Source: Mytilus trossulus (taxonomy: Eukaryota). Taken from it: 64,000 nt of DNA. Below are positions 1 to 64,000 of the stretch, piece after piece. The notes beneath the pieces are model-generated. The model had not been told where the DNA came from. It searched no databases and was given only the letters and a program-made list of their open reading frames with translations. The position numbers and the translations under genes are program-made. Each line of letters opens with the position of its first letter. Position 1 is the stretch's first letter. The stretch covers positions 69,378,001 to 69,442,000 of the forward strand of contig NC_086382.1 in assembly GCF_036588685.1 (NCBI RefSeq), read 5' to 3'.

Positions 1-2485
1 TTGCAATAAACGTCCAGATGAATGAGTGTAAGGTTCATTATCTACAAAAGATTGTAATATCAGTGTTCAAAAAGTATTATTATATGTCTCTAATTGAGAA
101 CATATTTGCAACAGTACCCAAATGAAGCATTTTCTATAAAATATGATATATGATTAGTGCCATCATTAATGATGCATACTTTGAAACAAAATAACTGTGA
201 CCTAGTTCAAAACTCATCATTTCTATTTCAGTTTTGTATCTCAACCTGAACACCATAATTCATCCAAGGTCTTACATTTGTTTGTGTTGTTCATTTTACA
301 TTTTCTCTGAAATCAAATTTCATAATGAAATCTAGAAAATCATAATGCTTTCTTAGATGGTTTACTGGTGAGTCAAGAACAATAGAAAATAAACTCTTCA
401 TTCGACTTATGTATAAAATGAAAAATCAGAAGTAAGTTTACTTACAACTATGGGAGCCTTGTGTGCATCGCAATAAATAATAAAAACCTGTGCGCACGAG
501 CTAGTTGGCACCCCGTAGTATGTACTACACTTTTGAAATTGTTTTTCCAAGCTTAAGGTTATCGATGCTAAAACATGAAACTGTTACGTTTTTCCTTTAT
601 TACATGGATCATTGGGTTTTATAATCATTGTATAATCAGATTACTTATTCTCATTAACCGTTTTATAGAGAAAACAACACAAGCAACATAAGTATCTACT
701 TTATACGTTAAATGTTACTTAACAATGGTATTTGTACGTATGAAGTGTCAACTTCATGTTATTTATACCTTCCAAGCGTCATTTCAACATACATTATACA
801 TATGAAAGTGCAAATTATTTATTTGGATTGTCTTTCTTTTCCCAAAATCATTTTAGACCGTTAAACAGGTGAAAACGTACATGTATTAATCACTGACTTT
901 GCATACGTCAGATGGTAAGTCCGTGATTGTTTTTACAGATTCATATTTTTTTTTTGACAGTAAGCTAAAAAATATGATTTTTATAGATAAAATGAAATAT
1001 ATCAGTATCTTTTAATTTAAGTTGTCATATTTGATACCTTTTTTTCTAAATTGATTTGTTAAAGTTTTCGGTGAAGACGACATGTGTATCTTTACAGTTG
1101 CTTTGTTAATGCGCAATGTTATTTATCAACCGATGGACACTTATTTAGATTACTAGAAGATCTTTGTAGAGTCCCTAGTCATCAATTCCAATTTTTGTAA
1201 ATGCGTTACAGCGCATACTACAGGAAATCGAACAAACTTTGAAGTTTATGCAAGGAAATAAATCAAGATTTTAAAATTATAAGGAGTCAAAACAGATAAA
1301 AGGAAATGCAGCTGATGGCTGCAATTTTTTTTTCCTCTTTGAAAGTTTATTCTCTTTCATGTAGAAAGAGCAAGAGCCATTACAACATATGTAAAGTAAA
1401 TTTGAGGAAATTTCAGTCATACAATGGTACACACGATTTCATATTACATTCATTTATTTTATAGTCTGAGTAAAGCCGTTTTCAATTAATATTTTATAGT
1501 GCGTCTTTTCTGTTTGTAATGTTAATATACTGCTGTATCAGGTTTAGGGTGAAGGTTGGCCACTGTTAAAACGTTCAAATCCGCTGCATATATTCCTAAG
1601 TCGGGAATTTAATTCAGGAACAGTGCTTGTCGTTTGTTGGTATGTTTGATAAATGTTTCTCGTTTTGGTCAATAGATTAGACCGTCGGTTTTCCTGTTTG
1701 AATTGTGATACAATGGTCATTTTGGGGCCCTTTTTAGCTTGCTCTTATGCTCATTGTATTCTGCTGTTGATTGATAGATATGATGTCGCTGTTAATTTGC
1801 TGCTTTTAAGAATCAAATAAAGAAAATCACATTCAAATGCATGATTTTTTTTCTTTATTTATATGTTTATGAGTTCAAAGAAAAATCCCCTCTGTTTGTT
1901 CTTCCCTCAAGCAACAGCAGTATCATGACTACTTAGGAAGTGAATTAGAACGACAAAAGTTTCAGGAGCATTGAACACAGTTTATTAAAAAAAATCTTAA
2001 TATAAGTATTTTAAGCAGCAGCAACAGCAACTATCTATCCTCGACTAGCGACAGCAGCAAAACACACACAAGAAGGTAGTGAGCACAAGAGCTGTAGAGG
2101 AAGTAAAAGCATTACATGGACACACCTTGTATATGACTCAACATGAAGCAACAGCAGCAGCGGCAATACTTTAAAGTGTGAAATGAGCACTACTACATTA
2201 GGCCGATATTTTATAACACAACTTGAAAACGTCACAGAAAGCACCCAAATTAGAATTTTAACCTATCAATATAAATAAAAAGAAGTGATGTGAGTGCCAA
2301 TGAAACAAGTTTACATCCTTGTCAAGTCCATATATGAATTTGAGAACGCAGACCTTATAGAAAGCACCCAACCCGTAAAGCCCTGTCTCGTAGTTGCAAC
2401 GTTATAACGCCCAACATTGATCGATTTTGTTCCGGAACTATTTTAATTTACTCCATCTTCTAGTGAATAGTTAGCCTGAGCTGGA

Positions 2486-2631
2486 ACTTGCAGTGATTTT
2501 GCATTGTAACCCAGATAAAAAAAACAAAAAAAACACCTAGAACTATTTCTATTCAAAACTGGTACTTGCAGTGATTTTGCATTGTAACCCAGATAAAAAA
2601 AAACAAAAAAAAACACCTAGAACTATTTCTA
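2486..2631. repeat. Tandem duplication, ~79-bp unit x2
   Basis: acttgcagtgattttgcattgtaacccagat(A-tracts)cacctagaactatttcta occurs twice back to back. Confidence 0.85.
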
Positions 2632-2954
2632 TACAAATCTACCCATCCGAGAAGTTTAGAACCAAAAAGGTGGAGATGCTCGGCACTCCAGGGGCGATAA
2701 AGAAACTAACATCGGCTGTATAACGTAATCTAACATTGAAGTTTAAATATATCTTCTCACAGATAAGATGAAGTCTTTTTTCCCTACAGATTCAATTTAG
2801 TTTCGCGAAATGTTGCACAATTCTGAAGCGCAAATTCAATGCATGATTTCTCGAAACTCATGTCCTGTATTTTTTAAATCAAAATTTCTGTCCTGCCTTT
2901 TTTTTTTAATTTCATCTTACCGGAACTTGTACAACCTTATCTAAAAAATCAAAT

Positions 2955-3028
2955 GATGAAACAAATGTTTTAAGCTCTTTGATGAAACAAATGTGTTAAG
3001 CTCTTTGATGAAACAAATGTTTTAATCT
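2955..3028. repeat. Minisatellite, 26-bp unit x~3
   Basis: tgatgaaacaaatgt(t/g)ttaagctctt repeated. Confidence 0.85.
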
Positions 3029-4197
3029 CATAGGTTGAATCCGTTTACATTGTGTCAACAAGGGGGTATAAAAGCGTCAAAAGGGGGATATAAAAAAACA
3101 AAAAGTCATATACATGTATATCACAGAAAACTATTTCTTATAGGAAATTGTTGTTTAAAAACAAATTACATTTTTGCTTCGTATCACTAATTTCCAATTA
3201 ATTTTTATCTGTCAAGTTCGTAATCCAGTCGTAGCTATATGAGTTACGACAACAATTACATGAACCGTCAATGAATTGTGGTCTAGGCCTTTTATCTGCT
3301 TTATAGGAATATGCATTTTCTACACAAAATGTAAAGCTCTGGATCGACTCAGTTTTAAAGAGACCAATAATTGAGATAGACTCATTTCTTAAAGATTAAC
3401 AATAAAATATTAAAATCCTAATAAATGTACAAAAAAATGAACGAAAAACAAATATATAACACGGCACCAAACGACAACCAATGAATTACAGGCTCTAGAC
3501 TTGGGTACAGGCACATATATACGTAAAACGGGGTCAAACAGGTTAGCGGAGTCCCAATCCTCCCCCTAAACTGAAACAGTGGTGTTACAGTACAATATAA
3601 GAACGAAATGTAAAAATCATTTGAAAAAGGCTTATCTGAAGACATTCGGTCTCCACAGTATTTCATGTACCTTTTGGGAACCCGTAAATATATTTGCTTT
3701 TCTCTTTATTTCATAGCAACGTTATGTTACATATTTATATATGACGTTTAAAGCCAAGACGCAAATATAGGCTGATTAAGGAGGTTTGCTACTCAGTTTT
3801 TAGACATTTTGTCAGATTTCCCGAATTCTCTGGTTTTATCCTTCAATGTGCCTCGAATTTTTTTGTCCATTAACCCCCTTTTTTTATTCATATCTCGAAA
3901 ACATGCACACGGACCCTCCATTTTTCTGCTTTTATATTTTCTTTAATTGTATACTATCAATTTATAACAGTCTTTTAAAAAGCTTGGTTTTTTTTTTAAA
4001 TAGAGTAGCAAACATCCTTAAGTTTGACTTGGGTTAATTAAACTAAATTGATTTGTGTGGGACTTGTGCTTAATTATCTAAAAAACATTTTATTGATTGA
4101 TAAAGATCGTTACTCATCTAGACTAAGTGTTAACTGGTTATACAAGTTCCTGACCTGTGCAGTGGAGCTGTAGGATACTTTATTATATTTGTTTGTC

Positions 4198-4416
4198 NNN
4201 NNNNNNNNNNNNNNNNNNNNNNNNNNNNNNNNNNNNNNNNNNNNNNNNNNNNNNNNNNNNNNNNNNNNNNNNNNNNNNNNNNNNNNNNNNNNNNNNNNNN
4301 NNNNNNNNNNNNNNNNNNNNNNNNNNNNNNNNNNNNNNNNNNNNNNNNNNNNNNNNNNNNNNNNNNNNNNNNNNNNNNNNNNNNNNNNNNNNNNNNNNNN
4401 NNNNNNNNNNNNNNNN
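4198..4416. other. Assembly gap (N run)
   Basis: Run of N. Confidence 0.99.
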
Positions 4417-4680
4417 CTGGTTGTCTTGTATGTCTGTCTGTCTGGTGATCTTGTCTATATGTCTGTTTATCTGGTGTTAATGTCCGTCTGTCTGTTTATC
4501 TGGTGTGTCTGTCTGTTTGGTGGTCTTGTCTGTCTGTCTGTCTGTCTGTGTCTCTTTGGTGGTCTTGTTTGTATCTGTCTGGTGGTGGTTTTTTTTATGT
4601 CGGTCTGTCTCTCTGATGGTCTTGTCGGTCTGATGGTCTTATCTGTCTGTATATCTGTCTTTCTGGTGGTATCGTCTGGA
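4417..4680. repeat. Degenerate (GTCT)n / ggtcttgtctgt simple repeat adjoining the gap
   Basis: Repeated gtct/ggtggtctt motifs; explains the spurious ORFs 4189-4737 and 4467-4706. Confidence 0.85.
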
Positions 4681-5499
4681 TGGCAAATGTCCATGATTAA
4701 ATCCAAATCAAATTCGAATTTGTTTCGGTTTTATTAGTTTGACCGTGTTATTCTTTATATGCTGGATACAATCCACGAGCCTGTGTCCACACTTGTTTCA
4801 TTAGATATTTCATAAACGTGTTTGCAAGAAGTTCTTTCCCCCAAAAAACTTCGTTACTTATGTGTTCAACCTTACTGTAGATACTTGTTTAAAGAGATGT
4901 TTGGTACAATATAACCAGGAGATTGTCACTCAGATGTTCCGTAAATTTTCTTTCTAATTTTGACATCATAGAAGGGAACGCACAATCTTTTTATTTGTTG
5001 AAAAAATTGGTGCGGAGGGGCATTTTATTTCGTATGAAGTATATATGAAGCATAAAGAATAAAACTTTTAAAAAATCCTTTGTTTAACCACAAAAGATAA
5101 ATGGTCGATATCTAACAATATAAACAATCAGATAGCTAACTACAAGGGGGAGTAATGTTGATTTTAAGCAACTATTGGTTACCGTATGACCTTCATTATT
5201 GAGCTTTAGTCCAGACCCAGGGCTCAATTTCAGATTGCATTAACTATGTACTGACGACAATAAACAAACAAGAACTATCTTGATATAAGATATACGACAC
5301 ATGTATATGTTGGCGTGAAGTTTTGTATCAACCATAAATATTCATCTTTAGATTTTTGTATAATTTCACACATGGTGATTCTGACTTGACTATAAGGTCT
5401 ATCTGACGGGGTTAAAAAAAACCTTCAAAATACTAGTTATGACAACTATACGCCAAACACAACTTTAAATTAGAGATACAACCTATGTTGGTGTGAATA

Positions 5500-8400
5500 T
5501 CGTGGATATCGTCAACAACGTGAGATGATATTTGTATTTGAGATTTTTTATTTCAATTATAATATTATAATAATAATATGCTTTGACTGAATTATTAACC
5601 CTTGAGCTCTTCACCTTTATATATAAGCTTTGGATTTCAAATATTTTGGCCACGAGCATCACTGAAGAGACATGTATTGTCGAAATGCGCATCTGGTGCA
5701 ACAAAATTGGTACCGTTGATTTTATTAAAACAAAGTATAACAGATGTATAGCAGTGTCTCCAGTTATTGAATCTTAAACTGGATATCAGCTCTTTATATC
5801 TTCCTTTGCTTCCATTAATTACGATTATTTTTCTTGCGATTTAATGGTAAATAATTTCAAGTTACCAGGATTACTAAATACTAAAAAAATCAAAACTGCT
5901 TTTTCAAGTTTAAGATGTACATGTTAGCTTAAAGATCGACTAATTGTACACTGACGAAATCTCTTTTTTGGAAAGGGAATTAAAACGAGAAAGCAAACAT
6001 GTGCAAACCAAACACAAATATTAAAAGCAGCAAATTAGTCAAGCACTAAGTAGCATATGACCGAGCATAAATTATGGTGGTGGACAAATATGTTTACCGA
6101 CTCAAAATTCTCTCCTTAGTTTAGAAAGCAATGCAACAGCAGTCGATAAAAATCAGTTTAAAAAAGACAGTTGCAACAATTCACAATAAATAACTCGTAA
6201 GAAATAGTCTAAGCTAGGACATAGATTAACGATCTGAGATATTAAAGCCCGGATGACGAAGTATCAAAAAATTGAAAGACGAAATCATTTCAAAAAGACA
6301 ACACCAGACCATAAAGCAGAATTCAGCCGATTAATGGCATTGGGCTGTATCTGTTTTTTGATCGGTTTGTTTCTATCAAACAAAAAAGACTTACACGTAC
6401 AGTATCAACCAACAAAAGATTTTTTTAATTGTCCAATGTATTCATGATTCCCTAACTGAAAATAAACGTTTTCCACTAATGTTGTCTTAATTCAAATATC
6501 CTAATTAGATGAAGGAAAAATATGAAGATAAAGGCGAAATTATGGCTGAATGCATTTCGGAAAAAGGGAGACAATTCAATCTCAAATATTTGACCAGGGT
6601 AACTCTGTTAAAGATTATACTTGGCATTTGTCGTCCGTGTACTAGTGAAACACCCAACAACACATCACAAACACAAGAATACACACTTGAGTTCAAGTTG
6701 TATCAAGGCAAACTAACCAACAAAACTCTTTTCCGTCAAATATTACTTAGAATAACGTTAAAATTGTGTGCAAACTATGAAATTTGATTGGCATAAACCT
6801 TTAAGAATACTTAACCAACTACCATCATTCGCATGAATATGAATTTCAAGCTGCATACTATTTTTTTTCCAATATTAACACATTATTTTAAGCATAGGTC
6901 TATGTAAACATTCGTCCACACATGTTTTGTTTTTGTATGTACAAGTACCCGGCCACGTCCACTCTACGTTTTAGTTATATGTATTTATGTTTGTATCCAT
7001 CTGATGAGTTGAGCCTTTTCCAGCTGATTTTCTGATGTTGTACTGTTTCCTACTGTCCCATAACCAGGTAAGGGGAGTATGGAGATCCCGCTAACATGTT
7101 TTTAAAACCCCGCCACATTATGTTTGTCTGTGTCTGTCTCAAGTCAGGAGCCTATAATTCATTGGTTATCGTTTGTTGCTGTGTTACATGCGGTATGGGC
7201 TTTGTTCATTTTTTAAGGCCTTACGGTGACCTATAGAAATCATACCATATCTTCTTTTTTACATTAGTTGAGAGAAAAACATCATATATACTTTATAAAT
7301 GTCCGAAGTACACTTCTGGATTTATTTGAACTTCATCTGGAATGCTAAAAATGCACAAATGATGGAAGAACGAAATTACAAATCTGAACATAAAAAGAAT
7401 AGCCATAGTCATTTTTTATGATTCAACTTTTCTTAGGCAGGTGGAGCCTTAGTTTCTTTCTATTCAGACCATTTATCTATCAGTATTTAAAAGATCTTTT
7501 CAGTCAAGTATACGTTGTTTATTAGCTATATTTTTTGTTTGTTTTAGTAGAACAAAAAACATGGCCGGAAATTAACATCAGTTTACTTTGCAATATGTGC
7601 ATGTTTTTTTCTAATTTGTTTTTTCACTTAAAAGCAACATTTTACTACAAAATTGTTTATTAAGATGTTGTCAATTATTCAGATGAATGGATTTCAGTTA
7701 AAACTTGTGTTTTCGTACAAAATTATGAGCTTGTTTAACACTTAATTAATAGACAGTTTACTACAATTCAGTATTCCGGATTTCAATTTGACAATAAACC
7801 TTGTAGTCATAACAAGCATCCGTCTTTTTTTCCCAAAAAATTACGTAAATGGTCTCAAACAGTTTTAACTTTTGAGGTAATTCGCGTACGGGATTTTCTC
7901 GCAGTGTTGAAGACCCATTGGTGGCAATCGGCTGGTTTCTGCTCTTTGGTTGGGTTATCTTTTTGACTCAATTGTGACTTTGGACAGGTACAATCATATA
8001 AAATGTGGCAGGATAAATCGAAAAACATACCGACATTACCTTCGACGTTGTTGTAACAATATAGCATAAGATCAAACTCTAAAAACCTGGCATACAGGGG
8101 TTGACTCATCCGATTTGCAAAACGCATAAACAAATATCCATGTGAAAGGCGTGTAACATGTGTAATGTATTTGACAACAACCAAAAAATGTATTTGATAA
8201 CAATTTTATAATCCTGATTTCAACACATACATGACATAGGCCACGGCTTGTTGAAAAGGAGATAGATGTGAGAAAAGAAAAGACACGAATTCGTGATTCT
8301 ATGGCGTTAATATACAGATATAGATGTGGACACAGCTAAGAGGCTGGACACAGATTTGACTCCAACGTGAATACAGAAAATATATGAACTAATTTCTAAC

Positions 8401-10260
8401 CTTTTACGATAAGCAAAATCCATTGTATCACCAATAAGAGCATCTTTCTGTCAGTGTCAACAAGGAAGTACTTAACAAGTCAAACAGTATGTAGGTGGTT
8501 AAACAATTTAATGCATGAACAAGTCGTTTCAAGTAGTATAGTTTAAACATATGATGGCTATTTTTAGGAAAATATTATGACAGTACAACCTATATTATAT
8601 GCCATTATAACAACTAGTTTCAAAGACTCCAGAGAAATTTTATAATATTGAAGACTTTAAAAAAAAGTAGTTTCATTCTGATAACTTCCTTTGGGTTTGT
8701 TTCTATATTTTGATTTTTTTGTGTGAATCTATTATTATAAGTGTCAAAAGTGCAAATATTATGATGCGTGTGTTGTACTTGTACACATAGATTTTATAAG
8801 TATGATTTTCACTGTGTTCCGATACATGTAGCTCATGTAGTTAACGATTTTTATTTAAACCATGTTCATTTTTGTCGGAGAAAAGATGGTGTATATTTAT
8901 ATTTGTCGGATTTCAAATTATGTTGTTATATGCTGTGTAAAACGTTGTGACAAGATCTACACGAACAAATGTGAAAATTACAATGTTTCGGTTATCGTTC
9001 AAGATGTGTTCGTTATTATTGTGGCTTAAAGAATAATATATGATTGTATCTAAATATTTTTGGATGTATATCCCTTGGATTTTGGAACGTATAAATACGG
9101 GATGTATATAAAAACAATTAGGAAATACATACTATAAGAGGTCTAAAATTACATAACTATTGTTCCGTAGTAATGTCAGAAATTTCAAATTTGAATTGTG
9201 ATTGTATATAATAAAGATAAAAAATCTTTATATATGGATAGTAGTAACTTCCCATCGTATTGAATTCCTTTTATCTTGAAAGCATTACAATGATTAGTGC
9301 AGCTTGTGCTGAAATATTTGTCAATCTTTGCGATATACTTTCATTACAGAAATAATTAATATTTCGCTAAAACCAGTACAAATGCACTGAATCAATATTT
9401 TCCCTTTCTTGTCGGCCAGCTAAGTGATGAGTCGCTTTTTCAAATTTGATTTGTACCTCCAGTCTCTTCGTAAATTATTTTTAAAAAAGACATGATTGGT
9501 GTTGAAAAAACTCATCCATTTGTGAGGTAAACATTACATAGCTCTTCTTCAAAACTTTTGTCGACTTTTTTGAAATAAGGTAAGATAAAAATAGATATCT
9601 TATTAGCATGAAATACAAACAATTCTGTAAGAAGACGTATAAGAAATCCGGAAAGTTCCAATGAAAAAGACTATAACTTTTTTGGGCGTATTTTGAAAAC
9701 ATACATTCAGTGATTTGTATGTCGTCAAATTCTTTAAATTCATACAAAACCTTTAAGTAATAAATTTTCCTTTCACAAATGTATATTAATAACTGGAATA
9801 TTATATTACATATTACCTAATTTTCTGCTTACTATGCTCAGATATTATATCATCTAAAAATATTCATCTACATTTTGAATACAATAATTATATTTAAGTC
9901 TTTTTATCTTTATTCGTCTTTTATTTACCGTATCTAAATGGGTATTTATCAGATACAGTAAACGTAACAAAAATGAACTTCTTTTCAATTTGTGCATTTT
10001 CTTATTGAAAACTAGAACACATTCCTGGTTCTTTATAATTTCGGGACGTACTTCCATACATTCAACATAATTTACTGGACTTTTTTTTAGATATTTACAC
10101 GTAACCGTTTTCAACAAAACCAACTAAACGAACTCTGATAAAACTATATATGAGTTATTTCTTATGCTCTGGTAGAGTCAGCACATAGATCCACATACTG
10201 TTCTGCAACTGCTCTATTCCCAAGTTCTCATCGCTTGTTATTTGTAATATCCAAGTTAAT
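5500..10260 (-). pseudogene. Possible highly decayed NTPase-ankyrin gene remnants
   Basis: Frameshifted ankyrin-like RADIQF/DSITGDTAIHL at ~5740-5795 (-); stop-riddled coding-like stretches at ~8000-8180 and ~9300-10250. Similarity judged by eye only. Confidence 0.25.
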
Positions 10261-10425
10261 CTAAGTACAAAAAGAAACAAATTAAGACAATTAAACATTC
10301 GTCAGAAATCAATTATTTGTCTTGAAAAAGTAGCGGAATAAATTTGGAAACTAACATATACCAATAACAAATGTGATGAACAAAATCCCCATTTCTAACG
10401 TCCGCAGCGACAATTGAATGATTAA

Positions 10426-11044
10426 GGGCATACAATACAGTTACAGGGAAGGTTATGACGTTGCTAACGTAATTTGTTATTTTCGCGACGTCAAACTGTG
10501 ACATATCGGGAAAAGATGCATTTTTCGACCGATTTTTATCGTTCAAACTGATTTAATTTGAAAACGAGTTCATGGACCCCTATTTTTCCAAACGGCATTT
10601 TGTTTCATTTTGCAGGGAGATTATTTGACCCAAATTTTATAAAACTGTAAATAGAGGATTTTTTTTAATTTTGATAAACATACAGTAAAAAATGACGTGC
10701 TTTCCTCAATTCATGAACATTTGATAAATATGAGTTATTTCTGAATAAAAAATTGCACATTTTTTAGGATATTTATAAAATACAGAAATTACCGATTATT
10801 TAACAAAAAACAATTTGTGTTTATCTTTTATAACAAAAAAGTTATGTCTTTCTTTCGAAAAAGAAATTACGGCCACAAATCTGAATTTTGAGCAAATATA
10901 CAAAATTTCGACCTCATTTTACTCAAAAAGTAGCACATGAAGGTATATTTTTTATTACATATTTGATTTAATCAGGTAAAAAGTATCCTATATGCAAATT
11001 TTCATGAACTTGTAAATACAGGATCAAAACTGTATCGTATGCCC
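10426..11044. mobile_element. Non-autonomous TIR DNA transposon (MITE) with TTAA TSD, Kolobok-like termini
   Basis: TIR gggcatac(a/g)atacagtt, 16/17 match; TTAA at 10422-10425 and 11045-11048. Confidence 0.88.
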
Positions 11045-11601
11045 TTAAAGAAAAACAACAATAAAAATATAATAGGAGATATGATATGAGAACCAATGAG
11101 ATTACGTTCTGTCAGAGACGTTAGGACTAGAATGTAAATAACTTTATCGGTCCACAGATGAATTATCACGTTGAGATTGGTTAAACACCGTCACGTGGTG
11201 ACCCCCTATGAGACCATATGGGGTTAGTAAGTTTCATATGGGGTTCATGACGCCTTAGAGACGTAATCTATTAATGTTGTTGTGTTTCGTTGTTTATTTT
11301 TCAACAAAACGCCGCAAAACGCCTATGGATTGTACTAACCCTCTATGGATCCGTATGGGGTCAGTAGCCAACCATATAACTTATATAACGGCCTGCAACC
11401 ATGAGCCGAATCTATACCATATTGTAAGCAATGAAATAACTTTAAAAGACAGAAAATAAAATAAACCAAAGTGGTATTCAATTACAGGATTTCATCTAAT
11501 AAAACAACAAAATGAAAAACAAAATACAAATCTCTTATTTATCAAAATGTTTTTAAACATTAAACGTTTATTATTCTTTTTTTTAAGTCCGCTTTTTTTC
11601 T

Positions 11602-13958
11602 CTAGTTTTCAACCTTTCCAGAAGACAGGTCTGAAAATTTAATGCTATTTCTTAGTGGATCGTAACCATCATCGTTCCGGGTGTTAGTATTAGCTCCACA
11701 GACCAACAGTATATCCACCACATAAACTGAGGGAAATGTCATCAGAGAAACATTCCCTACTTTAGATATATTGGGATCTACTGCTAAGTGTAATAATGTC
11801 TGATTATTTATTCCCCTGGGATCAAGTTGAATCAAGTACGCAACTTGTTCTATAAAGTTAACACGCTCAACCACGCTACCACCAATAAACTGGAAAAGTC
11901 GAATTAAATGTAGTGTTAACTGCATTAGGCACTGCAAATTTCCTTGTTCAATAATGGTTAATGGGCGTTTGGTGAGAACATTTTTGCCGCCTTCAATCTG
12001 ACGAACAATCATTTTGAAGACATCAAATACGTCCGTCGTCTGAATCTGAAATGACAAAAGAGCTTATTAATAGAGATAATAAAAATTAAAGCCTAGTACC
12101 TTTGAACCTGATTTTTACCGTTTGATTTATTGTTGTATAGTTACATCACTTTATCAGGATAGGGAATTGGTTCAGGACACACAAACATGTTAACATAGTC
12201 GCATTGTTTATATACCTGTAGTCCAGTGTGTGATGTTGGTCATTTTATGTCACTATTATTTGTCATTTACTATTTTAGGTTTAAAGTTTTTCGTTATATA
12301 TAATTAGTCTTCGTTTTTGGTTGCTTCGAGTATGCATTTCCCAGTCTTAAAAAGACAGATGACAAATACTAAAGGGATAATCAAACTATTTACTAGAAAC
12401 TGACAACGGCTCCCTAAAGAAACAGCAATCGAATAAAAAACAGTCCAAGCAAAACTTCAAATAAGACGGGATTTAAGTCGTTTACTTAATTGGAACACAC
12501 CGTCGTCAACAGTGAAAACAGATATCTCACAACAGCCAAATAATCTGTGATGGTGTCTGTACAACTTTTAGATAACCGGGCAAAAGACATATTACCGAAA
12601 AAATCTTAACATTTAGCGTGAACATTAAAGCTCATTTTTATTTAAAATGGTTTTTATCTGAAAAACTTATTGTATTGATTGATATTTTGTAAAAAAAATT
12701 ATTTATAACAATTACCTGTTCTGTTGTTTTCTTGTTAACCCATTTTGTTTCCAATTCACAAATCATATCAACTAAACTTATCGCACTTTGAATAGTGTCA
12801 GCATTTAGAGGATCGTCTAGTTTTAACCTTAGGGTGTAAGCGTATTTCCATAGTTCGACGCATCGCTGGTAACAACCATTATCGCCATAAAGAGCACCAC
12901 GAAAAATGATCTTCCCGATTGTAACTGGATGATTTTCGCCATAAATCCGGGAATATTTTAGCAGTGCTTGCATGTAAAAGTCATTTGGATCAGTCAGTTG
13001 ACGTAAAGTTTCTACTGACATAACTTCAACTGCACGATTCAAGAAAGATACCGGTTTTACCTCCCTGTCAGTGTTGGTAATAGTATTTATCAATTCAAAA
13101 CGCAGCTTTAATGCTGTTTCCCACATTAAAACACAACGTGTAATATCATCATCCACCAAAGAACAACCAATCAAATCAAAAGCATCGCATTTTTCTTCGA
13201 CTGGAAATTCATAAGTGTCTAGAAAGTATTTTATAACAGTTGAACTACCTCTGAGAGCAGCGATTTTAAGGGGCGTTTCTTCATAGTTTGTTTTGGCGGT
13301 CATTGACCCTCCATTTCGACATAATAACTTCACGGTTTCTAATTTATGAGAGTGTGCAGCATGATGTAAGGCCGTATATCCATCCACACTTGAAGCGTTA
13401 ACACTTGCTCCTTTAGAAATAAGATATGCACATAGTTCTGTGTTATCTACAGCTGCCATTAAACACGAATATCCTTTTTCTGTAATATTTCTGAGGTTTG
13501 CACCATGTTCTACGAGATATTCTACCATAGGCATATTTAGCGACCCACATGCCGATATTAATGGTGTCGACTTTACACTGGTCAGTCCATTCACGTCTGC
13601 TCCATGTTCAGTCAGAAGTTTTATTATATCAAGCCCATTTTCAAGACCTGTCGCACACCATAAAGACGGAGCTTCAATTCCACTTTCCCAGGTGGGTGCT
13701 TTAAAGAATCCGTTTTGTTCAACGTCGGGGTCACATTCGTCCAACAGATATTTTACAATATCTGCATTACCCTTTATGTATACATGCCTGAACTAATGCA
13801 GGCCTTTCATCGATCTTGAAAGTCACGATTGATTTCCGCTGGCTTATTGTCAACATACATAATGTACTGATGATTTTGTTAAGTTTATCTTCATCAATAT
13901 ATGTGTGTATAATCCTGGCAATCTTTTTAATTTCAGAATTACTCAGTTCAGCTGACAT
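11602..13958 (-). pseudogene. fem-1: FEM1-like ankyrin/TPR protein, copy A, frameshifted
   Basis: Exon1 13958-12716 (CAG|gtaatt), exon2 12045-11602 (tttcag|ATT). FEM1 motifs APSLWCA, STPLISAC, RGALYGDNGCYQRCVELWKYA, LDPRG..QTLLHLAV, FPS..VV.ILL.CGA. A 4-bp insertion near 13775-13780 relative to copy B gives a stop after 63 aa. Confidence 0.85.
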
Positions 13959-14159
13959 ATTTGTTATATATATACCTTAGGAACGGTAGTAAAACAGCTG
14001 ATCAAAACTGTATAACGGTATTTACATCCCTGTCTGTAAAGTACCTTTAAACCGTATCGATAATCAAAAATCTAATTTTAACTTTACCATTGACGATGAA
14101 GAAAAGTGATTTTTAGAAACAATGCATCGAAAAAGTAATTTGATATTTTAGACTACGTG

Positions 14160-14275
14160 TATATCATTTGGAAATTTTCAGTTCCGTGTGAGTTGATCCA
14201 TAAATATACATATATATACTTAAATCTATCTACCTGTTCTAGATATTTAAATAATTGACCTTGCTCGACGTTAAA
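14160..14275 (-). promoter_or_regulatory. Upstream block conserved between the two FEM1-like paralogs; kB-like GGAAATTTTC
   Basis: atcatttggaaattttcagttccgtgt...tatctacctgttctagatatt...tgaccttgc is nearly identical at 21428-21530. Confidence 0.5.
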
Positions 14276-14825
14276 TATGTCAAATAAACTAAGATAAAAT
14301 TAGGTTATTAAAGTTTGAAATAAAGGAAAAAGTAGTATGCAGCTATTCGAAACTCAACAAAAAAAAAAATCAGGGTTACAAACTAAAACTGAGTGATAAG
14401 AGGAGAACAACGACACAAAAGAAACACAACATAAAAATGAAACACACTGAGAAACGTTACAACATTTATACTTAAATAATTTTTTTAATCTAAATCAGTA
14501 TATATTTCATCAACCGAGCGATCATAGCCAAATTTCAGAAAAGACTTTGTCACCCCTTGGTGGCAATGTTTGTTTATATATAAAATATTAAATTTTGATG
14601 AAAATAGATGATAAAAAATCGATTTGGTCGGCATGTTTTCAAAATGTTTGCTCCAAAACTTGTTACTATTATTCTGATAGAATACTAAACATGCAGATGG
14701 TGGTCAGTGCACAATATATACTTTAATCATGATTCAATATCTCTCGAACTTGTATTATAAAAATGCATCAGACAGTCACAGATAAAGATTAATTTTTATT
14801 TTTAATAAAGGATTCATTATGGGAA

Positions 14826-14962
14826 AAATAAACTCATCATAGATACCAGGATCAAATTTTGTGTTTACGCCAGACTTGCGTTTCGTCTACAAAAGACTTA
14901 TCAGTTACGCTCGCATCCAAAATAGTTCAAAAGGCAAAATAATGTACAAAGTTGAAGAGCAT
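14826..14962 (-). mobile_element. Degenerate retrozyme-like fragment (variant family) with mutated hammerhead core
   Basis: Minus strand gagcgtaa-CTGATAA-gtc ttttgta gac-GAAAC-gcaa-GTC-tggcgt. Confidence 0.6.
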
Positions 14963-17585
14963 AAAAATTATATGTATATACATTATACAAAGAATATACA
15001 AAGGAAAAACAGCTCAAACACGAGATATAATGCAAGTTAACATCTAAACCCATCTAAACCACAATGTTCAGTGTTCTTTATTTATCATTCGGAAGCAGCA
15101 CAATATATCCAGTTGAAAATAAGCTTTCATGAGTAAAATCTATCTCGAGGCTGGTGCATAATTATAAAGTTATCTAAATACAGGAGCCCGGAGCCCCTAA
15201 GGTAATTCGTACCTTAAGTTTATTTAGAAAGACTAACTGTCATGCAGTTATTCAAAGATTTGCCTCATATTATTAGTAGACAGATGTTGTTTTTCTTGTT
15301 TCTATTAACTCTTTGAATGTGGATATCAATTTTCCTCGTTTATTATATAAATCTAGACATAAAGTTGTCATATTTCAAATAAAATCAAATATTATTCTGT
15401 TATTGCAGAGAAAAATCAGTTATTTTCTTTTGTTATAAGAGTTAGTTATAACTGTGTTATCGTTGTTGGAAATCTGAAGGAATCTGACGTAACCGACGTT
15501 TAATACACTGCCAGGGTGGAATTTTTGCAAAACACTTCTTATAACAACAACTAAATAACTGTAACTCCAAACGAACAATTTGAAATTTATATAACGCAAA
15601 AACTAATATTCTACAGTTTAATATTCTTGTTTCATTTAACGATAAAACAGTAGTCTGATCTTGGTGATTCCTTGTATCGTTTGTCAGTTTGTCTCGTCAT
15701 TGGTAATAAGTGACGGGAGTATTATTTGTACAAATACATCGTACTCAGTAACATCTTGTTATGTTATGTGCACCAAAAATAAGAAAACATAAGATATAAA
15801 AAAAATCATGGCCGAAATCATTTATAAAACAAAACAATGGTGGGAAGCAGCGAAAACATAATAATAAATAAACATAATTCAAGTTAAGTCTTTTTCATAC
15901 TTAAACACTTTCCGTTTTTTCACCCCATTTTGTCTAAAGAGCAGAAAAAGAAATATTGATCATGTTCAGGACAAGCATTTCAGGAAATCATTGTGCTAAA
16001 GTTTCTATACAGAATAACAAGTATTATGGCATGTGATTTCTACTACTTGTTATATCAGCTTTGGTTGTATTTTATTGTATCTACACATAATTATCTACAG
16101 ATCTACCAATGGTATTTCATTAGTCCGAATCTAACGGTAATTTTAAATTATATAAACTATAATACTACATTTATGACTCTTTTTTTTTATTATTTAAATG
16201 AAGACTGTTGATAGACTGTTTATATAGTCAAAGAAGTCTTTAATCGTATGAATATATATATATAATCAGTTAAAGCACTTGATGTATGCCGAAAGTAGAA
16301 ACAAACTCAGTATATCACTCCTGGAAAGGAACATGCTAAATATAAACTTAATTCAAGACACAAACACAGCATGTTTTCTTAACAGGAACCATATATAAGT
16401 CAATCCTTGCTGTGGTAAGCTCTCTGTCATTGTAAGGATCTTTTGTGCTTCCATTAGGAACAGGCGTCAACATTAAAGGCGGTATTATAGACTGATTTGT
16501 GACGTCATTTTCAACTTAGTAGTTAGCAAATAATTTGCGGTTTTTATACACGTAGGCATTTTACAGTAGAGTATCTACAAAGCTATCTTTAGAATGAACT
16601 GACAATCACAATATCTAGTCGTGTTTAAAGAAAATTCTATTTCAGTTGGCGATTTTTCTATTATCTTTCATTTAATTAATTTAATCAAAACGTGATTTTT
16701 TATCATTTGAGTCGACGACTGCTACATTTTTCTTTAGCGTTTGGCACTGTGTTTTCCCTGGTTATTAAATTTTGTTTCTTAAATAAAATACCGACCTCCG
16801 ATGAAAATTCCAACCAAAAACTATATGAGCAAATGGCAAATTCAAACACTCAAACGCATCGAACGAATAGATAACAACTGTCTTAATCCTGACTTGGTAC
16901 AGGCAGAACATTAAATTTCGGTTAATTATGAAATAATACCAGTGCAATGTCGAGTTTGTCAGTTTTTTCTGTGATTACATTTTGAATACAACAAGGATTA
17001 CCTATAGGTTAGAAGCAGTTCATTTATCTTTATGTTTCTATTTGCAATGTAGAATTAAGGATAATCTCATTTGATACGTTTGATAATACAAGAATATATT
17101 ATAAGTGTTTAAACCTTTTGTAAACTATACAGTTTTTAGAACACTGTATATGTATGAATCAACTGTTCTGGGGGTTCAATAAACGCATCATGTTTTAACA
17201 ATGGATTATTCACTCGTGCTACCAATGCTGAAAACTTTTACATGAGAATTGACGACCATATCTTTTTATCTCTCGTATAGTGACTAGTTGTATGAGTTCA
17301 TTCGTACTTCGATACTTTTAGGATAGAAAAGACGTAGCAAGACGCACACTATATGATAATTGAGTACACAATATTCATAATAATAAAGGGCATCAACATA
17401 TCAGAATGAGTAGCGGTTTAAATGAAAAATAATTTATTTACAAAATTAATATTGTGTCAAATAAAATTAAAAAAAAAAAAATTAACAAAACAAACCAAAA
17501 AATAAATTAAATAAAATTGAAATCATTTAGCTGTTTTTTAAACGATGGACTATAATTTTCTTCAACAGATTTTTTCCATTTTCTT

Positions 17586-20500
17586 TTAAACCTTTTCAGA
17601 AGGCAGGTCAGAAAATTTAATGCTTTTTATCAGTGGATCATATCCATCGTCGCTACGGATAAAAGTATTTGCTCCACAGACCAACAGTATATCAACCACA
17701 TAAACTGAGGGAAATTTCATCAGAGAAACATCTCCTACTTTAGAAATATCGGGATCGACTGCTAGGTGTAATAATGTCTGATTACTTTTTCCCCTGGGAT
17801 CCAGTTGAATCAAGTACGCAACTTGTTCTATAAAGTCTACACGCTCAACCACGCTACCACCAATAAACTGGAAAAGTCGTATTAAATGTAGTGTTAACTG
17901 CATTAGGCACTGCAAATTTCCTTGTTCAGTAATGCTAAATGGGCGTTTGGTGAGAGCAATATTAACGCCTTCAATTTGACGAACAATCAACTTGAAAGCA
18001 TCCAAAACATCAGTCATTTGCACCTGAAATTATAAACAGGCAAATCAATTTCAAAATTGAAAAAAATCTAAAAATAAATAGTATTACCCTTTTTAAATGA
18101 ATTTTCTTGTTTGTTTTGTTGTTATTGCGTTGGATTATTTTCTTGATTAGGAACCAGTGTGAGCACTCACAAACATATTTAATTGAACCGACTCGCACGT
18201 TTTGCTTGGTTATTTTCTATCATTGTGTTTTTCTACTTATTATCTAAGGTCTTAATAATTTTTTCGTTTGTTTTCTCATTTGGTTCTGTCGCATCTGAAA
18301 TTTCACAACCCTTAACGAAAGCCAGAATATACCAAAGGGCATTCCAAACTCATTTGTGTAAAAAACACAAAAGTTAGCAACAAATTAAAAACGTCTAATA
18401 GTTATCAAAGGTACCAGGATTATTATTTAGTAGGCCAGACGCGCGTTTGTTCTACATAAGACTCATCAGTGACGCTCATATTAAAAAAAGTTATAAAGCC
18501 AAACAAGTTAAAAGTTGAAGAGCATTGAGGATCCAAAATTCCAAAAACATGTGCTAATACACCTAAGGTAATCAATTCCTGGGATAAGCAAATCCTTAGT
18601 TGTTCAAAAAATCACAGTTTAGTAAACTTGAAATTTATGAAAAATGACCACATATTGGATATGTATGTCAACCCCGAAGTGCTGACTACTGGGCTGGTGA
18701 TACCCTTGGAGACGAAACGACCACCAGCAGTGGCATCGACCCAGTGATGTAAATAGTTATCGAAGGAACCAGAATTATAATTTATTACACCAGACTCGCG
18801 TTTCGTCTACATAAGACTCATCAATGACGCTCATATAAAAAAAAATTATAAAGCCAAACAAATTAAAAGTTGAAGAGTATTGAGGATCCAAAATTCCAAA
18901 AGGTTGTGCCAAATACGGCTAAGGTAATCTATTCCTGGGATAAGAAAATTCTTAGTTTTTTTTAAATTTAAAAAGACAAATAACAATTCACAAAACAAAA
19001 CATATAAAACTAGAGACTGACGAATACAAGCCCAATCAAACCATTGTAGATTCTCAAGTAGATCTTGACTATTATTTAAGTGCCAAGGTTTGATATTATT
19101 GGGCTTTTTGATTTTTCCATTTCATTTGAGACTTTCCGTTTTGAATTTTCTTCCGAGTTCAGTAGTTGAGTGATTTTACTTTTTGGTTATCAGTCTCATT
19201 CGGTAGAGCATTTTCAAGGAAAAGAGAATATGATTGTTGTTTACAATTGGAACGTTTCTGGCTTCATCTGTGAAACAGATATTCCTTTATGGTCACACAA
19301 TCGATGACGGGTCCGTTAAATTCTCGATGGGGTGACAATATTACTTGGAAATTTTGGTTGAAAACTTTCTTGTAAAAAGTAACCTTCAATCGAGGAAACC
19401 ATGATAGTAAATTCACTGGAAAAGTGAATGAAGTATGAAATTCATACTCCATTGCGGGCCAATTCCATCCAAATTATGCAGCTGAAATCTGTCTTGTGAC
19501 GTTAATTTTTTATTTCAACCGACCCTCCTTGTCGATTTTATTATTTAATTTGGATACCAATAAACCAGGTTTAACCCACCTGTGTTTCCTAAAATGACCT
19601 GCATCAAGTCAGAAATATGGCAATTGTTATCAAATAGACCGTTTCTATGTATGATGACATTTGTTTTGTTACAGTTCAGTGTTTCTGTTGTTCCGTTGTT
19701 TTCCTCTTATAGTTGAATGGTTTTTGTTTCCTATCTATCTTTGTGTTCGCTTAATCGATTGGTGACTATTTAACAGTCACATACTGTTTCATTTGTTTTA
19801 TAGCTAAACATATGACATGGGTTTTTTTCATTGTTGATAGCCGGGAGCAAAATAAATATTAAGGAAAACATCTAAACATTTTAGTGGTGACATATCACTG
19901 CATTTAAGGTTCTTTTTTTTCAAATAACTTCACACAGAAGTTATATTTGTATTAGTCTGGATTTTTAAAACCGTTGTAAATAAATTACCTGTTCTTTTGT
20001 TTTCTTGTTAATCCATTGTGTTTCTAATTTACAAATGATATTTACTAAACTTATCGCGCTTTGGGTAGTGTCACCATTTAAAGGATCGTCTTGTTTTAAT
20101 CTTAGCGTGTAAGCGTACTTCCATAGTTCAACACATCGCTGATAACAGCCGTTATCGCCATACAGAGCACCGCGGTTAAAGATATTTCTGATTGTTACTG
20201 GATGACTTTCACCATAAATCCTGGAATATTTCAGTAATGCTTGCATGTAAAGATCATTTGGTTCAGTTAGATCACGTAAAGATTCTACTGACGTTATTTC
20301 AACTGCATACTGAAAGTAAGATACAGGTGTCACCTTTCTTCCAACATTGGTCATAGTTTGAGTCACTTCATCACGCAGCTTTAATGATGTTTCCCACATT
20401 AAAACACACCGTGTGACGTCATCGTCTACTAAAAAGCAACCTAATAAATCAAACGCAGCGCATTTTTCTTCGAGTGGGAATTCATAAGTATCTAGAAAGT

Positions 20501-21227
20501 ATTCTATAACCAACGAACTGCCTCTAAGAGCAGCGATTGTCAGGGGTGTTTCTTCATAGTTTGTTTTGGCGGTCATCGATCCTCCATTCCGACATAACAG
20601 CTTCACGGTTTCTAATTTATGAGAGTGTGCAGCGTAATGTAAGGCCGTATATCCATCCAAACTTGATGCGTTAACACTTGCTCCTTTTGAAATAAGATAC
20701 GCACATAGTTCCGTGCTAGCTACGGCTGCCATTAAACATGAATATCCTTTTTCTGAAGCTTTCCTGATGTTAGCACCATGTTCGACGAGAAATTCGACTA
20801 TAGGGATATTTTGCAATATACACGCTGATATTAATGGCGTCGAATCCGAATTGGTAGGTCCATTCATGTCTGCACCATGTTCAGTCAGAAGTTTTATTAT
20901 AGCAAGTCCATTATCAAGACCAGTAGCACACCATAAAGGTGGAGCTTCAATATCGTTTTCATAAGTTCGGATTTTAAAAAACCCTTTTTGTTCAACATCA
21001 GGGTCACATTCGTCCAACAAATATTTTATAATATCTGCTTTACCCTTTAAACATGCATAAAACAATGCAGGCCTTCTATCGATCTTGAAAGTCACTATTG
21101 ATTTCCGCTGACTTATTGTCAACATACATAATGTACTGATGATTTTTTGGGGTTTATTTTCATCGATACATGTATGTATAATCCTGGCAATCTTTTCAAT
21201 TTCAGAATTACTCAGTTCAGCTGACAT
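17586..21227 (-). CDS. fem-1: FEM1-like ankyrin/TPR protein, copy B (~558 aa, 2 exons identified)
   Basis: Exon1 21227-19989 (413 codons, CAG|gtaatt), exon2 18023-17586 (tttcag|GTG), phase 0. Ankyrin repeats and the same FEM1 motifs as copy A. A further 3' exon after AAG|gt is possible but was not found. Confidence 0.88.
18398..18960 (-). mobile_element. Retrozyme-like tandem repeat (355-nt unit, ~1.6 copies) with two hammerhead motifs, in the FEM1-B intron
   Basis: GUC cleavage triplets end at 18793 and 18438 (-). Cores are TTGATGA..GAAAC and CTGATGA..CAAAC, each deviating from consensus. Same family as 22500-22942. Confidence 0.85.
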
Positions 21228-21427
21228 ATTTAATATATATACATAGATTCCTTAGAAACGGTAGTTAAAACAGCTGATCAACACTTAGCGATATATACGT
21301 CCATATTTGTAAAATAACTTTAAACGTTTTTGAATCATAATCCAAAAATATAATATCAACATTTGAAATGATGAAAAGTGTTTCTGAAATCATGCGTCGA
21401 ACACATAATATAGGATATAAGACAAAA

Positions 21428-21530
21428 TATCATTTGGAAATTTTCAGTTCCGTGTCAGGTGATCTATATTAGTTTTTAAATTTATCTACCTGTTCTAGAT
21501 ATTAAAATAAGTGACCTTGCCCGACGTTAT
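21428..21530 (-). promoter_or_regulatory. Upstream block of FEM1-like copy B; kB-like GGAAATTTTC at 21436-21445
   Basis: Conserved with 14160-14275. Confidence 0.5.
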
Positions 21531-21872
21531 ATATTGTAAAAGTAATTATAGTTTATCAAAGTTAAAACATTACTATCTTGAATGTATTTGTGATAGACTT
21601 CAATAATAGAACGATAATCGACCAAATATTATGTAAGATTGTATCAATCCCTTCATGACATTGGAATGTTTGATCATGCTAAAACTTCACAATAAACAAT
21701 GTAAGCAGATACAATAAGACCAAATTGAACCTAACGTTTTATTAGAAGAACGCAAAGAAACGCGTTACTACTATTCTAATCGGATAATTAACATACATTT
21801 GGTACTCAAGGTACAACATATAGTTTTCCCAATGCTATACAAATTTATACTTTGCGTTGAAACTAATTGAAC

Positions 21873-21954
21873 TGAGCGTCACTGATAAGTCTTGTGTAGA
21901 TGGAACGCGCGTCTGTGGTATCACATTATTTACCTTGTACCTTTGAAAACTATT
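21873..21954 (+). mobile_element. Solo degenerate retrozyme/hammerhead fragment
   Basis: gagcgtca-CTGATAA-gtcttgtgtagat-GGAAC-gcgc-GTC; core mutated. Confidence 0.65.
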
Positions 21955-22509
21955 GAAGCCTTAACTGGAATACAATTATTACTCTATAAATATTTGCCAC
22001 ATTTAAATTATTCCGTCTGAAATGTTTGCCAATCGTTGTATTTCTATTTTCCTTGGCATATATTAGGCTCCCTTGTGTCTATGATATGATACACCAAGTA
22101 TATCCAATAGTCGTACACATAAACACAATCAAAAGCAACTAAAACATGGCAAATAAGTTTCAATTATGATAATAAAAAAAAATATGAGCTTCATTTCTGT
22201 TGAACTACAATGAAGCTAAAGCCGCTGAATGAAGATAGAAATTAACGGTCCTCCGAAGTCTTACAATTTCAAAAATATTGTTAAAGAAGAAGGTCTTTGG
22301 TTTAATTACTTTACCATACTATTAAGTGATTCAATTTGCAGCTTTCTTCTCCTGTTAAATACATTATTGCAGATCCTGTATAATCTTCACTCGTATGATG
22401 CTCTACTTATTAAAAATAGTTCAATGTTAATAATAAACAATTATTATGCTGTGTGTTCTAAAAGATTTATTTTACCATAAAAAGAATACAATGCAATATT
22501 TTGATATGA

Positions 22510-22553
22510 GCGTCACTGATGAGTCTTATGTAGACGAAACTCGAGTCTGGCGT
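22510..22553 (+). ncRNA. Type I hammerhead ribozyme, intact core
   Basis: Stem I gcgtca/tggcgt; CTGATGA 22516-22522; stem II gtc-ttatgta-gac; GAAA 22536-22539; minimal stem III C-tcga-G; cleavage after GUC at 22547. Confidence 0.88.
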
Positions 22554-22863
22554 ACTAAATTATAATCCTGGTAATTTTGATAACTATTTACACCACTGGG
22601 TTGATGCCACTGCTGGTGGACGTTTCGTTCCCGAGGGTATCACCAGCTCAGTAGTCAACACTTCGGTGTTGACATGAATATCAATGACGTGGTCATTTTT
22701 ATAAATTTCCTGTTTACAAAACATTGAATTTTTCGAAACACTAAGGATTTTCTTTTCCCAGGCATAGATTACCCTAGCCGTATTTAGCACAACTTTTTGA
22801 AATTTTAGATCCCCAATGCTCTTCAATTTCATACTTGTTTGGCTTTATTAATATATGATATGA

Positions 22864-22907
22864 GCGTCACTGGTGAGTCTTATGTAGACGAAACGCGCGT
22901 CTGGCGT
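22864..22907 (+). ncRNA. Type I hammerhead ribozyme, core variant CUGGUGA (likely impaired)
   Basis: Same architecture as 22510-22553 with loop III gcgc; A-to-G change in the CUGAUGA box. Confidence 0.7.
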
Positions 22908-23800
22908 ACTAAATTATAATCCTGGTACTTTTGATAACTATTTGCAACAACTGAGGAACTCCTTGGTTTTTGTTTCATTCATTCAGAAATATAAAAGTGT
23001 ACAACTTTAATATGATCATATGTGCTTACTTTGTAGAAGACGATAACAACCGATTCCATCAATGATAAAACCGGTGCAGCTATACCATCAGTGTGATAAC
23101 AAAATTTTGGAAATAATGACATGACGATTTGTTATTGCGGATCGAGTAGTAGAGATAATTAAAAAAAAATCAAACCGGTAAATGACTGGGTAACATTCAC
23201 TTTATCTAAACACCCACGATTAGTGGACCATTCGTCTTCTGTTTCACTGTTAAAATACATGCATACGTGTTGATAAGATCATCACCAGATAGAAAGGACC
23301 ACCTGCCTCCCTATCAATAGTAAGTTTACACTGTGTTGATAAGCCAAGTATCTCTATGAAGAAAAACACTAAGGTCTGTACAGCGTGGTAAGTGTCACAA
23401 TTTGCTCTTTATTTCCTTTAATTCATAGTTCAATGTTTTTATAAATAATATTTTAGATGGAATTGTATAAATTGCCAAATATTTCTTATCTTTATTGTTT
23501 CTACGGGTTAATCACTATATTTATATTGCACAGCCAAGTCAGACTCTTTCTAATGTTATAAGATTCTGTTCCGTGTTTATTAAAGTTTACATATCTAATC
23601 AAGTTGTACATATTGCTAATTATTACATTTTTTATACAATTATATTCACATGTATAGTTTATAAAATGTGCCTACTTAAATATGTTCGTTTTTTTAAATA
23701 TAGTTCATCAAATTTCAAAACATTATTTCTATTTGATTATCTATGTATAAATGATTTATTAGCAAAACTTTTGATCATATTTTAGACGTTAGCAGTATCG

Positions 23801-26072
23801 ATGACTGCGATATTATTCTTTGTGACAGTAATTGTCATATTAGCAGTATGTCAGTCTCAGAACTCCGATTTTGTACCACAGACAGTTGACTTTGATAACA
23901 ACTCAATACAAACAGTCACCAAACCTACAGATGAATCAATTATTTCATTTGGAGGGCTGATATCAAAAGAAAAACTCCAGAAACCACCTGAAGTAACTGT
24001 TACAACACCAAACGAAACTGTTTGTCCGGTTACTAAGCTAGAAACAAATGGACCAGTAAATCTATATATCCATGGTGCTTTTGCTACAACAAATAAAGGT
24101 AGGTGTGTTGCCCATTGTTGCTAGATATACACTCAAATGGTCAGGATTTTCCTCTTTCTTTTTCCTTCTACTAGCTGAAACGATAGCGGTCGACCAAACT
24201 TTTTTTAAGTGACATTATTTGATGAATTCGAATAATTTAAGAAAATGCATGGTGTTATTTCGAAATTTATTACAGTACTTCTGATCACAAGCGAGTGTAT
24301 ATTTTTTAACAAACCTCCTAGTTTTTTTTATAATTTAATACAAACATTATTGCAGATTTACTTCCATTTCCACAACAACAATCAAAATGTGACTGTCCTC
24401 CTGGGCCGCAAGGTCTACAAGGAATCCCAGGACCGGACGGTAAGACTGGTCAACAAGGTCAAAAAGGAGACCGAGGACTACAAGGCTCTGTAGGTCCAGC
24501 TGGAATACCTGGACCTCCAGGGAAAGTGATAGTTAATACAACACACACCATTAGTCATGAGCACCCCAGTGTGTTTACTGCTTTCTCAGCTGTGATGACT
24601 ATGACACAGTATGGACCATTCGGTCAGGACAGGGTTAGTTGTGGTGTAATACATATATAAGTAATACTGTTATTTTCTTTCGAATGCAACATGTAATCTC
24701 CAAACTGGTATCATTGTAAAAAATAAGACGAGACAAAATACTGACAATACATGTTTATCCGAGAACCATTGCTATTGCTGTTTAATTAAACTTTTGCGTA
24801 TAGATATATTGATAGATACATCTTAAGGAAATCCGTTTTTATCATTTATATACCGACGATCAAAGGAATGCAACACAAATACGTTACTGTATTTTCGAGC
24901 CTATGACACTGTGTCACCAACTCGAGACATAGCGACCCTACATTCATTCGTCGACGGTGTAGAAGGTTAGGGTATTTTCATTTCTCTATATTTTTAAACT
25001 AATTAAGGACCTATGACTTGAACAGCAGTATACAACTCTTGCATTTAACAGTTTTTAAAAGAATTAAACCTTATCAAAACCATTGAAGTCCAAACAGTTT
25101 TTAAGACGATCATTGTGTGTTCCTTATAATGATAATATTTCAACATCTTTTTTTTCAGATAGTAGTTTTTGATCAAGTACTGGCCAATTATGGTAAATCT
25201 TACCGCCAAAGTGTTGGTGTATTTGTAACCCCCTATAATGGACTCTACCAATTCCATATGCATATACACACCAGGAAGTCATTCATAGCTGAGGTCACTT
25301 TACGTGTAAGTTCCTACTGATTATTATTTACAGCAACCGTCAAACAAATAATCTTTGACCATAAGTCTTCCAATTGTGACGAGTGATGGAGTCCATTTAT
25401 TGAATTTGGTACCGTTTCTTGTAAATCGATTCGGGTTTTTTGACAGTTTATTGGGACTTATAATATATTGTAATATCATTTTATCATTTCGTTTACAACA
25501 GAAATACTTTATAAAAATAGTTTGGATCAATACATTTTAAAAATCTTTTGTTTTTCTATGAAGTGCAACATGTCCATTATTAAAAAAGAAAGGAAACCTG
25601 ATTGGATGAGACAACAACACACAACAAAAAGAACTTACAGAAATATTCAAAGACCTGATATACACACACACACAATATCTCTCAAATCAACCTTGACTTT
25701 ATTAACACAAGATGCACCCATTTCTGGCTCGAATAGTCAATTGTCACTTTGAAACTCCATGACAGGAAATACTACTAGACCGTTTATTTCACGCAAATTG
25801 ATTTGTAGGTCAAACGAAAAATGAACACCCAATCAATGCAGGATATTGTCAGAACATGGGCTGATGGAAAAACAGGAAATATAGAATACGAGATGGGTTC
25901 ATCCAACAGCGCCATTGTTTATTTAGAGAAGGGAGACATGGTATATTGTGTATTACCAAAGAATCAAGTGTTGTCTGGGTTACAGTTTACATCATTCTCG
26001 GGATATCTGATGAAAACTGACGAAAAGAATGATATGAACTCAAAAGACAGATTTCAAACATTTCTTCCATAA
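23801..26072 (+). CDS. Secreted collagen + C1q-domain protein (~328 aa)
   Basis: Exons 23801-24098, 24356-24633, 25159-25305, 25809-26072; all GT-AG with consistent phases. Signal peptide [19 protein letters not shown], 14 Gly-X-Y triplets, gC1q motifs [14 protein letters not shown]....[25 protein letters not shown]. Confidence 0.92.
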
Positions 26073-26998
26073 ATAGTAAAATGATTCAATCAAAAGATGC
26101 ATTGCTGTATTAAATTATTAATATAATATTAAATAAATCGTAGCAAACATCACTTTAAAGATATCAAGGTGAACTAAGCTAGACAATAGTTCAAAAGAAT
26201 TCATATGTTGCTATCTTTACGGTTGAGAGAAAACAATTCCGGGTAAAAAAAACTTAAACTTAAGGATTTTTAAGAGGAAAACAACGAAACAACAGACACA
26301 CTAAAGAGCAACAAAAAATAAAACGACAATGCAACACACTCAAAAATTAACTTTGAGGTAACAATGGCAATTTTCTTGACTGGGTAAAGGACATTTTAAG
26401 AAACAGTGGTAGGTTAAACCTGGTTGTGTGGCAAACAAAACCTCTCGCTTTTCTTAAAATTGTCTACGGCAATTTTAGATATAACACAAGAATGAGAACA
26501 TTACAAATATATTTTGTGAAATGACTTATGTTATGAATACTAATATTATGAAGACATAATAGCTTGCTAAATAGTGCTTCCCTTAACCATTATGTAAGCT
26601 AACATGAGGGATACTAAGTTAAAGCTGTAAACTTAGTAAGTTGTTACAGCAATTATGCAATAAAGATAGTGTTACGTTGGAAAAAAAGAACATTACATAA
26701 CAGAACTACTGTAACAATCCAAATAAATAGAAGATGATTCTCTACATACATGTATAAGTATAAGACATACCTTTTCTACTTATTCTTTTATTGGTTGCAC
26801 GTAAGTGTTTCTCACGAAATATAAATATTATATGGATCACTTGTCCAATTTATATATACAATAACTGCTTGGCGATTTCCAAATGCACAAACATTTTGTA
26901 CAAAGTTTCATATGATTATCCGTCTGTTGTTCATCATTTATATTTGTTCCGTTTTTTAACTACAGCTTAACTTTCTTTAATCCAAAAAAAGCATTCTG

Positions 26999-27352
26999 TC
27001 ATGTCTGTTTAAACATATCTACTAGTCCGTTAGCTCTTAGATACTTTTTATACTCCAACAACATAATATCGTCATAGCGACGCAACAGGACTGTTCTGCC
27101 ATTTATATTGATCCGACCTCCCGCTATTCTGTCACGTGCTGTTTTACTGTCCAATAGAACAACCCATCGAAATGACAATGCCACAAACTGAAGAGATTTA
27201 ATGTGAAAGTCTCCGAATGACTTTAAATAAGCTCCTAATTGATTATATACATCTTCGTGGGAAGCACGACTTCCACCCAAGTCGAAAGAAATAGCATTTG
27301 GAATTAGCTCCGGTGGTGGGCGTGGTAGTCTTCGTTCTACCTTCTTTGACAT
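26999..27352 (-). CDS. Uncharacterised atypical RRM-like protein, paralog 1 (117 aa; may have an upstream exon)
   Basis: ~59% identical over 95 ungapped aa (hand count) to the ORF at 32043-32405, with mostly conservative changes. Confidence 0.8.
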   Translation of the reverse strand: MSKKVERRLPRPPPELIPNAISFDLGGSRASHEDVYNQLGAYLKSFGDFHIKSLQFVALSFRWVVLLDSKTARDRIAGGRININGRTVLLRRYDDIMLLEYKKYLRANGLVDMFKQT

Positions 27353-27473
27353 TTCGGGATCCCTGTTGCGATAGATCAGTACATATTCATTTCCTCATCT
27401 ATATTAAAAAATAATACTTGTATCTGTTACATACTTGCAGACTATCTATGTTTACAATGTACACACTTTATTT

Positions 27474-27813
27474 AAGAATTGAATGCTTCTTTTTGTAAAT
27501 TTATTGGGGTGTAAAAGCGTTGACCGAAGTACATTTTGTATGAAGCACGGTCAACGCTTTTACAACCCTATAAAGTTACAAAAAGAAGCATTCAATACTT
27601 ATAATTACATTTTTTAGCTATGATCATGAAAACACGAATTTTATAAATTTTGTATTTTATTCACCTGTGCACTGTGCACTTTATCATGGGACCACGTGCT
27701 ATCATGAATGAAAAGTGTTATTGAGTGATGTAATTGCCTACGGAATAACACGTGATGTTCAGTAAACCAATCTAAATAAAGTATTATAATGAAACATACA
27801 TCTAATGTAATTA
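27474..27813. repeat. Foldback repeat: ~55-bp-arm palindrome at 27474-27601 plus flank
   Basis: attgaatgcttctttttgtaa..gtaaaagcgttgaccg / cggtcaacgcttttac..ttacaaaaagaagcattcaat; the flank is bounded by taattacatt / aatgtaatta. Confidence 0.75.
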
Positions 27814-30612
27814 TATAAATATGAAGTGATTTGGTTGTATTATTTTCTGGATTTAAGCATTACATTACATTGCAGTGGTGTTATTACTCGACGGAAAACA
27901 ACATGAAATGGTACAATGGTGGCATCGACCTACCAGCGAATATATATTTAAGTTCTTACAAAATATTTAATCAGAGGTAAAAAGAGAGGAAATAGTATTC
28001 TTATTCGATGCAAGTTGACGTTTTTGGTTTCTGTTGACTTGTTTGTAGTTTAAAGGCTAAGTAAATGTACCACTTTAAGTTTATCATTTGTGTGTTTGGT
28101 TTGTTGTCTCTTAGTTGTATACCCATTATCTTTTAATTCATCAGATAATACGACAAAGAAATAGTTATTGAATAGCTAGTCTTGTTAGATCCAGCAGAAA
28201 TAAATCATGATCGTTCTTTTTTAGTTGTATACAGTTATTATCACGATCTTCACTGTTTATTTGATATAACTTTATTTTTGATTACAATATATATAAAGAA
28301 ATAAACGTTAGCATTAACATTACTTACCAAATTCCCGAATTAAAGAATTTGTCTTTTGTTATTAATAAACAGTTTCCGACGAAAGTATTCACTCAATAGT
28401 AGGTCTTCATGCCATAATCTAGAAAATGCAGAACATTTTCCACTAACAGTTGAATTGTATGGTTTCCGTCTTGAACAAAGGATGCTATTACAGGACAGGA
28501 ATGAGTTGCATAAAACATCGTTGAATTATTCAGATAAGTTTATACACAGGCTTGATTAGAATCGAAATGGTACAATAAGAAGTTCGTCCCAGGAGTGCAA
28601 CTTGTGTTAATAAATCAATGTTATTACATATTTCCATGCTACAAAAAATATTACATTGTTCACTCATTTGATGTCGATTTCTTGAATGTACACACGCGTG
28701 AATATTTCTTATTACTAATGTATTACGTTTAATAAATTTCTATACAATATATCTGGTTTAATATTTATCGAATTAAACCATTAAAACAATTCGAAAAATA
28801 TGTCATCGTAATGGTGATTTTCAAAAGGCAACATTATAAGTCTGTTATGCTGCCATAGTGATAGACATGATAACTGCTTTGTGTTTCTTATCATGCGTCA
28901 GTTCAGAAAGAAGTCGTATACTACTTTGCCTTTGTCCGTGTGTATGTCCAGCGACATATCTTTTTTTTTAAGGAACTGCAAATCAGAATCTTGTAGTTAA
29001 TGTAGACTACATGTGAGCAACACACCGGCGTCTAAACAAGTGAAAACTCTACGATAGATATATCCATTTGGGTCACCAGTGAAGGTGGTACAAGGATGAT
29101 AACATATATTTTATATATGCCTTCGGGTTTATATGATTCTATTTCGACCATTCAAATTATATGGCTTTCCAAATACCGTGTCGATTCCTAACATTACCGA
29201 AGACACATTGGTTGTCGAAATCCGTACTATTTTTGGCACCTTTTGTTTGCGGTATACCATCTTTTCCGCAAGTTTATTTGTTTACTGTCAAATTAATATT
29301 TAAATTCCATTTGGTTACATCTGGTGATCCATTTATTTGGCAATCGCCAATGACAGTCAGCAGGGTTTAAAAACTAAATCACAAAAATACTGAACTCAGA
29401 GGAAAATCTAATCGGAAAGTCCATAATCACATGGCAAAATAAAATGACAAAACGCATCAAAAATGAAGGGACAAGAACTGTCACATTCCTGACTTTGTAC
29501 AGGCATTTTCAAATGTAGAAAATGGTGGACTAAACCTGGTTTTAAAGCGCTAATCCTCTCACTTTGATGACAGTCTCGTCAAATTCCGTTACATTTAGAA
29601 TGATGCGTGGTCTACACAGATTAAATTGTCACTGGAAAGTGCCATAGCGGTTAAATGTAATGTTTATTGTAATGTAATTTTTTTTTTTATTTCAATTCCA
29701 AAATATTTAATCATAGCAGTTGCAAGCTCATCATGATAATCGCATCCATCGTCTATCGACTTTCTGTCTAGCGAATAGATAAACCATGGTTTTATAGTTA
29801 GCTAAACCTCTAACTTGTATGACAGTCGCAGTAATCTTATTTTTTTTTGTCGCATTCCTGATCATCATCACTATAAATATATATCAAAAGTTTACTACAT
29901 GGCATCAAGCTTTTCCAGGTAACAAGTTTAGGTGTAATATAGAAGTATGATTCCTTTTCTTTCTGATGGTAGTTCTGAAAGTGTATCCGTTTTGTACTTC
30001 TTGAATATTTGAGTTATATGTAGCAATAAAAACGAAATTGTATGATAAAATAAAATCTTCTGAATGGTATATTTGTATATCTATGATATCTAGCGTGTCT
30101 TGTGTTTAGGAGATGTTCCAGAACAGATTTTGACATTTTTTAAGAAGTGCTATACGATTTCGGAAAATATTTTTTTCACGAACTTTTATTGATGAACTGA
30201 GTGAAAGGGTAAAATCATCACGGTTCTCTTAATGTTGTTCTATTTTCCACATTTCTTTATCCTTTATCGGTGTGTGCAAAATGTTTCTCTATAATAGTGA
30301 AAAATTGCCGAACTGTTCTCGGCAAATAATTGGTCGAAAATGAATTATGACGTCAAATTCTCTTGGTTTCTTCTGAATTTTACTATTGTAACGCCAGGAA
30401 AAATAAAAGGGCGACCATGTCTGATGGCGTCACATATAAAGAACATATATATACGTTACGCAAATCTTTGAAAAGGGAGAATAAAAAACATCAGAGAAAC
30501 AGGCAAGCCTCGAGCTTTTTAATATTAAAATCAAACTGTCTCGAGTGGATAATTATAGTAACACACTTGTTGCAGTGATGAAATCTAAATTTTCATTTTC
30601 AAAAAAGAGCGA

Positions 30613-30718
30613 AGGTCGGTGGTTTTCTCCGGGCACTCCGGCTTCCTCCAAAATAAACTTCGCCACGAAATAGCCCAAAAGTGGCGTTAAAACACTAACA
30701 ATCAATCATTTAATCAAT
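30613..30718 (+). mobile_element. SINE 3' fragment (V-domain-like) with (AATC)n tail
   Basis: ggttttctccgggcactccggcttcctcc ... ggcgttaaaacac..aatcaatc. Confidence 0.55.
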
Positions 30719-31347
30719 CGATAAAAAAACAGCGAGTTAAAATGGATCACTTCTATAGTTGAAGCGTATTTGAAAAATACTTAGTCAGTTAATTTATATA
30801 AATGTTTAGTCTTTTGACATCTTCCACTGCAGACTTTGTCTAATTTGCATTCGCCTCTTTAATTCGATAACATTTAAAAGTACAAAAGATAATACATCTT
30901 CCTATATCTATCTGATATTCAACTTCAAAAGCAGTCGGTCAATAAACTTTGAATTACGCTCCCCGAATATAATGGGTCCTATCTAGTCCGGCAGGTGAAC
31001 TCATATATACCAAGATATGAACGTTGCTATATACACTGCCCATATCTTACTGGCGATTAACATTATCTTTTGTTTCATTATTACCCAGTCATGCCTCGCT
31101 TAAGGAAAACAATACATCATACATCCCATGACGTTCCATATATTCTTATAGATTAAAATTTGAATAAATATTGTATTTATTAGAAGTATTGATGTGTTAC
31201 ATTGTATTGTTTTGTGTTATGTAACTATGTCTAGCATACTGCAAGTATATGTTTGTGTTCATGTTTGCATAGTCGGTCTCCTGTTGCTCTTTTTAAATGT
31301 GACTGTGGAGATTAATGATACAAGTTTCAGTCGTATTTGTTTGGTTT

Positions 31348-31378
<31 letters not shown>

Positions 31379-32042
31379 TTTGAGTATTTTCCTTCGTATT
31401 TACGACGTAGTTTATTGGGATACTTCATTGGAACTTGGTCAGTGAATACTAAAGAATAAAGAATATCCTTCTGTTTGTTGGATTAATAATTAACAGATGT
31501 CAAAAAAAGTAAAAGCAGTAAAACTGATAGAAAAATTCCTAAATATATGCATAAAGTACTTCTAACATAATGCTCAAGAGTTTCATAAAATCACGAAAAG
31601 TGCTTCCATTTCTAAATATTTTTTTAATCAAAAATGAAAAAGATAACAAGAATCACCTAGAACATACTGGACAGTACCATAAGGTCACCACAACAACCAA
31701 TAACGTTGGACTTCGCAGAAAAAATGAAGGTACGAACAAACAACATCCAGATAGTCTGAAAAGGGTCTGACACAAAATATAAAATGTATCAGATTAACAT
31801 ATAGACTTGTCTTTAGAACATAGTGCGGTCATATAAGGAAATGTTCGTCTAGTAGTACGTCTAGTAGTAGAGAGGTATCCGAAAGTAATACATAGTTAAT
31901 AATTGTGTATGTGCCTGTATAATGTGCTGACAAGTCTCTGTGCGTCTGTGCACCATGGATAAATTAGTAATTTGAGGCACTAAAGTCTGATTAAGTATCT
32001 CGCGCCCATCATATAGTAATAACTACACCAGAAGTGTGACAA

Positions 32043-34120
32043 TTAGTAGCCTTTCACAGTATCAATAAACCCACTTGCTCTCGAAGACTTTTTATATTCC
32101 AGTGCAATAATATCATCGTAACGTCTCAATGTTACTCGGATGCCATTTACGATTATAACGCTACCAGCTAGCACATCACGTGATTTCTGACTATCTAATA
32201 AAATGATCCATCTGAAAGACATTGGAAAGTACTGGAGAGATTTCATGCGACACTCTTTGTTTGAGAATAACAGAAGTTTCAGTTGATGGTACACGTCTTC
32301 ATGTGAGGCATGACTTCCGCCCAGATCAAACATCAAAGCATTTGGAATAGGATCCGGTTGTGATTTTGTTTCACTTATTTTAGCGTACTTTTTAATTTCT
32401 GCCATTACGTCATCAAATATTTCATTAGAATACCTGCAAAATTAAGAATAGCATACAAGGTTCATTTTTTTGTGGAGTTTCTGTAAAATTGTGAATTATT
32501 ATACTGTTATATTTTACAAAGTTTAAATATAGTTCCATGATTCGAAATGTATCCGTACAATTTAAACAAGCGGGACTTAAATAAAAGAAATAAGCCATAT
32601 GATACCATTCACACGCAACTTTTTTTTTAAAATAATACATTGATTTTTCAAAAGGTGTATCTTACAGGTAGTTTGTCCCTGCAAACTATTTTTGTAATGC
32701 TCCCGCAACTAAAAACTTGGGAGCATATTGTTTTAGTATACCCTTGTCCGTTCGTCCGTCCGTAACATTATAGGTAACCGTATATATAGTTATTCAGCAT
32801 AACTCCACCTACAGATTGAATCCTAAGAAGTTTTCACTTTGCTGTCTGTTCGTATACATAATTTTAATAATTATATGGTCAGGGTTTAGATTTTTATAAA
32901 TATTTTCTCTTTCGGGAGGTAGTTGAACTTTGTCAAATATGGTCAAATATTTGGGGGTATTTAAGCGGTCAAATGCTATAGTTAATTTTTAACACTTTGC
33001 ATCTGCGAGGGCATCAATTGTGTCTCGCTGACAAAAGGAAATTTTAAGAAAATCCTATACTGACTTTGTTATAAAACAGTTACTTCAGAGTGGAGTACAG
33101 GGACATCACTTTATCTAGTTAACAGTTGTTCTTGTTTTTAAGATCTTTTAATTTTACATCAGTAATCTAAACGCTGCACCATGAGTTGGTTGGCCAATAT
33201 GGAATGTCCGTTTCACAGATGATAGTGGATATGTTCCTAATCTACAATTCCGTCCCTTTTTGCACGAATGTGACCTGCCGACTTAGAATTGTTACCGGGT
33301 TTGCAACAACATGAGCAACACGACGGGTGTCACATGTGGAGCATGATACATTGTATGCTTACCCTTCTAGAACACTTAAGATTAACCCCAGTTTTTGGTG
33401 GGGTTCGTGTTGCTTAGTTTTTAGTTTTCTATGCTATGTTTTGTGTTCTTTTGTTTGTCTTTTGTGGCCGTGATGTAGTCAGTTCATTTTTGATAAATGA
33501 GGTATCTTTCTCCTCTCTTTGTCACCACTCTGCTCTAGATCACCAATACTAACATAATGATAAATAGACGAACTAAATGTGTATTATTACCTGTGAAATA
33601 ACTTTTTCAGTTCAAACTAATTCAACAAATTTTGCATGGGTGTCTTTAGATCGGAATCAGAAACATTAAACTGGACACATGTAACGGTTAAAGAACATAC
33701 GCCATTGACGAACACAACTATGACGTCATTGACGGATCAAATACATGACGTCATAGCCAAATGGCTTAGATTTTGTAAGCTTTTTTAACACAATAATTTG
33801 AAAAAAAATATCACTTACTTGACTTTTTCTTTCTTTGGTGCACGAGGTGTGTTTGATTTGGAGGAAGATTTATTAAATGTAGAAACAGTGGGCACCGATG
33901 TTTCTGATGATGTGTTCGTAGTTAACTTCACTGGTCCTTTCGTTATAAATGAATTTGATTTCGTCAGCATCTTCGGCTTCACACACTTTAGCCTAGTTTC
34001 ACCTTCTTTTAGGGAAGATTCCAATTTTGTTTTCGTCTTTGCCTTTCGTCGCCATTTACGAGCGAACTTTGTCGGTCGGATTTGTTCTTGGATAACAAGC
34101 ATTGCAATTCTACGAAACAT
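32043..34120 (-). CDS. Atypical RRM-like protein, paralog 2 (~230 aa, 2 exons; basic Ser/Thr/Lys-rich N-terminus)
   Basis: Exon1 34120-33819 (AA|gtaagt) joins exon2 32433-32043 (ttttgcag|G) in frame: ..KKEKVK-YSNEIFDDVMAEIKK.. Confidence 0.8.
33170..33520. repeat. Interspersed repeat fragment
   Basis: The ..gattaaccccagtttttggtggggttcgtgttgct segment recurs inverted at ~37640-37700. Confidence 0.5.
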
Positions 34121-34799
34121 TTTGAGTAAACCTCAGTCTCTTTACAGCGCAGTATATCAGTAAAACACTCCTATTTATACACAAAATGTTACGTTTAAAA
34201 AAGACTTGTTATTTACATAGGTATTCTAAGTAGCTAGTAGAACAAATTATCACTTAAGATTCTAAACAGATAAATCAATTTTTTAGCATAAAGTAAAACC
34301 AATTAAAGAATTTAATTTATATATATGTGGGTTAATAATTTAAATATCCTGTTTTTTATATATATATAAAACTTTTCATGTATGAAAACCACTTGATATG
34401 TCTTTTATGGTATATAGATCAAACGAAAGATAAATCATTTTGATTAAAACACGAAAATGTCATAAAATCGTTAATCGTCTCCGTCTTAAAGTTTTTTGTA
34501 ATCTTTTTAATTGAATGATATAACTTTTTAAAACTATAAATACATTTCTAAAATTTGGAAATAAGGCCAGTTATATCTGATACATAAATTGAATGATTTT
34601 CTTTGTACGCTGGTTTTCATTATGTTTTTATTTGTGTAGACACGGACTAATGTAGTGATCCCATTTAAACAGATTAAAATATACTAAAGCAAAACAGTAT
34701 ATACTTCAGAAACATCCGGCGTTTGTTAGTCATGTGTAGGTGAAAAAAATGTCAAAATAGGTGCAATTTGGGTACCGTCACGTTATTGTTATGCGTTTG

Positions 34800-35228
34800 C
34801 TTTTCTGCATTGGTTAGAGGGATAGGGGGAGGATTGAGATCTCATAAACATGTTTAACCTATAATGGTTTACTTTTTAAATTGTTACTTGGATGGAGAGT
34901 TGTCTCATTGGCACTCACACCACATCTTCCTATATCTATTAACCCCGTCGCATTTTTGCGCCTGTCCTTAGTCAGGAGCCTCTGCATGGCCTTTGTTAGT
35001 CTTGTATTGTTTTTAATTTTAGTTTCTTGTGTACAATTTGGAGTTTAGTATGGGGTTCATTATCACTGAACTAGTATATATATTTGTTTAGGGGCCAGCT
35101 GAAGGACGCCTCCGGGTGCGGGAATTTCTCACTGCAATGAAGACCTGTTGGTGACCTTCTGATGTTGTCTGCTCTATGTTCGGATTGTTGTCTCTTTGAC
35201 ACATTCCCCATTTCCATTCTCAATTATA
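34800..35228. mobile_element. SINE-like interspersed repeat, with an ~80-bp piece of a second family inserted at ~34860-34940
   Basis: Reverse complement of 44643-44942; the inserted piece matches the head of 38719-39120. Confidence 0.7.
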
Positions 35229-35687
35229 ATTGATTTTTTTTGTGCCATGATGTATATTGATAAAATGAAAATTGTGTAATTAAATGAGACAGCAACCCAA
35301 GAACAAATATAACCAAAAGATACTAGCTGTTACCCAGTGGACAACAGTAGAGGTATGTCAAGCTATTTGTTGCTCATTTTATTTGTAGTATGTTATATAT
35401 ATTTGCCTTCAATTACAAGCAAGGGTGTGTTGTCGAGAGCCTGTTTGTGTTTGGACACGCGACGTATAACAATCAGTAACCATGGATACTATATCTGCGT
35501 AAGATACCACTAGGTTATCGTTAACCTTAAATAAATAAGATTTTTTTCGCTCTAAAAGTATTTTATTTTATTCAATTGTGTTTTGAATAAATCACAAAAA
35601 GTATGTCCGATTGTAAGAAATGATGAGTGTGTCACTTTGACAAATTGTACACGACAATAAATGCAATGAATATATTTATTTTATTTT

Positions 35688-38620
35688 TTAATTTACTTTT
35701 ACTGTCTTCATAATTTTGGGTGCAGATTTCGCTTTTTTCATAGAAATCGGTAATTTCAAGTCTCTTTTCTCGCCTCTTATCTTTTCTAAATACAAATACG
35801 TCTGGTGTTCTCTGCTTGTTATCTCATCTAAGGATTTTATGACAATTTGGACATCATCAAGTCTGAATCCAGCACGAACCATGTGATCTGCTTCCAACTT
35901 GCTTGAAACTTCCACCAACCATCTGTTTCTCACAACAGTATCGCCAGCACGTACAGACAATGGGTCAAACTGTAGTTTTGTGATATCACAATTGAATTCG
36001 TTCACCAGCATATCTTTTACCTCTTTGTGAGAATACTTTTCATTTTCTGGTAGACTGAAGCACACCACTAGAGGATGTTTTTCTGGAGGTATTTTGAGTG
36101 TATGTGTAGCCGGGTAGCATCTATCTTCATATTTACTAGTATCCCATTTTTGGGGCAGAGCTGGCGATTCTTCAACATCCATATTGGCACCCGTCGATCT
36201 TATAAAATTGAAATATGATAGTAAAGTACAAGTAGAGCCTAGCACCAAAAAATATTTTAAACAAGAATGTGTCCATAGTACACGGATGCCCACTCCCATT
36301 ATCATTTTCTATGTTCAGTGGACCGTGAAATTGGGATAAAAAATATAATTTGGCATTTAAATTAGAAAGATCATAACCTAAGGAACATGTGTACAAAGTT
36401 TCAAGTTGATTGGACTTCAACTAAATCAAAAGCTACCTTGACTAAAAACTTTAACCTGAAACTTGCACTATCATTTTCTATGTTCAGTGGACCGTGAAAT
36501 TGGGGTCAAAAGTCTAATCTGGCAATTAAATTAAAAAGATCATATCATAAGGAACATGTGTACTAAGTTTGAAGTTGATTGGACTTCAACTTCATCAAAA
36601 ACTACCTTGACCAAAAACTTTAATCTGAACGAACGAACGGACGGACAGACGGAAGGACGGACGGACGCACAGACCAGAAAACATAATGCCCCTTTACTAT
36701 CGTAGGTGGGGCATGAAAACGTGTGTGAAATGTGCGTAGCCGTGGTAATTTTACTTTTATAAATACAGTTAATGTAGAATTTAACTATGTTGTAATATTT
36801 GTTTTCGAAAACTGTTGGTGTAACAATTTCTTTTAAATAGACCAAACAAATTAGAAAGAAAGAAAAATAAACATCACGCTTAGTTTTCATGTGCTCCTAC
36901 ATTTAATGTTTATTTTTTAAGGTATCAAATTCGATTGACTTTGACAACAAAAACCAGATGAAGTTAATTAGCATCCAGCAAATTTGAAACCATGCACCAC
37001 AAAATGAAATGTTTTTAACGATTATTATACGTTATGGATTTGGAATAAAGGTAAAAGTGCAAACAGCAGCCTTAGTTAAGTATATACATAAATTCATTTG
37101 TTCAATAATTTCCATACCATAATCAATATATTCACCAGAAATCGTTTTTATGACATTAATTTGGGGGGATTTCAAATTGTATCCAAATTGTCTACAGTTG
37201 CAATATGTTGACTGAATATATAATTAACTGAAAGTAAAATGTTTCCGAATAATGTTTTCATACCCTTTATCATTTATATTTTTTGTTTCACTGCCTAATA
37301 CAAATATTCATATATTTCTGATAAAAAATATGTTGACTGTCCCGTACAATTATTTATAATTAAATTTCATTTACACTAGATGGTCGCAATGTCCCATCGA
37401 GAATTGATACATTATTTTTTTAATAATAGCCATGCGCTATATTTTTTGGTGATTTGTTTTCCCCAAGAATTTAAAAGTCAATCATATTACAAGCTTTTCA
37501 TCTTCCCGAGTCTCGGCGAGTTTGGAATAAATAATAAATAAAGGTCATTAAAAGAGGGGCTAAAGATATAAGAGGAACTCATAAATCGAAAATAAACTGA
37601 CAAATAATACTACACAAGAAACAACATAGAAAACTAAAAACTGAGCAACACGAACCCTACCAAAAACAAGGGGTGATCTCAGGTGCTCGAGAAGTGTAAG
37701 CAGTGTTGCTCGTGATACAAAGCTATATTTTCCGTCAAGTCATAGTTTGTTTACTGTAAATGATGTATCATAGTGAATATGTGACCTTTTTGTATAATAG
37801 CGCATGGCTGGTGAATATCTAATCATAATACATGTATGACTAACGACTTTTCATAGGTCAAGCTTATAATCGTCACAAGCCTTGACGAGTTTTTGGATTA
37901 AACAAAAGCCATCAAATTATCAGTTTATGGTTTGTCTACTGTATCATAGTGAATATGTTACCTTTTAAGTAGATCTATATCTGGCTCATTAACCTCGCTG
38001 ACCTCACTGACTTCTATATTTGTAGATGTAACGAGAGTTTCACTTTTATCTTCGATCTCTGATGCATTCTTTTTAAACAGGGTGGCTGATGGCTTAGCTC
38101 TAGCTTCTTTTTCTCTGAAAGGATCCCGAAACCCTAACGACCGAATGTTTTCAGGTAGCTTATACTCGGAAGCTGTCTTAACGTCATCTGTAAATGAAAC
38201 CTGTCTTCCGTGCATTCCCACAGCTGCCGACTTTGGTCTATAAAGTTCGCCATTTTCATTCTCACTCCTATGGACTAAACATCCAGTTTTCGGCCTGACT
38301 CTGTCGGCAGTTTCTTTATAGAATTTCCATTGAAAGCTATCTATAAGCGGGTTGTAGGATAAAATTGATTTAAAACCTTTCAACTTTAAAATCTTGCTCA
38401 TCTTTGTACGTATTTCATTTTCGTTGCCGTGCATGTATGCTTCCAAGTATTTAACGTCCTCAGATGCACAAGCTTTGTCAAATAATTCATTGATATCTAC
38501 ATTGTTCACCTCTGCAGGCTTCGTAAAACAAGAAGCGGATCCTGCTCTATAAGAACTCAATGGTATATGGTATTTTGATTCTATATTACGTAAAATCATA
38601 GCCTGGCTTGATGTAGGCAT
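35688..38620 (-). CDS. Atypical RRM-like protein, paralog 3 (~389 aa, 2 exons)
   Basis: Exon1 38620-37962 (AG|gtaac) joins exon2 36198-35688 (ttttataag|A) in frame: ..DLLK-R-STGANMDVEE..; shares F.L...SH.(D/E)V...L..I..LQF..RW.V...S..D..D(D/E)I...E with paralogs 1 and 2. Confidence 0.75.
36259..36718 (-). mobile_element. Non-autonomous Helentron-like (HINE/pearl-type) element
   Basis: Two ~169-bp internal tandem units, (CGGA)n microsatellite, short atgccc/gggcat inverted repeats and terminal hairpin; lies in the paralog 3 intron. Confidence 0.7.
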
Positions 38621-38718
38621 TATACCAAGACCTTACTTACTTATTGAAGCAAACGCCATGACGACAAACAGTGACGTGATATTTGCATAACGACGTTCAG
38701 TTATTGAGTCCATTAAGT

Positions 38719-39120
38719 AGATATACGAAGATGTGGTATGAGTGCTAATGAGACAACTCTCCATCCAAGTCACAATTTATTTAAGGTAACAATTATAGGT
38801 CAAGGTACGACCTTCAACACGGAGCCTTGGCTCACACCGAACAGAAAGCTATAAAGGGCTCCACAAATTACTAGTGTAAAACTATTCAAACGGGAAAACC
38901 AACTGTCTAATATATATAAAAACTAGTAACGAGAAACACGTATAAATTACATAAACAATTTTAAACGACAACTACTGTACATCAGATTCCTGACTTAGGA
39001 TTGGTGCAAACATTTGCAGCAGGATTAACAGTTTTAATGGTACCAAACCTTCTCCCTTTTCTAAAACAATAGTTTAACATTACAACATAGAAAGACACAC
39101 TATAGAATATCAATAAGAAG
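38719..39120. mobile_element. SINE-like interspersed repeat
   Basis: aagatgtggtatgagtgctaatgagacaactctccatccaagt head recurs elsewhere in the window (inverted ~34885-34940; diverged ~2281-2320); related segments at ~1480-1745. Confidence 0.65.
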
Positions 39121-40149
39121 GCTTAACCTAATTTAAAAAAAAAAACACAAATGCAAATTAACACACAATGAACGAATTTTGATCTGTGATGCCTGAATGC
39201 AAATACATAGTTAATAATATATATACATATGTTTTGTTCTCTTGGTTTTGACCTGTGAATACTGTATGCAGATACATTTCTATAGTTAAATTACCAAATC
39301 AATTTTTTGAGCGTCTGTGACTATAAGTCCGAGATTTCTCTGATGTCTGACCTTTTTCACACTTGCTAGTGTCACGAGGGCCCCAGTAAAACCCCTGAGC
39401 CATACGGTAAATTATAATGTTTGACTTCAAAATGTTATCAGTCCTAACTGAGACTACTATATATACATGTATATGTGTTATAGTAGTCTCAGGTCCTAAT
39501 AAACATGATAAACCAGCCTTTTCACTCTTTTTCCTTTTTTTTGTAAACAGTTGACGTTAAGCATGATCATGTTCAACAGAGTCGCTTCCCGCTAGGGTAC
39601 CAAACGTTATCAGAACTTATTTTTAATGAGCCTTAAAGTGCAGTGACAAGTAGTTGACCTAGAAGTAGATACACTCCATCGTTGGAGGCTCTAGCAGGAA
39701 GATTTTGAATTTATTTCAGAAAGTTAATTATACAGAAAATGTCCAAAAGGAAATATCTTAACTTGCACTAAGAGTGACTATTTCATGTTCAAATAACAAT
39801 CGTGGAAGTAATATATAAAAAGGTCATTCAAATGTTTTCATGAATTATTTTAATAAAACAAGATTGAAAATTCAAATATAGAAAGATTTATAAGTTCTAA
39901 GAAATACCAACAATAAAAGATAGTGCTAATGACATCAATGGACAAGGAAAGAAGCACAATAAAAATGAGGTGTGCAAAGAATAAAATAAAATACAAGAAC
40001 TTTACTATATAAATCAAATCAAAACAGTATATATGTCACTTGATTATGACAAGGGACAAGAAGGTAATTAAAATAAAAATAAAGAAACGCTAGTTGGTCA
40101 TTGCGACAAGATAGTCATGATTCATATATTTAAGATGGTATGAGCGCCA

Positions 40150-41832
40150 ATGAAACAACCCTATGACAAAAGCGTCAGTAAACATCCACAGATGCCTGAT
40201 ATTATAATACAACAACAGGGTATAGAAAAAACTTCTAAATAATATCAATATCAGCAAAGCAGCTGGGTCTGATCGCATTCATGGAAAAAGTTTAAAAGAG
40301 TGTAAATCACCTCTCACTCTAATCTTATCAATCATATTTCAAACATCATTGAACTCTAGAAAGATCCCAGACGACTGGCGTCACGCAAGTGTATGTCCAG
40401 CATTAAAAAAAGGCGACAAACACGATCCTATAAACTATCGTCCAATATAATTGGCTTGCATCTCAGTGCTGCAAACTATTAGAACATGTTGTAGCTAGTA
40501 GTATAATGAAACATCTGGGGAAATAAAATACTACTAGTATATTACTTACAACATGGTTTCGATCCTCCCACTCCTGTGAAACTCGGCTAATATCATTTAT
40601 TCCAGATCTTGCAAACTCAAATAATGAAAACATTCAAATAGACATCATAATAATGGATTTTGCAAAAGCATTTGATAAAGTTTCACAACACCACCTCATG
40701 TATAAAATTGGCTTCTACGGTATAAATTGCAACGCATATCATTGGATTCAAGATTTCTTAACAAACAGAACACAGACAGTAGTACTTGAAGGTGAAACAT
40801 CAAATACAATGCCTGTAACATCTGGGGTACCCCAAGGCATAGTACTTGGTCCATTAAAAAAAAAGTCTTTATCAACGATTTGGCAGCTAGAATATATTGA
40901 ACATACTAGTATATTAAGATTGTTTGCAGATAGAAGCGATAGGCAGGTTGGATCAACATTCTCAGTGTAACTCAAAAACGCAAACCTTTAGACTTCACTT
41001 ATAAATTACATAATCACTCTCAAATCAGTCCCTTGGATTTATTCGTAGAAACCTATAATTAGCCTCACCAAAAGTTAAAGCGCATGCATATAAAGCTCTT
41101 GTCCGACCAAAATCAAAGTACTGCTCAACAATCTGGGATCCACCTCAAAAACAGCAAATTTCACAAATTAAAAAAGCTCAGAGAAGAGCAGCCCACTTAT
41201 CATGCAACCGCTTCCATAACACCTGTTCAGTTACTGAAATGATGACAGACCTAAATTGGTGCCCATTCGAAATTAGGCGTTTACGATACAGACTTGTTTT
41301 CTTTTACAAAATTATTCATGAAATTGTTGCAGTCCTGGCCTACAAATAACCTTTTGATCCCACTAGACAATAGAACCAGACAAAGCAATCCACTCTCACT
41401 TAGGCAAATACAAACATCTAAAGACAGTGATAAATATTCATTTTATCCACGAAGTTATATAAATTGAAACTATCTGCCACAACAAAAAGTAGCATGCAGT
41501 ACAATAGATGGATTTCAATAGAAGGATCTCAGAATCTGCTTTCATCCCTATATTCTATCACTGACTATTTTGTTATCAAATGTATTATCGGTTTTATCAA
41601 AATTTGTTTATGAAATTTACATACCGGTGACCTTCTGCTGTTGTTTTTTTATTTGGTCGGGTTGTTGTCTCTTTGACACATTCCCCATTGGAACCATTCT
41701 CAATTTTACTTCGATTTTTTTTGGATTTTTTTTCTTGCTAGTGTAAATTATAAATTTTATAGTCGACGCCCGGCGAATAATCCTTAATAATTGAAGGATC
41801 GCTAGAAACTTTTTTTAACAAGAAGAAGAAGG
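40150..41832 (+). mobile_element. Decayed 5'-truncated non-LTR retrotransposon (CR1/L2-group RT)
   Basis: KAAGSD, IPDDWR, KKGDK..NYRPI, QHGFR..SCET, DFAKAFDKV, SGVPQG.VLGP, LFAD, with stops and frameshifts; (GAA)n tail at ~41820. Confidence 0.88.
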
Positions 41833-42161
41833 TGTCACTGAGATCATGTGACAAAATTAAAGGCAATTTTAGGTTACAGTAAAAATTACTGACAGCTGGT
41901 TATTAAAGTCCAATTTTACAAAATGGTTCTGAATTTACGAATGGGTAAAAAATAGCTCAGCTGTTCATCCTACACCAAATGGATTGAAAAAGTCGACCAT
42001 ATTATTTAAGATCATTTATGTATAAATGTGTTGAGGACAAAACGAAAGTAGAAAGTCAATATTTCCCGCCAAATATATTTGATCATCTCGTTCGTTGCGA
42101 GATTTCGGAGCGTGCATGCACGACGGCCTTTGCATCTTTTCTGCGGACAACAGGAGCAATT

Positions 42162-45100
42162 ATGCAAAAGTGTCCATCTTGTCCGAAGTGCTGTAGCTTT
42201 TATTCAACCAAAGGTAATAAATGCATAACATGACATTAACGAAATCGGCTCTTTGGCGGTGAAGACATGAAAAAAGGGGGAGGGATTTTGCTGTTTATTA
42301 TTGTTCAGTTACAAATGGTGAAATGCTCAGTAAACCAGGACATAGAACAAAGATATGATTCTGTTGTTGGTACTTCTGAAACCGGATAGTGCTTGCTAAT
42401 GACCCCCTAAAAACAACTGGAAACAAAGCAGCGGCTAATATTTTTCTTGTTTGTTCCTGGTTTGCTTTATTTATCAAATGGTGAAATTGCCTATTACTAT
42501 ATAGACAACTATCCACAAGATACCAAATGTCATTAAACTCAATAACTAAAGATCACTGAATGAGCCAAACCCAAAGTGCATAGTTAAGTTAAAAGGCCAA
42601 GGAATTACCATGTCAGATGACTAATGTTACATGTACAATTCATATTTGAAAACTGACAGCCTAAGTTACTTCAATATCATATTAACGTGACTTTGTGGTC
42701 TAGTGGTTAAGACTGATGGTTACACTACAGTGCTAAGGTAAAAAGTTTGATTCTCACTAGGGTTGCTAAACATATCAGTACATCTGACAGAAGGGTTATT
42801 TTCACCCTCTCACACACATCTCTGGTACCCAGACCGGATTTTAAACTACTAGGGTAGTTTGGGGACCTCGGTTATTTATAATGTTCAACATTAACAAGGA
42901 CAAAGAAAAGATATCAGCAGATTGATCTTTTAGTCAAAGTCCTGTGCTACTTTGACCATGAGAGCAATTGGCTAATAACTCTTGGGTTGGTCATGTTGGT
43001 CTGTTCCTGCTGAGCAGCCCGGTGGTTCTCAGAGTACTTCAACTTCCTCCACCATAATAATAGTTGGGTTGGGGACTGTCCTTGTAAGTATTGTAAATAC
43101 ATTAGTGACAAATCTCCTTAATCCCAATAGGAAGTGTACATGGATTCCACTGTACCCTCGCAGCTCTCGACATGCTTGGGGTATTGGAGGAATTTACCAG
43201 TACATAATATATACATACATACATTCAAGAGGGGAGATAGGACCTTTATAGGGACCCCGGGGTCAGGTAATTTTAAGCTGGGGATTTCAGGATGGACCCT
43301 TTCAGGTTTTAGGAATTCTTTATTTGAATTTCGGGACCTGGGGATTTCGTTTTTGGGATACGATTGCTTTCAAGCAATCTAGCTGTAGACTTATATAAAT
43401 ACGATTGGCTCAGGGGCCATTCCCTCACGTCAACTGTTTTATTCTAATCATTAAGGAACATCTCAAATTCTTATGAATTCATGGAAATTCTGGGTTTTAA
43501 AGGTAAAAACAAACAAATGGATTAAACTTAAACAACAAAAAAATGTTCTTTTCATAATCTTCATGTTTGATTAGAAATAATTTCCTTTGACTTATATGCT
43601 GGATTTTAACAACACAGAAAAATCAGAGTTCAGCAGTATTTATATTTAGTGTTTTTATAAATTTAGAAACAGGTCAGAGGGAATTCCGCAGTTGTGATTA
43701 AAATGCGAGAGTTCTCTAAATTCTGATCAATCTATTTCAGTCATATAAGAACTGAAGTGGAGTTTTGTTATAAAACTGATATTTGATAATGTAATTTCAT
43801 AAAGAAATAGAGAACCATCTAGGTCGTTTAATTTATGTACGTTCTTGCTCCAGGGTTTGTTTAGGAAATTATGTGCATGCATATAGTTTTCTTGACTTCA
43901 AGGGGTATTAGATTGAATGGTTGCTCTGGATTCCCCTCTCAATTGACATTGATTGATTAATTTATAACTCATTGGATCCTTTCTATGTTTGTCTGCTATT
44001 GAGGGTTATTGTTGTTGTATAATTCTAAATCATAATATGCATCATTTGAATTAAAATAAATGTAGTCCACATCGTAAAAGTAACTACAACACCCCTTCAG
44101 GCGAAATGGAGTCTTCCATATTATCGTTTCCAGTTGTCTCCCTTCCGGAAGTAACTTCCGTGAATTCTAAATCAAAACAAGACGCTGAAAAAAATTAACT
44201 TGTTCCGTTGATAATTGTCGTGTTAATATATTAAAAACGATCATAATTTAAACCAAGGAATGTGTTCAGAAAGGAGTCCTGATCACTGACCCAAAGGAAA
44301 TTAAATATTTAAAGAGTTAAGAATGGGGTTCCTCCTAGAATTTACGTAGGAAAATAAGTGACACATGTAAGACACGAAGTGAAATTCCCTTCTCTCACTC
44401 TGAGTCTCAGTGACTGCTGAGGAAAGTAAACTTAAAATTGATAGTACAAAACTAAAACACAATAGGCCTAAGTATATTGTTCATACACTTTAATCTGGGA
44501 TTGGCTATTTTGTAATTATTTAGATTACTTATATTACATTTTACATGTGCAGTTGAATTAGTTTTGAAAATAATATTATCCAGCTACATGTATACCTGTG
44601 TCAATGAAAACAATGGCAATCCTATCCCTCAGAGCAATCTGCTCTTTGACAACCCGACCATAGAGCAGACAACAGCAGAAGGTCACCAACAGGTCTTAAA
44701 TTCAGTGAAAAATTCCTGCACCCGGAGGTGTCCTTCAGCTGGCCCCTAAACAAATATAGTAGTTTAGTGAAAATGAACGCCATACTAAACTCCAAATAGG
44801 ACATAAGAAACTAAAATTAAAAATAATACAAGACTAACAAAGGCCAGAGGCTCCTGACTTGGGGCAGGCGCAAAACTGTGGCGGGGTAAAACATGTTTAT
44901 GAGGTCTTATGCAACCCTCCCCCTATACCTCTAGCCAATGCAGAGGCAGTATAGAAAGAGAGATAACTCTGTTATGTGTTGGTACAATGTAGGTGAACTG
45001 CTTGTCTCCCTTTGTACTATTTTATATACATTATGCTGAATTTCCTGTTATGTAATAAATGATGTTCCTTCAATGGTGTTTGTTTGTATGCCAGTATCAG

Positions 45101-48100
45101 GGCTATCAGGTTTAATCCGAATGTTCCATGCCGCAAACAGTATAGACAGCTGAAAATGAGTCTTGTTTTACCAGAATCGTAATACCTCTTTTACATTTCC
45201 GGCTCAAAACATTGCAAACACGAGTTACTCTTCATTGTTGAATACCTGGATGATGGAAGTGTAAACATCGATGGTGCTTCCATTTCATGAAAACCGTGTC
45301 AAAATCAGATGAAATTTACGCAATTTACAAGAATTAAAAAAAAGTGAACATTTTTTTTTAAAGAATATGGAAGAATATCAATATTGAAGCCAGACTAATA
45401 TAGTTTTTTGGTCAAAAATGCCATTTTATGTAAATAAAACTTAAAACGGACATCGTTCAGTGTAAGGAATGTGTACAGCTTTGACATTAAATTTTTAAAA
45501 CTTTTGAAGTTTTTTTTCGATTTTTCGATCATAAAGTGGAAATTTTGAGAATTTTCACCCACATGTACATGTAAGTACTAGCCCAATGTTTGAATGAAAA
45601 TTTTTCATAAAGAATTTTTGTCCGACTATAATATTTTCTACATACATGTACATTTCAGATGCACCTAAATTCAACAGAAATCCAGTATTACTTCATTGTG
45701 GACACACTTTTTGTGCAGCATGCCTCAACAAGCTAGCCAGAGAAAACAAGACAAGTATTACATGTCCTACCTGTCAGGTATGTACAATTAATTTGTGCTG
45801 TTTTCATTGTTCATGCCATACATCAGTAAAACAAAAGCATCTAAAAAAACGCATTCTGTATCTATTTGTATTTTTTATGCCCCACCCAGCACTTGGTATT
45901 ATGATTTTCATTCTATTCCTTAGTCTGTCTGTCCTGCTTCAGGTTAAAGGTTTTGAACATGTTGAAGAAGGTTTTTCTTGTTTATATTGTATCTATAAAT
46001 TTTCTGTGTTTTGCAGGTTCCGTCTCCTATCAGTGACGATGGAATTAAAAGTCTGTGGCCAGATGTATACACAACAGGCATGATAGTGTGTAACCAAAAG
46101 ATCCTCTTAGATCAGTAAGTCACGTTGACAGGGCAAGATAATATATATGTATATCTAACATGTCTAAATCTGTAAGTCAGATTGGTCATAAGGCCAAGAT
46201 AATATATATATATCTGAATCAGCAAGTCACATTGGTCATAAGGCCAAGATAATATATATATATATATCTAAATCTGTAAGTCACATTGGGCATAAGGCCA
46301 AGATAATATATATATATCTAAATCAGTAAGTCACATTGGGCATAAGGCCAAGATAATATAGATATATCTAAATCAGTAAGTCACATTGGGCATAAGGCCA
46401 ATATAATATAGATATATCTAAATCAGTAAGTCACATTGGTCATAAGGCCAAGATAATATATATATATCTAAATCAGTAAGTCACATTGGTCATAAGGCCA
46501 AGATAATATATATATATATCTAAATCTGTAAGTCACATTGGGCATAAGGCCAAGATAATATATATATATCTAAATCAGTAAGTCACATTGGGCATAAGGC
46601 CAAGATAATATATATATATATCTAAATCAGTAAGTCACATTGGTCATAAGGCCAAGATAATATATATATATCTAAATCAGTAAGTCACATTGGTCATAAG
46701 GCCAAGATAATATATATATATATCTAAATCTGTAAGTCACATTGGGCATAAGGCCAAGATAATATATATATATCTAAATCAGTAAGTCACATTGGGCATA
46801 AGGCCAAGATAATATATATATATCTAAATCAGTAAGTCACATTGGTCATAAGGCCAAGATAATATATATATATACCTAAATCTGTAAGTCACATTGGTCA
46901 TAAGGCCAGGATAATATATATATATATATCTAAATCTGTAAGTCACATTGGGCATAAGGCCAAGATAATATATATATATATCTAAATCAGTAAGTCACAT
47001 TGGGCATAAGGCCAAGATAATATATATATATCTAAATCAGTAAGTCACATTGGTCATAAGGCCAAGATAATATATATATATCTAAATCAGTAAGTCACAT
47101 TGGTCATAAGGTCAAGATAATATATATATATATCTAAATCTGTAAGTCACATTGGGCATAAGGCCAAGATAATATATATATATCTAAATCAGTAAGTCAC
47201 ATTGGGCATAAGGCCAAGATAATATATATATATCTAAATCAGTAAGTCACATTGGGCATAAGGCCAAGATAATATATATATATCTAAATCAGTAAGTCAC
47301 ATTGGTCATAAGGCCAAGATAATATATATATATACCTAAATCTGTAAGTCACATTGGGCATAAGGCCAAGATAATATATATATATCTAAATCAGTAAGTC
47401 ACATTGGGCATAAGGCCAAGATAATATATATATATCTAAATCAGTAAGTCACATTGGTCATAAGGCCAAGATAATATATATATATATCTAAATCTGTAAG
47501 TCACGTTGGTCATAAGGCCAAGATAATATATATATATATATATCTAAATCTGTAAGTCACATTGGGCATAAGGCCAAGATAATATATATATATCTAAATC
47601 AGTAAGTCACATTGGTCATAAGGCCAAGATAATATATATATCTATCTAAATCTGTAAGTCACATTGGTGACATAAGGCCAAGATAATATATATATCTATC
47701 TAAATCTGTAAGTCAGATTGGTCATAAGGCCAAGATAAAATATATATCTATCTAAATCTGTAAGTCACATTGGTCATAAGGCCAAGATAATATATATATC
47801 TAAATCTGCAAGTCACATTGGTCATAAGGCCAAGATAATGTATATATATCTATCTAAATCTGTAAGTCAGATTGGTCAAAAGCAATACAAATAAATATAT
47901 CTATCAAAATCAGTAAGCGTGACAATTTATTAGTGATATTCAAAGAAATCATCCTAAATCAGAAGTCTGATGTTATATAGGTACTGTGAATATTATATAT
48001 ATGTAATGTTATTAAATAACAGACTTTTTACAGTGCAGTAAGATCCTTGTATTTTCACTTTTCTTTTAAATTTTGCCATCAGAATACAGAATAACAAACT

Positions 48101-51100
48101 TTTGTGAGCCATTTTGTTTTCGTGACTAGCGCAAGTAGAAAAATTTCGTCAATATAAATTGTCACAAATATGTAAAACTTTGATGTTTCATCAGGTCAAT
48201 TAGAAAATCATGAAATTAGATAGCATTGAAGTTGACTACAAAGGGTAAAATGTGAAATAAAGTACTCATGAAAATAAGTTGGTTTACAGTATTTTATATG
48301 TATTGCATTAAATATGTTTATTTTATATGTATTGCATTTAAAAATATGTTTTTATACGACCGAAAATTTTCGTTGTATATTGCTATCACGTTGGCGTCGT
48401 CGTCGTCGTCCGAATACTTTTAGTTTTCGCACTCTAACTTTAGTAAAAGTGAATAGAAATCTATGAAATTTTAACACAAGGTTTATGACCATAAAAGGAA
48501 GGTTGGTATTGATTTTGGGAGTTTTGGTCCAAACATTTTAGGAATTAGGGGCCAAAAAGGGCCCAAATAAGCATTTTCTTGGTTTTCGCACTATAACTTT
48601 AGTTTAAGTTAATAGAAATCTATGAAATTTTGACACAAGGTTGATGACCACAAAAGAAAGGTTGGGATTGATTTTGGGAGTTTTGGTGTTAACAGTTTAG
48701 GAATTAGGGGCCAAAAAAGGGCCCAAATAAGCATTATTCTGGGTTTTCGCACAATAACTTTAGTTTAAGTGAATAGAAATCAATGAAATTTAAACATAAT
48801 GTTTATGACCACAAAAGTAAGATTGGTATTGATTTTGGGAGTTTAGGTCCCAACAGTTTAGGAATTAGGGGCCAAAAAGGGACCCAAATAAGCATTTTTC
48901 ATGGTTTTCGCACCATAACGTTAGTATAAGTAAATAGAAATCTATGAAATTTAAACACAAGGTTAATGACCATAAAAGGAAAGTTGGTAATGATTTTGGG
49001 AGTTTTTGTCCCAACAGTTTAGGAAAAAGGGACCCAAAGGGTCCAAAATTAAACTTTGTTTGATTTCATCAAAATTGAATAATTGGGGTTCTTTGATATG
49101 CCGAATCTAACTGTGTATGTAGATTCTTAACTTTTGGTCCCGTTTTCAAATTGGTCTACATTAAGGTCCAAAGGGTCCAAAATTAAACTTAGTTTGATTT
49201 TAACAAAAATTGAATCCTTGGGGTTCTTTGATATGCTGAATCTAAAAATGAACTTAGATTTTTTATTATTGGCCCAGTTTTCAAGTTGGCCCAAATCGGG
49301 GTCCAAAATTAAACTTTTTTGATTTCATCAAAAATTGAATAAATGGGGTTCTTTGATATGCCAAATCTAACTGTGTATGTAGATTCTTCATTTTTGGTCC
49401 CGTTTTCAAATTGGCCTACATTAAGGTCCAAAGAGTCCAAAATTAAACTAAGTTTGATTTTAACAAAAATTAAATTCTTGGGCCTCTTTGATATGCTGAA
49501 TCTAAACATGTACTTAGATTTTTGATTATGGGCCCAGTTTTCAAGTTGGTCCAAATCAGGATCTAAAATTATTATATTAAGTATTGTGGAATAGCAAGTC
49601 TTTTCAATTGCACAGTATTGTGCAATGGCAAGAAATATCTAATTTCACAATATTGTGAAATAGCAAATTTTTTTTTAATTAGAGTTATCTTTCTTTGTCC
49701 AAAATAGTAAGCAAGAAATATCTTATTGCAAGAATTTTTTTTAATTGGAGTTATCTTTCTTTGTCCAGAATCAACTTAAATCTTTGTTATATACAATATA
49801 CAATGTATATTCACTTTTTACTACCAACTGATAAATTTAAATAATCTTTACCATTCAGTGATAACAAGCAGTTTTTTAAAGGCAGTGCTTTAAGGCCTGA
49901 CTTTTAAGTCATGAGGTTCATCTTTTCATACGCAATCCATGCTGGGGGTCTTTTGGCCAGAAATAGATCCGGAAATGTTCGAATTTCTCCTCTTCTTTTT
50001 ATGGTATGATATGGTTTTTGTTTCTTTCATTTACATTGGGGACTAAAGAAACGATCAGTGTGTATTGTTCGTTTATAGAACTTGTTATAAGTGTGTATTT
50101 TGCATTATAAGCAGTCAACCTGACTACAAACTATCATTATTTGTATATTCCGTGTGGAAAGAGGTCGGGTCAATTTCAAGTGTTATCTGACATCTAAAGA
50201 TTCTTTAATTAGTTCAGACGTTGATATATCAATGAAAAGTCGACTGAACATGATTAATATTGCATCTTCTATAATTCAAAGCGGAATTCGGTTTATGAAC
50301 GAGAAACCGTAAAGCGTTTTCAATTTCGGTATTAGTTATGTATGTTATCTACGTATTATCCTGGTTCCCGGTACTACGTTCCGGGTATTAGCTATTTGAT
50401 ATATTTGATGTGTAACATTACAATCGGGTACCAGCCAATCTACGTGTGTATGTGTACATGATTTACCGCCAAAATGACCGACTTAAAAAATAGTCCATAA
50501 ACGTTCCGTATAATGATATGCAAATTCATAATTAATCGTAAATTTTTTTTATCTTTGTATAATTAATATAACAAAATGGATTCCACAAAATTGAAAATAG
50601 CACTATTTTACGAGGATTTCTCATATTTTTTTCACTTCCGGCGCAGTAATACGTATGTTTTGAAGAAGCTCGAAGAATTTGACAAAGTGAATTGAGAAGG
50701 AAACGGATAGATATACGTTCTTGCTATCAGGTAAAACAATTTAAATGTACAGAACAAACACATTTACTTCACACAAAAGTACAGGCTTAAGCTTTTTATT
50801 GTCTAGCTTATACACGACTGCTGTAGTCAAGTGTTTAAACGACGCCGGTGACCTACAAGGTACGGGTCATACTGGGTCAAGTCTAAATATGTAAACATAT
50901 CCACGTGCTATATAGGTAGAACGCATCGTAATGCAATATCTACAATTTTCCCTCCTTTATACATCGTTTAACCAGATATATTTCTCCTTTTTACATCGTT
51001 TAACCAGATTTATTTCTCTTTCAAATACACTTAAACACGGGTTGTATGTACGTATCTTTTCTAGTGTTTTCTTGTTGTTATTAAAGTTCATTTGTTGATG

Positions 51101-54100
51101 TTTAGAAATTTTTGAACGACTGAACACAGGAGTGAATGAATGCAACAATTATATATACTGAAGACTTGGGCTGTACAATGATAGTGTATGTATATCATAC
51201 TGATAATCATTCTAGCAGTAATTATGTTAATTTAGGATGTAATGTCAATGTCTAATGACAGGAATTCATGAGCTATGCCTCAGGCTTTCTGAAAAAATAT
51301 CAATGACAATGTAAACAGGAACAAAACATTGACACGAATGATGCTCTCTTCTATGTTATATAGTTATTTAGGTATATGTGTTGCACAAGTTTCAATTAAA
51401 CTTAAGTTATAAAACTTTTTTTCAGGGCACAAACCCACTTTAAAGAGACTTGTCTACTGCCATACCCATCCTATTTTCATGCACCATTTGCAAGCAGGAG
51501 ACTGAATGGTTTGCAAATTTAAAAATCAGGACGGTGTCCAATTAAAACAAAAGAACTAAACTGGATGAATATTGTAGGAGAAATCTAGACATGCTAGAGG
51601 AAAGTTTTGATTTGTGAAATTGGTTTTCCTGAAAAGTCATTCATCCTAGCCTGCAGAAAGGAACTATAACTGTCCACCACCAACTGACGAGCTAATGTTG
51701 AGCTTCACATATGGAATTACTCAAATACCATCAATGTCTATGTTTTCAGCACAAATTTCACAATTTATAACACAGCTGTGCTTTTTTTTATACCGTTAAA
51801 GAGTTGTATACTAAATTTTATTTTTTTATCAATAAATATATATTATATTAATTGTGTCATCTAAGAACAAAGTCTTGTTTTTTGCCAAAAGATGCATACT
51901 AGTGAATGAAAGTGGTGCAGTTCATTTTGCTTTGGTATATATAGAATTGAATCACAATTGTTCATGTTATTGGAATGCATATAAAAATAAGGAGATGTGG
52001 TACAATGTATATGATATTTAGTGAGTTTATCAAGCAAAAGTGAATAAGAAATAGGTATAAGCAGTTACAGGTACTACTGTACGATCTCAAACAAGGAGAA
52101 AAACTCATACCGTAAAGAGAATTTCATATTTACAAGTAAGTTTTGTTTTTGCGTTGAATAATTTTCTTCTATTGTTTTAATTGCAAATATAGGAAGTGGT
52201 TAAAATGCTAATGAGACAGCTGTTATGGCCACAGAGCCTTAATTGAAAACTTCTTTTTCATTCATACCGGTAGATTTTGCCTGGAGTTAGAAACATATCT
52301 GCCAACTTTTCAAAATGCACATGGGGGTTTTACGTGAAAGATGGTTCATATAGTCATACAAAACCTTCAAGGGGGCCTTCAAATGGAAAGCAGGACAAGT
52401 CGCCCCACTGGCTAATCGGCCCACTTTTAAAAAAAACACCACAAACTGATTTATCAAATCACCCCACATGTGAAATTGGTTAAATCATGTTTAATATTAC
52501 TCCTGCCAAGTCGCCCCACATGTGAAATTGGTTAAATCATTTTAAATCAGGGTTCTCACTAAGGATTTTTGAAGGCGAGTCCAGGGACTCGTCATTTTTG
52601 GCCACGGTGAGTCATGGTAACTGTGTTCAGTTTATACAAAATATTTCAATATTGATGTATTTGTGGACTCACCAGTTTTGAAAATGGTGAGTCCAGACAG
52701 ATTTTGTTGAGTCCAGGACTCATGGACTCGCCTTAGCGAGAACCCTGTTTAATATTACTCCTGCCAACTCGCCCTACTTATAAAAAAAACGGTAATTTTT
52801 AGATTAATATATATATATATATATTATATATAATTAAAAATAAAAACTCGCACCACTTTAATGAAAACTAATCTACACAGAATACAAACAAACCGAAAAT
52901 TAATTTTAATTACTATTATTGATATATACTGAAGAATAAATGTAAGTTTTGAAGCTTAGTTATTTGCATAACAATTGAAAAGAAACCTGTTAATTGTATC
53001 ATAATACAATATAAGGAATTGAACTTATATTCAATGGGATAACATCTTTTTCCATACGTGGGGCGAGTTGGCATTACTAAATACATCCTGGTTAATAATA
53101 TATTTATCTAGATTTCACCGATTTCCATTAGGTGGGACCAGTTGGCAAGAGTTATATTAACAGAATTTAACTTATATACAACGGGATAACATCTTTTTAC
53201 ATAAGTGGGGCGAGCTGGCATTACTAAATTCTTCCTGGTTAATAATATATTTATCTAGATATTATCGTTTTCTATTACATGTAGGTGGGGCGAGTTGGCA
53301 GGAGTAATATTAACAGGATTTAACACAGTTCACAAGTGGGGCGATTTGGTAATCCAGGTTGGGGCAGGTTTTTTTTAAAAGTGGGGCGAGTTAGTGAAAA
53401 AGTGGGGCTATTTGCTAATGGGGCGATTGTCATGGATTCCCTTCAAATATATTCTAATGTGGTTTTTGGCTTCTTCTTGCATTAACAAGCTTATAGCCAT
53501 TGTTGAATTAATTGTTTTCTTTAAATAATCGACAAAATTGCTCTTACAAAATTTCCATTTGGGAGCCTCGAGCTCGATGGGGGAAATACTCTGCAAATAC
53601 TGACAGTTGGCAGGTATGGTCATCAAAAAAGTTGACATGTTACTATGTACATTTACCATTATGTTACTTGATGTTCTTGCTATACACACAGTACAGAGAC
53701 TAGTCAATCTTTGTGAACTATTTTTTTATGGGAGTCATAGAATATGCGTATACAATCAATAATTAAAAATAGTCTATTTATATTGAAAAGGAAATGTTCT
53801 TATCTGTCTAAAGAAGAGGGACGAAAGACACCAAAGGGACAGTCAAACTCATAAATTTAAAGCAAACTGACAAGGCCATGGCTAAAAATGCATTTCATGG
53901 CGAGGCACAGAAAATATACTGTAAACAGTAGACTATAGATACATGTATAGGTGAACTAAGGTACAAAAGAACTCTAAATCTTAAATTCTACAAACCACCT
54001 CTGTTCTATGGAAGATAATGATATAACTGGACTAGAAATACACACAACCTGTAATTAACTGCCTTTACAGCGCTTTCGCGCTTTGATTTACATTTTATTT

Positions 54101-57100
54101 ACAGTTTATTTTATGATGTATTTAAATGAGTAGTTATTGTTGCAAACTCCATTAGAATATTTTAATTGAGATTAGTTTTGGAATAAGGGAAAGGGGGATA
54201 TGATTAAAAAATAAGGTTCAATTTTTCTCATTTGAAATTTCATAAATAAAAAGAAAATTCCTTCAAACATTATTTTGAGAGGATTAATATTGAACAGCAT
54301 AGTGAATTGCTCTAAGAGAAAACAAAAAATTTAAGTTCATTAGAACACATTCATTCTGTGTCAGAAACCTATGCTGTGTCAACTATTTAATCACAATCCA
54401 AATTTAGAGCTGAATCCAGCTTGAATGTTGTGTCCATACTTGCCCCAACCGTTCAGGGTTCAACCTCTGCGGTCGTATAAAGCTACGCCCTGCGAAGCAT
54501 CTGGTTTTTATATGTATTGCATTAAATATGTTTATTTTATATGTATTGCATTTAAAAATATGTTTATTTTATATGTATTGCATTAAATATGTTAATTTTA
54601 TGTATACCGTTAGACTTGTACCTATATAATATATATAGATTATAAATTGTTATTGTAGAGAACTGAGTAAATTGACACCAGCTGGAATGAATATGCAATC
54701 CAAGAGAGATTATTCTCTGACTGATAAAAGAGGTAGGATATATGGCTGCCTATTTACATGGTTATTTTATATTGTTCACTTTATGTCCAGTAGCAAATAT
54801 TTCATCAGATGAGATGTGGCTGCAATATTTATACAATCCATACAGGCAATCAGACCCCACTTTGACAAGGGTTTAACTGCCTAAAGTCTAAAGTCCATGG
54901 CATGAACATATTTCTTTACCCTAATCAACCCTTCTGAGATTGATATATACATGAGGAAAGACACATATAAAAGTTTTTAATATCAATGCCTTAAAATAAT
55001 ATTTTTAAGTCTATAAAGGTTCAGTAAAAAATTACAGAATTATTCATTAAATAATTTATCGAAGTCAAACACTTAAAAGAAAATATCTAAAATGTATGAT
55101 AATTGTATTACAGCAGAGAAGTTATGTCGTGAATGTTGTAGAAGACTAGCTACCTGTAAATGTGACAGATGTGATTTCATCTTGTGTAAGATCTGTTTTA
55201 ATCAGGTATGCATTTAATTATGGAATAAAATTGAAAATGAAATGGGGAATTTGTCTAAGAGACAACAACTCAACCACATTTTCATTTGAAATATTCTTCA
55301 TAGAACATGCCCCTTTGTGATATCTATTGCCATTCAATTCAGATAACCTTTATCTTTCACTGAAGGCTTGGCATTTTCCCCTCAAAGCTCAACAAAAAAA
55401 CGATGGTGAACCTCATTGCATAAAAGTCAATTTAATAAAAAGATTTTCCCAGATTTTATATCATATATTAAGGTACTTACCTGACATATGTACTTTAGGA
55501 TTTCAATCTCGTTGGTATTAGACTCGACCGGAAGTTCAAAACGCGCGGGAACCAGATGTTATGCTACATCCGGTTTCCCATGAACTTATCAGTTTTCTTT
55601 CTCGGCGGCTTGAAAGATAGTCGTGTATTACGTGCTCGTAATTTCTGCCGTTTGAGATGGCAGAAGAAAATAGAAACGGAGATATTTCTCCGGTGGAAGA
55701 AGATACTTTGGAGGATTCCTCTTGTGAAGGGCAGAAGCCACCTTCATCTTCGTCTGTAGTTACGAAGAAAAAGAGGAAGTCGAGGTCCAAGTATTCGGAG
55801 TTAGAAGATAAGTGGAACACAAAGTTCGGAAACTTAAATAGTAAGTTAGATAGCATGTTTGACTTGTTAAAGGGTGAACTAACAGCTAGACATGTACAGA
55901 CAAGTACCGCAAATGGTGACAATATAAATACGTCTGATAATTCACTGTCACAAAGACAGTCCAGTTCAAGTCTGACACAAAGACAGACGAGTAAAAGTCA
56001 GTCACAAAGATCGACACTTAGGTCTAGAGATTCAGATAATGAATCAGCTGATGATCGTGATGATGTAATGTCTTTGCAACCAGTTCAAAACGAAGTTTTG
56101 GGTTCAGGGACAGAGTCTGACAATGAAGGCTCTAATGATGAACAGTTGTCAAGTAAGGCAAAGAAATGTTTATTTGATATTTTTGGTGAGGATGCCATTG
56201 CCAAGAAAACAGAGAAAAAAATTGGCATTACAATGGATGATTCTCAAAAAGAGGTTCTAATGGGTCACTGGTGTGCACTCAAACCTAATTTAGTATCAGC
56301 ATTTGCTGAAGAAACTAAAGAACTATTTCCTGTTGATGAGGAAACAGAAAAATTCCTTCAGGTACCAACTTTAGATGATTTCATTGGAAATTGTTTAGTT
56401 AAAAGACATGGCAGTAAAGCATCTTTTTCTAAAGGAAAAAATTTATGCTCCCAACCTTACAAAATGCTTGAGAAAATAGCATATAGAGGACAGCAAGCAA
56501 GTTTCATGGGTATTGTCATTTGCATGTATATGCAACAGAGTCTTGGTAATTTATTAGAATTATTATCTGATGAGACGCCTAACATTGATAAAGCTATTCA
56601 ACAAGTAAGGGACATTTTTGCTATGTCCACGAAAGAGTTGGATCAAGCTGGTAGAGCAGGTGCGTTTCACCATATTTTGAGACGTCAAATGTGTATGACT
56701 GATACATCCATGTTTCTACTTCATGATTCTAGAGACATTTCAGATTTGCCTCTGACTGGAGGTGTTTTTGGGGATAACTTAGTTTCTGCTTTAAAAGCTA
56801 GAAAAGACAAAGATAAAACTCTTGATGATTTGTTGCCTGATATTTTCCCAAAAGACAGGAAAAGGAAAACACCTTCAACAGAGGATTCTAGTAAAGCTAA
56901 AAAGGCTAAAATAGAGAAATCAGATCAAAACAAAGACAAGTCATCTGAGAATTTTCTTATCCCAAAACAGTCTTCCAACACAGGACCTAGAAAGTTCACC
57001 AAAAAGACAGAGGATGGAAAATTCTCCAAACCAGATACTGGTTACAAGAAGACTCCCTTTCCGGCTAGAGGAGGGAAGTCCTTTAGAAAATGACAAGGTG

Positions 57101-60100
57101 AGAATAGTGTTGTTTCCGGAGATACCAGTAGGTGGTCGTCTTTTTCATTTTCTCCCAAAATGGGAAGAAATTACAAAGGACAAATGGGTTTTGGCTATAA
57201 TTCAAAATGGTTACAAACTGGAATTTTTACAAAAACCTCCGTTTTTAGGAATCAAAAAGACATTTGTAAATGTCACAAATTTGGAAATTCTAAAACAAGA
57301 AGTAAAAAGTTTATTAGAAAAAGACGCTGTAGAAATTGTGCAAAAAACACATGTTCAGACAGGTTTCTACAGCACACTTTTCTTAGTAGAAAAGAAAAAC
57401 GGAAAATTAAGACCCGTAATAAATTTACGACCACTGAACCAGTATCTCAAGAAACAACACTTCAAAATGGATACAATGACCAAGGTTTTAAATTTAGTCA
57501 AGAAAGGAGACTGGGCTTGTTCTCTCGATTTACAAGATGCTTATTTACATGTACCAATCTTTCCAAAACATCGAAAATATCTAAGGTTTGCAATAGACGA
57601 AACAGTGTATCAGTTCAAAGTACTATGTTTCGGTCCAACAAGCTCACCTCGGGTATTTACAAAGATAGTCTCAGTTGTAGCAGCACATCTGAGAAAACTA
57701 GGTATAAGATTAGCAGTGTACCTAGACGATTGGCTTTTAGTCGATCAACAAAAATCTGCACTTGTAAAAAATCGAGACACAACCATCAGTCTCCTTACTT
57801 CTCTAGGTTTTATAATAAACACAGAAAAGTCAGAATTAATTCCTACTCAAACAATAACATACATAGGAGGACTATTCAGACTAGATCTTGGACTAGTGTA
57901 TCCAACTCCAGAGAGAATCAAAAACTTAAAAATAACAATTATTCAGTTAATGAGGGGTCAAATAACAGCAAGACATTATTTGAAACTGCTGGGCATAATA
58001 GCATCCTGCCTAGAATTGATTCCCAACAGTCGTTTGTTCATGAGACCAATTCAAATGCACTTGTTACAAGTTTGGAGACCCTCCAAAATGAGTCTGGAAT
58101 ATCAAATTCCTTGTACACAAGAGCTAAAAGCTCATCTAGCATGGTGGTTGTGCCAAGCAAACACTATGAAAGGGCGGTCTCTATATCAAGGGGCAACAAG
58201 TGTAACAATCACAACAGATGCCTCGATGACAGGTTGGGGGGGTCATTTAGGGACTCAAACTGTTCAGGGTCTGTGGTCAACAAATCAATTGAGATTGCTC
58301 AAACACATAAACAATCTGGAGTTGGAAGCAGTATTTCTAACAGTCAAACATTTCCTGCCTGTTTTGAAAAACAAACATGTACTAATTCTGTCAGACAATA
58401 CAACGGTAGTACAGTACATAAACAAACAGGGAGGAACAAAATCGATTCAGCTTTGCAGTCAGACATGGAATCTCTGGAATATGGTTTTGAGACACAAAAT
58501 TGTAATCAAAGCAGCCCACATTGCGGGGGTAAAAAATGTTCTAGCAGATCAACTGAGCAGGATCAAAGTAAGACCAACAGAATGGTCTCTGAACAAGGCA
58601 GTGATAAACAAGATTTTCTTGGAATGGGGATCACCAACAATAGATCTGTTTGCCTCGGCTCAGAATCACAAGTGTCCAGTGTTTTGTGCTTGGGATCAAG
58701 ATCCAACAGCACTGACACAGGATGCCCTAGCAATCGGATGGGACAGGATGTTTGCTTATGCTTACCCTCATCTATCCCTAATTCCGAAAGTGTTACAACA
58801 CATGATAGATTATCAATGCGAGATGATTCTAATAGCACCTTTTTGGCCAAAACAATGGTGGTATCCACAGTTACTACAACTGTTGATAGCACAACCCCTA
58901 CTATTACCTCAATGGGAAAATCTGCTAGAACAAGGTCAGGGAAGATTAAAAATAGTTCATCCAAATCCAGAGATATTCAACCTGACTGCATGGCGAATAT
59001 CGACAAACAATTTAAAGCAAAAGGCTTTTCAGAAAACACTAGAAAATTATTATCTGCCTCATGGAGATCTGGTACACACAAAGACTACAAATGTAAATTT
59101 AGACAATTCAGTAGCTGGTGTAATCAATGGAAAATTGATCCATATGTTGCAACTTTAGAAGAGTGTGCAAATTTTTTAGCATCTTTATTTGATAAGGGGT
59201 TAAAATATAGAACAATTGCAGGATACCGATCAATGTTATCCTCTGTGTTGCCTCCTGTTGATAAGACACCAGTAGGACAACATCCTTACATTATCAGACT
59301 TTTAAGAGGGGTGTTTAACAGTAGACCACCTGAGCGCAAATTGCTGCCAGAATGGGATTTACCACTTGTTTTGGACATGTTCAAGAAACCTCCTTTTCAT
59401 GCTTTTACTCCGATGAGATTAGCTAGCCTAAAGCATCTTACATGGAAAACTGCCTTTTTAATAGCTATTACAACTTTTCGAAGGTGTAGTGACTTACAAG
59501 CTTTTAAACTAGGCGAAGGCTCTGTCAATATTCAAGAAAAAGGAGTTACTTTTTTGAGACATGGTTTAGCTAAACAAGATAGAGCTTATCATGACAATTC
59601 AAAAATTTTCATACCAGCTTTTCCAGAGAGCAAATTATTAGATCCAAAAAGAACTCTTTACATGTATCTGAAAAGAACAGATGAACTGAGACAAAATGGG
59701 GAAAAACAAGAATTTAAATTGTTTTTATCAATTAACAAGCCTCATAAACCAGTAACAGCTCAAACAATATCACATTGGATAGTGAAAACTATCAAGATGG
59801 CTTACAAGCAGAATAAAAAGCAAACAGGCAAAGTAAGAGGTCATTCAACTAGGTCAATAGGACCATCATGGGCCCTTTTTAAGGGATTTAGTATGAAAAA
59901 TGTGTTGGATAGTGCAGATTGGGCAAAATCCACAACATTTACTAAGTTCTATTTAAAAGATGTTAATGTAAATTTTTTAAATTTGTAGGATGAAGAATGA
60001 GTTCTTCCTCGGCGAGTCGCTGAGGGAGAGTGTATATATGTTTTTCGTTATGTGGGAATGGTGGTGGATTTTAAATGCACATAGATGACAGTTTGCCTGA

Positions 60101-63100
60101 GTGTTTAAAAACACAGGTTTTTAACGGCCAATCTGTATGATCAGATGTTTTTCAACGTTGTTGAAATAAATATAAACTACGGAACTACATAGTAAGTGTA
60201 CGTATTTCCATGTATAATAAGTTGTATATACTAGAGTTTATAGTTTGTGATTTATTGGAAGAAGAAGTATTTTAAGAAAACTTTTTGTCAAAACTTCCTG
60301 CTACAAATTATTGCTTTGTAATCAATAGAAATCCTAAAGTACATATGTCAGGTAAGTACCTTAATTTATGATATAAAATTCAAAAATTTGAACTCAAATT
60401 CAAATTTTATGAATAAATTATACTTACCTGACATATGTACTACCCACCCTTCCTCCCCAGGAAGTTTTTAAGTTTTCTTAACGGGGTCTTTCAAGCCGCC
60501 GTGAGAAAACTGATAAGTTCATGGGAAACCGGATGTAGCATAACATCTGGTTCCCGCGCGTTTTGAACTTCCGGTCGAGTCTAATACCAACGAGATTGAA
60601 ATCCTAAAGTACATATGTCAGGTAAGTATAATTTATTCATAAAATTTGAATTTGAGTTCAAATTTTTGAATTTTTATACCGTGAAAATTGGCCAAACTCA
60701 ACAACATTCTCTGTGGAAGATACAATTTTGTGTAAGAATATAAAGGTACTCTGTAAACAGGAAGTTGTTAAGCAATGAGTCTGAAAACATAACTTTATAT
60801 GGCATGCTGACACAAGACTTGCAACAAAATTTCAGGCAACTTTTTTGTTGTTACTGAGAAAAATGTAACAAGGTGGACAGATGGTGACACCAGTATACAT
60901 GTCTCCTTTCTGAGGGGGTATGATTAATGTTGGAGCTATAAAACTGAAGGAGGTGACAGCAACATTCCCCATGGAGGGTACAATTATGTGTTCTTAACTC
61001 TATTCGTTAATTACTTAGTACATTCAGACTCAGGAGATAAACTTTAGAACTGATATGATATATAATTGTTATGTTTTCATTGGTTTGCTTGTCATTTAGA
61101 TAGAGATTTATCCAGTTAGCATATTTTAACTTTCTTACAGATTCATGGCTCATCTAATACTCTCCGACAACATCAAGCTATACCTTTATCACAGGAAGAA
61201 AGGTAAGTATTTTATGAAAAAAGAAAATTTATCAGAAAACGAAAAATAGGTGAAAATGATATTTTTGTTAATTTTTTCTCAAAACTTGTAACTAATTCAA
61301 AATAAACTTTTCTCTATAAAACTTTACAATATATAATATTTTGTTATGTATGTTAGTGGATCAATTAACTCTATCAATGAACTATTTGTGAAAAGAACAT
61401 ATTTTTGTTGTTGTAGTAACACCACTTGCCAGTTAGAAGTCTCCTCTACATGTGCCATACACGATGGTAAACTGATAGAGTATTATTGTGAGGATGACCA
61501 TACACCAGTCTGTTCAAGATGTGTTATCACTGGAGAACATAAAAACCATTCTATATTGTCTATGGAAGAAAAGGTAAAGTATATAAGTGCCTCAATCTGA
61601 TGTAGAACATAAATATTTCTCTATTGCTTTTGATAGAAAAGATACAAGATCCTTAAACCTCTTTGAATGCTCTCTTGCTTGATCAGTTTTCAAGAGATTT
61701 TTACAATGACTGAAAGAAAAAGCATAAATATTTGCTTGACTTAACATTGTTGCATTAGTCAAATGCACTTATCGGCCTAGTTACATTGAAAATAGTGATA
61801 GTATTTGAATTAAAAAAAGTTTGTACAATTGCTTAATTATGTCAAGAAATTCTAGATTTGTTTATTTATTTTTTCAGAATAAAGTTGTCGTCTCGGAAAT
61901 GGAACCAGCTATGCAGACTGCTAGTAGAGTTATTAAAAAGTTGAAAAAGGCAGAGAAGGTAACTATGTCATCATGGTCTGACATGAAAAGGTTGAAATGG
62001 GTGTATAAAAAAATATAAAAATAAGAAATATATTCTGTATGATATGTACAGTGGTCTTATAAAAAAATACTGTGAAAGTACTTTAATTCGTGGGTATCAA
62101 TTTTCGTGGTTTGAGCAATATTTACATGTTCATGGGTTTTTAAATTCAAGGATTTTAGTTTTCAAAAAAAAAAAGATGAAAAATAAAAGCCTTTAAAAAC
62201 AAAGGTTACAAATAGTCTGGATTGAAGAAAATTGCAAAGAAAATATTGACCCGTGTAAATCATAGTAACAACACTAATTAATCCAAGATAAAGTGACCAA
62301 CACATTAAAGACCATCAAAGGTGTTAATTAGGCCATAAACATGTCACCTAAAGAAAACTATAACATAAACAAATTTTATGAACGTATCTTGAATTGTCAA
62401 ATAATGCTATTACAGTATTCTCATATTTAGCGTTATTTAATATATTCTCTAGATCATATCAGTGGTCAAACCTACATGGGAATCTTTCCATGTCTTGATT
62501 TAGACAATGGTTGTTTTATTTCGTTGGTCACTTAAATTCGTGGATAAAGTCATCCACGAAAACCACGAAAATTGGTACCCCACGAATAAAAGTACTTTCA
62601 CAGTATATCAGTAAATGACAAATTGAAGTCCTAAGGTTTTTGCATTGACTTTTATTATTCCACCATAAAATTTTGTTTATCTTGGTGTTCAAACAGTAAG
62701 AGTTTGGTGTCTAATACATTATACATCTGAACTTGTATAAAATCACAACGGATGTTTAATTATATTTTTCTGAAAATCTCTCTCATTAAATCACCATGTA
62801 TAATTTTCAGTCCCTCTCAGGGTTATTACCCGACATGAAGGGGGAAACCACAGAAGTCATACAAGAGATCACCACCTATTACACTGGTCTACATGGAGTT
62901 TTACAGGCAAGAGAGAAACAGCTAATACAACAAGTATATGATGCATTTAAGGCCGGAGTGGAACCATTACATGACCTGGTAGGTACATAGGATAATATTT
63001 GCGACTTTTGATGGTTTTGTGGAACTGTGGATTTATAATTTTTTATTTGTGAATGTCAATCTTTGGTAAAGAAGGTAAACAACGTATTTAAGTGACCAAT

Positions 63101-63719
63101 GAAGTATGTATTTTATACAGGCTTGTATGCAGACTTATCAAAGTCACATGATCAAAAATCAATGAAATACCTTCTCCAATCCCTAAAAATGATCTGCAGT
63201 ATTTTAAAACCAGAAATTTTAATTTGAGGAGAAATACAAGCTTTTCTTTGATTAATTCCATTTTTTAAAATTTGACAAATAATTAAAACTCTTATTCAAT
63301 TCAATTCAATTCAAAGCTTTATTTATAGTCGACATGTCACATAACAAATAAACATAAGCTCTTTGAGCTTTTATAACCAACAAATACATACATTTACATA
63401 ATAATGGTACACAATAAAAGTATTAAAACATAAAAGACATAGAACATACATTTCATGCACATTTAGGCTGAACTAATTTAAATACTGTTTATTACATACA
63501 TTTGTACATGCATGAGCACTAAGCTAAAAGCATTCTTTTAGACATTAGAATATAAACCAAAGAAAATCCCAAACATGTAGTATCTGCAAAATTATAAAAA
63601 TTTCTAAGTATGTGTACAGTTTTGCAGTATCCAGATGGTTTTCTTATTATCAATTTAACTCTTTTATCAGAAACAAGAAATGCAGGACAATCTAAAACAG
63701 TTAGAGAGTGCAGTTAAAG
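42162..63719 (+). CDS. TRIM-type RING/B-box1/B-box2/coiled-coil protein, 5' part (continues past the window); possibly RNF17/qin-like
   Basis: Exons 42162-42213, 45659-45777, 46017-46114, 54659-54732, 55114-55205, 61141-61202, 61417-61573, 61878-61958, 62811-62978, 63671-63719; all GT-AG and phase-compatible (~317 aa). RING CPKC..CGHTFC..C..CPTC; B-box1 CREC..CDRC..CKIC..IH..H; B-box2 CAIH..YYCEDD..VCSRC..HKNH. Confidence 0.88.
42688..43060 (+). mobile_element. Possible tRNA-derived SINE
   Basis: A-box-like tggtctagtgg (~42697) and B-box-like gtttgattctc (~42746); no intact cloverleaf. Confidence 0.4.
44643..44942. mobile_element. SINE-like interspersed repeat, same family as 34800-35228
   Basis: gaaggtcaccaacaggtctt..cacccggagg.gtccttcagctggcccctaaacaaat..ctcccccta. 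Confidence 0.7.
46111..47918 (+). repeat. Minisatellite, ~50-56-bp unit x~35, with internal variable (AT)n; unit contains the exon-3 splice donor
   Basis: Unit atc(a/t)gtaagtcacattgg(t/g)cataaggccaagataat(at)n ctaa. Confidence 0.95.
52385..53440. mobile_element. Foldback-type TIR element with 8-bp TSD
   Basis: TSD cttcaaat at 52377-52384 and 53441-53448; long imperfect TIRs built of tcgccccac / gtggggcga motifs; GGAA..TTCC ends. Confidence 0.8.
52548..52747. mobile_element. 200-bp hAT-like MITE
   Basis: TIR cagggttctc(a/g)ctaagg, 16/17 match; imperfect TSD tttaa(t)at. Confidence 0.8.
55657..57093 (+). CDS. DIRS ORF1 (gag-like), 478 aa
   Basis: First ORF after the left ITR; N-terminal coiled-coil/Ser-rich region and basic C-terminus. 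Confidence 0.85.
   Translation: MAEENRNGDISPVEEDTLEDSSCEGQKPPSSSSVVTKKKRKSRSKYSELEDKWNTKFGNLNSKLDSMFDLLKGELTARHVQTSTANGDNINTSDNSLSQRQSSSSLTQRQTSKSQSQRSTLRSRDSDNESADDRDDVMSLQPVQNEVLGSGTESDNEGSNDEQLSSKAKKCLFDIFGEDAIAKKTEKKIGITMDDSQKEVLMGHWCALKPNLVSAFAEETKELFPVDEETEKFLQVPTLDDFIGNCLVKRHGSKASFSKGKNLCSQPYKMLEKIAYRGQQASFMGIVICMYMQQSLGNLLELLSDETPNIDKAIQQVRDIFAMSTKELDQAGRAGAFHHILRRQMCMTDTSMFLLHDSRDISDLPLTGGVFGDNLVSALKARKDKDKTLDDLLPDIFPKDRKRKTPSTEDSSKAKKAKIEKSDQNKDKSSENFLIPKQSSNTGPRKFTKKTEDGKFSKPDTGYKKTPFPARGGKSFRK
57014..59158 (+). CDS. DIRS pol: reverse transcriptase + RNase H + Dam-like methyltransferase, 714 aa
   Basis: DLQDAY, FG..SPRVF, YLDD; TTDAS..GWG, INNLELEAV, SDN, NVLADQLSR; IDLFAS..DAL..W..YAYPH..IAPFWP..WY. 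Confidence 0.95.
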   Translation: MENSPNQILVTRRLPFRLEEGSPLENDKVRIVLFPEIPVGGRLFHFLPKWEEITKDKWVLAIIQNGYKLEFLQKPPFLGIKKTFVNVTNLEILKQEVKSLLEKDAVEIVQKTHVQTGFYSTLFLVEKKNGKLRPVINLRPLNQYLKKQHFKMDTMTKVLNLVKKGDWACSLDLQDAYLHVPIFPKHRKYLRFAIDETVYQFKVLCFGPTSSPRVFTKIVSVVAAHLRKLGIRLAVYLDDWLLVDQQKSALVKNRDTTISLLTSLGFIINTEKSELIPTQTITYIGGLFRLDLGLVYPTPERIKNLKITIIQLMRGQITARHYLKLLGIIASCLELIPNSRLFMRPIQMHLLQVWRPSKMSLEYQIPCTQELKAHLAWWLCQANTMKGRSLYQGATSVTITTDASMTGWGGHLGTQTVQGLWSTNQLRLLKHINNLELEAVFLTVKHFLPVLKNKHVLILSDNTTVVQYINKQGGTKSIQLCSQTWNLWNMVLRHKIVIKAAHIAGVKNVLADQLSRIKVRPTEWSLNKAVINKIFLEWGSPTIDLFASAQNHKCPVFCAWDQDPTALTQDALAIGWDRMFAYAYPHLSLIPKVLQHMIDYQCEMILIAPFWPKQWWYPQLLQLLIAQPLLLPQWENLLEQGQGRLKIVHPNPEIFNLTAWRISTNNLKQKAFQKTLENYYLPHGDLVHTKTTNVNLDNSVAGVINGKLIHMLQL
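57160..59988 (+). CDS. DIRS tyrosine recombinase ORF (YR domain from ~58990; the frame is open across pol)
   Basis: RRCSDL (R), HSTR (HxxR), DW and FTKFY (Y) catalytic motifs; SAM-like N-domain WRSGT..DY..F..WC. Confidence 0.93.
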   Translation: MGRNYKGQMGFGYNSKWLQTGIFTKTSVFRNQKDICKCHKFGNSKTRSKKFIRKRRCRNCAKNTCSDRFLQHTFLSRKEKRKIKTRNKFTTTEPVSQETTLQNGYNDQGFKFSQERRLGLFSRFTRCLFTCTNLSKTSKISKVCNRRNSVSVQSTMFRSNKLTSGIYKDSLSCSSTSEKTRYKISSVPRRLAFSRSTKICTCKKSRHNHQSPYFSRFYNKHRKVRINSYSNNNIHRRTIQTRSWTSVSNSRENQKLKNNNYSVNEGSNNSKTLFETAGHNSILPRIDSQQSFVHETNSNALVTSLETLQNESGISNSLYTRAKSSSSMVVVPSKHYERAVSISRGNKCNNHNRCLDDRLGGSFRDSNCSGSVVNKSIEIAQTHKQSGVGSSISNSQTFPACFEKQTCTNSVRQYNGSTVHKQTGRNKIDSALQSDMESLEYGFETQNCNQSSPHCGGKKCSSRSTEQDQSKTNRMVSEQGSDKQDFLGMGITNNRSVCLGSESQVSSVLCLGSRSNSTDTGCPSNRMGQDVCLCLPSSIPNSESVTTHDRLSMRDDSNSTFLAKTMVVSTVTTTVDSTTPTITSMGKSARTRSGKIKNSSSKSRDIQPDCMANIDKQFKAKGFSENTRKLLSASWRSGTHKDYKCKFRQFSSWCNQWKIDPYVATLEECANFLASLFDKGLKYRTIAGYRSMLSSVLPPVDKTPVGQHPYIIRLLRGVFNSRPPERKLLPEWDLPLVLDMFKKPPFHAFTPMRLASLKHLTWKTAFLIAITTFRRCSDLQAFKLGEGSVNIQEKGVTFLRHGLAKQDRAYHDNSKIFIPAFPESKLLDPKRTLYMYLKRTDELRQNGEKQEFKLFLSINKPHKPVTAQTISHWIVKTIKMAYKQNKKQTGKVRGHSTRSIGPSWALFKGFSMKNVLDSADWAKSTTFTKFYLKDVNVNFLNL
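60328..60441. repeat. DIRS internal complementary region (ICR)
   Basis: Reverse complement of the element's left end joined to the reverse complement of its right-end extension. Confidence 0.92.
62070..62603. mobile_element. Tc1/mariner-type MITE with TA TSD
   Basis: TIR ctgtgaaagtactttaattcgtggg.. / ..cccacgaataaaagtactttcacag, flanked by TA on both sides. Confidence 0.85.
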
Positions 63720-64000
63720 GTAAGGCTATAGAAAATTACAGAAGGGTCTTGGTATATAGGGGCCATCCATAACAAGGCTGACAGTTTATAACAGATAATT
63801 AGATACATTTTGAAGATTTGTTAATCTTTTAGCTATATATATATAGCTATCACTCCACAACCTATCTGTTTTTTTATGTAACAGAAAAATTTACTTGTTT
63901 TTAGTATGAAATATGGTACAAAGACGGCTTCCTCAATGGCCAGGTGCTCTTTTTGAATGTTAGTGAAGGAACAGAAATGATTATGAGTAAAATCATAAAA

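Follow-up and report, generated by a model that had tools for sequence, protein, structure and literature searches.

The window analysed here is a 64,000-nt stretch of the Mytilus trossulus genome (NCBI RefSeq assembly GCF_036588685.1, contig NC_086382.1, positions 69,378,001 to 69,442,000). The feature of interest, a short insertion carrying two hammerhead ribozymes, lies between a fem-1-like ankyrin gene on the minus strand and a collagen/C1q gene on the plus strand, the divergent neighbours that the first-pass annotation had named. The 12 best protein matches of the fem-1-like exon are all from Mytilus, and positions 11602-21251 hold a tandem duplication (offset ~7,270) of this Mytilus-expanded gene. 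All six hammerhead-derived motifs that had been counted within 14.8-22.9 kb were found again, and only that at 22516 has an intact core. Other repeats of the window include truncated 3' pieces of the Penelope-like elements (PLEs) Naiad1 and Naiad2 (16792-16905, 19088-19538, 29392-29830, 33177-33465, 37594-37703 and 53820-53890) and a 50-nt satellite in 34 copies with tandem repeats of 161 nt and 125-135 nt after it (46163-49571). At 55642-59988, three overlapping frames (483, 747 and 964 aa) with reverse transcriptase and RNase H-like matches look like a DIRS-type retrotransposon, its recombinase being our own reading with no match in Pfam.

A motif scan places the core CTGATGA of hammerhead 1 at 22516 and the core CTGGTGA of hammerhead 2 at 22870, with predicted cuts after 22547 and 22901. 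This is the arrangement first read from the letters: tandem type I hammerheads with GUC sites 354 nt apart, a perfect first core and CUGGUGA (A6G) in the second. Both motifs are of canonical type I (helix I of 6 bp, helix II of 4 bp, helix III of 2 bp with a palindromic tetraloop) by the definition in PMC4209133, and the label "minimal", which belongs to the PLE type, has to be dropped. The search with Rfam hammerhead models proposed earlier did match both (RF00163; 31.2 bits, E 2e-5 for hammerhead 1 and 25.7 bits, E 0.0013 for hammerhead 2), each below the gathering score of 34; at the gathering threshold the whole window gave zero matches. The loose core pattern alone occurs at chance level (2 observed, 1.98 expected). 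The full hammerhead fold, unlike the loose pattern, is not a product of chance: across subfamilies 72 of 72 cells are paired and 4 of 12 pairs have changed on both sides, in a count over six rows with relatedness uncontrolled.

Two other candidate ribozyme features were rejected. An apparent minus-strand hammerhead near 22613-22646 is unable to form helices I and II, belongs to hairpin P3 of the module described below and is not conserved in subfamilies B and C, and the locus thus lacks the minus-strand hammerhead of an ambisense viroid-like circle. A putative anti-ribozyme segment is a local, non-conserved hairpin; it pairs with the core at a probability of 0.33 in this copy, against 0 for the family majority.

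The extent of the insertion is given by its empty allele. In four of four other haplotype contigs that reach the site, from three of four runs, 22493 is joined directly to 22941, and the insertion is therefore 22494-22940, not 22500..22942 as initially drawn; the fourth run (X17), which carries a deletion there, gives no information. The empty haplotypes differ by ~6-8% from the filled one, the filled allele was seen in none of the independent runs, and the left flank is single-copy in the genome. There is no clean target-site duplication at 22494-22940, and an apparent TGCAA duplication was discarded as unsupported by the empty allele. The TTT common to the element end and the empty target (Table 1) likely reflects primer pairing.

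Table 1. Retrozyme copies and their parts in the window
Feature	Positions	Strand	Remarks
Whole insertion, 447 nt (1.26 units), 5'-truncated	22494..22940	+	from empty-site comparison
Unit, cut to cut, 354 nt, 38% GC, non-coding	22548..22901	+	
3' tail to the family's fixed 3' end	22902..22943	+	TTT 22941-22943 shared with empty target
Hammerhead 1	22510..22553	+	canonical type I, intact core, rare loop III UCGA
Hammerhead 2	22864..22907	+	core change A6G (22873)
Naiad 5' module: invariant internal loop flanked by helices P1-P3	22592..22654	+	unit positions 45-107
Hairpin P4 and CATGAA, aligned with likely Naiad start codon	22654..22678	+	
Second, more decayed subfamily A copy	18397..18973	-	both hammerhead cores damaged
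Old 5'-truncated copy	21830..21954	+	hammerhead relic
5'-truncated copy nearest subfamily B	14826..14962	-	core G8A
5'-truncated subfamily C copy	5605..5727	+	intact hammerhead with compensatory changes

That the insertion belongs to a retrozyme family is practically certain. The unit, 353-355 nt long across the family, falls within the 150-450 nt and the GC content under 45-50% that define such elements and occurs in arrays; no 100-aa frame spans it, its repeats are unit overlaps and not LTRs, each unit of the family carries a type I hammerhead, and the empty allele together with copies on many contigs marks it as dispersed and mobile. A genome search with the unit returned 9,646 candidates, and the 84 matches scored are mostly 91-93% identical. 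The genome holds 2,986 exact intact hammerhead 44-mers and 7,963 exact 28-nt retrozyme tails, in arrays of two units to dozens at a spacing of 352-362; one array near a contig start (C1:269255-298676) covers ~80 unit lengths. Subfamily B has 415 exact matches, subfamily C is also present, and a related family E comes from metagenome contigs.

By size, abundance and hammerhead type, this is almost certainly the non-LTR retrozyme published for Mytilus in 2020 (PMC7229834), as the statement that retrozymes had been reported in mussels implied. The retrozyme that this study (Cervera and de la Pena 2020) describes from M. galloprovincialis, Mg353, is cleaved in vitro, and its RNA accumulates in circular form. 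Mg353 and the present family are alike in genus, in a unit within 350-390 nt of low GC, in tandem arrays, in the thousands of canonical type I hammerheads of related families and in abundant RNA; unlike Mg353, the copy studied here has one damaged hammerhead and no target-site duplication. The accessible text of PMC7229834 reports no fixed 3' end, shared motif or partner element.

The family is transcribed, mostly from the ribozyme strand. None of the listed sequence records that contain the stretch is an RNA. Of the reads in three raw-read RNA runs of the same species label, 0.03-0.09% fall on the unit (6,010 out of 8.7 M, 7,007 out of 8.3 M and 3,621 out of 12.7 M), and in the two apparently stranded runs the ribozyme strand is favoured by ~5:1. 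Between 61 and 82% of these reads continue into unlike sequence, so that much of the signal comes from read-through or from other subfamilies. Reads cross the unit junction, as reads from tandem DNA would, and read starts and ends do not pile up at the cut sites in any of the three runs.

Whether this copy still contributes to the RNA pool is another matter. The first-pass annotation had taken it for the template of a small self-cleaving circular RNA; its place in the family stands, and its own output is doubtful. The unit carries 22 differences (5.9%) from the family majority and is the most diverged of 61 aligned units, all picked as best matches of this very copy. The A6G change in hammerhead 2 is of a kind that causes strong loss of activity in mutagenesis, and the loop III palindromes of the two hammerheads are mismatched (UCGA and GCGC), the 21-mer variant with UCGA having 4 exact occurrences in the genome. 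Release of a monomer is unlikely because of these two defects, and the copy probably yields few or no circles. The copy also falls outside the definition of an active copy in Li et al. (2026), a complete hammerhead in at least two consecutive units, having 1.26 units and A6G. In our estimate it is unlikely to make circles at all; active production of 354-nt circles from this locus, perhaps with effects on its neighbouring genes, is just as unlikely. Such activity would draw on the intact hammerhead 1 with its still palindromic loop III, on the dimer fold, in which core 1 could cut site 2 (an extrapolation from the dimer model in PMC4209133), and on a structured module whose pairing is kept through G-U pairs. 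Against it, besides the two defects, stand the cost of the hammerhead fold in transcript models (5.6-9.7 kcal/mol) and the zero RNA depth on the flanks of the insertion in three of three runs, from animals that may lack the insertion. The predicted stability of the whole circle is not unusual (z -1.35).

What the copy shares with its family is the way it ends. Among 60 loci taken in genome order from the list of exact hammerheads, 58 had an end inside the locus, and in 52 of these the 3' end falls at +38 to +47 past the cut, with scattered 5' ends. This fixed end, ~41 nt past the cut, lies directly before a 63-nt structured segment. It also appeared in 12 of 14 loci of a first, smaller set; in a set chosen by best match, 6 of 22 loci ran on, partly since the pattern had missed variant hammerheads, and we rely on the position-ordered sets. 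Only 2 of 59 5' ends lie within 4 nt of the cut, which is no enrichment, and the insertions therefore carry no direct trace of cleavage; 5' inversions were found in none of the 60 loci. For target-site duplications, which in retrozymes are optional and longer than 4 bp when present, there is a weak signal across the family: the mean longest shared word is 4.73 against 4.46 when permuted (n=51), with 7 of 300 permutations as high. Fixed 3' ends combined with scattered 5' ends are what target-primed reverse transcription leaves behind when it begins at a fixed internal site.

The 63-nt segment is better conserved than any other part of the unit outside the ribozyme: identity between subfamily A and B, C and E is 87-94% there, compared with 51-79% in the spacer and 63-88% in the 5' part of the hammerhead. 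It is also the sole significant match between the unit and the PLE Naiad2 (E 1e-13). The module of this copy agrees with the 5' start of Naiad2 at 52 of 63 positions, within a 71-nt match, and that of the family majority at 55 of 63 without gaps; the match extends to the likely Naiad start codon. The two modules are alike in predicted fold, and the outer helix has three double changes relative to Naiad1. Over its four helices, 97.5% of 200 cells pair, compared with 33-42% in slid controls, and 8 of 25 pairs change on both sides; the shuffles of this count ignore relatedness, and only 8 of the rows are distinct.

The module extends well beyond this genome. Its core 10-mer occurs exactly at the 5' start of at least 11 of the 54 published Naiad consensuses in the supplement of PMC8557442, from bivalves, two hemichordates and a toadfish, with core variants in an Ostrea, a Modiolus and three Acropora consensuses; by our reading of those consensuses, the flanking helices appear to covary as well. 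Of 120 loci in a metagenome scan, five contain the structured module; two of them resemble families of this genome and three belong to another retrozyme family that Rfam does not recognise. That family, seen on a metagenome contig (L403:100-520), has a 343-nt unit with a different hammerhead-like motif and the same module and end register. The module is likely a reverse-transcriptase recognition element, and we regard it as a first candidate cis-signal for Naiads.

Naiads dominate many invertebrate genomes, and two families are present in this one. A search for GIY-YIG endonucleases, with 150 of 615 candidates scored, gave a Naiad family (Naiad1) and several families of PLEs with a C-terminal endonuclease, and a search with a more distant Naiad protein revealed Naiad2; the PLE set examined thus comprises Naiad and C-terminal-endonuclease families. 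Naiad2 is young and intact: it has a period of 3,370 bp, frames of 1000 aa, copies 98.6-99.2% identical and 5,443 exact 3' ends. Its size and partial tandems agree with those of Naiads (3.4-4.4 kb), its protein is 55% identical in amino acids to the Naiad1 / Naiad_Mgal type, and its translation reads as an N-terminal GIY-YIG domain with an upstream Cys cluster, CxC, GxKF/Y and DKA motifs and a C-terminal reverse transcriptase, the Pfam match to GIY-YIG being weak (E 0.039). Naiad1 matches Naiad_Mgal/Mcor at the 5' start and the N-terminus. Naiad2 has no match in Rfam, and the one locus scanned for a hammerhead core (L298) has none. Text searches of the supplement of PMC8557442 did not turn up Naiad2, and the passages of that paper examined contain no description of the 5' RNA module.

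Both Naiads also end where the retrozyme ends. All 16 near-full-length Naiad2 loci terminate immediately ahead of the module, as do 29 of 29 terminal, position-ordered Naiad2 loci (a sample chosen for containing the last 33 nt, so that only the lack of extension is informative) and 18 of 18 terminal Naiad1 copies, a count that leaves out one diverged and one rearranged anchor match. Relative to the Naiads of Craig et al. (2021, PMC8557442), then, the retrozyme shares with both local families the module, tandem copies, 5' truncation and end register; unlike Naiads, which lack a hammerhead, it has one, and it has no ORF. Template-switch chimeras of Naiad and retrozyme are not confirmed: they number 0 of 29 among the unbiased Naiad2 ends, against 2 of 16 and 1 of 18 in the sets in which they were first noticed.

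A 29-nt match to the retrozyme tail in Naiad1 was rejected as a shared 3' end: it lies in one 3' UTR repeat of one subfamily and is a captured fragment of the retrozyme 3' end that this subfamily has spread (L120:6654-6682; also L125, L128, L129, L134 and L135). The Naiad1 3' UTR also contains, ~110 nt before the 3' end (L116:6200-6248), a weak match to twister-P1 (18.5 bits, E 0.34), which, if real, would occupy the position of the retrozyme's hammerhead.

Mobilisation by Penelope-like enzymes had been put forward for retrozymes in general in the first-pass annotation. Our data support this and narrow the partner to a Naiad through the shared module and end register; on sequence evidence, a Naiad is probably the mobiliser of this retrozyme. 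With nearly the same confidence, we read the locus as a 5'-truncated, partly decayed retrozyme insertion, predicted to have been copied by a Naiad reverse transcriptase that recognises the shared folded RNA segment. Hammerheads would cut multimeric transcripts to monomers and a host ligase would close them into circles, as published for the mussel family. The protein of whichever Naiad acts would then bind the module and nick AT-rich DNA, whose 3' end would pair with a few Us immediately 5' of the module, cDNA starting there, inside the RNA. Copying stops at scattered points, leaving fixed 3' and variable 5' ends.

This start has consequences for the template. It lies only ~41 nt after the cut, and a linear cut monomer could therefore give only a 41-nt insert. 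The 447-nt insertion crosses the cut site twice, from which we infer a circle or an uncut multimer as its template; a circle is somewhat the better candidate for the usual template. The module, being 3' of the start, is left out at the 3' end of the copy. For this reason autonomous Naiads would rely on tandem transcripts, and a retrozyme monomer on being circular. The retrozyme is likely a parasite built from a Naiad module and a hammerhead. Since its homology covers only ~70 nt of a PLE that lacks a hammerhead, the ribozyme itself would have come from elsewhere.

One could instead suppose that the module is a mere relic of a Naiad 5' end and that another enzyme moves the retrozyme, either a hammerhead-bearing PLE of the Neptune or Poseidon kind or a LINE. 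The published model does tie retrozymes to hammerhead-bearing pLTRs (bioRxiv 10.64898/2026.07.22.740005), and hammerhead-bearing PLEs with a C-terminal endonuclease are present in this genome, Poseidon-type elements lying outside the examined set. In a relic, however, identity would not hold at 87-94% while dropping to 51-79% in the spacer, nor would the ends of insertions keep to the Naiad register, and we consider this explanation improbable. The C-terminal-endonuclease (Neptune-like) PLEs in particular were rejected as partners: the loci examined share no sequence with the unit (E 0.3 or more in four loci), their hammerheads are different, and they mostly end in TA microsatellites, which the 3' flanks of the retrozyme do not. 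Still less probable is that the module acts as DNA, as an endonuclease target or internal promoter, and that the family spreads mainly as a satellite through recombination or DNA rolling circles. The very long homogeneous arrays (C1:269-299 kb) fit such spread, which may still account for those arrays, and the endonuclease of the D. virilis Penelope needs a DNA tail sequence (cited in PMC11167929); yet compensatory changes and G-U pairs point to a single-stranded structure, and copies that are dispersed and keep one 3' end while varying at the 5' end follow the pattern of target-primed reverse transcription.

A separate hammerhead repeat of 548 nt (family D; L138:380-1510 and window 29154-29374), in which the Naiad module was not seen, has fragments that adjoin TA microsatellites beside the ends of C-terminal-endonuclease PLEs, so a different partner is possible for that family. 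A repeat that looks tRNA-like stands beside the TA microsatellites at such PLE ends at four loci (L138, L147, L177 and L178).

The proposed initiation by a Naiad resembles that known for a lizard PLE, whose protein nicks ATT-rich DNA and starts cDNA internally beside an AC-rich stem-loop, in a reaction that needs RNA 3' of the start (PMC11167929). That element, Poseidon_Ac (Frangieh et al. 2024), likewise ends downstream of its hammerhead, at an ATT next to the stem-loop; it belongs to another PLE clade, and its start is non-homologous to the target, unlike the 3 nt of microhomology seen here at one locus. The Xenopus retrozymes of Li, Clavereau and Pollet (2026, bioRxiv 10.64898/2026.07.22.740005) are also non-autonomous dependants of PLEs with homology at the PLE termini. 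Those are derivatives of pLTRs, whereas homology in the mussel is restricted to the ~70 nt noted above, and the accessible text of that preprint mentions no mussel, Naiad partner or initiation site and calls the mechanism of mobilisation open. A 2020 review (PMC7761336) likewise states that animal retrozyme repeats hold no conserved motif revealing the retrotransposon used. We found no printed report of a link between retrozymes and Naiads, in a search with subscription journals and Repbase/Dfam notes outside its coverage.

Neither the locus nor its family is new or unusual; what matters is the link to Naiad. It names a partner that has intact young copies, and it adds a covarying 63-nt candidate recognition element and a predicted start, which together make it testable in one in vitro assay. 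Taken together, we marginally favour the hypothesis that an undescribed 5' RNA element, present in Naiads from molluscs to hemichordates and a fish and as a variant in corals, directs reverse transcription to start internally, immediately upstream of the element, and that mussel retrozymes are minimal parasites composed of this element and an unrelated hammerhead. The hammerhead's task would be to make the circle, because only a circle puts the whole monomer upstream of the start, and the mechanism would thus give a reason for circularisation. If this is true, the element would be a portable tag making any circular RNA a Naiad template.

Follow-up and report, generated by a model that had tools for sequence, protein, structure and literature searches.

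A mussel cluster of three DUF4732/C19orf81-family genes with a predicted non-canonical RRM

Results

Three intron-bearing or compact genes on one strand

The window, by which we mean the whole stretch of 64,000 nucleotides of Mytilus trossulus DNA that was analysed, contains three minus-strand stop-to-stop frames (26999-27394, 32043-32441 and 35688-36308), each of which is the terminal exon of a gene (Table 1). Paralogue 1 shares its start and its end with homologue P0007 (117 aa), to which it is identical at 107 of 117 positions, and has no direct Pfam match. The two-exon model of paralogue 2 is open for 230 aa across a GT..AG intron of 1,385 nt and agrees with M. edulis P0005 at 212 of 230 residues; that of paralogue 3, with a GT..AG intron of 1,763 nt, is open for 389 aa, of which 367 are identical in M. 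edulis P0019. Within paralogue 2 the core is better conserved than the linker, which is identical at 59, 56 and 11 of 72 positions in P0005, P0006 and P0009, respectively; for the N-terminal motif the corresponding counts are 28, 27 and 20 of 28. Spliced homologues of 228 and 382 aa were found on contigs no longer than 1,011 and 1,210 nt, respectively, which leaves no room for introns of the size found in the window. An Rfam scan of the window gave no matches.

Table 1. Positions of the genes and features in the window
Feature	Positions	Strand	Description
Paralogue 1 CDS	26999..27352	-	117 aa, practically bare DUF4732 domain, core ~27032-27313; from the ORF list
Paralogue 2 coding exon 1	33819..34120	-	conserved basic N-terminal 28-residue motif and K/S/T-rich linker; GT donor
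Paralogue 2 coding exon 2	32043..32433	-	DUF4732 domain, core ~32088-32357; AG acceptor, phase 2
Paralogue 3 coding exon 1	37962..38620	-	largely disordered arm; contains three conserved short motifs; GT donor
Paralogue 3 coding exon 2	35688..36198	-	DUF4732 domain, core ~35796-36089, and basic tail
Paralogue 3 arm motif MPTxSQ	38591-38620	-	N-terminal; from alignment
Paralogue 3 arm motif G-x-x-x-x-L-x-Y...W hairpin	~38327-38377	-	from alignment
Paralogue 3 arm motif LGFR helix	~38126-38146	-	from alignment
Decayed LINE-type RT remnant	40527..41349	+	between cluster and RING gene; context only
RING/B-box (TRIM-type) neighbour	45660..61600	+	divergently oriented; context only
RING exon	45660-45780	+	Pfam RING E 1e-10
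Probable first B-box exon	~55077-55217	+	cysteine pattern only, without Pfam match
B-box exon	61337-61600	+	zf-B_box E 2e-12

The neighbourhood is less tidy than an earlier note on this DNA had it. That note saw no reverse transcriptase (RT) next to the cluster; a decayed LINE-type RT does lie 1.9 kb upstream of paralogue 3, although on the opposite strand and unlinked to that gene. One piece of it (40527-40970) matches Pfam RVT_1 over 40527-40967 at E 3e-9, and a second (41059-41346) has no Pfam match. Downstream of the paralogues there is no RT frame. The proposed head-to-head RING/B-box gene was confirmed in its RING and B-box, the best PDB sequence matches being RNF4 and TRIM RINGs, but the arrangement is loose: 7,040 bp separate the first RING exon found from the paralogue 3 ATG, and the LINE remnant lies in this gap. 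This neighbour could conceivably be RNF17/Qin-like. The first ORF of the window, which is DIRS-type, was considered as a relative of the family and proved unrelated (hhalign probability 0.1).

The shared domain is DUF4732

Each of the five testable pieces of the residue pattern that had been described for the three frames occurs in every one of them. Paralogues 1 and 2 agree at 50 of 84 ungapped positions (59.5%, where about 59% had been given), and paralogue 3 is, as claimed, much more diverged (27% identity to paralogue 1 over 103 residues). Paralogue 3 is linked to paralogue 1 by tblastn within the window (E 4e-5 to 7e-5) and by a local score of 79, equalled in 0 of 1000 shuffles; its score of 73 against paralogue 2 was equalled in 1 of 1000. 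Between paralogues 1 and 2, dN is 0.31 and dS 1.7, and similarity at the DNA level is confined to a coding core of 277 bp. The 64-kb window holds no further copies of the family.

The module had been regarded as uncharacterised; Pfam profiles and atlas features instead place it in the PF15876 (DUF4732/C19orf81) family. Paralogue 3 scores 26.3 and 26.9 bits against PF15876 (E 6e-6 to ~1e-5), where the gathering cut-off is 27 bits; paralogues 1 and 2 have no match at E<=1, having diverged beyond what the current Pfam model recognises. The window proteins nevertheless show significant homology to proteins above that cut-off. When a profile was made solely from them and ten homologues close to them, it retrieved four proteins with scores of 148-157 bits on DUF4732. 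Of the first 14 matches, 5 carry a precomputed PF15876 assignment, and these include proteins closely related to paralogue 3 as well as proteins from clams that fall in the paralogue 1/2 subfamily. The profile search returned 252 matches, 102 of which are left out of the counts on relatives; among the profile matches listed, 83 of 146 relatives match DUF4732 at E<=0.001 and 62 of 146 pass 27 bits. In a language-model atlas, in which a third of shuffled proteins reach 0.8, paralogue 3 scores 0.93 for a DUF4732 cluster and 0.90 for a C19orf81 cluster, with 186 shared features. By profile and language-model features, the vertebrate C19orf81 protein (mouse 1700008O03Rik) thus carries the same domain as the mussel genes, whereas the mussel has at least three paralogues in two deep subfamilies and its long type of member bears an N-terminal arm with three motifs. 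Relatives with species names come from M. edulis, Mactra antiquata, Ruditapes philippinarum and Dreissena polymorpha; a further word-index search added only four new proteins.

The claim of an old family holds as well. The trees were built without the four highest-scoring vertebrate-like matches. An AU test on 45 of the 138 domain rows rejected a single recent triplication as the source of the three genes (p 1e-97, the group having been named after the first tree had been seen). We are highly confident that paralogues 1 and 2 stem from a younger duplication inside one subfamily, and that paralogue 3 represents a second subfamily that had split off long before. The MPTxSQ label is unclustered on the tree (21 changes against 20.7 when shuffled), a count that says little given that many rows are partial proteins.

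A predicted RRM lacking the canonical RNA-stacking residues

The beta-alpha-beta-beta-alpha-beta fold with a C-terminal helix, suggested earlier from the hydrophobic pattern, is seen in the predicted models of paralogues 1 and 3. The AlphaFold model of paralogue 1 has a pLDDT of 91, with helix 3 predicted at residues 93-116, and residues 261-360 of the paralogue 3 model reach 84-98; the full-length paralogue 3 model has a pTM of 0.40, its N-terminal arm being unresolved and barely covered by the fold searches. Nearly all PDB matches listed in these searches are RRM-containing entries, the best being host RRMs; La and LARP7 are among those that cover helix 3 best, with scores tied with those of U2AF65, TDP-43 and hnRNP A1. 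PDB sequence searches with family profiles gave nothing useful (one match at E 1.4 in one search, zero in another), and in a viral structure library nothing matched at E<=0.001, the rows obtained being weak and RRM-like. The domain lies at the C-terminus in 139 of 145 relatives (<=60 residues after it). Judging from these models, the proteins very probably share one non-canonical RRM that is extended by a long C-terminal helix. This domain almost always sits at the end of the protein.

Canonical RNP1 and RNP2 are lacking, as had been noted. In a register that we assigned from the strands of the model, with the consensus taken from PMC5175362, an aromatic residue occupies RNP2-2 in 3 of 98 rows (Cys in 72), RNP1-3 in none (Arg in 90) and RNP1-5 in none. 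The RNP3 pattern (F/Y/W)-X-(D/Q/E/N) on strand 2 occurs in 2 of 98 rows, and its third position alone fits 82 (Gln/Glu). By contrast, the His of helix 1 and the Trp of strand 3 are each present in 98/98. Other residues are frequent (Cys ~73%, Arg 91%, Asp 89%, Glu 89%), although paralogues 1 and 2 have Ser or Met in place of the conserved Cys. Electrically, the core is neutral, and the tails are basic (597 K/R versus 347 D/E).

Discussion

Given the introns, the spliced homologues and the constraint on the proteins, the earlier view that these are host genes rather than elements stands, and it is very likely that the three are expressed host genes of the mussel and members of the animal DUF4732/C19orf81 family. 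The contrary reading, that the frames are pieces of transposable elements or pseudogenes, could appeal to the mobile-element remnants of the region and to one 24-nt A-tract, 675 nt beyond the stop of paralogue 2, but it is largely refuted by the introns and spliced homologues, by dN far below dS, by full-length proteins conserved in other species, and by a similarity between paralogues 1 and 2 that ends with the coding core, with no extra copy nearby. It is likewise improbable that the family is a domesticated non-LTR ORF1 (of Tx1, L1 or Jockey type), or shares a direct common ancestor with the ZCCHC3 RRMs, and serves germline transposon control. The kinship proposed by the earlier note is not borne out: the best structural matches are host RRMs, and L1 ORF1p (2w7a) is one tie among many, at rank 22, and absent from the rows listed for the paralogue 1 model. 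Pfam has ZCCHC3 RBD models, which the copy searched may include; none was listed for the relatives. Among the 25 families listed, of 50, for 98 members, none is of ORF1 or ZCCHC3 type. The atlas leads bearing on this origin stay below 0.9 and include RRM_1 at 0.82, where shuffled proteins reach 0.8 one-third of the time. The knuckle C-x2-C-x4-H-x4-C is found in 0 of 155 relatives and in none of the window genes, in keeping with the earlier observation; among the profile matches listed, the 146 relatives carry no RT, endonuclease, transposase or knuckle Pfam domain and none for the coiled coil/CTD (Transposase 22). In type I and II ORF1 proteins, according to PMC4120745, knuckles or a CTD follow the RRMs, the type I RRM lying directly upstream of its CCHC knuckle(s), and ZCCHC3 ends in three C2HC knuckles (PMC10351740). 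The DUF4732 family differs: paralogues 2 and 3 carry introns, the paralogues have no linked ORF2, and the domain lies at the C-terminus, followed by one helix.

How might such a domain act? Because the RNP aromatics are replaced, the His and Trp are kept throughout, the tails are basic and atypical RRMs bind RNA elsewhere, we tentatively suggest, at slightly less than an even chance, that the family protein serves as an adaptor within RNA-protein particles without stacking bases on its beta-sheet. Non-standard RRMs can bind RNA via helices, loops or the sheet edge (PMC5175362, PMC5449602), and pseudo-RRMs are marked by SWQDLKD on helix 1 (PMC5449602). We envision a putative side binding site, as in pseudo-RRMs and xRRMs, built from conserved residues that cluster away from the stacking positions: the invariant His that opens helix 1, the Q-F-x-P closing strand 2, the R-W of strand 3 and the Y-D...E-Y of helix 3. 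The basic C-terminal tail would aid this site, while in long members the disordered arm might dock partners via its short motifs, and its first residues, with Pro exposed once Met is removed, may be read as an N-terminal signal. Gene structure, homology, constraint and the residue replacements are demonstrated and the fold is predicted; ligand, binding face and tissue are conjectural here, germ cells being the likely setting. Compared with La and LARP7 (RRM1) and the xRRMs (p65, LARP7 RRM2), the family has no La motif, lacks the RNP3 aromatic and carries its conserved Arg earlier on strand 3; compared with the SRSF1 pseudo-RRM, the helix-1 Trp is His in all 98 rows, a full-length look-alike motif occurs in just 7, and there is neither an RS domain nor a first RRM.

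Alternatively, the same genes and fold may have lost nucleic-acid binding altogether, leaving a domain that solely docks proteins, as UHM-type RRMs do; the His, Arg, Trp, Asp and Glu would then either keep helix 3 and the proline-rich N-terminal segment in position or bind a peptide. We regard this as possible, if on balance doubtful. The loss of all three stacking aromatics and the neutral core fit it, a helix 3 lying over the sheet would go well with an aliphatic RNP1-5 and with Cys as the RNP2-2 residue, and an extra RRM helix that contacts protein, not RNA, is on record (PMC5175362). The basic tails speak against it, as do the strand 3 Arg and strand 2 Gln/Glu, which resemble RNA-contacting xRRM residues, and the presence of the RNA binders La and LARP7 among the best helix-3-covering matches. 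A small enzyme, or a metal or ligand site on a ferredoxin-like fold, could be built around the His with the conserved Cys, Arg, Asp, Glu and Tyr, and their frequencies would agree; yet this is highly improbable, as no catalytic ferredoxin-like domain heads any fold search, the Cys is replaced in paralogues 1 and 2, and the conserved residues may be structural.

Returning to the adaptor reading, its germline setting gains slight support from human C19orf81, which PMC13003925 (section 7) gives as an scRNA-seq marker picked for undifferentiated spermatogonia, and none from the RING/B-box neighbour. In the literature searched, no paper names DUF4732; C19orf81 is mentioned, never in a title or abstract among the papers listed and with no function found, and its name was absent from the papers returned by a search linking it to AlphaFold or an RRM-like fold. 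It may therefore be that neither the assignment to the RRM fold nor the division into three subfamilies nor the MPTxSQ motif has been published, although the fold may already be implicit in public structure databases. A bolder scenario would make DUF4732/C19orf81 an overlooked animal-wide non-canonical RRM family that works in germline stem cells and whose RRM arose from one of LINE ORF1 type before the main animal lineages diverged. It would serve transposon control within RNA particles, using a His variant of the pseudo-RRM site, and its N-terminal proline motif (MPTxSQ) would govern turnover or docking. Such a transposon origin would be a surprising result if true, but the evidence does not favour it and we consider the scenario quite unlikely.

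The mussel cluster itself is an ordinary gene-family duplication. The DUF4732/C19orf81 genes of animals have been catalogued as a family but not studied, and the human testis gene C19orf81 is one of them. The value of the invertebrate members is that they supply a predicted fold and testable residues for this human gene, which has no known function and is an RNA-level mark of undifferentiated spermatogonia.

A cluster of live host genes

Three same-strand open reading frames with a common residue pattern had been described in the earlier note, and we recover that pattern in all three minus-strand frames (see table). Paralogue 1 encodes 117 aa and has the same start and end as a homologous protein, P0007 (identity 107/117). 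Aligned without gaps, paralogues 1 and 2 agree at 50/84 residues, which bears out the identity of about 59% in that note; the score of paralogue 3 beats 1000/1000 shuffles against paralogue 1 and 999/1000 against paralogue 2. No fourth copy was found by tblastn in the 64-kb window, and GC content near the cluster is about 30-36%.

Entries of Mytilus edulis share 92-94% of residues with the window proteins, which, with the GC content, places the window in a Mytilus mussel; the models of paralogues 2 and 3 match P0005 and P0019 of that species at 212/230 and 367/389 residues, respectively. Homologues of 228 and 382 aa are encoded on contigs no longer than 1,011 and 1,210 nt, into which introns of this size cannot fit, and thus point to spliced transcripts of related mussels. 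Between paralogues 1 and 2 (90 codons), dN is 0.31 and dS 1.7, the latter being near saturation, and domain cores are more conserved than linkers (for instance, paralogue 3 against the homologue P0020: core 88/98, linker 46/71). The suggested host-gene status is upheld by the introns, the full-length M. edulis matches and the low dN relative to dS: paralogues 1-3 are live host genes.

Roughly 20 nt ahead of the ATG in paralogue 3, a strong splice-donor-like site could give rise to a short isoform, but M. edulis does not keep the in-frame Met of exon 2.

Features of the cluster and its surroundings (window positions)
Feature	Position	Strand	Remarks
Assembly gap	4198-4416		219 N, far from cluster
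Ankyrin-repeat gene tandem pair	11502-21534	-	DNA identity ~82%
Collagen + C1q gene	23786-26072	+	end 927 bp from paralogue 1 stop, tail to tail
Paralogue 1 frame	26999-27394	-	reading frame with common pattern
Inverted repeat, 129 bp	27473-27601		just upstream of paralogue 1
Paralogue 2 terminal frame	32043-32441	-	reading frame with common pattern
Paralogue 2 gene	33819-34120 + 32043-32433	-	230 aa, open across 1,385-nt GT..AG intron
Paralogue 2 N-terminal motif	34037-34120	-	basic, 28 residues, unlike MPTxSQ; conservation equals domain's in three homologues
Paralogue 3 terminal frame	35688-36308	-	reading frame with common pattern
Duplication, 169 bp	36300-36629		paralogue 3 intron
Paralogue 3 gene	37962-38620 + 35688-36198	-	389 aa, open across 1,763-nt intron
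Paralogue 3 MPTxSQ	38591-38620	-	followed by long variable arm; LGFR and hairpin motifs further in
Splice-donor-like site	38630-38640	-	
RING/two probable B-boxes/probable coiled-coil gene	45660-63800	+	seems to continue beyond window end
Satellite, 50-bp unit	46163-47917		34 copies
Tandem arrays	48423-49571		161- and 260-bp
Retrotransposon, apparently near-intact	55450-60680	+	within RING/B-box gene intron

Family assignment and origin

Paralogue 3 matches Pfam DUF4732 (PF15876) at E ~1e-5 and 26.3-26.9 bits, the cut-off being 27; paralogues 1 and 2 gave no DUF4732 match against Pfam. In the atlas, the paralogue 3 core adjoins the DUF4732 (0.93) and 'Chromosome 19 open reading frame 81' (0.90) clusters. 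A profile of 13 sequences, searched against 1.84 billion representatives, returned 252 proteins at E<=0.001, with 150 of them listed; DUF4732 is found at E<=0.001 in 83/146 proteins scanned, 62 of which pass the cut-off. The domain ends at most 60 residues from the C-terminus in 139/145 relatives. Homologues P0024 and P0160 each have two matched domain stretches, and other relatives one. The cluster consists of real, expressed genes of the DUF4732/C19orf81 family, for whose products a non-canonical RRM is predicted.

Might this domain be a domesticated retroelement module of the ORF1/ZCCHC3 type, as the earlier note had proposed? Just two hints point that way: L1 ORF1p ties with host RRMs among the structural matches to the domain, and the atlas gives leads, all scoring under 0.9, towards clusters that contain DUF4780 and PRE_C2HC, which we take to be ORF1-associated. 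However, RRM_1 has a similar atlas score, and ORF1-/ZCCHC3-type families are absent among the matches listed (25 of 50 Pfam families, 98 members). Reverse transcriptase, endonuclease, transposase and knuckle families occur in 0/146 proteins scanned by Pfam among the matches listed; motif counts over 155 (later 159) rows, with four vertebrate-like matches (148-157 bits) left out, likewise find a CCHC knuckle in 0/155 relatives. What marks an ORF1 type is an RRM ahead of CCHC knuckles or a coiled coil-RRM-CTD layout (PMC4120745), and three C-terminal knuckles characterise ZCCHC3 (PMC10351740, a paper that does not use the term RRM); the DUF4732 proteins scanned have none of these architectures. 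The proposed descent is unsupported, and we regard it as very unlikely.

The predicted domain surface

The anticipated RRM fold is predicted, in a non-canonical form. We placed the RNP register using the strands of the predicted model, with the consensus as worded in the accessible part of PMC5175362. Canonical RNP1 and RNP2 are indeed missing: RNP2 position 2 is Cys in 72/98 rows and aromatic in 3/98, RNP1 position 3 is Arg in 90/98, and 91/98 have an aliphatic residue at RNP1 position 5. Two residues never vary across the 98 rows, the His that opens helix 1 and the strand 3 Trp; the core carries almost no net charge (median +0.5), whereas its tails are basic. Where helix 1 begins, the sequence resembles the SRSF1 pseudo-RRM motif (PMC5449602, in excerpt), but His stands in place of Trp; strands 2-3 with helix 3 are reminiscent of an xRRM. 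The DUF4732 rows do not match either signature. Given these replacements, the partial likenesses, the neutral core and the basic tails, we tentatively envision, at slightly below an even chance, that the domain would act as an RNA adaptor binding from the side. Alternatively, on the same evidence, it may be a docking domain for protein only, which we consider somewhat less likely.

The N-terminal arm

M-P-T-x-S-Q is found in 24/159 rows (0.01 per shuffled set), starting at residue 1 in 22 of these 24, and in 22/34 rows of at least 300 aa. It is common to the paralogue 3 and paralogue 1/2 subfamilies, being retained between distant subfamilies ahead of long variable arms, and is accompanied by an LGFR-type motif in 17/24 rows and a hairpin motif in 11/24; the alignment shows all three in paralogue 3. 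No Pfam match was found for paralogue 3 exon 1, which carries MPTxSQ. The strictly N-terminal proline suggests, from sequence, a receptor that would read the free N-terminus. GID4-type Pro/N-degron recognition is one candidate, and only a lead, because at position 2 GID4 favours Gly/Ala (PMC9180843, available part).

Neighbouring genes and the germline question

The RING/B-box neighbour, described as head-to-head in the earlier note, is a real plus-strand gene, but 7 kb and a LINE remnant separate it from the cluster; it could be RNF17/Qin-like or another TRIM. In the retrotransposon within its intron, three long ORFs overlap one another and give RT, RNase H, weak Dam-like and tyrosine-recombinase matches; the element also shows inverted terminal similarity and is presumably DIRS-type, a label given by architecture. 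The ankyrin-repeat pair we assume to be Fem-1-like.

In the portions available of the following papers, C19ORF81 is among the scRNA-seq markers of human undifferentiated spermatogonia, its antibody being outside the five validated (PMC13003925), and C19orf81 stands in the antibody table of PMC6274646, on our reading as one of 16 stained State 0 candidates. An entry for the mouse gene in a bone-density knockout table (PMC7822523, in part) counts against a purely germline role. A cattle fertility QTL overlapping a C19orf81 eQTL (2 variants, several genes involved; PMC11154999, in part) is weak evidence.

Family history

In domain trees of 138 rows and of 45 chosen rows, the family divides into three groups. 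The first includes a clade of nine rows in which paralogues 1 and 2 are nested among proteins of Mactra, Ruditapes and Dreissena, and paralogue 3 belongs to the second group; rows scoring ~40-80 bits on DUF4732 fall mostly in the third. On the 45-row set, a constraint uniting the window genes with their close relatives, a group chosen once the first tree had been seen, was rejected (p-AU 1e-97). Together with this rejection, the grouping implies that the family is old, as had been surmised: in the domain trees, the split of paralogue 3 from paralogues 1 and 2 predates that of mussels from those clams.
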